Shown: positions 1 through 50,545, counted from the first letter of the stretch. The stretch: DNA of 50,545 nt from Myxococcota bacterium (GCA_023150835.1 JAKLKB010000045.1:1-50545), one strand, 5' to 3'. The notes: generated by a model from the letters alone, not told the origin. Numbers and translations are program-made.

Positions 1-170
1 GATACCACCCGCGACGACGCAGCAAAAACAAAAGCCTGCGAAAAGCGGACGAGCACCACATTCGACTGCAAAAAGTGCTGCGTAGAAGAACAAAAAGCAG
101 ATCTTCACACTTGGTACATCGGCAAGTGTACTTGCCAAGTCAATCATCGGTAGGATTTCGAGAAGGACCA

Positions 171-1865
171 TCAATCAGGGGTGAGCGGCGCACCGAGATG
201 TGTTTTAAAGCCTGCTCGGTGCAGGAACGGGCTTTCTGTTTCGTAGGAGTGTTCGATGGTTCCGGGTATCTGATCGAAGCGCGGGTGATTTGGAGACCAA
301 AAGTTGGTTCCCTTCAAAAGATCCCCGAAGTATCGGTACTTGTAAACGGACAGGACGCGCTGGGACAGCCACCACGTCGACGGCGTGAAGTGATAATTCC
401 AATGGATACATTGATACACGCCTAGCGCCGTCAGAAAGGCCGCTTTGTACCACTTGGGGACTTGTGAAAGAAGCTGCTCGTTGGCCATCCCTCGCCGCAC
501 ATGCCCGAGTGATCGGCGCGGTGAATAGAATCCCTTCACCACTTTGCGGATGCCTTGTTGAAGCTCTTCGACGCTCATCTGCTTGGGTTGAAAGACGACG
601 TGATCTTTGCCGAGGTAATCGTCGTAATTGTAACTGACCAAACGCCCTTCACGATGGAATTTCTTCCAACTGGCTGTCCCGGGATACGGGATCTCCGACG
701 TAAACGAAGCGTGCATCAGTTCGAGATCATCAAGTGCTTGCAAGGTTCGATCGAAGATATCTGGCGTGTCCCAATCGAAGCCAAACATCCAATTGCCCGA
801 AGAGATGATCCCTGCTTGATGGATATTTTTGGTCGCTTCTTTTTGGGTATCGAGCGTGATGCGCTTGTTGGTTCCTTTGAGGCTGTCTGGAGCGACCGAC
901 TCGTAGCCCGACGAATACAACACACATCCCGCTTCCCGCGCCCTGTGCAAAGCATCGATATCGAGCGCATACTCCAAACGCGCTTGCATCCCAAACAAGA
1001 CATTCAGCTTGCGTAGCTCGCGAAACAGCTCTCGCGCATATTCGGGATCTCCCGGCAGGTTGTCGTCCACAAAGTAGATCCCTCGGATCAACTGAGGCCG
1101 TCGCCTGATCTGCTCGATCACGTGCGATATCGGGTAAGTCCGAAAGCCCTTGGTCATCCGCTTGGCAAAGCAAAACGAACATCCCGCAGGGCATCCACGA
1201 CTCGCGATCACGGGATAAAACACGCTGCCATACCGATCGATCTTGATCAGATCCATCCGAGGCTGCGGTAGCGTCGACAGATCGGGCGGCAAGTCTCGAT
1301 AGATCCCCGACACACGGTTGGGATCGGTCAAAAACTCGTCGCAGATCCGCACCCACGAAGACTCGCCTTCACCCACCACGACAGCATCCGCGTGTTCGAG
1401 CGCTTCTTCCGGCATCACCGTCACATGATGACCGCCCAACACGACTTTCACTCCGCGAGCCCGATACATCCGCGCAAGCGCATACGCCGCATTGATCCGC
1501 GCCGTCGATGCCGTAATCCCCACCAGATCGACTTCTTCATCAAAAAACAGTTTCTCTCGCACAAGATCCACAATCGAGATATCAAAACAACTCGGTGTCA
1601 CCGCAGCCAACGCCGCCAACGACAACGCAGGATACGAAAGCTCCCACGGCAGCGTAATCAGCTTCAATCGTGGCCGACGTCCCCGAAAATGCGGCCTCGC
1701 CGACGCTTCGATCTGCTTGAGCGCGTGGGCCACATCCATCGTCATCTCCCCCCGACGACTGGCCTTGTCCTCCTCTTTGGCTTGCGCATCCTCCCGCACC
1801 ACAGGCGGTTCACAATCGCACACCACCCGACGGCCTCCCGCCGCTCCTTCTTTCTTCGATGCCAT
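171..1865 (-). CDS. Cobalamin-binding (B12-dependent) radical SAM protein
   Basis: CxxxCxxC motif in SRGCPAGCSFC. N-terminal B12-binding-type motifs (DLVGITA, VVLGGHHVT, VVVGEGE), plus FVDDNL and PYPGT. The start could be downstream at MTMDV. Confidence 0.9.
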   Translation of the reverse strand: MASKKEGAAGGRRVVCDCEPPVVREDAQAKEEDKASRRGEMTMDVAHALKQIEASARPHFRGRRPRLKLITLPWELSYPALSLAALAAVTPSCFDISIVDLVREKLFFDEEVDLVGITASTARINAAYALARMYRARGVKVVLGGHHVTVMPEEALEHADAVVVGEGESSWVRICDEFLTDPNRVSGIYRDLPPDLSTLPQPRMDLIKIDRYGSVFYPVIASRGCPAGCSFCFAKRMTKGFRTYPISHVIEQIRRRPQLIRGIYFVDDNLPGDPEYARELFRELRKLNVLFGMQARLEYALDIDALHRAREAGCVLYSSGYESVAPDSLKGTNKRITLDTQKEATKNIHQAGIISSGNWMFGFDWDTPDIFDRTLQALDDLELMHASFTSEIPYPGTASWKKFHREGRLVSYNYDDYLGKDHVVFQPKQMSVEELQQGIRKVVKGFYSPRRSLGHVRRGMANEQLLSQVPKWYKAAFLTALGVYQCIHWNYHFTPSTWWLSQRVLSVYKYRYFGDLLKGTNFWSPNHPRFDQIPGTIEHSYETESPFLHRAGFKTHLGAPLTPD

Positions 1866-2130
1866 GAATCCCTGTGCCTTTCTTTTCGCGTCGCCTCTCC
1901 AGCCCTACGCTCCGCAAAGGATCATGCGTTCCACACACTCCTCGAATCGCAGGCGACCGCTAGAATTCCAATTCGTTCTGATGGATCCTTCCGAGCCGAA
2001 ATCGGGCCTCATCATGCGCGATATCGGCCTCCATTGTCCACATCAAAAACAGCGAACTCCTAGAGAACAAGGGCTTACACAGCCTATGTATATCGTTAGA
2101 TGGGGAGGGCTTTACGTATTGGGCTGTTTT

Positions 2131-2233
2131 TGTGGGGTTTCACCCCACTCCCCGCCATAGAGCTTTGCCCCCTTGACCCCGTATCGGCGGGACAAACAGA
2201 CGTTTTTCAAACCAACAGATCTGCCGCTTGAAC
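2131..2233 (+). repeat. Family A dispersed repeat (core CCCTTGACCCCGTATCGGCGGG...TTTTTCAAAC)
   Basis: The same core recurs at ~2990-3115 (inverted), 7170-7295, 31078-31200 and 47595-47722, always between genes. Confidence 0.8.
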
Positions 2234-2294
2234 TGGCGCTCCTCCGCTGTTTGGCGCATCCAAGGCAATATCGATTGTAAAAAGGCAGACACAG

Positions 2295-2500
2295 AAGGGA
2301 AGCGATCGTCGCCTTTGTGATGCAGCTGCTCGTTGATGCGGATCTCTTGGAGCATCCGTTACTGCACAGAAGCATCTTCGGCGAATACAGGTGGCAACAG
2401 TTTCAGCGCATAATAGGCTTCTTTGTGTTGATCATAGCACCGATACACCCGCCCCATTCCCCCTGCTCCTGCGAAACGCTCGACCCGAAAACGCCACGCA
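2295..2500 (-). pseudogene. Ser/Thr kinase N-lobe remnant
   Basis: Reads RFRVERFAGAGGMGRVYRCYD...YYALKLL..VFAEDASVQ*RMLQEIRINEQLHH. The Gly loop, AxK and alphaC Glu are visible, with an in-frame TAA at 2359-2361. No HRD/DFG follows. Confidence 0.75.
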
Positions 2501-2871
2501 GTGTACCGCCACAAACAACCCATGTCCACAAGACCACAGCATCGTTCCGACATCTGTATCCTTTTGCATACACGTCGCTGCATCATGGCTCGCCGCAAAG
2601 CCTTGTGCAACGTGCGGCTGTTCGCACAGCAAAAACCCCCGTGTTCGCGAACCGCCCGCGCCTGAACATCGGCCTTTTTCGTATCGGTATGACAGTTCAG
2701 TCTCTTTTCTTCACCCGATGCCCGTGGGCTGACACGACATCTGCCCATGCCAGAGACCCCCGCTGGATGGGCGAGAGTCGGAGGCAGCGAGGTTTTGGTT
2801 TTCCACGCCGCAGGCTGTTTGCACGAGAGAGCGTCTTTGCCTGCTCCAACTTCCCCCCGTTGGCCGGGGGG

Positions 2872-2935
2872 AACAACCCATCCAACAACCCATCCAACAA
2901 CCCATCCAACAACCCATCCAACAACCCATCCAACA
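2872..2935 (+). repeat. Tandem repeat (AACAACCCATCC) x5
   Basis: Five perfect 12-bp units plus a partial unit, read directly. Confidence 0.95.
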
Positions 2936-2989
2936 GCCGCCAGCCAGACCTATGTATGCGATTGAATACACATAACGATGCCGTTTGCG

Positions 2990-3376
2990 GGCAAAAACCC
3001 CGTGTTCGCAAGCGTCCAAGCGGCGCAGTAGTTGGTTTGAAAAACACCTGTTCACCCCGCTGATACGGGGTCAAGGGAGCCGCGCTCTGTGGCGGGGCAT
3101 GGGGCAGCGCCCCATACGCGCCTTGTTAAGGTGGAAACACCGGAGGGTCGAGGATGATCGCCGTTTCTTTTTCTACCCCCCCCCCCTCAATCCCCCCGTG
3201 AACGGGGGGAAGTTGGAACCGGCAGCGTCTGCGTCTCGTGCAAACAGCGTGCGTCATGGAAACCCAAAACCTCGCTGCTTCCGACTTTCGCTCCCTCCCC
3301 TGTTCACGGGGGAGGGCTGGGGTGGGGGGGCCAACAAGCGCTTAACCTAACGCCTATGGGGCAGCGCCCCACAAAC
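2990..3376 (+). repeat. Composite repeat/MITE-like element, left copy
   Basis: The reverse complement matches 7005-7295 in two blocks (2990-3128 and 3220-3376). Part of it also matches 2772-2861 in inverted orientation and 8656-8692. Confidence 0.8.
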
Positions 3377-3590
3377 ACAAAAGCATAAGGGACACCGCTC
3401 CAGACAAGCCGCCTTTTTTATTTATGGGTAGCCACACGCACAAAGGTTTGATAGGATTGATCAAAAAGAACGCGGCATAGCCCTTGCTAAAAGATCGTTT
3501 TCTCCGTTTTTTGAAACGCCACGTCCAGATCGGCGAGGTTGACCGAGCCGAAGAAAAAACGATGGGCGTCGATCGGCAGAAAAGAGAGGC

Positions 3591-6500
3591 ATGATGAAAA
3601 ACAATCGTTGTAAGCCCCAAAGCCCTTGGATGACGCGCAGCCGTCGTTTGTGGATGGCGGTGCAATTGTCTGTGATCTCTATCTTTTTGTACCAATGTTC
3701 AGCGAGCGCCCCGACCACTTCAGGAATGTCGCCAACAGCGGCAGGAGCAGGAGGATGGAGCAATGGATCGGGAAGCAGTACACAGATGGCTCCGCCCGTG
3801 AAGTCGGACCAGATCAAGCCACCGCAAAGCGAAGGTGCTGCGGTGGTCGAAGAAGCGGACATCTACCGCATCGTTGGGGACAAGATGTTTGTGTTGCACC
3901 GACACAAGGGGCTTTTGATTCTTGACATCAAGAGCGCCGAATCACCGCACAAGATCGCCTTCTTGCCGTTGGATGGGGTTCCAGCGGAGATGTTTGTGGA
4001 CAAAGAGACGGCCTATCTCTTGATGCAGGAGACGGTGCATCGAGATGTCGCGGGGCTGGAGTTGCAGGATATCACGACGCAAAGCGCGCTGATCGCGGTG
4101 GATATCCGCGATCTGCGGAAGCCGAAGATCTTGCAACGGACGGGGCTTTCGGGTCGTGTGGTGGTGGGTTCTTCGCGTCGTTTTGGGACACGGTTGTATG
4201 TGGTGGTGCGGGATCCCAACGCGGCTCCGACTTGGCAGACCAACGCCAACGAAGGAGCCGAGGCTGGCGCAGCGGCCTTGTCGGTGACCTCGGTCGATGT
4301 AAGCGATCCGCAGCGCTTTCGTATCATGCAGCAGTTTGCGCTCAAAGGCCACAACAGCGCACCGATGTTGATTGGAAAGCACTCTGCCTTTGAGATCGCA
4401 CCGAGTACAAGCGGCACTTGGTCTGACAGCCCAGCCTTGCGATCACAGTTGGCGGCCAAGCGCTTTGCGTTGGGAGAGATGCGGCCCTTGCGCTTTTTGC
4501 AGTTTGTGGTGACGGGAACAGAAGGGCATCTGCTTGTCAGCGAGACGTGGCTGGTGGATGCGACGATGTGGACAACCGTCACAGACCGCGTGTATTCGAA
4601 CTCACGGGGGGGATGCTTTGGTGTGGGCGGAAGCCAAAGCTCGATACAAGAGATCCAGCGCGTTCAGTCCTTCAAAGTGCAGCTCAATTTTACGGTGGTG
4701 AATGTGTTGGATCTGCGCGATGCCAGCGGAGAGATCAAACTGGCGGCGCGATTCCGCCTGCACGGCCTGCTTCCCGATCAAACCAAGCAGCATGTGATCA
4801 AGACCGCAGAGGGGCGTTTTGCATACATCGGGGTGACGATGCGCAATCAGCTTGAGATCGACGGTTCCAATGTGACGAGCCGCCTTGCAAACGTCGTAGC
4901 TTCGGTGGATATCAGCGATATCGCCAAGCCCACGATGCTCGACGATATCTTCTTTGGCAAAGAGCGCGAAGCGGTGCGCGCCACATACTTTGACACCCGA
5001 CGCCAAGCCCTGTACGCGATTACCTCCACCGCCGATCCCGAAGCCCTCCAAGGCGGCCAAGTCGACTTTACGGTGCTTCGAGAGCGCCGCGAACGCTTGC
5101 GCCTGTTCGATCCGCTCTACACCATCTCGCTCGCAAAGCCTGAATCGCTGACGATCTTGGGAGATCTGGATGACCTCAACGGCGATATGAACCTGTTTCG
5201 CCCGATACAAGGGGGTGATTATTTGATCGCGGTGGGGCGTGATACCTCGGCCAACTGCACAGGCTTTGAAGCCTCAACAGGCCGCTATTCGAGGACTTCT
5301 GTCAGTCTTGTGGATGTGCGCGATCTGAAAAAGCCTCGGTTGGTGCAGCGTCGATGTATCGGTGTCCAACTGGGCGCAGCCATCGTCTCTTCCGAAGTCA
5401 ACTGGGATCTGGATCAAGCCCACAAACAGATCGGCTTGTACTCGGAGGGCGACACGCACTTGATCTCCGTGCCTGTTCAGTTCGAACGCTCCGAAAACGG
5501 CCAAAGGAAGGCATATACCGCAGTGGGCTTGATGCGTTGGGATCTGCGCCGAGACGATCCGAGCAAGGCAGCGGCGGCGCAAGATGTCCTCCAAGAGCTC
5601 GGAACCTTCTTGCATCCGCGAGGTCGTGTCGAGCGAACCTTCTTTATGATGCTCGATTATGCGCAACAACCGCGTTTGAGCCTGTTGAATCTTTCGCAAG
5701 ATATCTTGTCTGTCACCGATCTCGAAGACCTCGAAAAGCCCCGTCTCAGCGCGACCTTTGAGATGGCTCCGTTGATCACGCATGCTTTTCCCTTCAAAGA
5801 TCGCATCCTCCTGCGCAAGCAAACCCTCGAAAGCCTTGGCACCTCCAAACCAGCCTATCGTTGGGAGCATCGCAAGATCATCGCAGGTGTGCATCTCGAA
5901 GATGGCGAACTGCTCGAATCATGGGAGGCTGATGCGTACGAAAAGCCGATGGCATGGGGAGAATCCTTGTTGATTGATCGGGGGTTCGCCATCGAGATGC
6001 GCTCTTTTGAGAGCAACCGCTCGGTCTCTGTCTCGATCAAACCTCCACAAGGTTGGGCGGGACTCGATGCACAGGCCCAAAGTGCAGGCCGAAAGGACGG
6101 GCGTCTGGCTTTGCTGACAGAGCAGGGGATCTTGGCTGTCGGCCACACGGTGAGCTTGGTCGAAGGCCAACAGATCAAAAAGCACCGTGTCTTTTTCCTT
6201 TCGCTGCTTGAAAAGACCAAGGAACGGGCTTTTGTGGAACTTGCGATCGAAAGCAAGGCCAATGAAAAGCTTTCGTTGGTAGCGCTTGGGGATGGGGATA
6301 TCGCGGTGCGGTTGGAGGTCTCGGATGGGATGATGCCGCAGCACCGTGTCGGCTTTTTGCGATGGAGCGAGGGCAAGTGGTTAGTCACTGCGTTTTCAAA
6401 GGCTTCTTTGCCGGGTCCTTTGTTGCATCGTTTCGCGGAGGGTCGGGTGTTGTTGTCGATGGGCGGAGAAAAAGGATTGGGGCAAGTGTTGCTTGGGCGC

Positions 6501-6959
6501 ATCACCGAAGAAGGCGTGTTGATCGAGCAATCGCTGCATGCACCAGCGCCGTCGACTTTTACGGATATCGCGGCGCGTGGCGAAGACCTTTTGTTGGCGA
6601 CTTCGGGCGGATACGTCATGCGTTATCGGCATGATGCAGGCTTTTTGCAGTTCGTTCGACAATGGCAGATCAAGTCCCCGCACTCTTGGCGACTGCTCCG
6701 ATGGACGGGGGAATTGCTGCTGCTTTCTTCTTCGGTGCTTGACGAGATCCAGCAGCGCGTCGCTGCCCTCTCGCTCCAAGACAACGCAACCTCCGCCCAA
6801 GCGGCACATTATGCGGCGGTCCGCTGGCTCGATGCCGCAAGTCCCGATGCGCCGCGATCTTCGCATTCTCTCGCCTCGATGCGCACGCCTTGGATCGACG
6901 GAAAACACCTCTTCTTTGCTGCCGAAGAGATCGGGATCGTCGCCTTTGAACTTCCCTGA
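3591..6959 (+). CDS. Secreted beta-propeller domain protein (Beta_propel-like), probable lipoprotein
   Basis: Signal or lipobox-like segment (ISIFLYQC). VEEADIYRIVGDKMFVL motif, repeated LDI/VDVSDP blades, and E.VRA..F / FDPLYTISL motifs. Confidence 0.8.
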   Translation: MMKNNRCKPQSPWMTRSRRLWMAVQLSVISIFLYQCSASAPTTSGMSPTAAGAGGWSNGSGSSTQMAPPVKSDQIKPPQSEGAAVVEEADIYRIVGDKMFVLHRHKGLLILDIKSAESPHKIAFLPLDGVPAEMFVDKETAYLLMQETVHRDVAGLELQDITTQSALIAVDIRDLRKPKILQRTGLSGRVVVGSSRRFGTRLYVVVRDPNAAPTWQTNANEGAEAGAAALSVTSVDVSDPQRFRIMQQFALKGHNSAPMLIGKHSAFEIAPSTSGTWSDSPALRSQLAAKRFALGEMRPLRFLQFVVTGTEGHLLVSETWLVDATMWTTVTDRVYSNSRGGCFGVGGSQSSIQEIQRVQSFKVQLNFTVVNVLDLRDASGEIKLAARFRLHGLLPDQTKQHVIKTAEGRFAYIGVTMRNQLEIDGSNVTSRLANVVASVDISDIAKPTMLDDIFFGKEREAVRATYFDTRRQALYAITSTADPEALQGGQVDFTVLRERRERLRLFDPLYTISLAKPESLTILGDLDDLNGDMNLFRPIQGGDYLIAVGRDTSANCTGFEASTGRYSRTSVSLVDVRDLKKPRLVQRRCIGVQLGAAIVSSEVNWDLDQAHKQIGLYSEGDTHLISVPVQFERSENGQRKAYTAVGLMRWDLRRDDPSKAAAAQDVLQELGTFLHPRGRVERTFFMMLDYAQQPRLSLLNLSQDILSVTDLEDLEKPRLSATFEMAPLITHAFPFKDRILLRKQTLESLGTSKPAYRWEHRKIIAGVHLEDGELLESWEADAYEKPMAWGESLLIDRGFAIEMRSFESNRSVSVSIKPPQGWAGLDAQAQSAGRKDGRLALLTEQGILAVGHTVSLVEGQQIKKHRVFFLSLLEKTKERAFVELAIESKANEKLSLVALGDGDIAVRLEVSDGMMPQHRVGFLRWSEGKWLVTAFSKASLPGPLLHRFAEGRVLLSMGGEKGLGQVLLGRITEEGVLIEQSLHAPAPSTFTDIAARGEDLLLATSGGYVMRYRHDAGFLQFVRQWQIKSPHSWRLLRWTGELLLLSSSVLDEIQQRVAALSLQDNATSAQAAHYAAVRWLDAASPDAPRSSHSLASMRTPWIDGKHLFFAAEEIGIVAFELP

Positions 6960-7004
6960 TCAACGCCTTGAGTTTTTTCGATAGGACTCGCTTTTTCGAT
7001 AGTT

Positions 7005-7295
7005 TTTGTGGGGCATTGCCCCATAGGCGTTAGGTGAAGCGGAGGAAAGCCCCCCACCCCGCCCTCCCCCGTGAACAGGGGAGGGAGCGAAAGTCGGAAG
7101 CCTCGGGGATTTTGTTTTTTCATGACGCACGCTGTATGCACGAAATGCAGACGCTGCCAACAAGGCGCGTATGGGGCATTGCCCCACGCCCCACTTCCTT
7201 AGCGCGGCTCCCTTGACCCCGTATCGGCGGGGTGAACAGGCGTTTTTCAAACGAACGACGGTCTCGCTTGGATGTCCACGAACACGGCTTTTTTG
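7005..7295 (-). repeat. Composite repeat/MITE-like element, right (inverted) copy
   Basis: Inverted homolog of 2990-3376. Contains the CCCTCCCCCGTGAACAGGGGAGGG hairpin and the family A core. Confidence 0.8.
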
Positions 7296-7529
7296 TCTGC
7301 GGGACGCTCCGATACAGACTTGCGGCCTACCGACCCAGCCTTTGCTCCATGCCTTGATCGGCTACCTTCTCCCGCTTTCTGCGCTAGATTGTTGTTTTGT
7401 CAAGGGCTCTACTTTTTCCGTTTGACCTCGCGGTGTTTCGTTCGTATACAAAGGGGTTTCCAGCGAAGCATGGAAAGAGTGTGTCGAGGACTCCCGTTCT
7501 CCCCAAAGACAGGAAGGAAGGTGTAAGCG

Positions 7530-8276
7530 ATGTCTGGACATAGTAAGTGGGCGAATATCAAGCGCCGCAAAGGCGCACAAGATGCAAAACGCGGTCAAGT
7601 GTTCACAAAGATGATCAAAGAGATCACGGTCTCGGCGCGGATGGGTGGGGGCGACCCCGAAGCCAATCCCCGCCTGCGCGCTGCGGTCCAAGCCGCACGA
7701 GCGGAAAATATGCCCAAAGACAACATCGAACGCGCCATCAAAAAAGCGACAGGTGCAGATGCTGCGGATTATATCGAGCAAACCTTTGAAGGTTACGGAC
7801 CGGGCGGAGTGGCCGTATTTGTCGAGATCGCCACAGACAACAACAACCGCACCGTGAGCAACATCCGCTCCTACTTTACTCGCAGCGGTGGATCGTTGGG
7901 CAAAGATGGATGCTTGCAATTCATCTTTGAGCGCAAAGGCGTGTTCAGCTTTCCCAAAGGCAAGTTCGACGAAGAAGAGCTGATGCTGGAGTTGATCGAC
8001 GCAGGAGCCGAAGATATCGAGACCGAAGAAGGGATGTTCAACGTCACCTGTGAAGTGGAGAACTTTGGCCGCCTTCAAAAGAAGCTGTACGGGATGGGGA
8101 TCGAACCCGAAAGCTCGGGGCTTGAGCGCCTCCCTTTGAACACACAAAAGGTCACGGATCTGGGAATCCTCAAATCCTTGATGAAGCTTGTGGACAACCT
8201 CGAAGAAGACGAGGATGTGCAAAAGGTCTATCACAACCTCGAAGCAGACGAAGCCTTGATCGCCCAACTCGGCTAA
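7530..8276 (+). CDS. yebC: YebC/PmpR family protein
   Basis: MSGHSKWANIKRRKGAQDAKRG start, NPRLRAA, EGYGPGG, TDNNNRT and DVQKVYHN. Confidence 0.97.
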   Translation: MSGHSKWANIKRRKGAQDAKRGQVFTKMIKEITVSARMGGGDPEANPRLRAAVQAARAENMPKDNIERAIKKATGADAADYIEQTFEGYGPGGVAVFVEIATDNNNRTVSNIRSYFTRSGGSLGKDGCLQFIFERKGVFSFPKGKFDEEELMLELIDAGAEDIETEEGMFNVTCEVENFGRLQKKLYGMGIEPESSGLERLPLNTQKVTDLGILKSLMKLVDNLEEDEDVQKVYHNLEADEALIAQLG

Positions 8277-8477
8277 GACGAGAGCCGCCAAGTCGGGGCA
8301 GTCCCCGTCGCAGCCCAAGAACAGGGCGTCTGCGGGGCAGCCCCCATCACCACACCTTGTTTCCGCCAACGTCGAGGCTGACGCGATGCCTGCCCACCCC
8401 GATTCCTTGGGCTTTTTCTTCCCCCCTCGCCTCCGCAGCACAGCAAGCGGGGAGAGGGGGCAGGGGGGTGAGGGGTC

Positions 8478-8591
8478 ATACGATATCCGTGTGAAGTGTT
8501 CCCGTAGGATAGTGCGTAGATACCCGATTGTTGGGCAGCCACACCTGTCTGCCCCTACGTTTTGCGATCACACAATGAGCGGATTTCGTAT
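8478..8591 (-). mobile_element. Family B MITE/REP-like element (~114 bp)
   Basis: Terminal inverted repeats ATACGATATCCG...CGGATTTCGTAT around an internal GTAGGGGCAG...CTGCCC hairpin. Homologous to 15602-15716 and 31264-31377. Confidence 0.75.
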
Positions 8592-8719
8592 CAGAACATC
8601 GCGAATCTTCTGCCTATTTCGCGTTTTGTTTCCCTGTGAGGGGGGGCCAACCGTGGCTTCACCTAACGCCTATGGGGCAAAGCCCCACAAACCCTCCCCC
8701 CAAAAAACTCCCTACAGTA

Positions 8720-9448
8720 TCAGAAAAAAGAGCGTGTCACATTGGAAAGACCGGGGACGCGGACGAATTCATCACGCGGGAACCACCAACCGATCAGTTC
8801 TTTTCCATAGACACAGCCGCCATCCAAGCACAGGGTGTTGTGCGTGCGAAGAAATCCTTGGCGCGCCCAATGTCCATAGATCACGCAGCGCTCGCCTTGA
8901 TAAAGCTGATGCCACGGGACAAAATCAAGCGGAGCGTGCGCGAGGTGTCCATCCCATCCGATCGGCATCTGACCTGTTGCGTCACAGATCCGCACTCGCG
9001 TTAGAAAAGAAGCGGGTGTCTCTTCGGGCGGCAACAGCGGATGCAAGCCTGCATGAACAGCGATCCAGTCGGTAGATGCGATGAAAAGTGGCCATTGCTC
9101 GATCCATTCGAGCCATTGGTCGAGATCAGGGGCTTGGGCAAGGTCAAGGCAGTCACGAGAGGGATCAAGCCATGTAGGCGGCGTCGCGGTGCGAAACGCA
9201 CGCAAGAGACCCTCTTCGTGGTTTCCGCGCACGGCTTCGGCTCCGAGGCGATGCAATAGCTGCAACACCGCATAGCTTTGGGGGCCTCGGTTGAGGGTAT
9301 CGCCCACGCAGATCAGGCGGTGGCGATCAGGGCGATACGCGGCTTTGCGCAAGAGCGCTTCGAGAGGTTCGAGGCATCCGTGGATATCGCCCACAAAAAG
9401 GATATCAGAGGTTTCTTTTGTAGACATACGCGGATCGATGCTCACCAA
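8720..9448 (-). CDS. Metallophosphoesterase (ApaH/PrpE-like, PPP family)
   Basis: GDIHG, VGDTLNRG, RGNHE, VHAG, GHW and LDGGCVYG motifs. The start overlaps the kinase stop codon. Confidence 0.92.
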   Translation of the reverse strand: MVSIDPRMSTKETSDILFVGDIHGCLEPLEALLRKAAYRPDRHRLICVGDTLNRGPQSYAVLQLLHRLGAEAVRGNHEEGLLRAFRTATPPTWLDPSRDCLDLAQAPDLDQWLEWIEQWPLFIASTDWIAVHAGLHPLLPPEETPASFLTRVRICDATGQMPIGWDGHLAHAPLDFVPWHQLYQGERCVIYGHWARQGFLRTHNTLCLDGGCVYGKELIGWWFPRDEFVRVPGLSNVTRSFF

Positions 9449-11304
9449 GAGGCGGGTTCATGGGGAAGATCAAGCGAAGTTTGGGCAGAAGCTGCCGAAG
9501 CAGGCTCAGAAGGAAGGTCGCGATACCATCCTTCGGCATCGACGGGCGGTTTGGAGCGTGCGGGGGGCAAGTCTTCCGCAGGAAGCGAGGGCTGCTCTGT
9601 TTTGGAGGTGGTGGACTTTGCGAACAAGGAGGCAGTGCGTTCGCTTAATGCGATGTAGGCGGTGGTCAGGGTTCCTTGGGGATCGTGCCACAGCTTTTCG
9701 CGGTAGTTGTACCAAAGACCAGCGGTGATCGTGACGAGGAGAAGCAAGAACGCCCCCAAAGCGCGAAGAGCGCGGCGTGGTTTGCGAGGGAGTTGCTGTT
9801 GAAGGCGCTCGCGATCGTCGGCAAAAGGAACAGCGAAAATGGAGGTTTTTCGAGATCCGGGAGGGAGGGGCTGGATCGTTCCAGACAACGCAGAAGACTG
9901 GACTCTTGCAGATTCAGAGCGGCGAGGCGAGACAGGCCGCAGCGCTCCAGACGATGAGGAAGACGGGTGGAGCGAGTCTGAGATCGCGGAAGGAGTAAGA
10001 GAGGGGGGTGCAAGCAGCGCGTCGCCTGAAGGAGAAGTTGGTAGGGAAAGGCGATTTGAGGCGGATGGATCGGAAGAATCGAGCGAAGGCGAGGGCGTGC
10101 ATGGTGAAGACTGGGGTGGGGCGGAGCGATGCGAAGAAGAAAGATAAGCCGCCAAAGGATGCGGAGAAGAGGGAGGCGAAAAGGATGGCGTTGAAAGTGG
10201 CGAAAGGGATGGCGTTGAAAGTGGCGAAAGGGATGGCGTTGAAAGCGGCGAAGGGATGGGCATATCCAAGGTCATCGCGTGAGATATCTTTTCTTTTTCA
10301 GCCCGCGAAGGAGCTACAGCAGTCGGAGGAGTCGTCGGAGTGGGCAAGGGATCAAGGCCTGCATAAGGCGAAGAGACGGGGGGTTCGAGCGAAGGCTCGC
10401 CGAGTGCTGTCCTGTTGGCATTGGCGAACAGATCGGTGGTATCGAGATCGTTGTAGAGGGGGGCTTTGGCGAGGGCATCTTCAAATGCGTCGAGTAGCGC
10501 TTGGCAATTTGGCCAACGAAGATCGGGATTTTTTTCGAGACAACGCATCAAGACGGCATGGATCGGGGGCGAAAGATGCGGAAGTGGCGGTGGGGGTTCG
10601 TGCATGAGTTTGAACAGCAGAGAAGCGACATCAGAAAAAGGCAGTTGCCCCGAAGACATACGATAGAGCAGCACGCCGAGGCTATAGATATCTGCCCGTT
10701 GATCGGCGGTTTTGCTATCCAGCATCTGTTCAGGGGCGATATACAAAGGGGTCCCCATCGTGCTGCCTGTGTGGGTCATGCTGGAGGCTTCAAGCACTTT
10801 GGCGATCCCAAAGTCGGTCACGCGGGCTTTACAAGGCCACACGGGCCGATCGAGCAAGATATTGGGTGGTTTGAGGTCGCGATGGACGATATCGTATCGG
10901 TGGGCGGCTTGGACACCAAGCAGGATCTCTCGGAATATCGTGTGGATCTGCTCGGCAGGTAGAGGGCCGGGGCGTTTTTCCAGATAGGCTTGCAGATCCC
11001 CGCCGGCCATCCACTCCATCACAAGGCCGATCAAACAATCTTCTTCGAGCATCCGAAGCACGCGCACAACATACGGATGATCGATCTTGGACTGGATCTC
11101 GGCTTCGCGCTCAAAACGCTGCCGTACTTTTTCTTGATTGGCCATGTGTTCGTAGAGGATCTTGACGGCGACAAGCTGGCCGCTTTCCAGATCACGCGCA
11201 CGATAAAGCCACGCCATCCCACCACTGCCGATACGTGCTTCGACTTCGTAACGACCCGCCAGTTTTTTTCCTTCGAGCTGAGACACCAAGAGTTTTTCGC
11301 TCAT
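9442..11304 (-). CDS. Membrane Hanks-type Ser/Thr protein kinase
   Basis: GSGGMAWLY, VAVK, HRDLKPPN, DFG and YIAPE motifs, then a Pro/Ser linker and one TM helix. ATG at 11304 follows a GAGGTG RBS. Confidence 0.95.
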   Translation of the reverse strand: MSEKLLVSQLEGKKLAGRYEVEARIGSGGMAWLYRARDLESGQLVAVKILYEHMANQEKVRQRFEREAEIQSKIDHPYVVRVLRMLEEDCLIGLVMEWMAGGDLQAYLEKRPGPLPAEQIHTIFREILLGVQAAHRYDIVHRDLKPPNILLDRPVWPCKARVTDFGIAKVLEASSMTHTGSTMGTPLYIAPEQMLDSKTADQRADIYSLGVLLYRMSSGQLPFSDVASLLFKLMHEPPPPLPHLSPPIHAVLMRCLEKNPDLRWPNCQALLDAFEDALAKAPLYNDLDTTDLFANANRTALGEPSLEPPVSSPYAGLDPLPTPTTPPTAVAPSRAEKEKISHAMTLDMPIPSPLSTPSLSPLSTPSLSPLSTPSFSPPSSPHPLAAYLSSSHRSAPPQSSPCTPSPSLDSSDPSASNRLSLPTSPSGDALLAPPSLTPSAISDSLHPSSSSSGALRPVSPRRSESARVQSSALSGTIQPLPPGSRKTSIFAVPFADDRERLQQQLPRKPRRALRALGAFLLLLVTITAGLWYNYREKLWHDPQGTLTTAYIALSERTASLFAKSTTSKTEQPSLPAEDLPPARSKPPVDAEGWYRDLPSEPASAASAQTSLDLPHEPASW

Positions 11305-11466
11305 CCAACACCTCAAAACCAACCCAACGAACCCACCACAGGTTTCTTTTGTGACTCGGTAGCACCGAAAGGATCGGCGCAGGGGCGATCGGCACCAAGA
11401 GCCTGTTTCTTCCGAGACCCGATAGCACCGATCCCAAGGCCCTTTTGCGAACCCACCACGATGCGT

Positions 11467-12402
11467 TTATTCTGTGACCCGAAGCAGCCAATGTACAAGA
11501 TCGTCCGTGACGTGTTTGCGGTTGATCTCATTGAAGATCTCGTGGCGCCCATCGGGATACAAGTGCAAAGAGATATCGCTCAATCCGGCTTGGGCGTAGG
11601 CTTGCGCAAGACCCTTCATGCCTTCACCCATCCGTGTGACGGGATCTTTTTCACCACCGACCAGATAGACGGGAAGATCCTTGCGGATGCGCGCTCGCAG
11701 ATCGGCTCGTGCGATCTCGCCGAAACCTTCGAGGCAATCCAGCCACATCTGCGTGGTGATGATAAAGCCGCACTTGTCGTCGGCAACATAAGCATCGACT
11801 TCGGCTTCGTCACGAGACAACCAATCAAAATCTGTGCGGTTGGGTCGAAAAGGTTTGTTAAAGTCCCCAAAACTCATGGCATTCAACACCTTGCTGCGCC
11901 CACGACGACCAAGGCGATAACGTTCGACCCGTGTGGCGACCATCCCGATCAACCGCAACGGGCCAACGCTGTCCACAGCCGCCGAAAGCACCGCACCTGC
12001 AAAGCGATGGCTGTGTTCAAACAGCACAAACTGCACAAGAAAAGAACCCATACTGTGGCCGAAAAGGATCACGGGCAGCTTGGGATGTTCTTTTTGGGCG
12101 ATCTCCGTCAGGGTGGTGATATCTTGCACCACACGCAACCACCCGTTGTCATCGGCAAAATAACCGATATCTTCGGATTGTCGGGCCGTTTTGCCATGAC
12201 CGCGCTGGTCGTGTGCGTACACCACAAAGCCTTGCTCGGTCAGGCGTTCAGCCAGCCGCGCATAACGCGCCGCGTGTTCGGCCATCCCATGCACGATCAA
12301 AAAAACAGAACGGATCGGTCTATCCGCCTCAGGTGACCATTTGTGGCAGAAGATCTCGGCTTGTTTGTCGTGGCTTTGAAAAGTGAACGTGGTGGCTTGC
12401 AT
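11467..12402 (-). CDS. Alpha/beta hydrolase, lysophospholipase/monoglyceride lipase family
   Basis: HGMAEH, DQRGHG, GHSMG nucleophile elbow, DPV and RHEIFNE. Confidence 0.93.
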   Translation of the reverse strand: MQATTFTFQSHDKQAEIFCHKWSPEADRPIRSVFLIVHGMAEHAARYARLAERLTEQGFVVYAHDQRGHGKTARQSEDIGYFADDNGWLRVVQDITTLTEIAQKEHPKLPVILFGHSMGSFLVQFVLFEHSHRFAGAVLSAAVDSVGPLRLIGMVATRVERYRLGRRGRSKVLNAMSFGDFNKPFRPNRTDFDWLSRDEAEVDAYVADDKCGFIITTQMWLDCLEGFGEIARADLRARIRKDLPVYLVGGEKDPVTRMGEGMKGLAQAYAQAGLSDISLHLYPDGRHEIFNEINRKHVTDDLVHWLLRVTE

Positions 12403-12477
12403 CGTGCGCGTCTCCTGTGTGCAGGGTGAACAAAGGAGGCCAGTCTAGCGCAAGCAACAACAAGATGCGAGAGCCAT

Positions 12478-13896
12478 CTACACCTTTTCACCGAGCAAGC
12501 TCTCACGCAACGCATCAGCTCGCGCCATCACGTCCTCAAAGCGCGGAGGATGCGGCTCGATCTCTTTGAGAGCATTGGCGCACTCTTCCTCGGTGAATCC
12601 TTCGAGAGAACCGCCGAGACGAGTGATCAGCTTGGCGCGGATCTTTGTGGCGTATCGGGGACTATAGAAGTGTTCGAGCAGATGGCTCATCGATTGGGCA
12701 CTACGCGCTGCGTTCCACGCCGATTGAAGGGGGTCGCCATGTTCTCCCCAAGTATCGGACCACGCAGCGATCGCGTCTGGTCGAAACTGCAAGGCCGCAA
12801 GAAACTCTGCAATCGGACAACGCGGTGGAGGGGTGCGGAAAGCGCGGATGGTTTCTTCAAGAGACGGTGGTTCGGGGACGATCTCGCGGATCAGCGGTGC
12901 GACATTGTCTCCCCCCGGCAACATCTGCCCGCGTTGGCCGACTTCGTACTCCCGAAAAAACCACCAAAACTTTCGCTGCAACAGGCTCTTTTGGGGGTGT
13001 TCGGTACGCGACAACAGCATCAACATATGTTCGCCATAAAGGGCATGTTCCCACGCAAAGCGCATCGGATCGACCTCTGGCCTCGGTTGGCAGCGCGTGA
13101 GCCAGAGTTCCGACGGGGCGCCGTGACTGATGATATCGCGCCAAAGATGAATCAACGGGCAGTTGGGGACGTGCGCCCGAAAACGTGGCAGTGCAGGCTT
13201 GGCAGAAGAAGGCGCGGTAGGTGTCGATGGAACCCTCGGTGAAGCGCTCGTGGATACTGTCGATGGGGATTCGGATACAGCCAGCTTGGGTTGCGAGATC
13301 GTCGGCGCAAGACTCCGCAATGGCGAAGGCGAAAGCATCTCTTGAAACAAAGGCAAGGCAGGAAGATCGAGGGTTGCGGTGTGAGATTGGGCGCTTGAGG
13401 TAGGACTCCACGGACGCAGGCGCGGAAAAAAGCGCGGAACATGGGCTTTGTAACGCAGATAAGGCTCGCCAAACTGCGCATACAACGCAGGTTCTTCGAG
13501 CAAAAAGATCACAGACAGGTGAAAGAATGTGTTTGCAGACGCCCAGATCGCCAACGGGATCGATTGAAAAAACAGGCTTTCTGCAAACAATATCAACAAC
13601 AAGCCCACCACCATCGGATTGCGCAGATATTGATAAGGCCCCAGAACGAGCAGCTTTTGTGGAGGACTCCAAAAAGAAGGTGTCCCTCGGCCCACTTGGG
13701 CAAACAGCGCGACAGACCAAAAGGAAAGAAAAATCCCGACCGCGCTCGATACAAGAGACGCCCATAGATACGGCGATTGAAACGGGGCCGGTTGCCCCGC
13801 GTAAGGCGTGTGGCGAAAGAACATCAAGAGAAGTGTCGGGATCACAAGCACCACGCCGCCTATGATCATGGCACCGATTAACCAGTTCCGCCGCAT
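12478..13896 (-). CDS. ICMT/PEMT-type membrane methyltransferase fused to an unknown duplicated C-terminal domain
   Basis: GRGTP..PPQKLLVLGPYQYLRNPM..G and EEPALYAQFGEPYLRYKAHVPRFFP motifs. AAGGAG RBS lies 7 nt before ATG 13896. Confidence 0.85.
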   Translation of the reverse strand: MRRNWLIGAMIIGGVVLVIPTLLLMFFRHTPYAGQPAPFQSPYLWASLVSSAVGIFLSFWSVALFAQVGRGTPSFWSPPQKLLVLGPYQYLRNPMVVGLLLILFAESLFFQSIPLAIWASANTFFHLSVIFLLEEPALYAQFGEPYLRYKAHVPRFFPRLRPWSPTSSAQSHTATLDLPALPLFQEMLSPSPLRSLAPTISQPKLAVSESPSTVSTSASPRVPSTPTAPSSAKPALPRFRAHVPNCPLIHLWRDIISHGAPSELWLTRCQPRPEVDPMRFAWEHALYGEHMLMLLSRTEHPQKSLLQRKFWWFFREYEVGQRGQMLPGGDNVAPLIREIVPEPPSLEETIRAFRTPPPRCPIAEFLAALQFRPDAIAAWSDTWGEHGDPLQSAWNAARSAQSMSHLLEHFYSPRYATKIRAKLITRLGGSLEGFTEEECANALKEIEPHPPRFEDVMARADALRESLLGEKV

Positions 13897-14119
13897 CCAT
13901 GAACTCCTTCTGCTAATGTGCCATACCAAACAAATCCGCGTTCGCGCACGCTATCTTTGCTTCATTCGTCCAACCTGTCAATCTTTTGGGTCGTTGCACG
14001 ATGCGCTCTTGTGCTGTTTTTGCACAAGTCTGTGCTACAGTGGCCAACACAAGCTCTCGTGGCCCCAAAACAAGCCGCAACGCCAGCCCCCCCAACAACC
14101 CCCAAACACGAGGTGTCGG

Positions 14120-15625
14120 ATGTCCAAGACAAAAGACAAAACACAAGCGAACGCAACCCGTTTTCCGATCGCGATCATCGGCGCTGGATTCGCAGGGATG
14201 GGGATGGGCATCCGCCTAAAACAAGCAGGAATCGAGGATTTCACGATCTTTGAAGCCGCCGAAGAAGTCGGTGGCACATGGAGAGAAAACACCTATCCCG
14301 GTTGCGCTTGTGATGTGCCTTCTTTTCTCTATTCGTACTCCTTCGAACAAAGCCCGCGATGGTCTCGGATGTTTGGAGAGCAACACGAGATCTGGTCTTA
14401 CATGAAGGACTGCGCACAAAAATACCACCTCCGCCCACACATCCGCTTCCGCTCTCGGGTCGCAAGCCTTGTCTTTGACGAGGCCTGTGGCGCGTGGCGA
14501 TTGACGCTTGAAAGTGGCGAAACCTTCCAAGCGCGTGTCGTGATCAGCGCAACGGGCGGACTCAGCAAACCCGCCATCCCAAAGATCACAGGCGCAGATT
14601 CCTTTGTGGGACCGCGCTTTCACTCCGCCGAGTGGGATCACAGCGTCGACCTCAAAAACAAACGCGTTGCGGTCATTGGAACAGGCGCAAGTGCAATCCA
14701 AATCGTCCCTTCCATCGTCTCCGATGTTTCCGAGATGTATGTCTTTCAACGAAGCCCTGCTTGGGTGATGCCCAAGCCTGATCGCCCGATCTCTTCGCTA
14801 GAAAAACAGCTTTACCGCTGGCTCCCCCCCCTCCAACACGCCTATCGCGCCCTGCTCTACTGGTGGATGGAGTTGCGCGGACTGGCCTTTGTCAAGTACC
14901 CCAAGCTGCTCGAATACGCAGAAAAGCAAGCCCTCGCCCACCTTGCTTCTGCGATCCAAGACCCCCACCTGCGCGCCAAGCTCACCCCCGATTATCGGAT
15001 GGGTTGCAAACGCATCTTGATCTCCAACGACTACTACCCCGCACTCGCTCAACCCCACACTCACGTCATCACCAACGCCATCGACTCAATACAACCCCAC
15101 AGCATCCGTACCCAAGACGGCACCGAATACCCCGCCGACGTTATCCTCTACTGCACTGGCTTTCGCGTGATGGACTTTCTTGCACCCATGACCGTCGTCG
15201 GCCTCGAAGGGCGCGAACTCAACACTCTCTGGCTACAACAAGGCATCGAAACGCTCCACGGGATCGCCGTGTCTGGCTTTCCAAACTTTTATTTCCTTGT
15301 CGGACCCAACACCGGCCTCGGACACAACTCGATCCTCTTTATGATCGAAGCACAGATCCACTACATCTTACAGTGCATCGAGACTTTGCAAACAAAAGCC
15401 GCCCGCTATCTTGACCTCCGCGCCTCCGTACAAAAAAACTTCCAACAAGAGATCGCCCAACGCTCCGAAAAAACCATCTGGAAATCGGGTTGCCGTAGCT
15501 GGTATCTGACCGAAGACGGGAAAAATTATACCCTCTGGCCGGGCTATACCTTCGAGTACTGGTGGCGCACACGCCACTTCTCCCTCGCCGACTACGATAT
15601 CATACGAAATCCGCCCGTTGCGTGA
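14120..15625 (+). CDS. Baeyer-Villiger / flavin-containing monooxygenase
   Basis: GAGFAG, GGTWRENTYPGCACD, the FxGxxxHxxxW fingerprint (FVGPRFHSAEW) and GTGASA. Start taken as ATG 14120 after GAGGTG. Confidence 0.95.
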   Translation: MSKTKDKTQANATRFPIAIIGAGFAGMGMGIRLKQAGIEDFTIFEAAEEVGGTWRENTYPGCACDVPSFLYSYSFEQSPRWSRMFGEQHEIWSYMKDCAQKYHLRPHIRFRSRVASLVFDEACGAWRLTLESGETFQARVVISATGGLSKPAIPKITGADSFVGPRFHSAEWDHSVDLKNKRVAVIGTGASAIQIVPSIVSDVSEMYVFQRSPAWVMPKPDRPISSLEKQLYRWLPPLQHAYRALLYWWMELRGLAFVKYPKLLEYAEKQALAHLASAIQDPHLRAKLTPDYRMGCKRILISNDYYPALAQPHTHVITNAIDSIQPHSIRTQDGTEYPADVILYCTGFRVMDFLAPMTVVGLEGRELNTLWLQQGIETLHGIAVSGFPNFYFLVGPNTGLGHNSILFMIEAQIHYILQCIETLQTKAARYLDLRASVQKNFQQEIAQRSEKTIWKSGCRSWYLTEDGKNYTLWPGYTFEYWWRTRHFSLADYDIIRNPPVA

Positions 15626-15716
15626 TCGTAAAAATGTAGGGGCAGCCCCCTGTGCATGCCCAACAATCGGGCGTCTACGCGCTCTCCTTCGATCACAGAT
15701 CACTCGGATATCGTAT
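15602..15716 (+). mobile_element. Family B MITE/REP-like element overlapping the monooxygenase 3' end
   Basis: Termini ATACGAAATCCG...CGGATATCGTAT with an internal GTAGGGGCAG..TGCCC hairpin. Confidence 0.75.
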
Positions 15717-15750
15717 CATCCGTTAACTCTGCCTTAAACGAAGCGGGTGG

Positions 15751-17031
15751 TCATCCCGCCCAGATGCAATTGATGTGGCGGATCAATAAGATCTGCTGGA
15801 TGATTAAGAAAACAGCCAACACCCACCAACGTCCAACGCGCCGATGCTGCGGCGCAAAAAATACTCCGCACGCAATAAACACAGGAAAAACCGTCGAAAG
15901 ATAACGTGTATACGACATATAAGACGTTAAAATCGCGGGCAAAAACCCCATCGGAAATGCGAAACTTGCGTATAACCACATCTTCTTTCGCAGCATCCAC
16001 ACAAACACGATCAAGAAAAACAAAAACCACAACCGATCCAACAACGAACCCAGAAAATGATGGACGTGATCGACGCGAAACGTCGTTTGTAAAAACCCCC
16101 AGATATCCAATAGCTTTGCCACCGAAGGCTGCGCAATAAACCGTTGTTGCGCGGCTGCCGCCTCAAAAAAGCTTCCCGTCGCCCACCGCATAAACAAAAG
16201 ATACACAGCATACCCAAGAAAAGGCCCACACAGAGCCAGCCAAGCCCCCCGCTTTTCCGAGGCTTTTTCTCGATACAGCACAAACAGATGATACAGCAAC
16301 GGAAAGATCAGAAATACACCCACCACCCGCGTCAACACGATCAACGTCACCAACAACACGACCCACACATAGCGCCGCGCACGCAAAGCCGAAAAAAACA
16401 GCATCACCAAACACAAAAACAACGACTCTGTGTAGGGAAATTGGAAAAACAACGCGCCGGGATAAGCCAGCAAAAAAAGCGTCGAAAGCTCCGCAACCTC
16501 TTTTCCAAACTCTGCGTAGACCATCCGAAAAAACAAAAAAAAGCCCAAGATCGAAAAGAAAAAAGAAGCCAGCATCGCTGCGTAAAGATGCGGAAGAAAC
16601 GTCACCTGATGCACCGCTCGGATACTCATCGGCCAAAGCGGCGGAAAAGCCGTAGACATCGTCCCGACTTTGTACCCTTCGTCACTCAAGCGCAGATAGT
16701 GGGAAGCGTCCCACGTCTTGAACAGAGAAGAGAGGTTCGGAGACTCCGTCAGAGGATAATGATAATTACCCAAATACTGGTGCATATCAAAGAGCGGCGG
16801 CATCATATAAAAAGAAAAAAAGATCAGACAAAGGTAAAAAACTTTGTGTAAACCAAACAAACCAAGCAGCATAAGTGCCGAAGGTGACGGTGAATCATGC
16901 TTTGATTCAGTTGGGAAGGATGCGCTTTGGTTTGGATCAGCAGAGACTTGCAGAGTGGTTTCGAGAGGGGATGGAGAGGCAGACGGAGCCTCGACATCGG
17001 ACGGCAACGATACAGCATCTTTATTAGACAT
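15751..17031 (-). CDS. GT-C membrane glycosyltransferase (PIG-V / mannosyltransferase-like)
   Basis: WDASHYLRLSDEGY, AFPPLWP, YTESLF and RVVG motifs, with many TM helices. Confidence 0.85.
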   Translation of the reverse strand: MSNKDAVSLPSDVEAPSASPSPLETTLQVSADPNQSASFPTESKHDSPSPSALMLLGLFGLHKVFYLCLIFFSFYMMPPLFDMHQYLGNYHYPLTESPNLSSLFKTWDASHYLRLSDEGYKVGTMSTAFPPLWPMSIRAVHQVTFLPHLYAAMLASFFFSILGFFLFFRMVYAEFGKEVAELSTLFLLAYPGALFFQFPYTESLFLCLVMLFFSALRARRYVWVVLLVTLIVLTRVVGVFLIFPLLYHLFVLYREKASEKRGAWLALCGPFLGYAVYLLFMRWATGSFFEAAAAQQRFIAQPSVAKLLDIWGFLQTTFRVDHVHHFLGSLLDRLWFLFFLIVFVWMLRKKMWLYASFAFPMGFLPAILTSYMSYTRYLSTVFPVFIACGVFFAPQHRRVGRWWVLAVFLIIQQILLIRHINCIWAG

Positions 17032-17211
17032 TCATCACATCCTGCACAAGAATTTATCGCGAATCCAAACAAACCCATTCTAACCGAGATCTACGAAATC
17101 GGCCAATCGCGTACGAAAAACGTAGGAACTGCCCCCTGTGGCTGCCCAAGAACAGGACAATTATAGCGGATTGCATCGAACATCGCGATCACATATCCCT
17201 CGGGCATCGCG

Positions 17212-18414
17212 TCAATCGCAAGTGAAGAGGCAAGCCAAGCGAAGACCAAATCGGCAAGCGCGTTTTTTGAGCCGACGAGCTTGGACGCAGTCTTGTTTGA
17301 GACCGCGCCCTTGTTCGTAGAGGTCGCCAAGCACAGAACAAGCGACAGCATGTTGCAGGGAACACGCACGCAAAAGCGCGGTGTGCCGCTGTTCTTTCTC
17401 GGAAGAAGTGATGATGGGCGTGTCAAGTTGTTGGGCCAAAGTAAAGCAGCCCTCGGCAGAACCAAGACGACAAGCACGCGCCCAAAGCTCTCGTTGCGCG
17501 GCTTTTTGTTTCGGTGTGGGACGGGGCGCGGTCGTCAGACGCGCAAGCACAGCACAGGCTTGTCCGTGATAATGGTGGCAAGCATACTGAAGCAGCGGCA
17601 GATGCTGCTCTTTTTTGCGCAGTTCAGGGACACGCAGCATGATCTCGGCTTGCGCAAAACACCCCGAAGCATCGTGCTGCTGACAAGCATGGCGGAACAA
17701 CTCAAAAGCGCGATCCAGATCGGCAACCACACTCCAATCTCCTAGGATCATCCGACCATGACGATAACAAGCTGCCGTAAGACCCATGCCACACGAAAGC
17801 TTGTAATATGCCATCGCTGCGCGCTCTTGGCGTTTTTTGACGATGCCTTTTTCGTACAACCACGCCAGCGCATAACAACCATGCCGATCGCGTTGTTGGC
17901 AAGACGCCTGCGCAAACTCTGCCGCCTTTCGATAAAAGGCCGAGGCGTGTTGTCGGTTTCCTTCATAAAACATCGAAGCTTCGATGTATCGGGCATGACG
18001 GATACAAGCCCGCGCAAAACCATCCTCGCAAGACTGCACAAAAAACCGTTGCGCAAGTTGTATCTCGTCGACTGTAAACAACGGCGTGTGGTGAAGGTTG
18101 TGAAGCAAGAAACGACCGAGTGAATAACACCCAAGCGGATCTTTGAGGTTGCAAGCAAGGCGGTAATGCCCGAGCGCATCATCGAGATCCCGTGTCACTT
18201 CGAGACCACGCTCGTACTTTTCGCCAAGCTGCTGACAGAGTTTGGCCACACCTTTGCGGCATTGGCGCTTACTCACCTCCAGCGCACTCAAGCCGCTCAG
18301 ATCTTCTTCGGGCGGAGTCGGTTTCTTGGTTTGTTGGGTGGTTGTGCAGGCGGGTTGAACCATCATCCCACAAAACAACACAAGCCAGAGGATGTTCGCG
18401 CAACGCATGATCAT
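17212..18414 (-). CDS. Sel1-like repeat protein (Hcp-like), probable lipoprotein
   Basis: Repeated A..YY..AC......GC..L units. Signal peptide ending QPAC. Start taken at MIMRC. Confidence 0.85.
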   Translation of the reverse strand: MIMRCANILWLVLFCGMMVQPACTTTQQTKKPTPPEEDLSGLSALEVSKRQCRKGVAKLCQQLGEKYERGLEVTRDLDDALGHYRLACNLKDPLGCYSLGRFLLHNLHHTPLFTVDEIQLAQRFFVQSCEDGFARACIRHARYIEASMFYEGNRQHASAFYRKAAEFAQASCQQRDRHGCYALAWLYEKGIVKKRQERAAMAYYKLSCGMGLTAACYRHGRMILGDWSVVADLDRAFELFRHACQQHDASGCFAQAEIMLRVPELRKKEQHLPLLQYACHHYHGQACAVLARLTTAPRPTPKQKAAQRELWARACRLGSAEGCFTLAQQLDTPIITSSEKEQRHTALLRACSLQHAVACSVLGDLYEQGRGLKQDCVQARRLKKRACRFGLRLACLFTCD

Positions 18415-18560
18415 GGTGCTTCGAGCCTTTTGATGGACACAAGCCAACGCAACCAAGGGCCATCGAACGCACGCTGCTTGTGTCGAAAAGATGGATCTTT
18501 GTAGCGGATCTCGACACCACAGGCAAGGGCGAACACCTTCTCGTATGAGTTCCAAGAGAC

Positions 18561-18670
18561 GTGTACACGAAAGGTAGGAGCGATCTGCTGTAGACGCTTG
18601 AAGAAGTTCTCTCCCAAGGAGCTAGAGCAATCGGTGTACACGAAAGGTAGGAGCGATCTGCTGTAGACGC
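18561..18670 (+). repeat. 37-bp exact direct repeat with a 36-bp spacer, adjoining a family B-like element (to 18738)
   Basis: GTGTACACGAAAGGTAGGAGCGATCTGCTGTAGACGC at 18561-18597 and 18634-18670. Confidence 0.85.
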
Positions 18671-18781
18671 CCTGTGGTTGGGCAGCCACAGGGGGCTGCC
18701 CTTACATCTACCGCGTACGCCATGAGCGGATTTCGTATAAGTCCCCCGTTCGATTCACCGGCCTCTCCTCGGCCTTTGGGA

Positions 18782-21700
18782 TCAAACGCGTGTGCGGTAA
18801 ACGCTGTGGATCTCTTGGAGGTGGCGGGGGAGCAAGATCGTCTCTTGCAAAGACGGCCAGTCCAAAACAGCGGCTTCGTTGCGTGCAAGCAGCGTCTTGA
18901 TCTCTTCGCGGGTGTATTCGTTGTGAGCCTTGCTGAACTGCGTGAATTGGAGGCGGATCACCTGATGGTTGTCTCGCAACGCCGCACAGATCGCAGAAAG
19001 CCCCGCCTGACCGATATCGTTGTGCAGCAAGTCCACGCTGCGCAGCACACGGTTCTGACGAAGCAGCCCCGCAAGATGCTCTGCACCTTCATCGCCAAGA
19101 AAGTTTCCAGACTCACCCAAAGCGCCCGTCCCACGCATATAACCGAGATCGAGGTGCAAGAGCGTCGGATGCGCGCACAAAGCCTCCGCCAAGATCGCTG
19201 CCGCCTGTGCGGTCAGACGGTTTGAAGCAAAACTCAAACGTTGCAAAGACGTATTGGCCGCAAGTGCCGGAGCCAACAAACGGATGCCCTCGTCACCAAG
19301 GCGATTGCAAGACAGAAACAGCGAATGAAGCGGTGGCCCCTCCGCCAAACAGCGTGCGATCACAAGAGCCGATCGGGCCGTTAATCCGTTGGCATCCAGA
19401 TACAAATGCCGCAGCGTTCGACTCGCGATCCAACCTTCTTCGAGTGCTTCGATCCCACGATCCAAAAGCCCGCAATTCAACAAGTCAAGGACTTCGAGCG
19501 CAGGGTGGGTTTTGAGCAACGCGGCGATATGCACCATCCCTTCGGCTCCAAGCGGGTTTCGCTTGAGCCAAAGATGCCGCACCTTTGGATCTTCGCCGAT
19601 CGCTTCGGTGACAGCGCGTAATCCGTCGGGCGTGATCTCGTTGCCTGCGATATACCAACCCTCCAACTTCGATCGCCCGCTGCGGATGTACGCGGCGATC
19701 TGACGTGCGCCTTCATCACCCACGATGTTGTTTCCAAGCAGCAAGCGCGTGACGTGACTGCTGTGCTGCATCGCCCCAAGCAAAGGCCCGATGCCTTCGG
19801 GTCCGACCACTTGCTTGCACAGATCCAGCCGTCCATCGGGCAACAGCGTTCCGCGTGTGAACGCAAGCACCTCACGGACAGGGCTATCTTCACGCAACCA
19901 GTCGAGCAAGGGCTCCAATTCTTCACGCGCACAAGGCAACACAGGCTCGGGCGCAGGGTGCAAGATCGGCGCAGGGATGGGATCTTGGCCCAAAAGCACG
20001 CGCTGTCGGCTTTGTTCGTAGATCTGTTGGATGCGTTGGTTGCGTTGGCGATCTGCAAAGTCCAACGACACATGATCGAGGGCCCGTCGAAGATCGCGCA
20101 GCATCCGATGATACCGAGTGTATCGGTACGCTTTGGCTTTTTGCAAACCTTCCTCGGTCCAAGGTTTCATCATCGCGCCCTGCTCAGGCAGCGGCCACAG
20201 CGCCATCGCGATATCGCACGCAAGGCGACACGACTTGTCCACAGCGTTGCGGCGTTTGGGGGCAAACCATGCACAATCACTCGGCCACGCAAGCCCTTCG
20301 AGCGTATGCGGATCGCTGCTGTCCACAGCAAGCCCCTGCTCCAATAAATCCCGATCTGCCGCAAGCTGCGTCGAAAACTGCATCACGATCCACCGATGAA
20401 GCTCTTGTAGCTGCTGATCCACCGCAGCGTTTGTCGCATCGCGATTTTGTGCGTTTTCCTCTGCAAGACGACACAGCCACGACCAACCAAGCACACGCGG
20501 GATCTGCGCAAAAGCTTCTTCGATCGCCGTCCGATGGGGCGTTTCTGTCTCTGCGTTGTACAGCCACAACGCCACCCAAAAACGCGCTGCCGACGCTGCC
20601 TTGTCCGCTTGTTGCAGTTGGCCCACCAACGACAAGATATCCTCTGACCTCAAAGCCGCCGAAGAGAGGGCAGCGAAGGCATCTGTCAACACAGGGAGCA
20701 GCGCAACAGCTTGGTTGTTTTGTGCGCTGGATGTCAGCCAAGTCCATTGTTGGAGCCGTTGTGCAGCCCGCGTGGTGGGGGTTTCCGCTTCTTCTTGGGG
20801 AGCTGTACGAAACTTCTGCACAAAAGCCCGAATCTCTTGAACAGGCCAACGATCGGGCACAAAGTGGCCGCCGCGATGTTCGATCACGACGGCATCTTGG
20901 AAACACGTTGCCAGCGCATGGGTGCGGGTGGGGTCCACCAAGATATCGTTCGCACCGACGATGTGCAACGAAGGGAGCGCGATCTTCCCGGGCTGTAGAA
21001 GCGATCGATGGGCATCCGCCCGCGATGGAAAGCCTGAGATACAGACCACAAAACGCAGCGATAGCCCGAGTTCTTCTCGCATCGCGGCAAGCAGGCCCGC
21101 CAAAGCACCCCCTTGGCTAAAGCCCACGATCCCGTCGAAGGGACCATACAGATCATCCATCTGCTTGATGTACGCAAACGAAAGCTCGATCCCTTCGTAG
21201 GTGGCGTTGCTTTCGTCTGCATTCCACCAACAGCGCTGGTGTTCTGTATCTTGTAGACGCCCAAAAGCCGCCAAGACGGCATCGCGCACTTCACCTGTTG
21301 GATCGTATGGCAGCGGTGCGTTGGCAAAGATCAACGTCGCGTCTTCTTCAAGCGCTTGACGCAACTTGCGTGTACGCGCACGCATCACCCGCGCATTTTG
21401 ACGAAAGCTATGCAAGACCAAGATATTGAGCTTCTTTGGCATGGTGGCAGGTGTCCCTGTTGCTTGGGCCTGCAAACCGATCGCTCGATTTGATCGAGCC
21501 GAAGCGATCGCGGAAAACGCAGCATCGAACGGATTGTTGGTAGATAACGCCGTAGCATCGGTCTGTGCAACGTCGGACAATGCTGTCGTATCGGCCTTCA
21601 CGGCGTCGGACAATGCTGTCGTATCGGGCTGTGAAGCATCGGATAACGCCGTATCATCGGGCTGTGCAGCGTCGGGATGGGTGGCGTCAGACAACGCCGT

Positions 21701-22471
21701 AGCATCGTTCTGCGCGGCGTCGAAATGGACGCTGACAGGCGATGTTGTGGTGTGGGGCTGAACAGAGCGCATAAATCCATACCTCTTGGTTTGGAGGAAT
21801 TCGGCCTCTTCGGGGGTGGTTTGGCGTCCCAAGAGGGCGTTGCGATGGGGATAACGGCCAAAAGTCGTAAGGATCTCCAGATGTTGCAAAGCAGATTGGT
21901 GCATCCGCTCGAATCGTTGGCGTTGTGGGAGGGGACTGTCGTCGATCAAGCGGGCCTTGAGGGCGACAGCTTGACGGACTCGTTCGATATCTTCGGCGTG
22001 TTCGAGCGCAAAGTAAAAGAACAAACGTTCTGCGGGTGCAACAGCGAGGTCGAAGCCTTGTTGGATCGCGTAGAGGGCGATCTCTTGGGCTTTTGCGTCG
22101 TATCGAAACATCGCCGCATCGCCGCGATGGATGTGGCGTGGAAACTGATCGAGCAGCAGCACCAAGGCTAGGCAACCGTGTGCTGTCGGGCGCAGAGCGT
22201 CTAACGCCCCTGTATCCGCAGCGATCACTCCCTCACCAAACCGCTCTTTGATCTCTGCATCGACCGCTGGGCCGCCACGAAACCACAATGCGCTTGGGTG
22301 CTTGTACGTTTGCTCTTTGGGATCTTGTTCTTCGCCAAACCAGTACCGTAAGACTTGGTCTGCGTACGCCCCCGCAAGATCGTCTGGCAACAAGCGACCC
22401 CATGAATGATTTTTTGTTTTTATGGTGTGTTCCTGAGAAAAATTCAAGAGATGAGACAGAAACGGCAACAC
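18782..22471 (-). CDS. Multidomain protein: DUF924 + FSH1-type serine hydrolase + RNI-like leucine-rich repeats
   Basis: DUF924 motifs (LLDQFPRHIHR, LEHAED, FGRYPHRNALLGR). FSH1 motifs (LHSFRQN, GFSQG, GANDILV, GGHFVP). C-terminal LxLxxNxIGDEG repeats. Start codon uncertain. Confidence 0.85.
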   Translation of the reverse strand: MLPFLSHLLNFSQEHTIKTKNHSWGRLLPDDLAGAYADQVLRYWFGEEQDPKEQTYKHPSALWFRGGPAVDAEIKERFGEGVIAADTGALDALRPTAHGCLALVLLLDQFPRHIHRGDAAMFRYDAKAQEIALYAIQQGFDLAVAPAERLFFYFALEHAEDIERVRQAVALKARLIDDSPLPQRQRFERMHQSALQHLEILTTFGRYPHRNALLGRQTTPEEAEFLQTKRYGFMRSVQPHTTTSPVSVHFDAAQNDATALSDATHPDAAQPDDTALSDASQPDTTALSDAVKADTTALSDVAQTDATALSTNNPFDAAFSAIASARSNRAIGLQAQATGTPATMPKKLNILVLHSFRQNARVMRARTRKLRQALEEDATLIFANAPLPYDPTGEVRDAVLAAFGRLQDTEHQRCWWNADESNATYEGIELSFAYIKQMDDLYGPFDGIVGFSQGGALAGLLAAMREELGLSLRFVVCISGFPSRADAHRSLLQPGKIALPSLHIVGANDILVDPTRTHALATCFQDAVVIEHRGGHFVPDRWPVQEIRAFVQKFRTAPQEEAETPTTRAAQRLQQWTWLTSSAQNNQAVALLPVLTDAFAALSSAALRSEDILSLVGQLQQADKAASAARFWVALWLYNAETETPHRTAIEEAFAQIPRVLGWSWLCRLAEENAQNRDATNAAVDQQLQELHRWIVMQFSTQLAADRDLLEQGLAVDSSDPHTLEGLAWPSDCAWFAPKRRNAVDKSCRLACDIAMALWPLPEQGAMMKPWTEEGLQKAKAYRYTRYHRMLRDLRRALDHVSLDFADRQRNQRIQQIYEQSRQRVLLGQDPIPAPILHPAPEPVLPCAREELEPLLDWLREDSPVREVLAFTRGTLLPDGRLDLCKQVVGPEGIGPLLGAMQHSSHVTRLLLGNNIVGDEGARQIAAYIRSGRSKLEGWYIAGNEITPDGLRAVTEAIGEDPKVRHLWLKRNPLGAEGMVHIAALLKTHPALEVLDLLNCGLLDRGIEALEEGWIASRTLRHLYLDANGLTARSALVIARCLAEGPPLHSLFLSCNRLGDEGIRLLAPALAANTSLQRLSFASNRLTAQAAAILAEALCAHPTLLHLDLGYMRGTGALGESGNFLGDEGAEHLAGLLRQNRVLRSVDLLHNDIGQAGLSAICAALRDNHQVIRLQFTQFSKAHNEYTREEIKTLLARNEAAVLDWPSLQETILLPRHLQEIHSVYRTRV

Positions 22472-23099
22472 GGCGACGGTCTGTTCTGCCTAATGGCCTT
22501 CTGCTGCGTGCTGTGCTTGTGTGGATTGGGCGGTGGGTGTAGGTGGATGGGGCTTGGAGTACATCGTCTTTGCTCCTTCGGGTTTTGCGCTTTGTTTCGC
22601 GACGGCCTCGCCTTCTTTGGCAAGCGGCCCGCCTGTGCAGCGGTTGGATGCCGCGAAAAAAGACATATGGCCTTCTTTGGCAAGCCACCGCCCTCCCCCT
22701 ACGCAAACCCCCAACGCAAAGTTCATCCACATCTCTGATAGCAACCCCACAAAACACCATCGGGGTAGCTCAAAAAAAACAAAGTGCCTTGTTTATAAAA
22801 TACTGAACATTAGCACATTTATTTATATGCAACAAGCTACGAGATTTTCAGAAAGTGAAAAGTCTTTTGAATTGTTTTTTGCTACCCTCTGACATGGCTT
22901 CTTTGCTCTTGAAGCCTTTGAGCAGACGCAATTAGCGGTCGATTCGGCGTTTTCATCTCGCTCTCGCATGATTTCTTCGCTATCACAGCCTTTCAACGGA
23001 GGTTCTGTGTGCAAAGAAGCGTACAATCGATTATTGTAAAAAGGCAACAAAATTAATTGCGTATCATGTTTGTGGTTTTTTGACGATGGAGAACACTCT

Positions 23100-24785
23100 G
23101 TGAGAAAGATAGTTTTGATAACGTTTATGCTGTGCTTTGTAGAGATGTGGCCTGCCTATCAGGCTCATGCAAAGCGCTACGCTTTGATCATCGGCGTGTC
23201 AACCTACCGCTACCAACCGAACAAAAACAACCTACCAAGCCCTCGTAAAGATGCGATCCGCTTCCAATCGTTGATGAACCGTTTAGGATTCAAAACAAAG
23301 ACACTCTTGGACAGCGAAGCCACGCCCGAAAACATACGTGAACACCTCAAATGGCTCCAACGAATGGGCCAAAATCCTAAACATACACTTGTTTTCTATT
23401 ATTCTGGGCACGGAGCGCAGATCCCCGACACCAACGGAGACGAACCCGACGGAAAAGATGAAACATTGTTTGCTTATGGAGCAGACCCAAAAGATCCAAA
23501 GCAGCACATCGTCGACGACGAACTTGAGGCATTCACACAAAGCGTGCGTGCAAAAATATTTTATGTGTTGGATAGCTGCCACTCTGGAACAGCCAACAAA
23601 TCCCTTCGTGGCGGAAAAAGTAAAAGACTTTACATCTCTGATCAAAACGAAAAAGAACAAGCCGTCGCGATAAAAATAATGACAGCAAAAAAAGGTAGCT
23701 TTTTTAATCGAAAAGGACGAAAGTCCATCTACGGAACAAACGAACTGCTGCTTTCTGCAGCCCGCAGCAACGAACCCGCACAAGATATGGGAAATGGTAG
23801 TTTGCTGACCAACGCGTTGCTGTACGTGCTAGAAAATCAAGGGACAAACATAACATTTCGCCAAATGTACGAGTCCATCAACAAATATGTAGCAGAAGTC
23901 TCCTTAAACATGGAAAAAAAACGATGCAAAGAAGACCATTCTTGCCGATCGCAAATCGAGCAGGTCATCGAGCAGAAAAAACGAGAGGGCTTCATGCTGC
24001 AACACCCCCAAATGCAAGGACTGCGACGATTAAAAGACTCCCCAGTGTTTTTTCAACCGACCGAATCCGCTCCCGAACACAGGACGGGGCTCAGCTCGTA
24101 TCAAAACCTCGACGTCAAAATCCGAGGATTCCGCGAACAAGCCAAAAAAGCTCTCGTGCATATATTGAAAAATTGGGGAGCCAATCCTTCCGACGAGAAA
24201 GCCGACACGCTAATCGAGCACGATGGCAAAGAACTAAGAGTCCTATTCCAAGGGCATCTTTTTGTTTCTCTGCCCGCCACCCAAAAGCATGCAGCGAAGT
24301 TAATGCCTTCTCTAAAACGTGTCATCACAACCCTTTATTGGTTGAAGAACTGGAAACAACTGGGTCCAAATAGTACAGAAATGCGCGTTGAATTGTTGGC
24401 TCGACAAACGAACGCAGGTTGGCAAAAAGCGATCGACGACACCGTTTACATCAAAACCAAAATCCGTATCCGCATCCTATTCCCAGAACACCCTTGCTTT
24501 TTTACCCTTGCTGTTTTGTCTAACCAAGGAACGATGGATATTCTTTTTCCACAAAAAAATCAATCCAATTATATGTCAGGAAAAAGAGAATTTTTATTCC
24601 CTTCCTCAGGGTACAGTCTTCGTGTTCACCCTCCCCAAGGTATGGGTATGATCATGGCTTTCTGTTCGATGAACAACGATCGCCTGATTACGATAAGAAA
24701 GCGCATCCGCAAAAAAGAACTTCTGCCACCTATACCCTTCCCCCCAGGCATCAAGCACGCCCTTTTTTCATATTTCGTAAAATAA
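23100..24785 (+). CDS. Exported caspase-like protease (Peptidase C14) with a C-terminal DUF4384-like domain
   Basis: Signal peptide ending AHA, then YALIIGV, YYSGHG, DEPDGKDET and LDSCHSG. C-terminal ILFP...FPSSGY.L.V.PP.G. GTG start at 23100 after GGAG. Confidence 0.9.
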   Translation: MRKIVLITFMLCFVEMWPAYQAHAKRYALIIGVSTYRYQPNKNNLPSPRKDAIRFQSLMNRLGFKTKTLLDSEATPENIREHLKWLQRMGQNPKHTLVFYYSGHGAQIPDTNGDEPDGKDETLFAYGADPKDPKQHIVDDELEAFTQSVRAKIFYVLDSCHSGTANKSLRGGKSKRLYISDQNEKEQAVAIKIMTAKKGSFFNRKGRKSIYGTNELLLSAARSNEPAQDMGNGSLLTNALLYVLENQGTNITFRQMYESINKYVAEVSLNMEKKRCKEDHSCRSQIEQVIEQKKREGFMLQHPQMQGLRRLKDSPVFFQPTESAPEHRTGLSSYQNLDVKIRGFREQAKKALVHILKNWGANPSDEKADTLIEHDGKELRVLFQGHLFVSLPATQKHAAKLMPSLKRVITTLYWLKNWKQLGPNSTEMRVELLARQTNAGWQKAIDDTVYIKTKIRIRILFPEHPCFFTLAVLSNQGTMDILFPQKNQSNYMSGKREFLFPSSGYSLRVHPPQGMGMIMAFCSMNNDRLITIRKRIRKKELLPPIPFPPGIKHALFSYFVK

Positions 24786-24812
24786 CCCAACGTCAAAAGG
24801 AGCAGATCGATC

Positions 24813-25343
24813 ATGCATATAAAAAAACGTTTCTTGTTCTTAATCATTGGTTTCATTTTCTTTTCTCTGCCCTCCGCTGCCCAATCAAAAATCGTGATGA
24901 ATGGCTTTTTTTACTTCCTTTTGGTTGATGAGCATGGTCAGGATAAAGCTGTTCCGATGAGCTATGCTCTGAAACACGGACAACTCTACAAGATCCTCGT
25001 CAAACCTTGGCAAAAAACGTACTTTCTAGCTTACCAAATTTCACCAAAAGAGATCCAAAGAATTTCCGTATCTTATCGCAAAGACTACGGCGCATTTCAA
25101 TTTCCCGCAGGAGACGCTTACCTCCGCTATAACGCAATCCTATCCACAAACCGTATTTTGTGGATAGGATTGCCAAAAGATCCAACGAGCAGCCAAAAAA
25201 AGACCCCACCGCCGCCCCAACCTCTCAAAGAAGAGGTCACCCCAGCTCAAACGCTGGAAGCTCCAGCAGGAGCAGGAGAATTTAGACGTATGACTTGGCC
25301 TCTCTCGTGGGTGTTTGATTTCCTACAATTAACCAAAAAATGA
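24813..25343 (+). CDS. Small exported protein, possibly a divergent DUF4384-like domain
   Basis: Signal peptide, LKHGQLYKILVKP and FQFP motifs. Lies in the operon between the caspase and DUF4384 genes. Confidence 0.65.
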   Translation: MHIKKRFLFLIIGFIFFSLPSAAQSKIVMNGFFYFLLVDEHGQDKAVPMSYALKHGQLYKILVKPWQKTYFLAYQISPKEIQRISVSYRKDYGAFQFPAGDAYLRYNAILSTNRILWIGLPKDPTSSQKKTPPPPQPLKEEVTPAQTLEAPAGAGEFRRMTWPLSWVFDFLQLTKK

Positions 25344-25414
25344 ATCGTCTGGTGAAAAGAAGCTTCATGCTTTCAGGCGAACCACCGCGCTTCTACACAA
25401 CGAAAGGAGTCTTC

Positions 25415-26158
25415 ATGAGAAAACATGATTTTTGTTTCGCAAGGTTCGTCTTCGGAATATGCTTTGCCGTCGCGCTGAGTGGCTGTTTTGTACAAGTCAA
25501 AGATTTGTTTTCTTCACAAAATAAAACAGTCCTTCGCTTAACAACGCTGCATTATCGCCATAAAAACGATCCATCCCCAAAGCGCCTCCCTTTGTCGCGT
25601 GCTGTTCAACAACGCTACCAAACAACAGAAGCATTGCGGTTTGAGTTCACCGCTAACAAGCAAGGATTCTTATACGTTCTCCATCGCGATCCAAAAGGAC
25701 AATTTCACGCCCTTTACCCGGCAACCGAAGGAAACGAAGCAGACAGCCGAATCAACGCATACGAAACGTTTCGTTTTCCCAAAAAAGCCAAATTTGTATT
25801 CCGCCCGCCAACAGGTGACGAACACCTCTCCTTTGTGTTCGCATCCTCTTCTCTTTCTTTGGAGGATGCACGTGCTTACGCAGATCGTTGGATGCCTTAT
25901 CTCCCCCGTCATACAGCTATCTTGACCGAACCAACTTCCCCACGCTGCCCTGCGGAATATATGTACTTTAGCAATTGTCAAATTTTGTTTAATAAAAAAT
26001 TAAACAAAACTTTGGTGCTTACTCCTGATCAAGAACGAGATTATCAAGTCACAAGCGAATCAGATTTTTTCTCCTTACCTCAAAATATCCCTGAAAACGA
26101 GTACTTGAGCTATACGTCTGTTTCTTTTCGTTTGTCTCACGAACCTATCCGTCAATAG
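25415..26158 (+). CDS. DUF4384-like lipoprotein
   Basis: AAGGAG RBS and LSGC lipobox. E.LRFEFTANKQGFLYVLHRDPKG..LYP and FRPPTGDEHLSFV. Paralog of 31644-32405. Confidence 0.85.
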   Translation: MRKHDFCFARFVFGICFAVALSGCFVQVKDLFSSQNKTVLRLTTLHYRHKNDPSPKRLPLSRAVQQRYQTTEALRFEFTANKQGFLYVLHRDPKGQFHALYPATEGNEADSRINAYETFRFPKKAKFVFRPPTGDEHLSFVFASSSLSLEDARAYADRWMPYLPRHTAILTEPTSPRCPAEYMYFSNCQILFNKKLNKTLVLTPDQERDYQVTSESDFFSLPQNIPENEYLSYTSVSFRLSHEPIRQ

Positions 26159-26199
26159 GATTCGGTTTGTACTGATCTTCACCAAAGAGGAGTTCATCG

Positions 26200-27693
26200 A
26201 TGAATGTTCGATTTTTTCTACTTTTCAGCTTGCTTTTTTTACTCACGCATTCGCCCAATCCTGCCAAAGCCGCTGGGTATGCCGTGTTGGTCGGTGTGGG
26301 TGACTACAAAATGGAAGACATCCGAGATCTTCCAAGCCCTCCTTCTGATGTTGAAAAAATAAAGAAAATGCTAATCAATGTTTATAAATTTCCTGAAGCC
26401 AATATCCGTGCCTTGGTGGATCGAGACGCGACCAAAGCCAACATCGCACGTGCATTGAGGTGGCTCGCGCAAGCCTCAAAAGAAGGAGATTCTTCCGTTT
26501 TTTACTTTTCAGGGCATGGCTCCCGCGTCAAGGATCTCAACGGAGACGAAGAAGACGGTTTTGATGAAACCATCGTTCCTTATGATGCGACCTTCGCACC
26601 ACAATCCCATGTCATCGACGACGAAATTCAAGCATGGCTCTATACAGTTCGCTCAAAAATTACCATCATTTTCGATAGTTGTCATAGCGGAACAGCGTAT
26701 AAAAGCATGAGAAGAAAAGTCGAACGTTTCTCAGGTTTAAAAAGTGGAGAAAAGCTGTCCATCAAATACTGGGAAAACCGAGTCATCTCTTCAACCAAAC
26801 GCGTCGGTCGTTATAGCGATGGGTTTCGCGCTTTGCGTGTTCAAGCACGCCCCAAAGATATACCGCCAGATTGGAACCGATTGTGGGGCATCGACCCAAC
26901 AAAAGACAGAAAACAGATGCCAGAGATGTCTTTCCTTGCGGCCGCTCTCCCTGAACAATACGCGATCGACGCTGGAGGCTCAATCGGCAGTGTATTTACG
27001 CATTTCTTAACGCGATTCGCCGCGAAAAATCCCGCAGCAAACCCAGAGCAGCTCATCCAATCCATCAATAGCGCGATGCCAGAACGCTTCGCGAAGATGA
27101 TGAAGCCCAACACAGAAGGGCAAACCAAAGTCCCTTTTCTCTTTCAGTCTTCCAACAACATCGAACAACACAACCTTTTAGCGGAGCAACGTGTTTGTGA
27201 AGGTACGTTCTGCGTTGTTGCGCAGATCCAAGACAAAAACGGACAAGTGAGAAATCATTTCGCAAAAGACTCCGAGATCCGCATCGTTTTCAAATTGAGC
27301 CAGCCCGGCTATTTGGTGGTGCTGAACCGAGATGCAAAAAAGCAAATGACTTTACTTTATCCCGACACTTACTACGATACTCTCAGCAAACAAAAACCGA
27401 ATGATGTCTATTTCTACGAAGCACAAAAAGATCACCTCTTGCCTCCTGGAGGCGATCAGTCTGACGGATTTATCAAAGTGAGCGGAGAACCCGGCGATAT
27501 CGAAACAGTAGAGATCCTTGCCGCCCCTCAACAAAAATCCCTACAAAAATTGATTCAAATGAAATCCATGAATTCAGATGGTCGCAAAAGCATAACGCAG
27601 CAGCTTGTATCTCAACACCTCCAAAAGCTAATGGTGCAAAAGCGAAACAATGGCGTCTATATCCGCCTCGCTTTTAAAACAACAGCACCTTGA
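26200..27693 (+). CDS. Exported caspase-like protease (C14) with a C-terminal DUF4384-like domain
   Basis: Signal peptide ending AKA, then YFSGHG, DEEDGFDET and FDSCHSG. C-terminal GYLVVLNRD...LLYP...GEPGDIETV. Confidence 0.92.
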   Translation: MNVRFFLLFSLLFLLTHSPNPAKAAGYAVLVGVGDYKMEDIRDLPSPPSDVEKIKKMLINVYKFPEANIRALVDRDATKANIARALRWLAQASKEGDSSVFYFSGHGSRVKDLNGDEEDGFDETIVPYDATFAPQSHVIDDEIQAWLYTVRSKITIIFDSCHSGTAYKSMRRKVERFSGLKSGEKLSIKYWENRVISSTKRVGRYSDGFRALRVQARPKDIPPDWNRLWGIDPTKDRKQMPEMSFLAAALPEQYAIDAGGSIGSVFTHFLTRFAAKNPAANPEQLIQSINSAMPERFAKMMKPNTEGQTKVPFLFQSSNNIEQHNLLAEQRVCEGTFCVVAQIQDKNGQVRNHFAKDSEIRIVFKLSQPGYLVVLNRDAKKQMTLLYPDTYYDTLSKQKPNDVYFYEAQKDHLLPPGGDQSDGFIKVSGEPGDIETVEILAAPQQKSLQKLIQMKSMNSDGRKSITQQLVSQHLQKLMVQKRNNGVYIRLAFKTTAP

Positions 27694-27768
27694 TGTTGTA
27701 AAATTGACCGAAATACCCCTCAAGCCGCGCCGCTCAGCGCCTTTCCTCTTGATTGCTCCGATGACAGG

Positions 27769-28704
27769 ATGACCCAAATGAATCAAACTTTTTTTTATTC
27801 TGCCAAAATTTTTCTTTTTACACTCGTTTACTCATCAAATAGCTTCGCAATTGATTGTAAAAAAGAGCTTAATAAATTCAAGAAAACATCTGGGCTTTCA
27901 AAAAACCAAATCTATGCTTCCTTTTTGAAACTATCTCATTTTTTACTCAAAAACGAAGCATGCCGTGACTATCCATCCGCCATGCAAGTGGCGCACTGGG
28001 CAAAAGAATTGAACGACGTCGACACCGAATTAAATTTTTTGACCATGGCGCGTCGGTATGCCCCTTCCACCCCCACCAAGCCCCCTCCGTCCAAAAAATA
28101 CGATGGCATTCGTGGTCTAATGCCTCCCAAAAAACAAGAAAAACCCGACCCTTTTACTGAAAGCCAACAGAAAGTGCAACAAAAAATCCAGCGATGGTTA
28201 TCACAAAGGTTTCCTCCGCAGGTGGCTGCTTACCGAGAAATGAGATTGGTTGTGGTACGTCGCGTTTTAAAACAAGCCAAAACCCGCACTGTCGGTTGCT
28301 CTCCGAAAAAGAAGATGCTTCAACAGATCTTGTCGCAACAGAAAACACAACAAAACCTTCTTTTGCCCATGAAGATATTGTTTAAGCTGAACAAAGCTCA
28401 TATCGATGAAAATAGCCGCACTCTTTTGGAGATCCTAGCCAAAGAGCTTCGATCGATCCTTCCGCTCTCTGAGTGCATCCTCGTTCTTGGACATACAGAC
28501 CCTTCTGGAATACCCGCTTACAACGATTGGCTGTCAACACGACGCGCACAACGCGTTATTCAGTTTTTTCACCAACACCAACTCTCTTCGGGTTTCTTTT
28601 TGGCGCATGGAATGGGTTCTTCTATGCCAAAGAAAAGCAGCTCAAACAAAGTGGATCGATTCGCCAGTCGTCGTGTTGAATTCGCTGTCTTTCTCAAACG
28701 ATAG
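27769..28704 (+). CDS. OmpA-C (peptidoglycan-binding) domain protein
   Basis: Signal peptide, then ILFKLNKAHI, GHTDPSG..YNDWLSTRRA, GMG and RRVEF. Confidence 0.88.
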   Translation: MTQMNQTFFYSAKIFLFTLVYSSNSFAIDCKKELNKFKKTSGLSKNQIYASFLKLSHFLLKNEACRDYPSAMQVAHWAKELNDVDTELNFLTMARRYAPSTPTKPPPSKKYDGIRGLMPPKKQEKPDPFTESQQKVQQKIQRWLSQRFPPQVAAYREMRLVVVRRVLKQAKTRTVGCSPKKKMLQQILSQQKTQQNLLLPMKILFKLNKAHIDENSRTLLEILAKELRSILPLSECILVLGHTDPSGIPAYNDWLSTRRAQRVIQFFHQHQLSSGFFLAHGMGSSMPKKSSSNKVDRFASRRVEFAVFLKR

Positions 28705-28893
28705 CCTTGATAGTACGTGAGGAGATGTACAGTACATTTACACATCGATTTTGATGTACCGCAAACCGAGTCAAAAATGGATCAAATTAGACACGAAACA
28801 ACTCTCATTTTTCAAGCTTTATCAGTCCATCTATCCGAGCGGCTTTCGCGGTCGGATCTTCGTTTCGCTTTCCCCCTGTCAGGAGATTGATCG

Positions 28894-30810
28894 ATGCGAC
28901 GCTTTTATACTATGCGCTGGGCGTTTTGGTGCCTGCTTGTTGGTTGGGGAGGAATTCAAAAAAGCCATTCATCCAAAACGGTCCCCTCCAAAACGTATGC
29001 TTTTTTAGTTGGAGTGGACGTTTATAAAAACGCGTGGAAAGCGTTAGATTACGCAGTAGATGATATGGAAGAATTACGTGATTCTCTACGAAAAGATGGA
29101 CGTATCGATCAAGATAATATCGTTTTTCTAATGAATCATTCTGCGACCCGAGAAAATGTTCTACAATCATTTGACACGCTATGCCGTCGATTGCAGCCTA
29201 CAGATCTGTTGTTGTTTGCCTTCGCAGGTCACGCTTTGATGGATGAGCACGCAGGGTATCTCGTCTTACACGACACGGCACTACAAAACTTGCGCGCTTC
29301 TAGCTTGCGAAAAAGTGATCTTGTTTGCTCTCGTGTCAAAAAACGAGTCCTGTTTTTAGACACGTTTCGCTCGAAAAAAAAGAGAAGAGTACCTCTTTGG
29401 CGCGATGGCGTCCATGCTTCGCTCTTCGCAGAGACCAACCAAGTGGTCCTAGCACCCAGCCTATCCGAGCAAGAGCGGGGAAAACCTATCGGGGCGAGTT
29501 TTCGGCCCTTTATCTTCCATATCACCAAAGGGTTACGTGGAGAGGCCGATATGAACCGCGACGGCGTAGTCAGCTTGCTTGAGCTATGGGGACACATCAC
29601 CGCGCAGATCAAAGAAGCCACAGGATTGTCGGCAGAAGAGCAACGTCTTGCCACGTTGGCGGGTGAGTGGTCCGAATGGTTTCCACTAACTTACCCGAAA
29701 ACGTTGTTGCTTTTGGGGCGTATTCCTTCTCATCCACAAAGATCAAAAACAAATTGGTTGGCCGTCAAAAGCATCCCATCCGGAGCAAGTGTTTACGTAA
29801 ACGATAAGTTTTTTGGAAAAACTCCTTTTTTTCAAAAGATTTCACACGGAAAACAAAATATTATACTTCAAAAAGAAGGTTTTCACGCGTGGAAGAAAAC
29901 AATTTTTACATCGTCGAATGTAGAAAATATTCGATTGGTTCAGTTAAAAAAAATGGGAGAACCATCCCCGCAAGAAAACCCTACCAATACCGCCGAGAAC
30001 GAAAGGCCGGAGGTTGGCCGAGGCCGCCCAGCAGGCTTCCGCAAACCCTTGAACGCTTGGCCTAGCGTTTCTATCCGATGGATTCCACCAGGCACATTCC
30101 GAATGGGTTCCCCAACCCACGAAGAAGGCCGCTATAAAAACGAAGGTCCACCCCGAGAGATCCGAATCACTCACGGTTTTTGGATGTGGGAAACAGAAGT
30201 AACGCAAAGCCAGTTCATTGCCTTGATGGGCTATAATCCCTCGTTTTTCAAGCGTTGTGGCCTAAAATGCCCTGTGGAACGAGTCACATGGCACAACGCT
30301 GCGATGTTTGCAAATCGTGTTTCTTTACTAGAAAAAAGAGAAACTTGTTTTCGATGCAAAAACAATCGTTGCCGCTTAAAATCTCCTTTTCTTGGAAGCG
30401 GCGTTTATTCTCGTTGCAAGGGGTGGCGATTGCCGACTGAATCAGAATGGGAATACGCAGCAAGAGCAGGGCAAACCACTTCACGCTACGCAGAAAACTG
30501 GAATTCTATCGCGTGGTGCAAAGAAAACAGCCAAAACAAAACCTCTCCTGTGGGGGCAAAGCGACCGAACCCTTGGGGATTACACGATATGTTGGGGAAT
30601 GTTTGGGAGTGGACATTGGACGCTTGGATACCTTATCGAGAGCGAACGCTTTCTGTTGACCCGCTGTACGTAAGCGGTAGCAAGTACGTGTCACGCGGAG
30701 GCGCATGGTCTCATTCCAAACGCGCCGCACGCTTCGCCACGCGAGCGCGTGGCAGCGGCCACGGCTACGGTTGGTTTTTAGGCTTCCGTCTCGTGCGCTC
30801 TGCTCCATAA
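28894..30810 (+). CDS. Inactive caspase-like domain + PEGA + FGE-sulfatase (CLec-fold) domain protein
   Basis: FAFAGHA and FLDTFRS (catalytic Cys missing), ADMNRDGVVSLLEL. PEGA motif SIPSGASVYVNDKFFGKTP. FGE motifs FRMGSP, RLPTESEWEYAARAG, GNVWEW and RGG.W...GFRLVR. Confidence 0.92.
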   Translation: MRRFYTMRWAFWCLLVGWGGIQKSHSSKTVPSKTYAFLVGVDVYKNAWKALDYAVDDMEELRDSLRKDGRIDQDNIVFLMNHSATRENVLQSFDTLCRRLQPTDLLLFAFAGHALMDEHAGYLVLHDTALQNLRASSLRKSDLVCSRVKKRVLFLDTFRSKKKRRVPLWRDGVHASLFAETNQVVLAPSLSEQERGKPIGASFRPFIFHITKGLRGEADMNRDGVVSLLELWGHITAQIKEATGLSAEEQRLATLAGEWSEWFPLTYPKTLLLLGRIPSHPQRSKTNWLAVKSIPSGASVYVNDKFFGKTPFFQKISHGKQNIILQKEGFHAWKKTIFTSSNVENIRLVQLKKMGEPSPQENPTNTAENERPEVGRGRPAGFRKPLNAWPSVSIRWIPPGTFRMGSPTHEEGRYKNEGPPREIRITHGFWMWETEVTQSQFIALMGYNPSFFKRCGLKCPVERVTWHNAAMFANRVSLLEKRETCFRCKNNRCRLKSPFLGSGVYSRCKGWRLPTESEWEYAARAGQTTSRYAENWNSIAWCKENSQNKTSPVGAKRPNPWGLHDMLGNVWEWTLDAWIPYRERTLSVDPLYVSGSKYVSRGGAWSHSKRAARFATRARGSGHGYGWFLGFRLVRSAP

Positions 30811-31077
30811 AACATCTAATCGATAAAAGATATAATTCGTAGTCCAATTTCTCCAAGATCCATCCCCTCCTATCCCCCCCCACAGTCTGTTCAAAAAAGA
30901 ATATTTTTGCGGATACTCTCCTCAAAGGTGTCTAGAAAAAGGTTTGTTCTTTTGATAGCAGAGGTCGATTGAAAAGGTGAGCAGTCGAAGCTTGAAGATC
31001 ACGGATGCTGCGCCTTCTTTTCATCACCAGTTCAATCGTCCCGTTCTATGAGCAGCGACCGAGTTGGGTTTTGCTGG

Positions 31078-31200
31078 ATGGGGCGCTGCCCCAAACTCCG
31101 CAAGGGAGCGCGGCTCCCTTGACCCCGTACGGATGGGACGAGCAGCGTTTTCAAAACCAACAGATCTACCGCTCGAACGCTTGCGAACACGGCTTTTTTG
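31078..31200 (+). repeat. Family A dispersed repeat
   Basis: GCAAGGGAGCGCGGCTCCCTTGACCCCGTA core, as at 47619. Confidence 0.8.
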
Positions 31201-31263
31201 GGCTAGGGTTCGCTCCGATATGTGTACACTTCCAAAAGATATCAATGTGTTAGACACCCTCTT

Positions 31264-31377
31264 ATACGAGATCCGCCCGTTGTGTGATCGTAAGGATGCA
31301 GGAGCAGACCCTGTGCCTTCCCAATAATAGGGCGTCTACGCACAATCCTTTGTGTACACATCACTCGAAGATCGTAT
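31264..31377 (+). mobile_element. Family B MITE/REP-like element
   Basis: Aligns end to end with 15602-15716 (ATACGAGATCCGCCCGTTG...ATCGTAT). Confidence 0.75.
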
Positions 31378-31563
31378 GAAATGGTGAAAAGACGAAAAAA
31401 GAAAGAAAGGTAAGAGTGATCGATAAAGAAAGAAGATGATGCGGTACGTCGATATCGGGCAAACAAAGAGTGGGGTCCCCCGCTCGTGGCAGCCCGAGAA
31501 TGGAACGGCCACAGAAGAGCCGCTGTCGGCACACTTCTCTTCAGTTTCAGATAATCGATGAAC

Positions 31564-31660
31564 GAAGATGATGATTACTGGTGAGCGAAGATGATGATTA
31601 CTGGTGAGCGAAGATGATGATTACTGGTGAGCGAAGATGATGATTACTGGTGAGCGAAGA
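31564..31660 (+). repeat. Tandem repeat, 23 bp x4 (GAAGATGATGATTACTGGTGAGC)
   Basis: Perfect units start at 31564, 31587, 31610 and 31633. The last unit contains the stop codon of the adjacent gene. Confidence 0.97.
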
Positions 31661-32405
31661 AGAAACGAACAAACAAGACACTGACTTGTTGTGGCTTGAG
31701 ATTTTGCCTTGGAAGCACGATGTAGTCGGCATCTTGCGCAGGTTCGTGATCGGCTTCCATCACCAAGGTTTTCCCGTGGCCTTTTGCGTTCATGATGATC
31801 TGAACCGCCAAGTTTGTATTTTCCTTTGGGCCTTGGTTGGTTTCTACGTTTCGGATGATATCGCTTCGGCGTTGCTCGCTTACTGCAGGAAAACCATAAT
31901 CATTGGCACAGGAAAAAAGCTGTTCTTTAAATAGTTTTTTATCCGTCACAACAAAAGAAAGATGTTCAAGTCCTCGAGGAGGACGAAACGTGAATTTCGC
32001 ACCGTGAGGGAAATGGAAAGCTTTCATTGCTTTGATGCGATTTTTTTGGTTCTTTTTGTTGGGAGTGTTGGCGGCAGGATAAAGGACAGACATATCTCCC
32101 TTCGGATCCCGATGCAAAACATAGAGATACCCGCTGTGATTGCTTGTCACTTCAAAAGTCACCTGCTCTCCACTTTTGTAATAGCGCCGGGTTGCTACAG
32201 AAAGCGGCATTTTGGTCTTGGAAACTGTTCCGTCGGGATTGTTTGTGTACACCACCACTTTGATTTCCAAGCCTTTTTTTCGTTTGGTTTGATCAGGCTC
32301 CAACACCAACGTTTTGAGGGAAGGTTTGGCCAAGGCTTGTCCTGTCAGAGCGACGCAGAAAACGGTCATCCATCCGACGAACATGGAGAAAACATACTTT
32401 TTCAT
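31644..32405 (-). CDS. Exported DUF4384-like protein
   Basis: GAGGTG RBS and signal peptide ending ALA. YKSGEQVTFEVTSNHSGYLYVLHRDPKG...LYP and FRPPRGLEHLSFV. Confidence 0.87.
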   Translation of the reverse strand: MKKYVFSMFVGWMTVFCVALTGQALAKPSLKTLVLEPDQTKRKKGLEIKVVVYTNNPDGTVSKTKMPLSVATRRYYKSGEQVTFEVTSNHSGYLYVLHRDPKGDMSVLYPAANTPNKKNQKNRIKAMKAFHFPHGAKFTFRPPRGLEHLSFVVTDKKLFKEQLFSCANDYGFPAVSEQRRSDIIRNVETNQGPKENTNLAVQIIMNAKGHGKTLVMEADHEPAQDADYIVLPRQNLKPQQVSVLFVRFFFAHQ

Positions 32406-32530
32406 GAGATCACCTCTTTGCTGAGTAAAGGATGTCCTTTTCGAACATCCGACATTGCGATGAAAACACCGATCGTTGAAGCCGTTGGTTCCGTTTTGAG
32501 TTGTTTTTTTCATGGTCGTATAATTTTCTT

Positions 32531-34045
32531 CTACATTCCTCCCTCAAAAAGCAATGATGATTTCTCTTTTTGATGGACGCCTTGCGCCATGCTTGGCCGC
32601 TCCAAAAAAGATCGAGACGCGCTGCCTTGTGCACGACTTCGTGCTGGATTCGTAAAGTACAAGATCAAGCCTGTGACAACCAACACGCCCCCCACCGCAT
32701 ACAGAGCGTAAGCCGCGTTGCTCGCTGTATTGATTGTGCTAAATTGGTTTCCAAAAACCCCTGTAGCTGCCATGATATGAACTGTTGCTCCAACCACAAC
32801 GATCCCCCCCCCCAAGCCCATCGCTGCGTGAGGCCATTTCCCAAAATCAACCGAACCCTCAAAATCAAAATCGATCCCTTGGGAGTCGTCTTCCGAGAGC
32901 GCAACGTATTTTTCTTTTTTAACATTACCACCAATTCCTACGATACGATACCGTCCCGCAGGAAGACGCACTTCTTGCCGCCGAACTCCCTTGTAGCTTG
33001 CAAAGCTTTCGTATCGACCATTCTTTTTTTCGCGGTACACCTCGATCATCGCATCGTCTTTGTTTGAGGTCAGATTGATCGACGCCTGCCGAAGTGCCGC
33101 ACCTCCGGGAAAAGAAAGCGGGACGTTTCCAACAATCGTCCCGTGAGTCACCACAGTTTGCTCATGCCCTTTGTGACGCCGAGCAAGCTCCGAAACACGC
33201 GTGCCGAGATAAGCTTGTAACTCTTGCACCGTCACAACACCGTCTTTCGGCATTTTATCCGCTTTTCCTTTCAATGCTTCGATCAGTGCGTACGTAAACG
33301 CGCCATGCCCCAGCTTGGGTATCTCTACGCTGTACTGCTCTTGTGTCGAAGAAGCGATGGTCACGCGTCCTCTTCCCGTCAAATTCAGGCTTTTTAGGTC
33401 AATGCCTTTGCTTCCCCCTCGATATCCGTCTCTATTTTTTTCTTCTTTTTCATCTCTCATTTTTTTCAATATTTTATCATTCAAAGTATTTCTAAAATCT
33501 TTTTTTTCTGTAAATTTTGCAGAGTCCGCCCCGCTGTTGCAAGCGTCGATCAACAAAGTCACCGTGATCGAAGAGTCTATTCTCGGAGGGCTAACCCAAA
33601 GCCGAAGTTCTTCAAGATCGATCCCCTGCTCTAATTTTAGCTCTCCATCGTTTCGACCGAACGTTGACTCGTACGTCACCCAATAAGAGACGCGCTTTGC
33701 CGCCCAGCCATGCCCAGAAAAGTAGATCACCACGCTATCACCAGCTTTTGCAACAGAAGGCAGCCATGTAAATACCGCCGCTTTGATTTTGGCTTCTGTA
33801 GCCTCGCTGTTGATTAACATCCTGATGTTTTCTTTTTTGACTTTGCCTTCGTTTGTGAGAGCAGAGTGCAACGCTTTGGTATCCGCTACTGCGTAGCGCA
33901 GATCAGGGATATACTCGTTGTTTTTGTAATCATCGATCCCGATCAATACAGCGTACACGCTGGCTGTTGTTTGAGCATACGCAGCAGTTGCTTGAGAAAA
34001 CAAGCAAAGCATCAGAAAGCACAATGTATGGCAGATCTTATTCAT
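32531..34045 (-). CDS. Exported caspase-like protease (C14) with a PEGA/Ig-like domain and a C-terminal hydrophobic hairpin
   Basis: Signal peptide ending AYA, then YAVLIGIDDY, YFSGHG, IDACNSG and GHGAFTYALIEALKGKAD. Two hydrophobic segments near the C-terminus. Confidence 0.92.
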   Translation of the reverse strand: MNKICHTLCFLMLCLFSQATAAYAQTTASVYAVLIGIDDYKNNEYIPDLRYAVADTKALHSALTNEGKVKKENIRMLINSEATEAKIKAAVFTWLPSVAKAGDSVVIYFSGHGWAAKRVSYWVTYESTFGRNDGELKLEQGIDLEELRLWVSPPRIDSSITVTLLIDACNSGADSAKFTEKKDFRNTLNDKILKKMRDEKEEKNRDGYRGGSKGIDLKSLNLTGRGRVTIASSTQEQYSVEIPKLGHGAFTYALIEALKGKADKMPKDGVVTVQELQAYLGTRVSELARRHKGHEQTVVTHGTIVGNVPLSFPGGAALRQASINLTSNKDDAMIEVYREKKNGRYESFASYKGVRRQEVRLPAGRYRIVGIGGNVKKEKYVALSEDDSQGIDFDFEGSVDFGKWPHAAMGLGGGIVVVGATVHIMAATGVFGNQFSTINTASNAAYALYAVGGVLVVTGLILYFTNPARSRAQGSASRSFLERPSMAQGVHQKEKSSLLFEGGM

Positions 34046-34193
34046 TTTTTTACCTTTCCAAGAAGCTTATTTGTTGTGTATCTACGCATCAGTCTTTGTC
34101 GGCACAGGCCGATCAAAGCAGTGAAGCACAAGACATCGAAACATCCGAGCGATTCGAGGCTGGATTCGCCGCCTTTTCAATCGACCTCCACCG

Positions 34194-37100
34194 TTATTGG
34201 CAAATTCCGTTGACACAGCTTTGTCCGCTACCGCAAGAACGCCCACAAGATCCGCAATTCAGGTTGTTGGTTTGGATATCGACACAGGTTGCCAGTCCGG
34301 GGCAAGGCGTCGAATTTGTCGTCGAACACGGGTTGGGCAAGAACCACAAAAAAGTAGCGCCTCGTTGTCCGCCTGTTTCGTAAATTCGCCCGGGAATATT
34401 TGAAAACACACCATTCGCATAAAAGCTGCCTAGCGCGTACATATTGCCTTGGCTGTCACTATCCACTCTGTAAATCTCGTCGCGCACTCCTTGGGCGTTG
34501 AGAGTCAAAGCGCCACCTCGAACTGTTTCTGCTCGCACAATTTTTCCAGCAGGATCAAGTTGAAGGAAGAAAGGATCTGCACCGTTGGCGTCAGGAACAG
34601 ATACCCCCAGATTGATTTTTCCGACATAGGCTCCCCCAGCATAAAGGCCATTTTGAGGAGCAGGAAAAAGAGAGTACGCGATCTCATCGCCTTCTTGGGC
34701 TGGAGGGGTATAACACCACTGACGAGTGAGGTTCGATAGCGAAAATTGACACACAAACAAGTCCGTTTGGGCCGTATGAGAAGGAAGGCTCGTTAGCTGA
34801 CCCGTAAAATTTCCACTCACAAATAGAGCAGCTCCCTGCAAAAGAGTTCCGTAGGTGTTAATGACCGTGCTCGCATTCGTACTGAACTGTGGAGAGATAT
34901 CATGAAGCGATTGCATCACAAGATTCTTGTCAAATTTAGCGACAAACACACCACGCTGAAGGGAAGACGTGATTTTTTTACTTCCATCAGAATCAGACAT
35001 ACTGTCTCCTTGATGGAACAGACCGATAGCAAATAAATTATCGCTTTGATCGATCTTGAGATGCTGGATGCCGCCCCCTGTTTCTTTGGGCTGCCATACC
35101 TTCACGACACTTCCTTGGTTGTTGATCTTCGCAAGATACGTTCTTCCCCCCAGGGCCAAGAGCGAAGAACCTGTTGCCCCTGTAAACGTGGCGTCGCCAT
35201 TCGATCGCGCCCCCCAAACGAAGATCTCGTGCTGGCTATTTACGACAAATCCTCTGGCATATATCGCTTCGGCAGCATCGGGATTTTTTGCATGAAGCCA
35301 AACGTTGGTGGTGTTGCCTGTTGCCATATCGAGGGACGCGATAACGAGACCACGGTTGCCAGCGGAGTAGGTCTTGCTCTGGAGCACAAAGTCGCCACGG
35401 TATAAGAAAAAAATGTAGAGTGACTGTTTATTGGGACCCCATCCAAGCGTACACTCAAAGAGAGAGGTCGTCGCAGCCCATTGTTTTACCCACAGCATCT
35501 TTCTATTTTTGTCTAATTTCACGACAAGACAAGCTGTACCGGTTGGATCGTTTGCGTTTCCAAATGAGAAGGTCTGATTTTCGACTTGAACAGAGCCATG
35601 AAAGCGCGTGGATATATAGAAGTGATCGGATGAATCGATGAGCATGGTGGGAACGATGGCGCTACCCGCTTGGGTGGGTGGTTCTTTGATGGTGTACACC
35701 CACGGACATCCTTCATCGATTTGTCCGTTGCAATTGTTATCCAGATTGTCCTGACAGATTTCTTTTGTTTCTTTGCATTTGCAAGATCCGTTATCGCATT
35801 TTTCGAGCGTCAAATCGCATTTGTTGCCGCAAGCTCCGCAATGTTGGATATCCGTCTGAATTTCTTTGCAACTGCTTCCACAAGCGAGCTGCGTGCTTGG
35901 GCAGCTTATTTTGCAGACACCCTCGCTGCACAGGGGTTGTCCCGCTGGGCAAACATTCCCACAGCTACCGCAATGTTTGTCGTTGGATCGAGTGTCCACG
36001 CAACTTCCCGAACATTCAGTTTGCCCTGCGAGCGGGCATTGACAAAGCCCCCCGCGACAAGTCTGATCTTGGCGGCAAGAAACACCGCAGCCACCACAAT
36101 GAGTTAGGCTTTCTTGAGCATTGACACAAGTCCCGCTACAGGCCAGATAACCCGACGGACACAAACAGACGCCTTCTTGGCATTTGCTCCCGAACGGGCA
36201 TTTTTGACTGCATTGACCGCAATGATCGGGATCTTTGCTTACATTTTTGCACGAGCCACCACACTCGACCTCCCCCAAACCACATTGACAAAGCCCCGCA
36301 CGACAGACCTGTTCTTGGCGACAAGCAACACCACACGCTCCGCAATTGGTGACGCTGTCCTGGATGCTTGCACAAACACCACTACAGGAAAGAAACCCAT
36401 TGTCGCACTGACATTCACTGTTTTTGCAATTGCTATTTGCTCCGCATTGCTTACCACATTGGCCGCAGTTGGCTGGGTCGGCTACCGTATTTTTACAAGA
36501 TCCATCGCAATCTTTTTGTCCGGGAGGGCATTGACATTCACCGTTGTTGCAGCTTTGGTCGGAGCGGCAAACCTTACCGCAAGCTCCGCAGTGTTCACGT
36601 CTGTTTTGTGTGTCGACGCACGAACCACCACAATTTTCTTCGCCCACTTTACAAGCACATTGGCCCTCCAAGCATTGGAGTCCTTTTGTTTGGTCGCAGG
36701 CGTTGTTGCAATCTCCGCAGTGCTGGGGATTGTCTCGGATATTGACGCAAGTGTCGCCGCAGTACTTTTGTCCCGGATCGCAACTGCAAGCTCCTTCGAT
36801 GCACTTTTGCCCTGTAAGGCAGACTTTGCCACATTCACCGCAGTGGTTTGCATCTTTTCGCAAGTTTGTACACGAACTGCCGCATTGGGTGGGAGTCTCT
36901 GGCTTTTTGTCGCACTCAAGGTTCGGGAGCCAGTTGCCGCCCGTACAAACCTCACCCCCCCGCGCCAAGGGGCGATCACCGCCCTGTTCGTTGTCGATCA
37001 GACCATCGCAGTCGTCATCTTGCCCGTTGCAAACCTCGGCTTTTCCATTTTCGCAGGGATAACAAACAAGAGCGGAACCCGTCGAGACGTTGACGCAGAA

Positions 37101-37394
37101 GCCGTTTTTTACGTTTTGAATGAAGCAGTTCGCGTTTTTCTCATCGCAGGTCGGCAGGCAGGCTTTTTTTGAACCTTCATCCGAAACCCCAAAGAGGCGG
37201 CGATCCGTACGAGGGATCGTAATACACGATTGATTGTCGCCACACTTTCCGTCTGTGTCGCACAACACAGGCTTCCATTCGGGTTGCGTGCAACCTTGCT
37301 GCAAGCCGAGAAAGAGCAGCGATAGCAACAAAAACGCATCTTGAAGTCGCGACGAGCGCTTGGGGGGGGATATCTGTTTGAAACGTTGAAGCAT
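34194..37394 (-). CDS. Cys-rich lipoprotein with ~10 C..C..D..HCG.C repeats, metal-binding DxDC motifs and an SBBP-like beta-propeller
   Basis: Lipobox LQQGC, EVCNGQDDDCDGLID, repeated HCG/NCG units, and DLFV/DPFF...DSQGNMY propeller blades. Confidence 0.85.
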   Translation of the reverse strand: MLQRFKQISPPKRSSRLQDAFLLLSLLFLGLQQGCTQPEWKPVLCDTDGKCGDNQSCITIPRTDRRLFGVSDEGSKKACLPTCDEKNANCFIQNVKNGFCVNVSTGSALVCYPCENGKAEVCNGQDDDCDGLIDNEQGGDRPLARGGEVCTGGNWLPNLECDKKPETPTQCGSSCTNLRKDANHCGECGKVCLTGQKCIEGACSCDPGQKYCGDTCVNIRDNPQHCGDCNNACDQTKGLQCLEGQCACKVGEENCGGSCVDTQNRREHCGACGKVCRSDQSCNNGECQCPPGQKDCDGSCKNTVADPANCGQCGKQCGANSNCKNSECQCDNGFLSCSGVCASIQDSVTNCGACGVACRQEQVCRAGLCQCGLGEVECGGSCKNVSKDPDHCGQCSQKCPFGSKCQEGVCLCPSGYLACSGTCVNAQESLTHCGGCGVSCRQDQTCRGGLCQCPLAGQTECSGSCVDTRSNDKHCGSCGNVCPAGQPLCSEGVCKISCPSTQLACGSSCKEIQTDIQHCGACGNKCDLTLEKCDNGSCKCKETKEICQDNLDNNCNGQIDEGCPWVYTIKEPPTQAGSAIVPTMLIDSSDHFYISTRFHGSVQVENQTFSFGNANDPTGTACLVVKLDKNRKMLWVKQWAATTSLFECTLGWGPNKQSLYIFFLYRGDFVLQSKTYSAGNRGLVIASLDMATGNTTNVWLHAKNPDAAEAIYARGFVVNSQHEIFVWGARSNGDATFTGATGSSLLALGGRTYLAKINNQGSVVKVWQPKETGGGIQHLKIDQSDNLFAIGLFHQGDSMSDSDGSKKITSSLQRGVFVAKFDKNLVMQSLHDISPQFSTNASTVINTYGTLLQGAALFVSGNFTGQLTSLPSHTAQTDLFVCQFSLSNLTRQWCYTPPAQEGDEIAYSLFPAPQNGLYAGGAYVGKINLGVSVPDANGADPFFLQLDPAGKIVRAETVRGGALTLNAQGVRDEIYRVDSDSQGNMYALGSFYANGVFSNIPGRIYETGGQRGATFLWFLPNPCSTTNSTPCPGLATCVDIQTNNLNCGSCGRSCGSGQSCVNGICQ

Positions 37395-37527
37395 TTGAAA
37401 CCTCGGCCTATTTGGGGGGGTTACGTTTCCGTAGCAACGAAGAAACGCACCCTCCTTAATACCTTAGCGGCTTCTTGTTGAAGGCGTTTTTCAGAAAGTG
37501 AAAAACTGAGAGAGAACGTCGGCATCG

Positions 37528-39333
37528 TCATCGACAAGTCAGGCGATAGTCGCTTTTGCGAAATTTTTTCAAGAAACCGTCCTCTTCGTAAGACGGTAGC
37601 AGTTCTGCGATCTGGGCAGGGGCCATACCTCGATTGAGGTTATAGCAAATCAAGTGAACGAGAGCACGCGGATAAAGCGTTTGTTGAACACTTGGTGCTG
37701 GAGACTTTTGCGCAGAAGATACAATGTACTTTTTCCACAAAGTAAAAGATATTTTTTTACGATTTTGATGAGATGAAACCTTGTGTAAAGTGTGTTGAAT
37801 CAAAGAGATGAAATGCTGAAGATCCCGCGTAGGTCGCCAAGCACCATTTGCGAGGCGGGTGAGGACGCTTAGGGAGACGATCTCGGGCAAGAGTTCGGGT
37901 TCGAGCAGAGAAGGAACGAGGTGGTGCGTGGGAGGGAGTTGCGTCGTAGGAGAGTGGGAGCGAGGCTGGGCAAGAGGAAGGCGCGCATCGCTCGCAACAG
38001 TGGACGGCCCCGCCCCAGCGCGAGCGGTGGGTTGTGCTGGCGGGTACTTGTCTGGATCGGCAGTACGTTGAAGGGTGGGTTGTTTGGTTGCGTGTGGAGA
38101 AAAATGCGTTGGGCTGTGCTGAGGATCGGGCTGCAAGAAAAAAAAGCCCGCAGAGAGTCCAACAAGAGCAAACAAAAATCCGACAAAAAGAAAAGGCGGT
38201 CGTTTCTTTTGATCGAGAGCAGGCGATGAAAGCGCCTGAGGATAAGGTTCGGTGGTTCGATGCGCGATACTCTCTGAATTGTTTGAGCGGTTTTCCTGTG
38301 GTGTGCGGATTTGGGGTGCGATCGATTGCGTTACAGAAAAAGCAGAGACGGGTGCTTCGACTTCCGCAGAAGGCCGAAGAGAAGCAGGCGGCGGTTCGGA
38401 TTCTTTTGGGGTATACTCTGAAGTTTTGAGGAAAGAAGCAGCAGAGTCTTGCGGTCGTTGTTTACCTGAATGGCTCTTGTTTTTTTCGCGATAATGTTGA
38501 AAAGCTTGTTCGAGAGAAGACAGCAATTCTTGGCAAGAAGAATAGCGATTTTCTGGACTTTTGCTTAGGCATTTCTTGAAGACAGATTGAAATTCAGGCA
38601 ATACCTCACGAGAAATAGGTGGATCTTCATAAAGAACTTTCACAATAATCTGATGAGGCTCATCGCCCGGGAAAGGCAGTTTGCCCGTGTGAAGAAAATA
38701 AAGCACAACACCGATGCTGTAGATATCGGAACGATGATCGACACTTTTGGTTTGTCTACATTGCTCGGGAGACATGTACTGTGGCGTTCCCATAATGGAA
38801 TTCGTTTTGGTAAGCCCGGCAGTGTCCGCGAGTTTGGCGATTCCAAAATCTGTCAATTTGGGACACAGCGTACCGTCCGTTTGATCTAGCAAAATATTTT
38901 GCGGTTTGATATCGCGGTGAATCACACCTTGTTTGTGAGCATAATCCAAGGCTTGAAGCAAAGGAGGCACAAAGGGAAACCACTCGTCGGGGGTTAGAAC
39001 CCTGTTTTGCTTTTCCAGCCACTCTTTCAGATCCCCACCGTTGCACCATTCGAGCGTAAACCCAAGGATATCCCGCTCATCAACGAGATCATAAACACGA
39101 ACAATATTCGGGTGTTGAAGTTTTGACTGGATGGTCGCTTCACGAGCAAATCGTTCACGAAAAGAAGAGGAATCCGACATGGAACTAAAGAGGACCTTGA
39201 GAGCTACCTCGCGCTGTTCTTGAAGATCGTAGGCTTTGTAGATCCAAGCCATCCCGCCTTTTGCGATGCGTTGGTCAACGCGATATTTTTCTTTCAGGGT
39301 CACCCCCTCAAGGGCTGATTCTTTTAACAGCAT
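37528..39333 (-). CDS. Membrane Hanks-type Ser/Thr protein kinase
   Basis: KGGMAWIY, VALK, HRDIKPQN, DFG and YMSPE motifs, a TM helix and an unrecognised C-terminal domain. ATG 39333 follows GAGG. Confidence 0.95.
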   Translation of the reverse strand: MLLKESALEGVTLKEKYRVDQRIAKGGMAWIYKAYDLQEQREVALKVLFSSMSDSSSFRERFAREATIQSKLQHPNIVRVYDLVDERDILGFTLEWCNGGDLKEWLEKQNRVLTPDEWFPFVPPLLQALDYAHKQGVIHRDIKPQNILLDQTDGTLCPKLTDFGIAKLADTAGLTKTNSIMGTPQYMSPEQCRQTKSVDHRSDIYSIGVVLYFLHTGKLPFPGDEPHQIIVKVLYEDPPISREVLPEFQSVFKKCLSKSPENRYSSCQELLSSLEQAFQHYREKNKSHSGKQRPQDSAASFLKTSEYTPKESEPPPASLRPSAEVEAPVSAFSVTQSIAPQIRTPQENRSNNSESIAHRTTEPYPQALSSPALDQKKRPPFLFVGFLFALVGLSAGFFFLQPDPQHSPTHFSPHATKQPTLQRTADPDKYPPAQPTARAGAGPSTVASDARLPLAQPRSHSPTTQLPPTHHLVPSLLEPELLPEIVSLSVLTRLANGAWRPTRDLQHFISLIQHTLHKVSSHQNRKKISFTLWKKYIVSSAQKSPAPSVQQTLYPRALVHLICYNLNRGMAPAQIAELLPSYEEDGFLKKFRKSDYRLTCR

Positions 39334-39392
39334 ACTGCTTTCCTCGATTGATGGACGCGTGACGATGCGAGCGATGAACCAACGCAAAACTG

Positions 39393-39606
39393 TTAGGGTC
39401 CGAGGCATGGGTAAAGTTGTTTGAAATAATAATCGCTCACTTCTTGCTTTCTAGCCTAAATCAGCAGGTTCGAGTCCCGCACTGACAAAGTTGTTTGAAA
39501 TAATAATCGCTTACTTCTTGCTCTCTAGCCCAAATCAGCATCCTCGAGGTGAACATTGACAAAGTTGTTTGAAAAAATAATCGCTTACTTCTTGCTTTCT
39601 CGGGCC
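39393..39606 (-). repeat. Three 74-bp-period imperfect repeats encoding alternative C-termini of the adjacent gene
   Basis: AAAGTTGTTTGAAA.AATAATCGCT.ACTTCTTGCT.TCT occurs at 39413, 39487 and 39561. Confidence 0.9.
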
Positions 39607-41004
39607 ACAATTATTATGGGAATAAAGCTTACAAAATCCATCAAGAGCTTGAAATGCGTTTTCAATCCAACCTCTTGCTTTTTCAAAATTCTTTTGAGCG
39701 TCGGCTCCTCCACAATTGCCTTTGATTTTTCCTTGTGTGCCCTCTTCGCATCCCAACTCGGTGCAGACCGCCTTAATCGCAGGTAAACCGACGATCGGAT
39801 CGGAACATTTATAAAATTGCGGTTGGGCAACACAGACTTCGGACCAAAACTGATACCCGTTTTGAAGTGCGTTGATCGCGTAAGTACAACAACCTTCCAA
39901 CGTGCCGCAGTTGACGAGGCCGTTTTTGCACCAAGGTTCGGTGCATTTGTTTGCTAAGCACACTTGGAAGTTGAGACATTCGCTATCTTTTGAGCAGCTA
40001 GGGTTCGCTGTGCATTGGCCGCCTTCGCATTTGTTCGTGGTTGGACAAGCGTTGTTGCATTTGCCGCAATGATTGGCGTCGGTGTTGGTATTGACACAAT
40101 TTCCTCCGCACAACAGGATTCCCGGGTCAGAGGAGCATTTGGACTTACAAGTGTTTACATCGCAGATGTCGCCGTTTTGACAAGCACCACAAGAACCACC
40201 ACACCCGTCATCCCCACAAGATTTTCCCGCACAATTGCGAATACAAACACATTTCCCATTTTGGCACGCATTATTGGTGGGGCAGCGATTTGAACAACTT
40301 CCGCAATGTTCGGTGTTGGTGCTTGTATTGACACAAGCCCCACTACAGATCTTCTGTTCTGCTGAGCATTGCGATTTGCAAGAACCGCTGTCGCAAACTT
40401 GTCCTTCTGAACACGCACCACAAGAGCCACCACAGCCATCGCTTCCACAGGATTTGCCTTGACAATAGGGCTTACAAACACACCGAGCGCTCTCGCAAAG
40501 GTGGTTCGTTGGGCAGAGGTTGCCGCATTGGCCACAGTGATTGGCGTTTGTGTTCAAGTCGACACAACCTCCCGAACATGCGGACGTTCCGGCATCGCAG
40601 TTGTCCACACAAACACCGCTCTTGCACACTTTTCCTCCCGGGCAAAGAGGCGTTGAAGACCTCGCATTATCGATGTCTCCATCGCAATCATCATCTTTGC
40701 CATTGCATTCTTCTACTTTGTAATCCGGGCATGAGACACAGATAGGATTCAGGGTGTTTTTGCGATTGATGCAACGTTCGGTACCATAACAATCGGAGTC
40801 TCCGTTTGAGCAAATTTTTCTGCAATATTTATATTTATCGGCTCCATCACACGCCTGACCGGGTGGGCAAAGCGGTGATTCTGCGTCGCAACGGACCTCC
40901 TGAATACAAGAGATATGAGAAAAGGAAAAAGGCAAACAGAGAAGAAGAAAGTACCGAAGCATGTGGTGGATTGTTTTTTTTCTCAGAGACACGGTAGAAA
41001 GCAT
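39535..41004 (-). CDS. Cys-rich exported/lipoprotein (HCG repeats, CGSDGCGGSCG repeats)
   Basis: Signal peptide ending HISC, EECNGKDDDCDGDID, three NHCG/EHCG units and two GCGGSCG units. Confidence 0.85.
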   Translation of the reverse strand: MLSTVSLRKKTIHHMLRYFLLLCLPFSFSHISCIQEVRCDAESPLCPPGQACDGADKYKYCRKICSNGDSDCYGTERCINRKNTLNPICVSCPDYKVEECNGKDDDCDGDIDNARSSTPLCPGGKVCKSGVCVDNCDAGTSACSGGCVDLNTNANHCGQCGNLCPTNHLCESARCVCKPYCQGKSCGSDGCGGSCGACSEGQVCDSGSCKSQCSAEQKICSGACVNTSTNTEHCGSCSNRCPTNNACQNGKCVCIRNCAGKSCGDDGCGGSCGACQNGDICDVNTCKSKCSSDPGILLCGGNCVNTNTDANHCGKCNNACPTTNKCEGGQCTANPSCSKDSECLNFQVCLANKCTEPWCKNGLVNCGTLEGCCTYAINALQNGYQFWSEVCVAQPQFYKCSDPIVGLPAIKAVCTELGCEEGTQGKIKGNCGGADAQKNFEKARGWIENAFQALDGFCKLYSHNNCGPRKQEVSDYFFKQLCQCSPRGC

Positions 41005-41099
41005 AGGATACTCCTCGTTCGTGGTTCAATCGTCTTCATCGATATTTTCTTATGAAAAGAGGCATCGGATGATTTTTATTTTTCGACAAAGCAGCGTGG

Positions 41100-41813
41100 T
41101 TATTTGACACAGGCTCCGTCTTTCAAGACGCATGCGCCTGTGGCTTTGCATAACGTGCTGTTTTTGCAGTGAGTGCTGGTCTCGGCAAGGCATTGATGAT
41201 TGATGAGGCCACATCGTCCGTTGGTTGCGCAGTTTGTGCTGCTTGAACATTCTACGCACTGGCCATTTTTTTCTGCACAAAAGCCTTTGTCTTTGCAGAG
41301 GTCACTCAGGAGGCAGTCCGCATCGCTTGTGACGGCGCAAGCAGATTCTTTTGGGGTGCATTTTCCAAGCGTTTTGCAATCGCTGCTTCTCTCACAAACT
41401 TGTTTTGTAAGCGAGCATGTTTTATCGCAATTTTTTCGGCAAAACATTTGATTTTTTCCTGAGACAAGAGGCCAAGTGTCGTTGTAGCCTGTTTTCCATC
41501 GAAACAAGTCAAAGTGGGATTTATCATAGAGCAGACAACGCTTTCCTCGGCTTGTGATGGCGCAAACTTCGCCAAGAGGGCATTGCCCGTCATCGCAAGC
41601 AAGGAGGGTTTCTTTGTAAGGGGTCGTCATCAAGACAGGCAAGCATTGCTCGTCAGCCGAGCAAGAATCGGAGGCTTGGCAAGGTTTTACGCAACGATCA
41701 CGATCACAAACTTGCTCTTTTGGACACAAGCCTTCTGGACATTCCGCTTTATTGGAAGGCACAGAACAATGGAACAGACCAAAAACAAAAAAGCCAAAGA
41801 AAAGACGTTGCAT
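41100..41813 (-). CDS. Small Cys-rich lipoprotein
   Basis: MQRLFFGFFVFGLFHC lipoprotein-like signal, and C-terminal C..S..C...G.C repeats. Confidence 0.75.
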   Translation of the reverse strand: MQRLFFGFFVFGLFHCSVPSNKAECPEGLCPKEQVCDRDRCVKPCQASDSCSADEQCLPVLMTTPYKETLLACDDGQCPLGEVCAITSRGKRCLLYDKSHFDLFRWKTGYNDTWPLVSGKNQMFCRKNCDKTCSLTKQVCERSSDCKTLGKCTPKESACAVTSDADCLLSDLCKDKGFCAEKNGQCVECSSSTNCATNGRCGLINHQCLAETSTHCKNSTLCKATGACVLKDGACVK

Positions 41814-42124
41814 TTTTTTCTCCGAACCTCGCACAGACAAACACCTCCTTGCATTGAGTACCCATTTGTTCCAAGGAGATGTTTGCAGAAAGTGAAAAAA
41901 GTTCGGAAGACGGACACTGTAAAACGATCCGCCAAATGCCCCGATGTTGGGGAGAGAGGAGACCACGAGACAAAGAGGTGGGTATCCGTAGGGAATGAGA
42001 AGCCTGCGCGCCGTCTTCGGTGTGTGCGTTGAAAGAGGGGAGTATCCGCAGGGCATGAGAAGCCCGATGTTGGGCACAGAGAAGATCGAAAGAGGAAGGG
42101 AAAACGAGGAAGAGTCGGCGAAGG

Positions 42125-44866
42125 CTAGAGCTTACGGGTTCTTCTACGCCACACCAACATCACCCAAAACAAGACCAGCCATCCGCCCCACAAAGGCGGG
42201 TTGTTGGATTGACAGCTACATCCCGGGGTTTGGCCTCCGTTGTATCGTTCTGTGGTGGTGTTTGATTCGCCGATCTCCTTTTCCACAGCGGGATCATCGA
42301 CTTGATCGGCGTCACTAGGGGGAGGTTCGGTGGCTTCAGAGACCGATTCATCGGAGGATTCGGTGGTGGGTTCCGTGATCGGCTCAGGAAGAGGCGGACG
42401 CGAGGGTTGTTTGCACTGCCCGTCTTGACAGGTCGAGCCGCTTGGGCATTGGACACCAAGGCAGGGGTCTTCTTTGCATTGCCCGTCTTGGCAGACACGA
42501 CCGTTGGGACAGGGCAGATCAAAGCAAGGATCGGCTTGGCATTGGCCGTTGGTGCAGCGTTGGAAGTTGGCGCACTTGACGCCTGCGCAAGGGTCTGGGA
42601 CGCACTTGTTGTCTTTGCACCCTTCACCCGGGGCGCATGCATCGGTCTTGCACACGGGGATACACGTCCCTGCTTGACAATACTGATCCGCGCCACACGT
42701 CACGCTTGCGCAAGGATCGGCGGCACAGGTTCCGCCTTTGCAGATCTGCCCGTTGGGACAGCCCAAGCCAAAGCAGTTGTTTTCTACGCATTTTCCGGCT
42801 TTACAGACCTCTTGAGCGGGGCAAGTGACACCGACGCACGCATCGATGCACTGGCCACTTTTGCACACCAGATCGCGTGGACAGGTGATGTTGTCGCAGG
42901 TCGTGGAAAAGCAGACGCCTTGTCGACATTGAAAGCCAGCGGCGCACTCTCCGTTGCGACAGAAGCGGCGACACAACCCTTCGACACAGCTTTCGCCTGC
43001 TGGACAAGTCGTGTTGTCGTCGATCTTTCCGTTGCAATCGTTGTCTGCACCGTCGCAGATCTCGGGGGTCGGTTTGGGCGCGTTGCAAGTCTGCCACGCA
43101 CCGTTGACGCAAAGCTCTTTGCCGTCGCCACAAATGCTCGAACAGTCGCGTGATAGGCCATCGTCGATCATCCCGTTGCAATCGTTGTCTTTGCCGTCGC
43201 AGATCTCAGGTTCGGGCTTGGGGCCTGCGCAGCCTGTATAAGAACCGTTAACGCACTGCGCCGTCCCGCTCCCACAAGCCCCTTGGCATGGGCGAGGTTG
43301 AATCCCTTCGTCGATCTTGCCGTTGCAGTTGTTGTCTTTGCCGTCGCAGATCTCGGGTTCAGGCTTGGGAGCATCACAAAAGACCCATTTTCCGTTGACA
43401 CAGGTTTCTTTTCCGTTGCCGCAGGCGGTCGTGCAAGGGCGCTGCAATCCATCGTCCACCGTCCCGTTGCAATCGTTGTCTTTGGCGTCGCAGACCTCGG
43501 CTTCGGGGGCTGGAGCCGTACAACCCACCCATTTTCCGCCCTGACAGAACTCGACGCCTGAACCACACGCGTTGGCGCAGGCTTGGATGAGGTTGTCGTC
43601 GATCTGCCCGTTGCAATCGTTGTCTTTGTTGTCGCATATCTCGGGCTGAGGCTGAAGAGGAACTGCGCCGCAGGTCGTGGAGAGACCGTCAGGTCGGCAC
43701 ACCAGCACGCCCTCCTTGCGGCATCCTCCGATCCCCGCTTGGCATTTTGTGCCGAGAGTTGGGAAGTCTTCGTCGATCTGGCCGTCGCAATCGTTGTCCT
43801 TGCCGTCGCAGATCTCAGGAGCGGGAGCGCCTGCTGTCGCGTTACAGCGCAGCCCTTTTCCGTCAGATCGACAAGCTTGTGTTCCTTGGCGCGCACATTC
43901 GCCGACTCCGACGCTGCAAGGTTTTCCCAGATTCGGAAACGTCTCGTCGATCTGCCCGTTGCAATCGTTGTCGAGTCCATCGCAGATCTCTTGGGTGGCG
44001 TTGTTAATGATCGCATCCATCGCGCTTTTGAGCTGGGTCGCGTTATCCGAAAAATAGTAGGCTACGCAGCCCGCGATATTTGGGTCACAACGCTGTGTCC
44101 CCCCAAGGCCCGCCATCTTGGTCAGGCAGTTTTGGGCGGTTGCGTTGATCCCCGAGCCAAAACCGATCACATAAGTCTTGACCTGATAGACGTTTCCTTT
44201 GGTGTCTTTGAGTGCATAAGTCCCCGTCCCTTGGTACATATCGTTGACCATATTGGGCGCGTTGACGCATCCGTCGGTGGGTGCGCCATCCGTCAAAAAC
44301 AAGAGGTGTGTGGGGCGGCGTTCTACGCTGTCTTGGTTGATCACGGTCTGGAGGTGATTGCGGGCGGCGGTGAACGCACGTTGGTAGTGGGTGCCGTTAG
44401 AAAGAACGCGAGCCGCCAACTTGGCCGCCATTTGGGGAGGATTGGAGACGATCGTGGCCTCAAGGGTTGCGTTTTCGCTGAAGGCCACCAACCCAAAACG
44501 CGCCTTTCGATCGTTGTATTGCGGCGCAGTTCCGCCGTATTGATACGCCACTTCTTTGAGGGCGTTTTGCGCGATATCCCAACGTGTATAAAGACACTTG
44601 CTACTGGTATCGCAAGAATAATCGTAGCGCGGTGTCGTCCCGGGTGCGGCTTGGTGTGTGTAGGGCATGGGGGCGCACGAGGCTTTGTTGGTACAGGCTT
44701 GGCTTGAGATCTTGTTGTTGTTGCCCATGCTGTTGGAGGCATCGACGATGATCATCAGGTTGGGAGGTTGGCAGTTGGACGCTTGTTGCGCCCACGCTTG
44801 TGATCCCGTCCAACACATCCACACGCATAACACCTCAAAGCGGATCCACCACAGACGACCGAGCAT
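42125..44866 (-). CDS. VWA-domain surface protein with 7 EICDGxDNDCxGxIDE metal-binding repeats, a Cys-rich stalk and a MYXO-CTERM-type signal
   Basis: MIDAS motif DASNS...T...LTDG. C-terminus GCSCQ...WLVLFWVMLVWRRR. Confidence 0.9.
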   Translation of the reverse strand: MLGRLWWIRFEVLCVWMCWTGSQAWAQQASNCQPPNLMIIVDASNSMGNNNKISSQACTNKASCAPMPYTHQAAPGTTPRYDYSCDTSSKCLYTRWDIAQNALKEVAYQYGGTAPQYNDRKARFGLVAFSENATLEATIVSNPPQMAAKLAARVLSNGTHYQRAFTAARNHLQTVINQDSVERRPTHLLFLTDGAPTDGCVNAPNMVNDMYQGTGTYALKDTKGNVYQVKTYVIGFGSGINATAQNCLTKMAGLGGTQRCDPNIAGCVAYYFSDNATQLKSAMDAIINNATQEICDGLDNDCNGQIDETFPNLGKPCSVGVGECARQGTQACRSDGKGLRCNATAGAPAPEICDGKDNDCDGQIDEDFPTLGTKCQAGIGGCRKEGVLVCRPDGLSTTCGAVPLQPQPEICDNKDNDCNGQIDDNLIQACANACGSGVEFCQGGKWVGCTAPAPEAEVCDAKDNDCNGTVDDGLQRPCTTACGNGKETCVNGKWVFCDAPKPEPEICDGKDNNCNGKIDEGIQPRPCQGACGSGTAQCVNGSYTGCAGPKPEPEICDGKDNDCNGMIDDGLSRDCSSICGDGKELCVNGAWQTCNAPKPTPEICDGADNDCNGKIDDNTTCPAGESCVEGLCRRFCRNGECAAGFQCRQGVCFSTTCDNITCPRDLVCKSGQCIDACVGVTCPAQEVCKAGKCVENNCFGLGCPNGQICKGGTCAADPCASVTCGADQYCQAGTCIPVCKTDACAPGEGCKDNKCVPDPCAGVKCANFQRCTNGQCQADPCFDLPCPNGRVCQDGQCKEDPCLGVQCPSGSTCQDGQCKQPSRPPLPEPITEPTTESSDESVSEATEPPPSDADQVDDPAVEKEIGESNTTTERYNGGQTPGCSCQSNNPPLWGGWLVLFWVMLVWRRRTRKL

Positions 44867-45032
44867 TGCGGCCTCCTTCGATCAAAATACTTTTCGCTGA
44901 CGCATTGCCAAAACTGCAGGTGCGTCTTCAATCTACCATCTTCGGCGCATATCGGCACGAGTTGCCAAAGGCATCGCCGCTCAGCGCTGGCGGTTCTACA
45001 GTGGAGAAATGTTCTTTTTGGGAGGTTTTTGG

Positions 45033-47552
45033 ATGGTACAGCGTGTTTCTTTAGAGCGAAAGCAAGGTGTTTTCGTTCGCATTATTCGATCGTTGGGCTT
45101 TTTCGGGCGGTCTCGGCGGGACGGGAGCCTGTGTTTGTTTTGCCTGTTTTGCCTGTTGGGTTGGAGAGGGACGCAAGCCGAAGCCTCGCCGCTTCAAGCG
45201 CCCCATATCGAGCTTTCTTTACAAAGCGAACTACCCTCGATCCGTTTAGGCGTTCCTTTTTGGATTGGCATCCATCAGAAGATCGAGAAAGATTGGCACA
45301 CCTACTGGCAAAATCCGGGAGACTCCGGGATTGCCCCCAAGATCCGTTGGACCGTCCCTGCGGGCTTTCAGGTCGGAGCGATTCAATGGCCCACGCCCAA
45401 ACGTATCCGCGTCAGGGTGCTGGCAAACTTTGGTTACGAGCAGGAGATCTTGCTGCCGCTCCAGATCACGCCGCCAAAGCAATTTTCTGGATCGAGTGTA
45501 CGGATATCGGCGGAACTCGAATGGTTGGTTTGTAAAGAAGAGTGCATCCCGGGCCGAGGAACGATCCATCTCACGCTACCCATCCGATCCGCATCGGCTC
45601 CGTCTTCGCTTCCAACTTCGCAACCCATCGCCCATCCCCAACGCTTCGCGGCGATCCGTCCGAACCTTCCGCTGCCTTGGCCCCAAACCCAAGGTCGGCT
45701 GTTGCTCCGCGAGGAAGACGTGCAGATCGATCTGCCCGATCTTCCGTCTGCATTGTTGCAGCGAAGATCTCTGACCTTCTATCCCATCGATCATTCGGTG
45801 ATATCCAACGCTGCACCGTTAAAGTTCTCGCGTCCACAGGGCATCTTGCGGATCGTCGTCGAGAAAAATGAATACCATACCCCCGAGCGCACGACGCTTC
45901 GCGGCCTGATCGTTTCGCGTGAGCGGGGCCTTCCGATGTTGAGTTATGCGGTCGTCGCCAAAGCGTCCTCGGATGTAGCCTCCGTTCCTGTTGCTTCTGC
46001 CGCAAAGATCGCAAAGAAACCGACGGGGGTTTCTACGCATCCTCCGGTCTCAAAGCGGCAGCCCGCGACTCGGCCTGTGGGTTCGTCGTTGGAGCGGATG
46101 CTTGCAAGGGGAGGGGAGGATCAAGAGTCATTGCGCTCGGTGTGGTGGGCGTTGTTGTTTGCGTTTTTTGGGGGGCTTTTGCTCAACCTGATGCCGTGTG
46201 TTTTTCCTGTGCTTTCGTTGAAACTGCTGCATTTTGTTGAGCAGGCCAAAGAGCAACCCGCACAGGTCAAGCGTCATGGGTGGGCGTTTACGGCGGGGGT
46301 CTTGTTGTGTTTTCTTGCCTTGTCGGGCTTTTTGTTTCTGTTGCGGATTCCTGCGCTACAACGTCTGCTTGGCTTGCAGGATGCGCTTGGATGGGGGTAT
46401 CAGCTTCAATCGGCAGCGGTGTTGTTGCCGTTGATCTTGTTGTTCTTTGCGATGGGACTGATCCTTTCGGGGCTTTTTGAGGTGGGTTCTTCTTTGATGG
46501 GAGTGGGGAGTCGCCTTGCGGATCAAGGCGGATACTCGGGTTCGTTCTTTTCGGGCTTCCTTGCCACCATCGTTGCAACGCCCTGTACTGCCCCGTTTAT
46601 GGGAGGGGCGATCGCCTTTGCTTTGCTTCAACCTCCGTGGGTTGGGCTGTTGATCTTTGCGATGCTTGGGCTTGGGATGGCGTCGCCGTATCTGTTGTTG
46701 TCGCTTAATCCTTCGGCGCTGCGGGTGCTTCCGCGCCCGGGGGCGTGGATGGAGACTTTCAAGCAGGTGATGGCGTTCCCCTTGTATGGGGCGGCGATCT
46801 GGCTGGCGTGGGTGCTGACTTCGCTTGCGGGGCCGCGAGGCATCTTGCTAACGATGATCTGTGCGCTGCTTGTGGCTTTTGCGGGGTGGTTGTTGCATAT
46901 CGTTCCGTTTGGCAGCGAAAAGCGCCGTTGGACGGGACGAATCGCTTTACTGCTTACGATCTCGACCTTGGTATGGGGCATCTCCAACGTCCATCAAGCC
47001 CAAAAAGATCACCGAGACGCCCATCGCACCGCTCTCCAAGAAGCCTTTCAAGAAGGCCGCGCATCGGTCACATCGGTCACATCGACAACATCGACCACAT
47101 CTGCCACATCTGCCACACCTGCCACATCTGCCACATCTGCTGCTTCCCCCACGACCTCTTCCAAGCAGAGCGTGATGTCCTCTCCTCGGGCGGCCTCTGC
47201 TGCGCTGTTGCGAAAAATTCCTTTTTCTCGCAAAAGATTAGAGCAACTTCTTCAGCAAAAACAGCACGTCTTTCTAAACTTCACTGCCGACTGGTGTATC
47301 ACCTGCAAAGCCAACGAGCGCATCGCTTTGCGCAGCAGCGAAGTTCATGCAGCTTTGTCCACACGCAAGGTTCATTACCTCGTCGGCGATTGGACCGATG
47401 GCAACAAGGAGATCACCGCTACCCTTGCTCAGTTCAAACGCAGCGGTGTGCCGCTGTATGTCCTCTTCAACGGAAAAGACGGCTCCTATCGCATACTTCC
47501 CCAGATCCTCACCCCAAGTCTCGTCACACAGCCTGTCTTGCAACTCCCTTGA
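45033..47552 (+). CDS. dsbD: Protein-disulfide reductase DsbD family (N-domain, TM domain, thioredoxin domain)
   Basis: WHTYWQNPGDSG, VCKEECIP, NLMPCVFPV, TPCTAPFMG and FTADWCITCK. GGAGG RBS before ATG 45033. Confidence 0.93.
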   Translation: MVQRVSLERKQGVFVRIIRSLGFFGRSRRDGSLCLFCLFCLLGWRGTQAEASPLQAPHIELSLQSELPSIRLGVPFWIGIHQKIEKDWHTYWQNPGDSGIAPKIRWTVPAGFQVGAIQWPTPKRIRVRVLANFGYEQEILLPLQITPPKQFSGSSVRISAELEWLVCKEECIPGRGTIHLTLPIRSASAPSSLPTSQPIAHPQRFAAIRPNLPLPWPQTQGRLLLREEDVQIDLPDLPSALLQRRSLTFYPIDHSVISNAAPLKFSRPQGILRIVVEKNEYHTPERTTLRGLIVSRERGLPMLSYAVVAKASSDVASVPVASAAKIAKKPTGVSTHPPVSKRQPATRPVGSSLERMLARGGEDQESLRSVWWALLFAFFGGLLLNLMPCVFPVLSLKLLHFVEQAKEQPAQVKRHGWAFTAGVLLCFLALSGFLFLLRIPALQRLLGLQDALGWGYQLQSAAVLLPLILLFFAMGLILSGLFEVGSSLMGVGSRLADQGGYSGSFFSGFLATIVATPCTAPFMGGAIAFALLQPPWVGLLIFAMLGLGMASPYLLLSLNPSALRVLPRPGAWMETFKQVMAFPLYGAAIWLAWVLTSLAGPRGILLTMICALLVAFAGWLLHIVPFGSEKRRWTGRIALLLTISTLVWGISNVHQAQKDHRDAHRTALQEAFQEGRASVTSVTSTTSTTSATSATPATSATSAASPTTSSKQSVMSSPRAASAALLRKIPFSRKRLEQLLQQKQHVFLNFTADWCITCKANERIALRSSEVHAALSTRKVHYLVGDWTDGNKEITATLAQFKRSGVPLYVLFNGKDGSYRILPQILTPSLVTQPVLQLP

Positions 47553-47594
47553 TATAGAAATGTTCTGACAAGAGTTGCGCCCCTGTATGGGTTT

Positions 47595-47722
47595 TTGTGG
47601 GGCGCGGCCCCATGCCCCGCAAGGGAGCGCGGCTCCCTTGACCCCGTATCGGCGGGAAGATCACAGGTTTTTCAAACAAGCAGCACAGCCGCGTAGAGAG
47701 GCACGAACACGGGGTTTTTTGG
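47595..47722 (+). repeat. Family A dispersed repeat
   Basis: GCAAGGGAGCGCGGCTCCCTTGACCCCGTATCGGCGGG...TTTTCAAAC...CGAACACGG. Confidence 0.8.
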
Positions 47723-48046
47723 CTACAAATCAATCCGAAGCAATTCGATTGCGGCTTACGCACGGCGAGAAGCCACGGAGTATTCTTCCACACCCAGCCA
47801 AAGCGAAACAATACACACTTTTTCACTTTCTGAAAAGCGCAAGCTTCAATGATGGGTATGAAAGAAAATACGGTCTTTGCCTCCGCGCAAAGATTCTGTT
47901 CGTAAATTTAAGACTTTTTCTAGTATTTTTCGAATCTGAATGAAATATTCAGCAGAGAAAATTAGATCCCTACCACGTCACGATTCAGGAGGTTTTTATC
48001 ATCAAAGAAATGAACCCAAACAACAAGTTTCGTTTTTTTTCTTACA

Positions 48047-48162
48047 TAGGACTTACGCAGTTCGATACGAAAAAGGCCCACGTTCTGGCGTGGGCGGTTC
48101 GCGAACCGCCCCTACAACGTTCTGATATCTCAGGGTTTCCCTTTTCAATTGCGTAAGTCCTA
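48047..48162 (+). mobile_element. Family C MITE/REP element (116 bp), left copy
   Basis: Perfect termini TAGGACTTACGCA...TGCGTAAGTCCTA around an internal GGGCGGTTCGCGAACCGCCCCTAC palindrome. Confidence 0.85.
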
Positions 48163-48191
48163 TTACACCCAAACACAAAGGAATACTCACC

Positions 48192-49139
48192 ATGCTGATG
48201 CGCTTCTTTCGATATGCTCAACGCCGATCAACGGTTCTTTTTGTGGCGTTGCTCGCCGCAAGTTTTTCTTTTGGTGCGAATTGCACACCCGGAACAACAG
48301 TCTGCGCTGAAAATTGCCCAAAGGGCGACAAGGGCGACAAGGGCGACCAAGGATCGGCTGGAAAAGATGGCCGTGACGGATTGCAAGGCCCCGCAGGAGC
48401 TACAGGCCCGCAAGGCCCCGCAGGAGCGGCAGGCCCAAAGGGCGATAAGGGCGACAAAGGCGAAGCCGGTACTTGCAACGCAACCAACTGTCAACAAGGC
48501 CCTGCGGGTCCTGCGGGGCCCGTTGGTCCCCAAGGGATTGCCGGCCCTGCTTGCACGATTGGGCAAACCAGCACGGACAACAACGGCAACACGGTGATCA
48601 CCTTCAACTGCGGCACAACAAACACAAATGCTGTGTTTCGTACAACTCCCGCAGGAACAATCATCGCTTTTGCAGGGGAAAAATCGAAAATCCCTGCGGG
48701 GTGGTTTTTGTGTGATGGCCGCGAGATCTCTCGCACACAATACCAAGACCTCTTTTTGGCGATCGGTGTGGCGAACGGTGCAGGGGACACGGTGACGACC
48801 TTCAACATCCCCGATCTTCGCGGTCGTTTCTTGCGTGGAGTGGATGATGCACAAGGTCGTGATCCCGACGCCTCGAAACGCACCGCTCCTGCTAATTTTA
48901 GCGGCACGCCTACCGGAAACGCAGGCGATAAAGTCGGATCTGTCCAAAGTGACGCACTGAAAATCCACAGCCACAAGGCCAATACTGGGGATGGGTTACT
49001 TGTTTACACCATCGGAGGTTCTGGAGATCGTTATGGAGGAGGAAACGAAAAAATGGTTAGAGTTCCACTTACATCCGAAGGAGACAGTACAGAATCTCGC
49101 CCCAAAAACGTGGGTGTGAATTGGCTGATTAAGTACTAG
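48192..49139 (+). CDS. Exported collagen-repeat protein with a phage tail-collar domain
   Basis: Signal or lipobox segment (FGANC) and two Gly-X-Y tracts. PAGTIIAFAG..IPAGWFLCDGREISRTQYQDLF..FNIPDLRGRFLRG and ESRPKNVGVNWLIKY. Confidence 0.92.
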   Translation: MLMRFFRYAQRRSTVLFVALLAASFSFGANCTPGTTVCAENCPKGDKGDKGDQGSAGKDGRDGLQGPAGATGPQGPAGAAGPKGDKGDKGEAGTCNATNCQQGPAGPAGPVGPQGIAGPACTIGQTSTDNNGNTVITFNCGTTNTNAVFRTTPAGTIIAFAGEKSKIPAGWFLCDGREISRTQYQDLFLAIGVANGAGDTVTTFNIPDLRGRFLRGVDDAQGRDPDASKRTAPANFSGTPTGNAGDKVGSVQSDALKIHSHKANTGDGLLVYTIGGSGDRYGGGNEKMVRVPLTSEGDSTESRPKNVGVNWLIKY

Positions 49140-49255
49140 TAGGACCCACGCAGTTGAAAAGGGAAACCCTGAGATATCAGAACGTTGTAGGAGCGGTTCG
49201 CGAACCGCCCACGCCCGAACGTGGGCCTTTTTCGTATCGAACTGAGTAAGTCCTA
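49140..49255 (-). mobile_element. Family C MITE/REP element (116 bp), right copy, inverted
   Basis: The reverse complement matches 48047-48162 with about 6 mismatches by hand alignment. Confidence 0.85.
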
Positions 49256-49350
49256 AGTAAGTATCACTAAGTTTCTTCAACTTTCGCGCCCGAAGAACGG
49301 GTTTGTTCAAAAAAGATGGCGATGAAGAGGTCACCGACGCAACAGATCGA

Positions 49351-49426
49351 GGGCAGGCACGGGGGCCTGCCCCTACGAAACACCGTGTGATTTCCAACAC
49401 GTAGGGGCAACCAGGTGTGGTTGCCC
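49351..49426. repeat. Pair of GTAG-type REP-like hairpins
   Basis: GGGCAGGCACGGGGGCCTGCCCCTAC and GTAGGGGCAACCAGGTGTGGTTGCCC, in opposite orientations. Confidence 0.65.
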
Positions 49427-49575
49427 TGGCTGAAATGTGTTGCATCTTGATACCTCTACTCATGGCGTTGGTTTGAACGGACCCCGAAGAACCTTGCTGC
49501 TCAAGCACCAAAGTTACAAAAATCAAGCGATACTGACTTATACTAGGAACAGATTTTGTTGAAGGAAATAAAAAC

Positions 49576-50442
49576 ATGGCGAAGGTGTGGTGGCTTTTTG
49601 GGATTGGGTGGTTGGCTGCGTTTTCGATGTCTTGTAGTGCGACCCCTGAGTGCATCAATGGGATTCAAATTAGCGAGAAAAATACACATGGGATCGATTG
49701 TACGAAAGATTGCGATTGCAGTACCCTAAGATACGAGGGTTATTGCGTGAATAATCGATGTACCTCGACTGCACGCACAGTCGCCGAGCGCAAAGGAGCA
49801 ACCCGCGTATGCAAGTTGTTGCGACCGGTGGATTATTGCGATCTGGGTGAGCAGACGGCTCAACCCGAGCCGCTTACGGGCCTATGGTGGGGAGACTGTA
49901 TCGCGCCGAAGATCACGCCAGAAAATACAGAAGCGGCCTGTTCGGACGGTAAAGACAACGATTGCGACGGCTTGATCGACGGTAAGGATCCGAATTGCAA
50001 CATTTGCGCGAACGGCCAAATCTCTTGCGCGGGTGGCTGTGTGAACCCCAAAGAGAGCAACCTGCATTGCGGCTCTTGCGGTAACACCTGTGGGAACGGA
50101 AAAGTTTGCAAAGAGGGAAATTGTCAATGCCCGATCGGACAAGCGGATTGCGGCGGTGGTTGTGTGGACACCAAAACAAGCAGCCAACACTGCGGAAGTT
50201 GTGGGAATTCCTGCGCAGCCCCGAAAAGCTGTGTTGGAGGGCAGTGCGCGTGCCCGAGCAGCCAAACGCTTTGCGGTGGCAGTTGTGTGGATCTTGCATC
50301 GGATGGGCAGAATTGCGGGGGTTGTGGCAAGGCGTGCGCAACACAACAAGTCTGCTCTAAAGGCTTGTGCGCTGCTGATTGCCCGAGCGGGCAAACGATC
50401 TGCGGGGGCTTTCTCTTGGACACTTTATGTGTAAGTGGTTAG
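49576..50442 (+). CDS. Cys-rich lipoprotein, probably truncated at its 3' end by an IS
   Basis: Lipobox FSMSC, CSDGKDNDCDGLID and three HCG/NCG repeats. The repeat breaks off mid-unit at GQTICGG. Confidence 0.8.
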   Translation: MAKVWWLFGIGWLAAFSMSCSATPECINGIQISEKNTHGIDCTKDCDCSTLRYEGYCVNNRCTSTARTVAERKGATRVCKLLRPVDYCDLGEQTAQPEPLTGLWWGDCIAPKITPENTEAACSDGKDNDCDGLIDGKDPNCNICANGQISCAGGCVNPKESNLHCGSCGNTCGNGKVCKEGNCQCPIGQADCGGGCVDTKTSSQHCGSCGNSCAAPKSCVGGQCACPSSQTLCGGSCVDLASDGQNCGGCGKACATQQVCSKGLCAADCPSGQTICGGFLLDTLCVSG

Positions 50443-50545
50443 AATGACAAGCAGCGCTTTTTAAGGTACAAGAAGGAGACGATGATGTACTACATAAAGT
50501 CTGAAAGAGAATGGGCAAAAAAAACTTTAAACACAGCCAAGTCCA
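50409..50545 (+). mobile_element. Probable left end of an IS4-family (IS50/Tn5-like) element, partial
   Basis: CTTTCTCTTGGACACTTTA matches 13/19 positions of the Tn5 mosaic end CTGTCTCTTATACACATCT. AAGGAG RBS and ATG 50482 give MMYYIKSEREWAKKT, resembling the DWAKSVF N-terminus of IS50 transposase. Abrupt shift to AT-rich sequence. Confidence 0.6.

Follow-up and report, generated by a model that had tools for sequence, protein, structure and literature searches.

The window, a stretch of 50,545 nucleotides from a Myxococcota bacterium (GCA_023150835.1, JAKLKB010000045.1), contains an island of eight intact open reading frames, g1 to g6 on the plus strand and g7 and g8 on the minus strand. The source organism is an uncultured wastewater bacterium. 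The features, with their predicted content, are as follows:

g1, 23100..24785, plus strand: signal peptide, metacaspase-type C14 domain with intact dyad, DUF4384 at the C-terminus
g2, 24813..25343, plus strand: small exported protein with a Pro-rich tail
g3, 25415..26158 (frame opens at 25340), plus strand: DUF4384 lipoprotein with lipobox LSGC
g4, 26200..27693, plus strand: signal peptide, metacaspase-type C14 domain with intact dyad, DUF4384
g5, 27769..28704, plus strand: exported protein; N-terminal half without assignment, C-terminal OmpA-C-like domain of peptidoglycan-binding type
g6, 28894..30810, plus strand: signal peptide, pseudo-caspase, PEGA, FGE-sulfatase/C-type-lectin-fold domain
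Repeat element, two copies, 31051..31410, no strand: multi-copy intergenic element in the convergent spacer
g7, 31644..32405 (frame opens at 32513), minus strand: exported stand-alone DUF4384 protein
g8, 32531..34045, minus strand: signal peptide, C14 domain with intact dyad, beta-rich domain, pair of hydrophobic segments at the C-terminus
Low-GC block, 22750..42100, no strand: seen in the GC profile and per-gene GC and GC3; contains the island and extends past it

For g1 we preferred the GTG at 23100, within a frame that opens at a TTG at 23070, and for g7 the ATG at 32405 over the frame opening. Domain content was assessed with Pfam at the curated cut-offs of 21.4 bits for Peptidase_C14 (PF00656), 27 for DUF4384 (PF14326), 27.2 for OmpA (PF00691) and 20.8 for PEGA. 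Peptidase_C14 was above cut-off in g1 (86.7 bits), g4 (87.8), g8 (55.7) and g6 (26.3), and DUF4384 in g1 (30.2), g3 (40.6), g4 (30.9) and g7 (53.6). OmpA scored 45.0 bits in g5 (residues 204-298), and g6 carried FGE-sulfatase (143 bits) and PEGA (40.9 bits). The island thus holds four C14 and four DUF4384 domains, a single OmpA-C, and PEGA plus FGE-sulfatase in one protein, as listed in a preliminary description of this DNA, save for a PEGA domain in g8. By similarity, the genes include the paralog pairs g1/g4, g3/g7 and g6/g8.

The composition of the island is atypical. Per-gene GC is 0.43-0.48 within it and 0.57-0.58 in the flanking genes, and of the genome's 1176 10-kb intervals (mean GC 0.552, sd 0.015) only two are poorer in GC than the one at 25 kb (0.466). 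The onset of the AT-rich block near 22.75 kb was as first described, but low GC (0.47-0.51) is not confined to the island and persists to about 42.1 kb. Beyond the island, the block encodes Stig1-like Cys-rich proteins and a Ser/Thr kinase (Pfam), and two more Cys-rich proteins lie on its minus strand. Both GC boundaries are bridged by contigs of two other studies (runs X3 and X4), with the island in the same context. From its composition, the island is probably accessory, horizontally acquired DNA. The repeat element at 31051..31410 stands out by read depth in each of the four runs (107-232x, its surroundings about 7x) and draws up to 438 blastn HSPs per position within its own genome; its copies lie in the convergent spacer, outside the protease system.

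All eight products begin with a hydrophobic, export-signal-like segment, weakest in g5 and g6, as called by a heuristic on the N-terminal hydrophobic segment; with the lipobox of g3, this agrees with the earlier assignment of signal or lipoprotein peptides to every gene. Export also appears to be a family trait. Among the 120 relatives of g4 listed, 87 fuse C14 to DUF4384 and 81 of these have signal-like N-termini, compared with none of the 10 eukaryote-named metacaspases in the same list. Together with the C-terminal membrane anchor of g8 and the OmpA-C domain of g5, these features make the proposed extracytoplasmic (envelope) location of the predicted products well supported. The accompanying statement that characterised bacterial caspase-like systems are cytoplasmic did not hold, as the periplasmic caspase-superfamily domain of DdvA from Myxococcus xanthus has been structurally characterised (PMC11506125).

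Three of the four C14 domains (g1, g4 and g8) keep both the catalytic His and Cys, as had been noted, while g6 keeps the His and has Phe at the Cys position. The p20 parts of g1 and g4 are 42% identical. The best solved relative of g4 is the yeast metacaspase Yca1 (4f6o, E 4.2e-19), with GDExDGxDE...DSCHSG aligned. Both g1 and g4 carry the metacaspase acidic motif (GDExDGxDE...P.D), which g6 and g8 lack, so the g8 domain is not of this type. In Arg/Lys-specific metacaspases this motif follows the catalytic His and lines both the S1 pocket and the calcium site. Across 79 C14+DUF4384 proteins, H106, D112, E117, D119, D122, E123, D140, D159 and C161 are invariant, and g1 and g4 are accordingly classed as metacaspase-type p20 proteins with a predicted Arg/Lys specificity. 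The AF2 model of g4 has a pLDDT of 84.4 and a pTM of 0.72; confidence is low in the loops at 161-180, 201-220 and 311-330. For g8, which had been described as caspase-PEGA-TM, the C14 domain and two C-terminal hydrophobic segments (407-425 and 444-462 by hydropathy) stand, whereas PEGA was unmatched in Pfam at E<=0.1, though C14+PEGA occurs in the three nearest relatives that are not identical to g8 (P0153-P0155, 36-37% identity).

The stand-alone DUF4384 proteins g3 and g7 are paralogs (33% identical over 255 residues) and have a signal peptide or lipobox without a cytoplasmic zinc-finger domain. The AF2 model of g7 is a beta-sandwich (pLDDT 80.9), for which no solved fold matched at E<=0.001. 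Two conserved basic motifs flank the sandwich, both present in g3 and located at K31 and K212 in g7, with Arg/Lys at the two positions in 45 and 50 of 54 sequences; a regular expression for them matched none of the anti-sigma-type DUF4384 proteins of this genome. The second motif falls in a low-confidence segment of the g7 model. The small protein g2 has no Pfam match. Its hhalign alignment to the DUF4384 protein profile is weak (E 0.045, probability 1.2%) and in the expected register, and an Atlas feature search placed 25 of 30 matches in the set of a cluster with DUF4384 in 16% of its members (score 0.91), so that g2 is possibly a divergent DUF4384-like protein.

The OmpA-C-like domain of g5 is predicted to be of the peptidoglycan-binding type, and g5 reached the cut-off of no NCBIfam equivalog. 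The C-terminal domain of g6 belongs, by fold family, to the FGE-sulfatase/C-type-lectin group; among solved structures it matches the DGR variable protein TvpA best. A true FGE enzyme was rejected, with both Cys of the C-H-D-S-Y-C stretch missing in the alignment to FGE 6muj; the FGE/CLec domain reported earlier is therefore retained as a supported, non-catalytic, lectin-like module. A DGR target was also rejected because the genome holds no template-repeat copy of the g6 3' end (blastn found only paralogs of 61-86% identity), and none of the genome's four RVT_1 (reverse transcriptase) matches lies on the island contig. The catalytic Cys lost from g6 is kept in its sister-genus counterpart and in a paralog on contig C182.

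The recurrent element in other genomes is the pairing of DUF4384 with C14. In six genomes of this phylum, 34 of 40 DUF4384 matches had a C14 match on the same strand within 1.5 kb, with DUF4384 directly upstream in 30, and in 61 genomes from the phylum to which a Myxococcota MAG belongs, adjacency was seen for at least 31 of 47, 30 of them upstream. With the 87 listed fusions, these counts bear out the earlier pairing and support a real functional link between the two families, as judged from gene order and architecture. Most of the linked pairs sit in triads of an ECF sigma factor, an anti-sigma-like DUF4384 protein and a caspase, of which this genome has six. The g3 to g4 order, in which the gene of a small exported DUF4384 protein lies directly upstream of one for a caspase-DUF4384 protein, recurs in three metagenome loci (L046, L049 and L097), two of which have no sigma match. 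DUF4384 also occurs in Thermus, Deinococcus and Thermotoga control genomes without a C14 match, and is fused to kinases and trypsin-like domains (relatives of g4 listed; PMC6426788; bioRxiv 10.1101/2025.01.12.632604).

The full set of eight genes is less conserved. One sister-genus genome has a cluster of caspase-DUF4384, OmpA-C, caspase and caspase-PEGA-FGE genes, in which C2-like proteins take the place of the stand-alone DUF4384 proteins. Its caspase-DUF4384 is 36% identical to g4 over 476 residues, its OmpA gene is 36% identical to g5 over the OmpA-C part, and its dyad-intact caspase-PEGA-FGE is 30% identical to g6 over 528 residues. The proposed link of OmpA-C to the caspases is in keeping with this cluster and with the four of the 120 listed g4 relatives that fuse OmpA, C14 and DUF4384. 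No close g4 ortholog was found in two same-genus genomes (86% and 64% complete; best E 1e-6). Near g4-like caspases, single-sequence queries found OmpA in 0 of 27 genome loci and 1 of 80 metagenome loci, and FGE in 1 of 27 and 0 of 80. The expected co-occurrence thus holds as partial synteny in one sister-genus genome, the only place where the set was found, in part, and does not extend to wide conservation of all eight genes.

Several known systems resemble parts of the island. Like the ECF sigma triads, which dominate the linked DUF4384-C14 loci in two phylum-rank groups, it combines C14 with DUF4384 in tight linkage at an exported location. However, the island is not itself such a triad: no sigma domain was found in the eight or flanking genes (Pfam), none of the genome's 35 Sigma70_r2 matches lies on its contig (C203), and no transmembrane anti-sigma-type DUF4384 protein stands beside the caspases. 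Its DUF4384 domains are instead fused behind a protease or placed on lipoprotein or secreted proteins. Two of the island proteases belong to the metacaspase type, and an OmpA-C protein and a lectin-bearing pseudo-caspase are added. The architecture of g1 and g4 is that of an exported family whose annotation goes no further than "caspase family protein" or "DUF4384 domain-containing protein," but here two such genes stand in an operon-like row with OmpA-C and caspase-PEGA-FGE, a combination not found outside one sister genus in the 27 genome and 80 metagenome loci.

A 2012 survey of metacaspases (Asplund-Samuelsson et al., PMC3501461) had already catalogued FGE fusions (33 of 671 sequences), operons with OmpA (14) or with further C14 domains (23), metacaspase operons that contain sigma factors, and 46 sequences whose N-terminal helix was read as a probable signal peptide. 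The parts of the island that it covers (exported metacaspases, FGE fusions and OmpA operon partners) are therefore not new, and g6 resembles its metacaspase-FGE architecture, except for the loss of the catalytic Cys. DUF4384 partners and the island's gene set are not described in the available text of that survey. DdvA/DdvS of M. xanthus likewise has a periplasmic caspase-superfamily domain for which regulated proteolysis is proposed, but as described in the available text (PMC11506125) DdvA is a TPR-CHAT protein fused to the anti-sigma factor itself, without DUF4384, and its proteolysis is putative; the island proteases are C14, not CHAT, and lack a sigma pair. Craspase (Csx29-Csx30, type III-E CRISPR) pairs a caspase-superfamily protease with a beta-rich partner, as proposed here, and cuts Csx30 within its beta-rich C-terminal domain, of which DUF4384 is one of seven groups; it differs in being cytoplasmic and RNA-guided, with a TPR-CHAT protease and a sigma-factor output (bioRxiv 10.1101/2022.08.17.504292). 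Finally, type I metacaspases such as Yca1 share the conserved dyad and acidic motif with g4, but the eukaryotic enzymes reside in the cytosol and have neither a signal peptide nor DUF4384.

Our preferred reading, to which we assign a probability somewhat below one half (about 0.45), is that the eight genes make up an accessory envelope-protease cluster, probably acquired horizontally and built on the recurrent unit of a DUF4384 partner and an exported C14 peptidase, and that the island is a sigma-factor-less, multi-protease relative of the widespread ECF sigma/anti-sigma-DUF4384/exported-caspase operons. Under this reading, g1 and g4 would act in the periplasm as Arg/Lys-specific metacaspase-type enzymes, and their cognate module, for docking or as substrate, would be the DUF4384 beta-sandwich, which g1 and g4 carry in cis and which the lipoprotein g3, g7 and perhaps g2 would supply in trans. 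The basic motifs flanking the sandwich in the stand-alone proteins would be candidate cleavage or recognition sites; they could also be structural strands. The g5 protein may tie the set to peptidoglycan, g8 would be an inner-membrane-tethered protease paired with g7, and g6 a catalytically dead paralog whose lectin-like domain would bind a ligand and regulate or scaffold the active enzymes. As there is no sigma factor, the output would be envelope proteolysis rather than transcription. Against this reading, DUF4384 is not tied to C14 everywhere, and the full gene set is not conserved. The preliminary description's proteolytic cascade, its homotypic DUF4384 adaptors and its suggested roles in envelope surveillance, kin conflict or predation are taken here as hypothetical.

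The poor conservation of the gene set would suit a collection of independent exported degradative proteases, used for feeding or to lyse prey or neighbours, clustered by tandem duplication and transfer and without mutual cleavage, in which DUF4384, PEGA and FGE-like domains are substrate- or surface-binding modules. The three paralog pairs suggest duplication, the lectin-like and PEGA domains suit surface binding, and the large genome encodes numerous exported Cys-rich proteins and has 11 C14 genes and 20 or more FGE-like genes. Nevertheless, the strictly oriented DUF4384-C14 adjacency includes anti-sigma-type proteins that cannot be digestive and so points to a specific protease-partner relation, while a dead paralog (g6) and a membrane-tethered protease (g8) would be odd in bulk digestion; we regard this explanation as possible but rather doubtful. 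It is also conceivable, though unlikely, that the island is an immune or conflict system of the envelope, in which the lectin-like domain of g6 senses a phage or competitor molecule in the periplasm and switches on the caspases to damage the cell's own envelope, as an abortive response, or the invader. For FGE-sulfatase ("FGS") domains joined to caspases, a role as lectin-fold modules that sense invaders has been proposed (PMC8195603), DdvA connects a periplasmic caspase-like domain to phage defence (PMC11506125), and both the mobile character suggested by the composition and the TvpA match would fit. However, the published FGS systems are intracellular, g6 lacks a template repeat, no defence genes were identified among the flanking genes (Pfam), and PADLOC-DB 2.0 returned only the generic "caspase" and ZorB (MotB/OmpA-type) models and no known defence system.

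A further explanation, which we consider quite improbable, gives the island no pathway of its own: its stand-alone and fused DUF4384 domains would be decoys or modulators that tune the genome's six sigma-linked switches. Those triads do use both domain families, and the island and its contig carry no sigma match. On the other hand, the island proteins show only a distant relationship to those of the triads: neither g3 nor g7 has a blastp match at E<=1e-3 to the anti-sigma-type proteins, g1 and g4 are of a different (metacaspase) type from the triad caspases, and two of the three g3-g4-like metagenome pairs stand without a sigma match.

Returning to the envelope-protease cluster, what is new is an arrangement of known parts, each from a widespread family without experimental characterisation, and the island represents a sigma-less, multi-protease variant among known kinds and not a new kind of system. 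A bolder version, which we hold to be improbable, is that DUF4384 is the dedicated "latch and substrate" domain of exported bacterial metacaspases, with the flanking basic motifs as cleavage sites, and that the island encodes a transcription-independent envelope cascade in which the lectin-bearing dead caspase g6 detects a glycan or protein that is foreign or stems from damage, and frees g1, g4 and g8 from their DUF4384 partners g2, g3 and g7 at the peptidoglycan, where g5 would be bound. If this were true, the island would do in the periplasm what caspase activation platforms do elsewhere.

The island consists of eight intact open reading frames (ORFs) in two converging rows, g1 to g6 on the plus strand and g7 and g8 on the minus strand.

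Genes of the island, with Pfam matches and their bit scores
23100-24785, plus strand: g1, Peptidase_C14 (86.7) and DUF4384 (30.2)
24813-25343, plus strand: g2, no Pfam family
25415-26158, plus strand: g3, DUF4384 (40.6)
26200-27693, plus strand: g4, C14 (87.8) and DUF4384 (30.9)
27769-28704, plus strand: g5, OmpA (45)
28894-30810, plus strand: g6, FGE-sulfatase (143), PEGA (40.9) and C14 (26.3)
31644-32405, minus strand: g7, DUF4384 (53.6)
32531-34045, minus strand: g8, C14 (55.7)

Every score listed exceeds Pfam's cut-off, and Pfam agrees almost completely with the domains named in a preliminary description made from the sequence alone. The exception is the PEGA domain of g8, which has no Pfam match at E ≤ 0.1, though C14 and PEGA occur together in its three closest non-identical relatives. 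The C-terminus of g8 contains two hydrophobic segments, and this part of the protein does not match the DUF4384 profile. For g2, comparison with DUF4384 gave an hhalign E of 0.045 at a probability of 1.2%, plus an Atlas feature lead. No NCBIfam model reaches its cut-off against the island, and promoter-like or terminator-like sites show no excess over shuffled expectation. When the C14 proteins of this genome and of a sister-genus cluster are all aligned, g1, g4, and g8 keep the catalytic His and Cys, bearing out the earlier count of three domains with the dyad, and g6 keeps the His but has Phe in place of the Cys.

The best-supported reading is that the island is a horizontally acquired, sigma-less assembly of units in the envelope, each made of a DUF4384 partner and an exported C14 peptidase. 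DUF4384 would then be the cognate docking or substrate module of the protease, g5 might tether the system to peptidoglycan, and g6 could be a dead, ligand-binding regulator. Precedents exist in DdvA, for which site-1-type proteolysis has been proposed (PMC11506125), and in Craspase, where Csx30 is cut inside a beta-rich C-terminal domain. The putative proteolytic cascade and homotypic adaptors suggested in the preliminary description are compatible with the data.

All eight products, taken from their most plausible start codons, start with an n-region that is basic or short, then a hydrophobic stretch, and then a cleavage-type site of small residues, with a lipobox (LSGC) in g3, as expected from the signal or lipoprotein peptides first ascribed to them; these calls come from our own heuristic rather than SignalP and are least certain for g5 and g6. 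By the same heuristic, a signal-like N-terminus is present in 81 of the 87 listed g4 relatives that combine C14 with DUF4384, in 13 of the 23 listed bacterial relatives that lack DUF4384, and in none of the 10 eukaryote-named metacaspases among the listed relatives. The earlier interpretation holds in part: g5, with its OmpA-C domain, and g8, with its C-terminal anchor, are consistent with an envelope location, and the FGE domain of g6 appears lectin-like and non-catalytic. Our literature search found no extracytoplasmic bacterial C14 peptidase that has been studied biochemically, and the matches listed for metacaspase, periplasm, and bacteria included no characterised periplasmic C14 enzyme.

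The best solved relative of g4 is the yeast metacaspase Yca1 (E 4.2e-19), in an alignment spanning the dyad and the acidic GDExDGxDE motif; g1 is of the same metacaspase type, and g6 and g8 are not. At E ≤ 1e-8, a word-indexed search retrieved 262 g4 relatives, publicly named just "caspase family protein" or "DUF4384 domain-containing protein." C14 and DUF4384 co-occur in 87 of the 120 listed, four of which also carry OmpA and four a trypsin domain. A 2012 survey of prokaryotic metacaspases recorded N-terminal helices, probably signal peptides, in 46 sequences, FGE-sulfatase fusions in 33 of 671, OmpA in 14 operons, and further C14 domains in 23 operons (PMC3501461). In the AlphaFold2 model of g4 (pLDDT 84.4, pTM 0.72), the caspase core and the DUF4384 sandwich are predicted with confidence; confidence is low for the linker between them and for Arg/Lys-rich loops downstream of the catalytic Cys.

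The FGE domain of g6 finds its best solved match in TvpA, a variable protein of a diversity-generating retroelement (DGR) in Treponema denticola (E 2.8e-19); PvdO, PorK/GldK, and true FGEs rank next. Aligned to an FGE enzyme, it lacks both catalytic cysteines, and the genome holds no template-repeat copy of the g6 3' end. On this comparison, the domain is best read as a probable non-enzymatic binding domain of lectin fold. Such a role has been proposed for "FGS" domains joined to caspases (PMC8195603); the systems published there are intracellular, but the proposed role agrees with our reading of g6. The genome also contains at least 20 FGE-like paralogs by blastn. On another of its contigs, C63 (~10.7-18.5 kb), an RVT_1 match at 18039-18452 lies near FGE-sulfatase-like paralogs at 16429-16632 and 10697-10907, an arrangement that may be a diversity-generating retroelement.

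Full-text searching of the literature that mentions DUF4384 found no assigned function, and the domain is also recorded as a kinase C-terminal domain (PMC6426788; bioRxiv 10.1101/2025.01.12.632604). This genome has 11 C14 and 8 DUF4384 matches, and all eight of the latter adjoin C14. Beyond the island, six loci are triads of an ECF sigma factor, a DUF4384 protein, and an exported caspase, in which the middle protein carries DUF4384 at its C-terminus, preceded by a Pro-rich linker, a single transmembrane segment, and optionally an HxxxCxxC motif. We found no literature on operons of ECF, anti-sigma, and Peptidase_C14 genes, which supplementary tables of ECF groups or domain architectures may mention. 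Across the six species genomes that make up the whole phylum-rank group, 34 of 40 DUF4384 matches have C14 within 1.5 kb on the same strand; 30 of them are directly upstream, and the remaining four are g1, g4, g7, and the sister-genus ortholog of g4. For 61 genomes sampled from the phylum to which a Myxococcota MAG belongs, the same placement holds for at least 31 of 47 matches, 30 upstream, a count that is a lower bound. Gene neighbourhoods were sampled in these 6 + 61 genomes and in 107 loci with g4-like caspases. The linkage is not universal, since C14 was absent from the matches in three control genomes with DUF4384.

Three other explanations compete with the assembly of partnered units: that these are unlinked digestive proteases, that they form an envelope immune sensor, or that they act as decoys for the sigma-linked triads. 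We favor the partnered units in the envelope as the best-supported of these readings.

In the AlphaFold2 model of g7 (pLDDT 80.9), a beta-sandwich comes first, with helices and additional strands after it. Foldseek matched the DUF4384 fold to nothing in the PDB at E ≤ 0.001; the weak match of highest probability was the Ig-like C-terminal sandwich of RhoGDI2 (probability 0.89, TM 0.43), and the fold search gives no functional clue. Full-length relatives of g7 are rare, at 8 of 154 matches at E ≤ 1e-10 in an exhaustive profile-free search. An alignment of 54 stand-alone DUF4384 proteins revealed two conserved motifs outside the Pfam domain, flanking the sandwich. The first, A-[RK]-x-L-[FY], lies directly past the export signal and is basic in 45 of 54 (K31 in g7). 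The second, [ST]-[RK]-[DG]-[LI]-[VI]-h-E, lies about 40 residues from the C-terminus, is basic in 50 of 54 (K212 in g7), and falls within a low-confidence segment of the g7 model. Both are carried by g3 and g7, and neither is described in the literature we found mentioning DUF4384. Since metacaspases cleave after Arg or Lys, these motifs are candidate recognition or cleavage sites. A complex prediction with alignments for g8 (residues 26-400) and g7 (27-253) scored 0.02 and 0.00 relative to a mark of 0.32, which counts neither way on binding.

The island genes have a GC content of 0.43 to 0.48 (GC3 0.40 to 0.49), compared with 0.57 to 0.58 (GC3 0.61 to 0.65) for flanking genes and 0.53 to 0.58 for the genome's seven other C14 genes. 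Of 1176 windows of 10 kb across the genome, the one at 25 kb ranks third from the bottom in GC, about six standard deviations under the mean. The profile places the onset near 22.75 kb, as previously noticed, and a milder low-GC stretch (0.47 to 0.51) runs on to ~42.1 kb, so the compositional island is larger than first described. This remainder (34194-42077, minus strand) contains genes for a Stig1-like Cys-rich repeat protein of 1066 residues, a Ser/Thr kinase whose C-terminal half has no assigned domain, and two further Cys-rich exported proteins; because these genes are co-directional with g8 and g7, a longer transcription unit may end in g8-g7. The block is abutted on the left by a gene (18782-22471, minus strand) for a 1229-residue protein with DUF924, an FSH1-type serine hydrolase, and leucine-rich repeats.

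Among marks of mobility, we found no tRNA in the window, no integrase, and no convincing repeat common to both edges (best 21/23 nt); there was no match to Rfam families. No contig skipped the island with a reliable joint; in the single 14-kb skip, the shorter flank measures just 20 nt. Near-identical contigs for all 30 bins from 22.3 to 42.3 kb, bridging both GC boundaries, come from runs of two further studies that either bear the label activated sludge or have none, and the island is therefore stably part of this organism's genome across several samples. No RNA data set was listed as holding the island. The probable source sample also has two libraries with the label metatranscriptomic that are probably of DNA; these gave only short identical contigs over parts of g3, g4, g6, and g7 and so provide no evidence of expression. 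The convergent g6-g7 spacer holds two copies of a multi-copy intergenic repeat (31051-31410). Across four runs the depth there is 107-232x, compared with ~7x in the surrounding sequence, and blastn against the same genome gives as many as 438 HSPs per position. A 23-nt tandem repeat (31559-31660; 4.4 copies, 98% matches) extends into the last g7 codons, and one contig, from a run of the probable source sample, is 46 nt, or two units, shorter there. A 74-nt tandem repeat (39413-39600, 2.5 copies) separates the Ser/Thr kinase gene from the next Cys-rich protein gene.

A sister-genus genome has a 7.8-kb contig (L038), likewise low in GC (0.48), with six genes. Its caspase-PEGA-FGE protein has an intact dyad and is 30% identical to g6 over 528 residues, its caspase-DUF4384 protein is 36% identical to g4 over 476 residues, and its OmpA-C protein is 36% identical to g5 over the domain. 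The others encode a truncated caspase, most similar to g4 and g1, an FGE protein that is exported and ends in a C2-like tail, and a C2-like lipoprotein. The last two (L038 1921-3615 and 5551-6285) have in common a C2-like C-terminal domain (Pfam C2, E 4.4e-4, under the cut-off) and occupy the places of the island's stand-alone DUF4384 proteins. Two same-genus genomes (86% and 64% complete) yielded no close g4 ortholog.

Among 27 genome loci with g4-like caspases, three have caspase-DUF4384 fusions, seven have at least two C14 ORFs, one has C14-FGE, and none matches the OmpA-C part of g5; 80 metagenome loci yielded six fusions, one OmpA, and no FGE. A search of genome contigs confirmed no g5 relatives, and an OmpA family search of five genomes holding g4-like loci gave matches at the genome level only. 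In three metagenome loci (L046, L049, and L097), a small DUF4384 gene lies 55-93 nt upstream of the fusion gene, like g3 before g4, with a signal peptide in L046 and L049; L049 has a further stand-alone DUF4384 gene elsewhere, with a lipobox. The conserved units are therefore pairs with an occasional OmpA link; the eight-gene set is not conserved as a whole and is partial in one sister genus.

The island as a whole is as the preliminary description observed it. Its components and pairwise links, with putative roles, are already known from sequence surveys; the combination of several proteases, no sigma factor, OmpA-C, and a pseudo-caspase with a lectin-like domain is a new variant of narrow distribution. 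Because the organism is uncultured and the island only partly conserved, the island is useful in itself chiefly as a compact collection of candidate enzyme-partner pairs. Together with the triads of the same genome, it narrows the question to whether two conserved basic motifs of DUF4384 proteins are sites where exported enzymes of the metacaspase type recognise or cut them. A positive answer would account for a gene pair found repeatedly in many phyla and would provide the first defined envelope substrates for bacterial caspase homologues.
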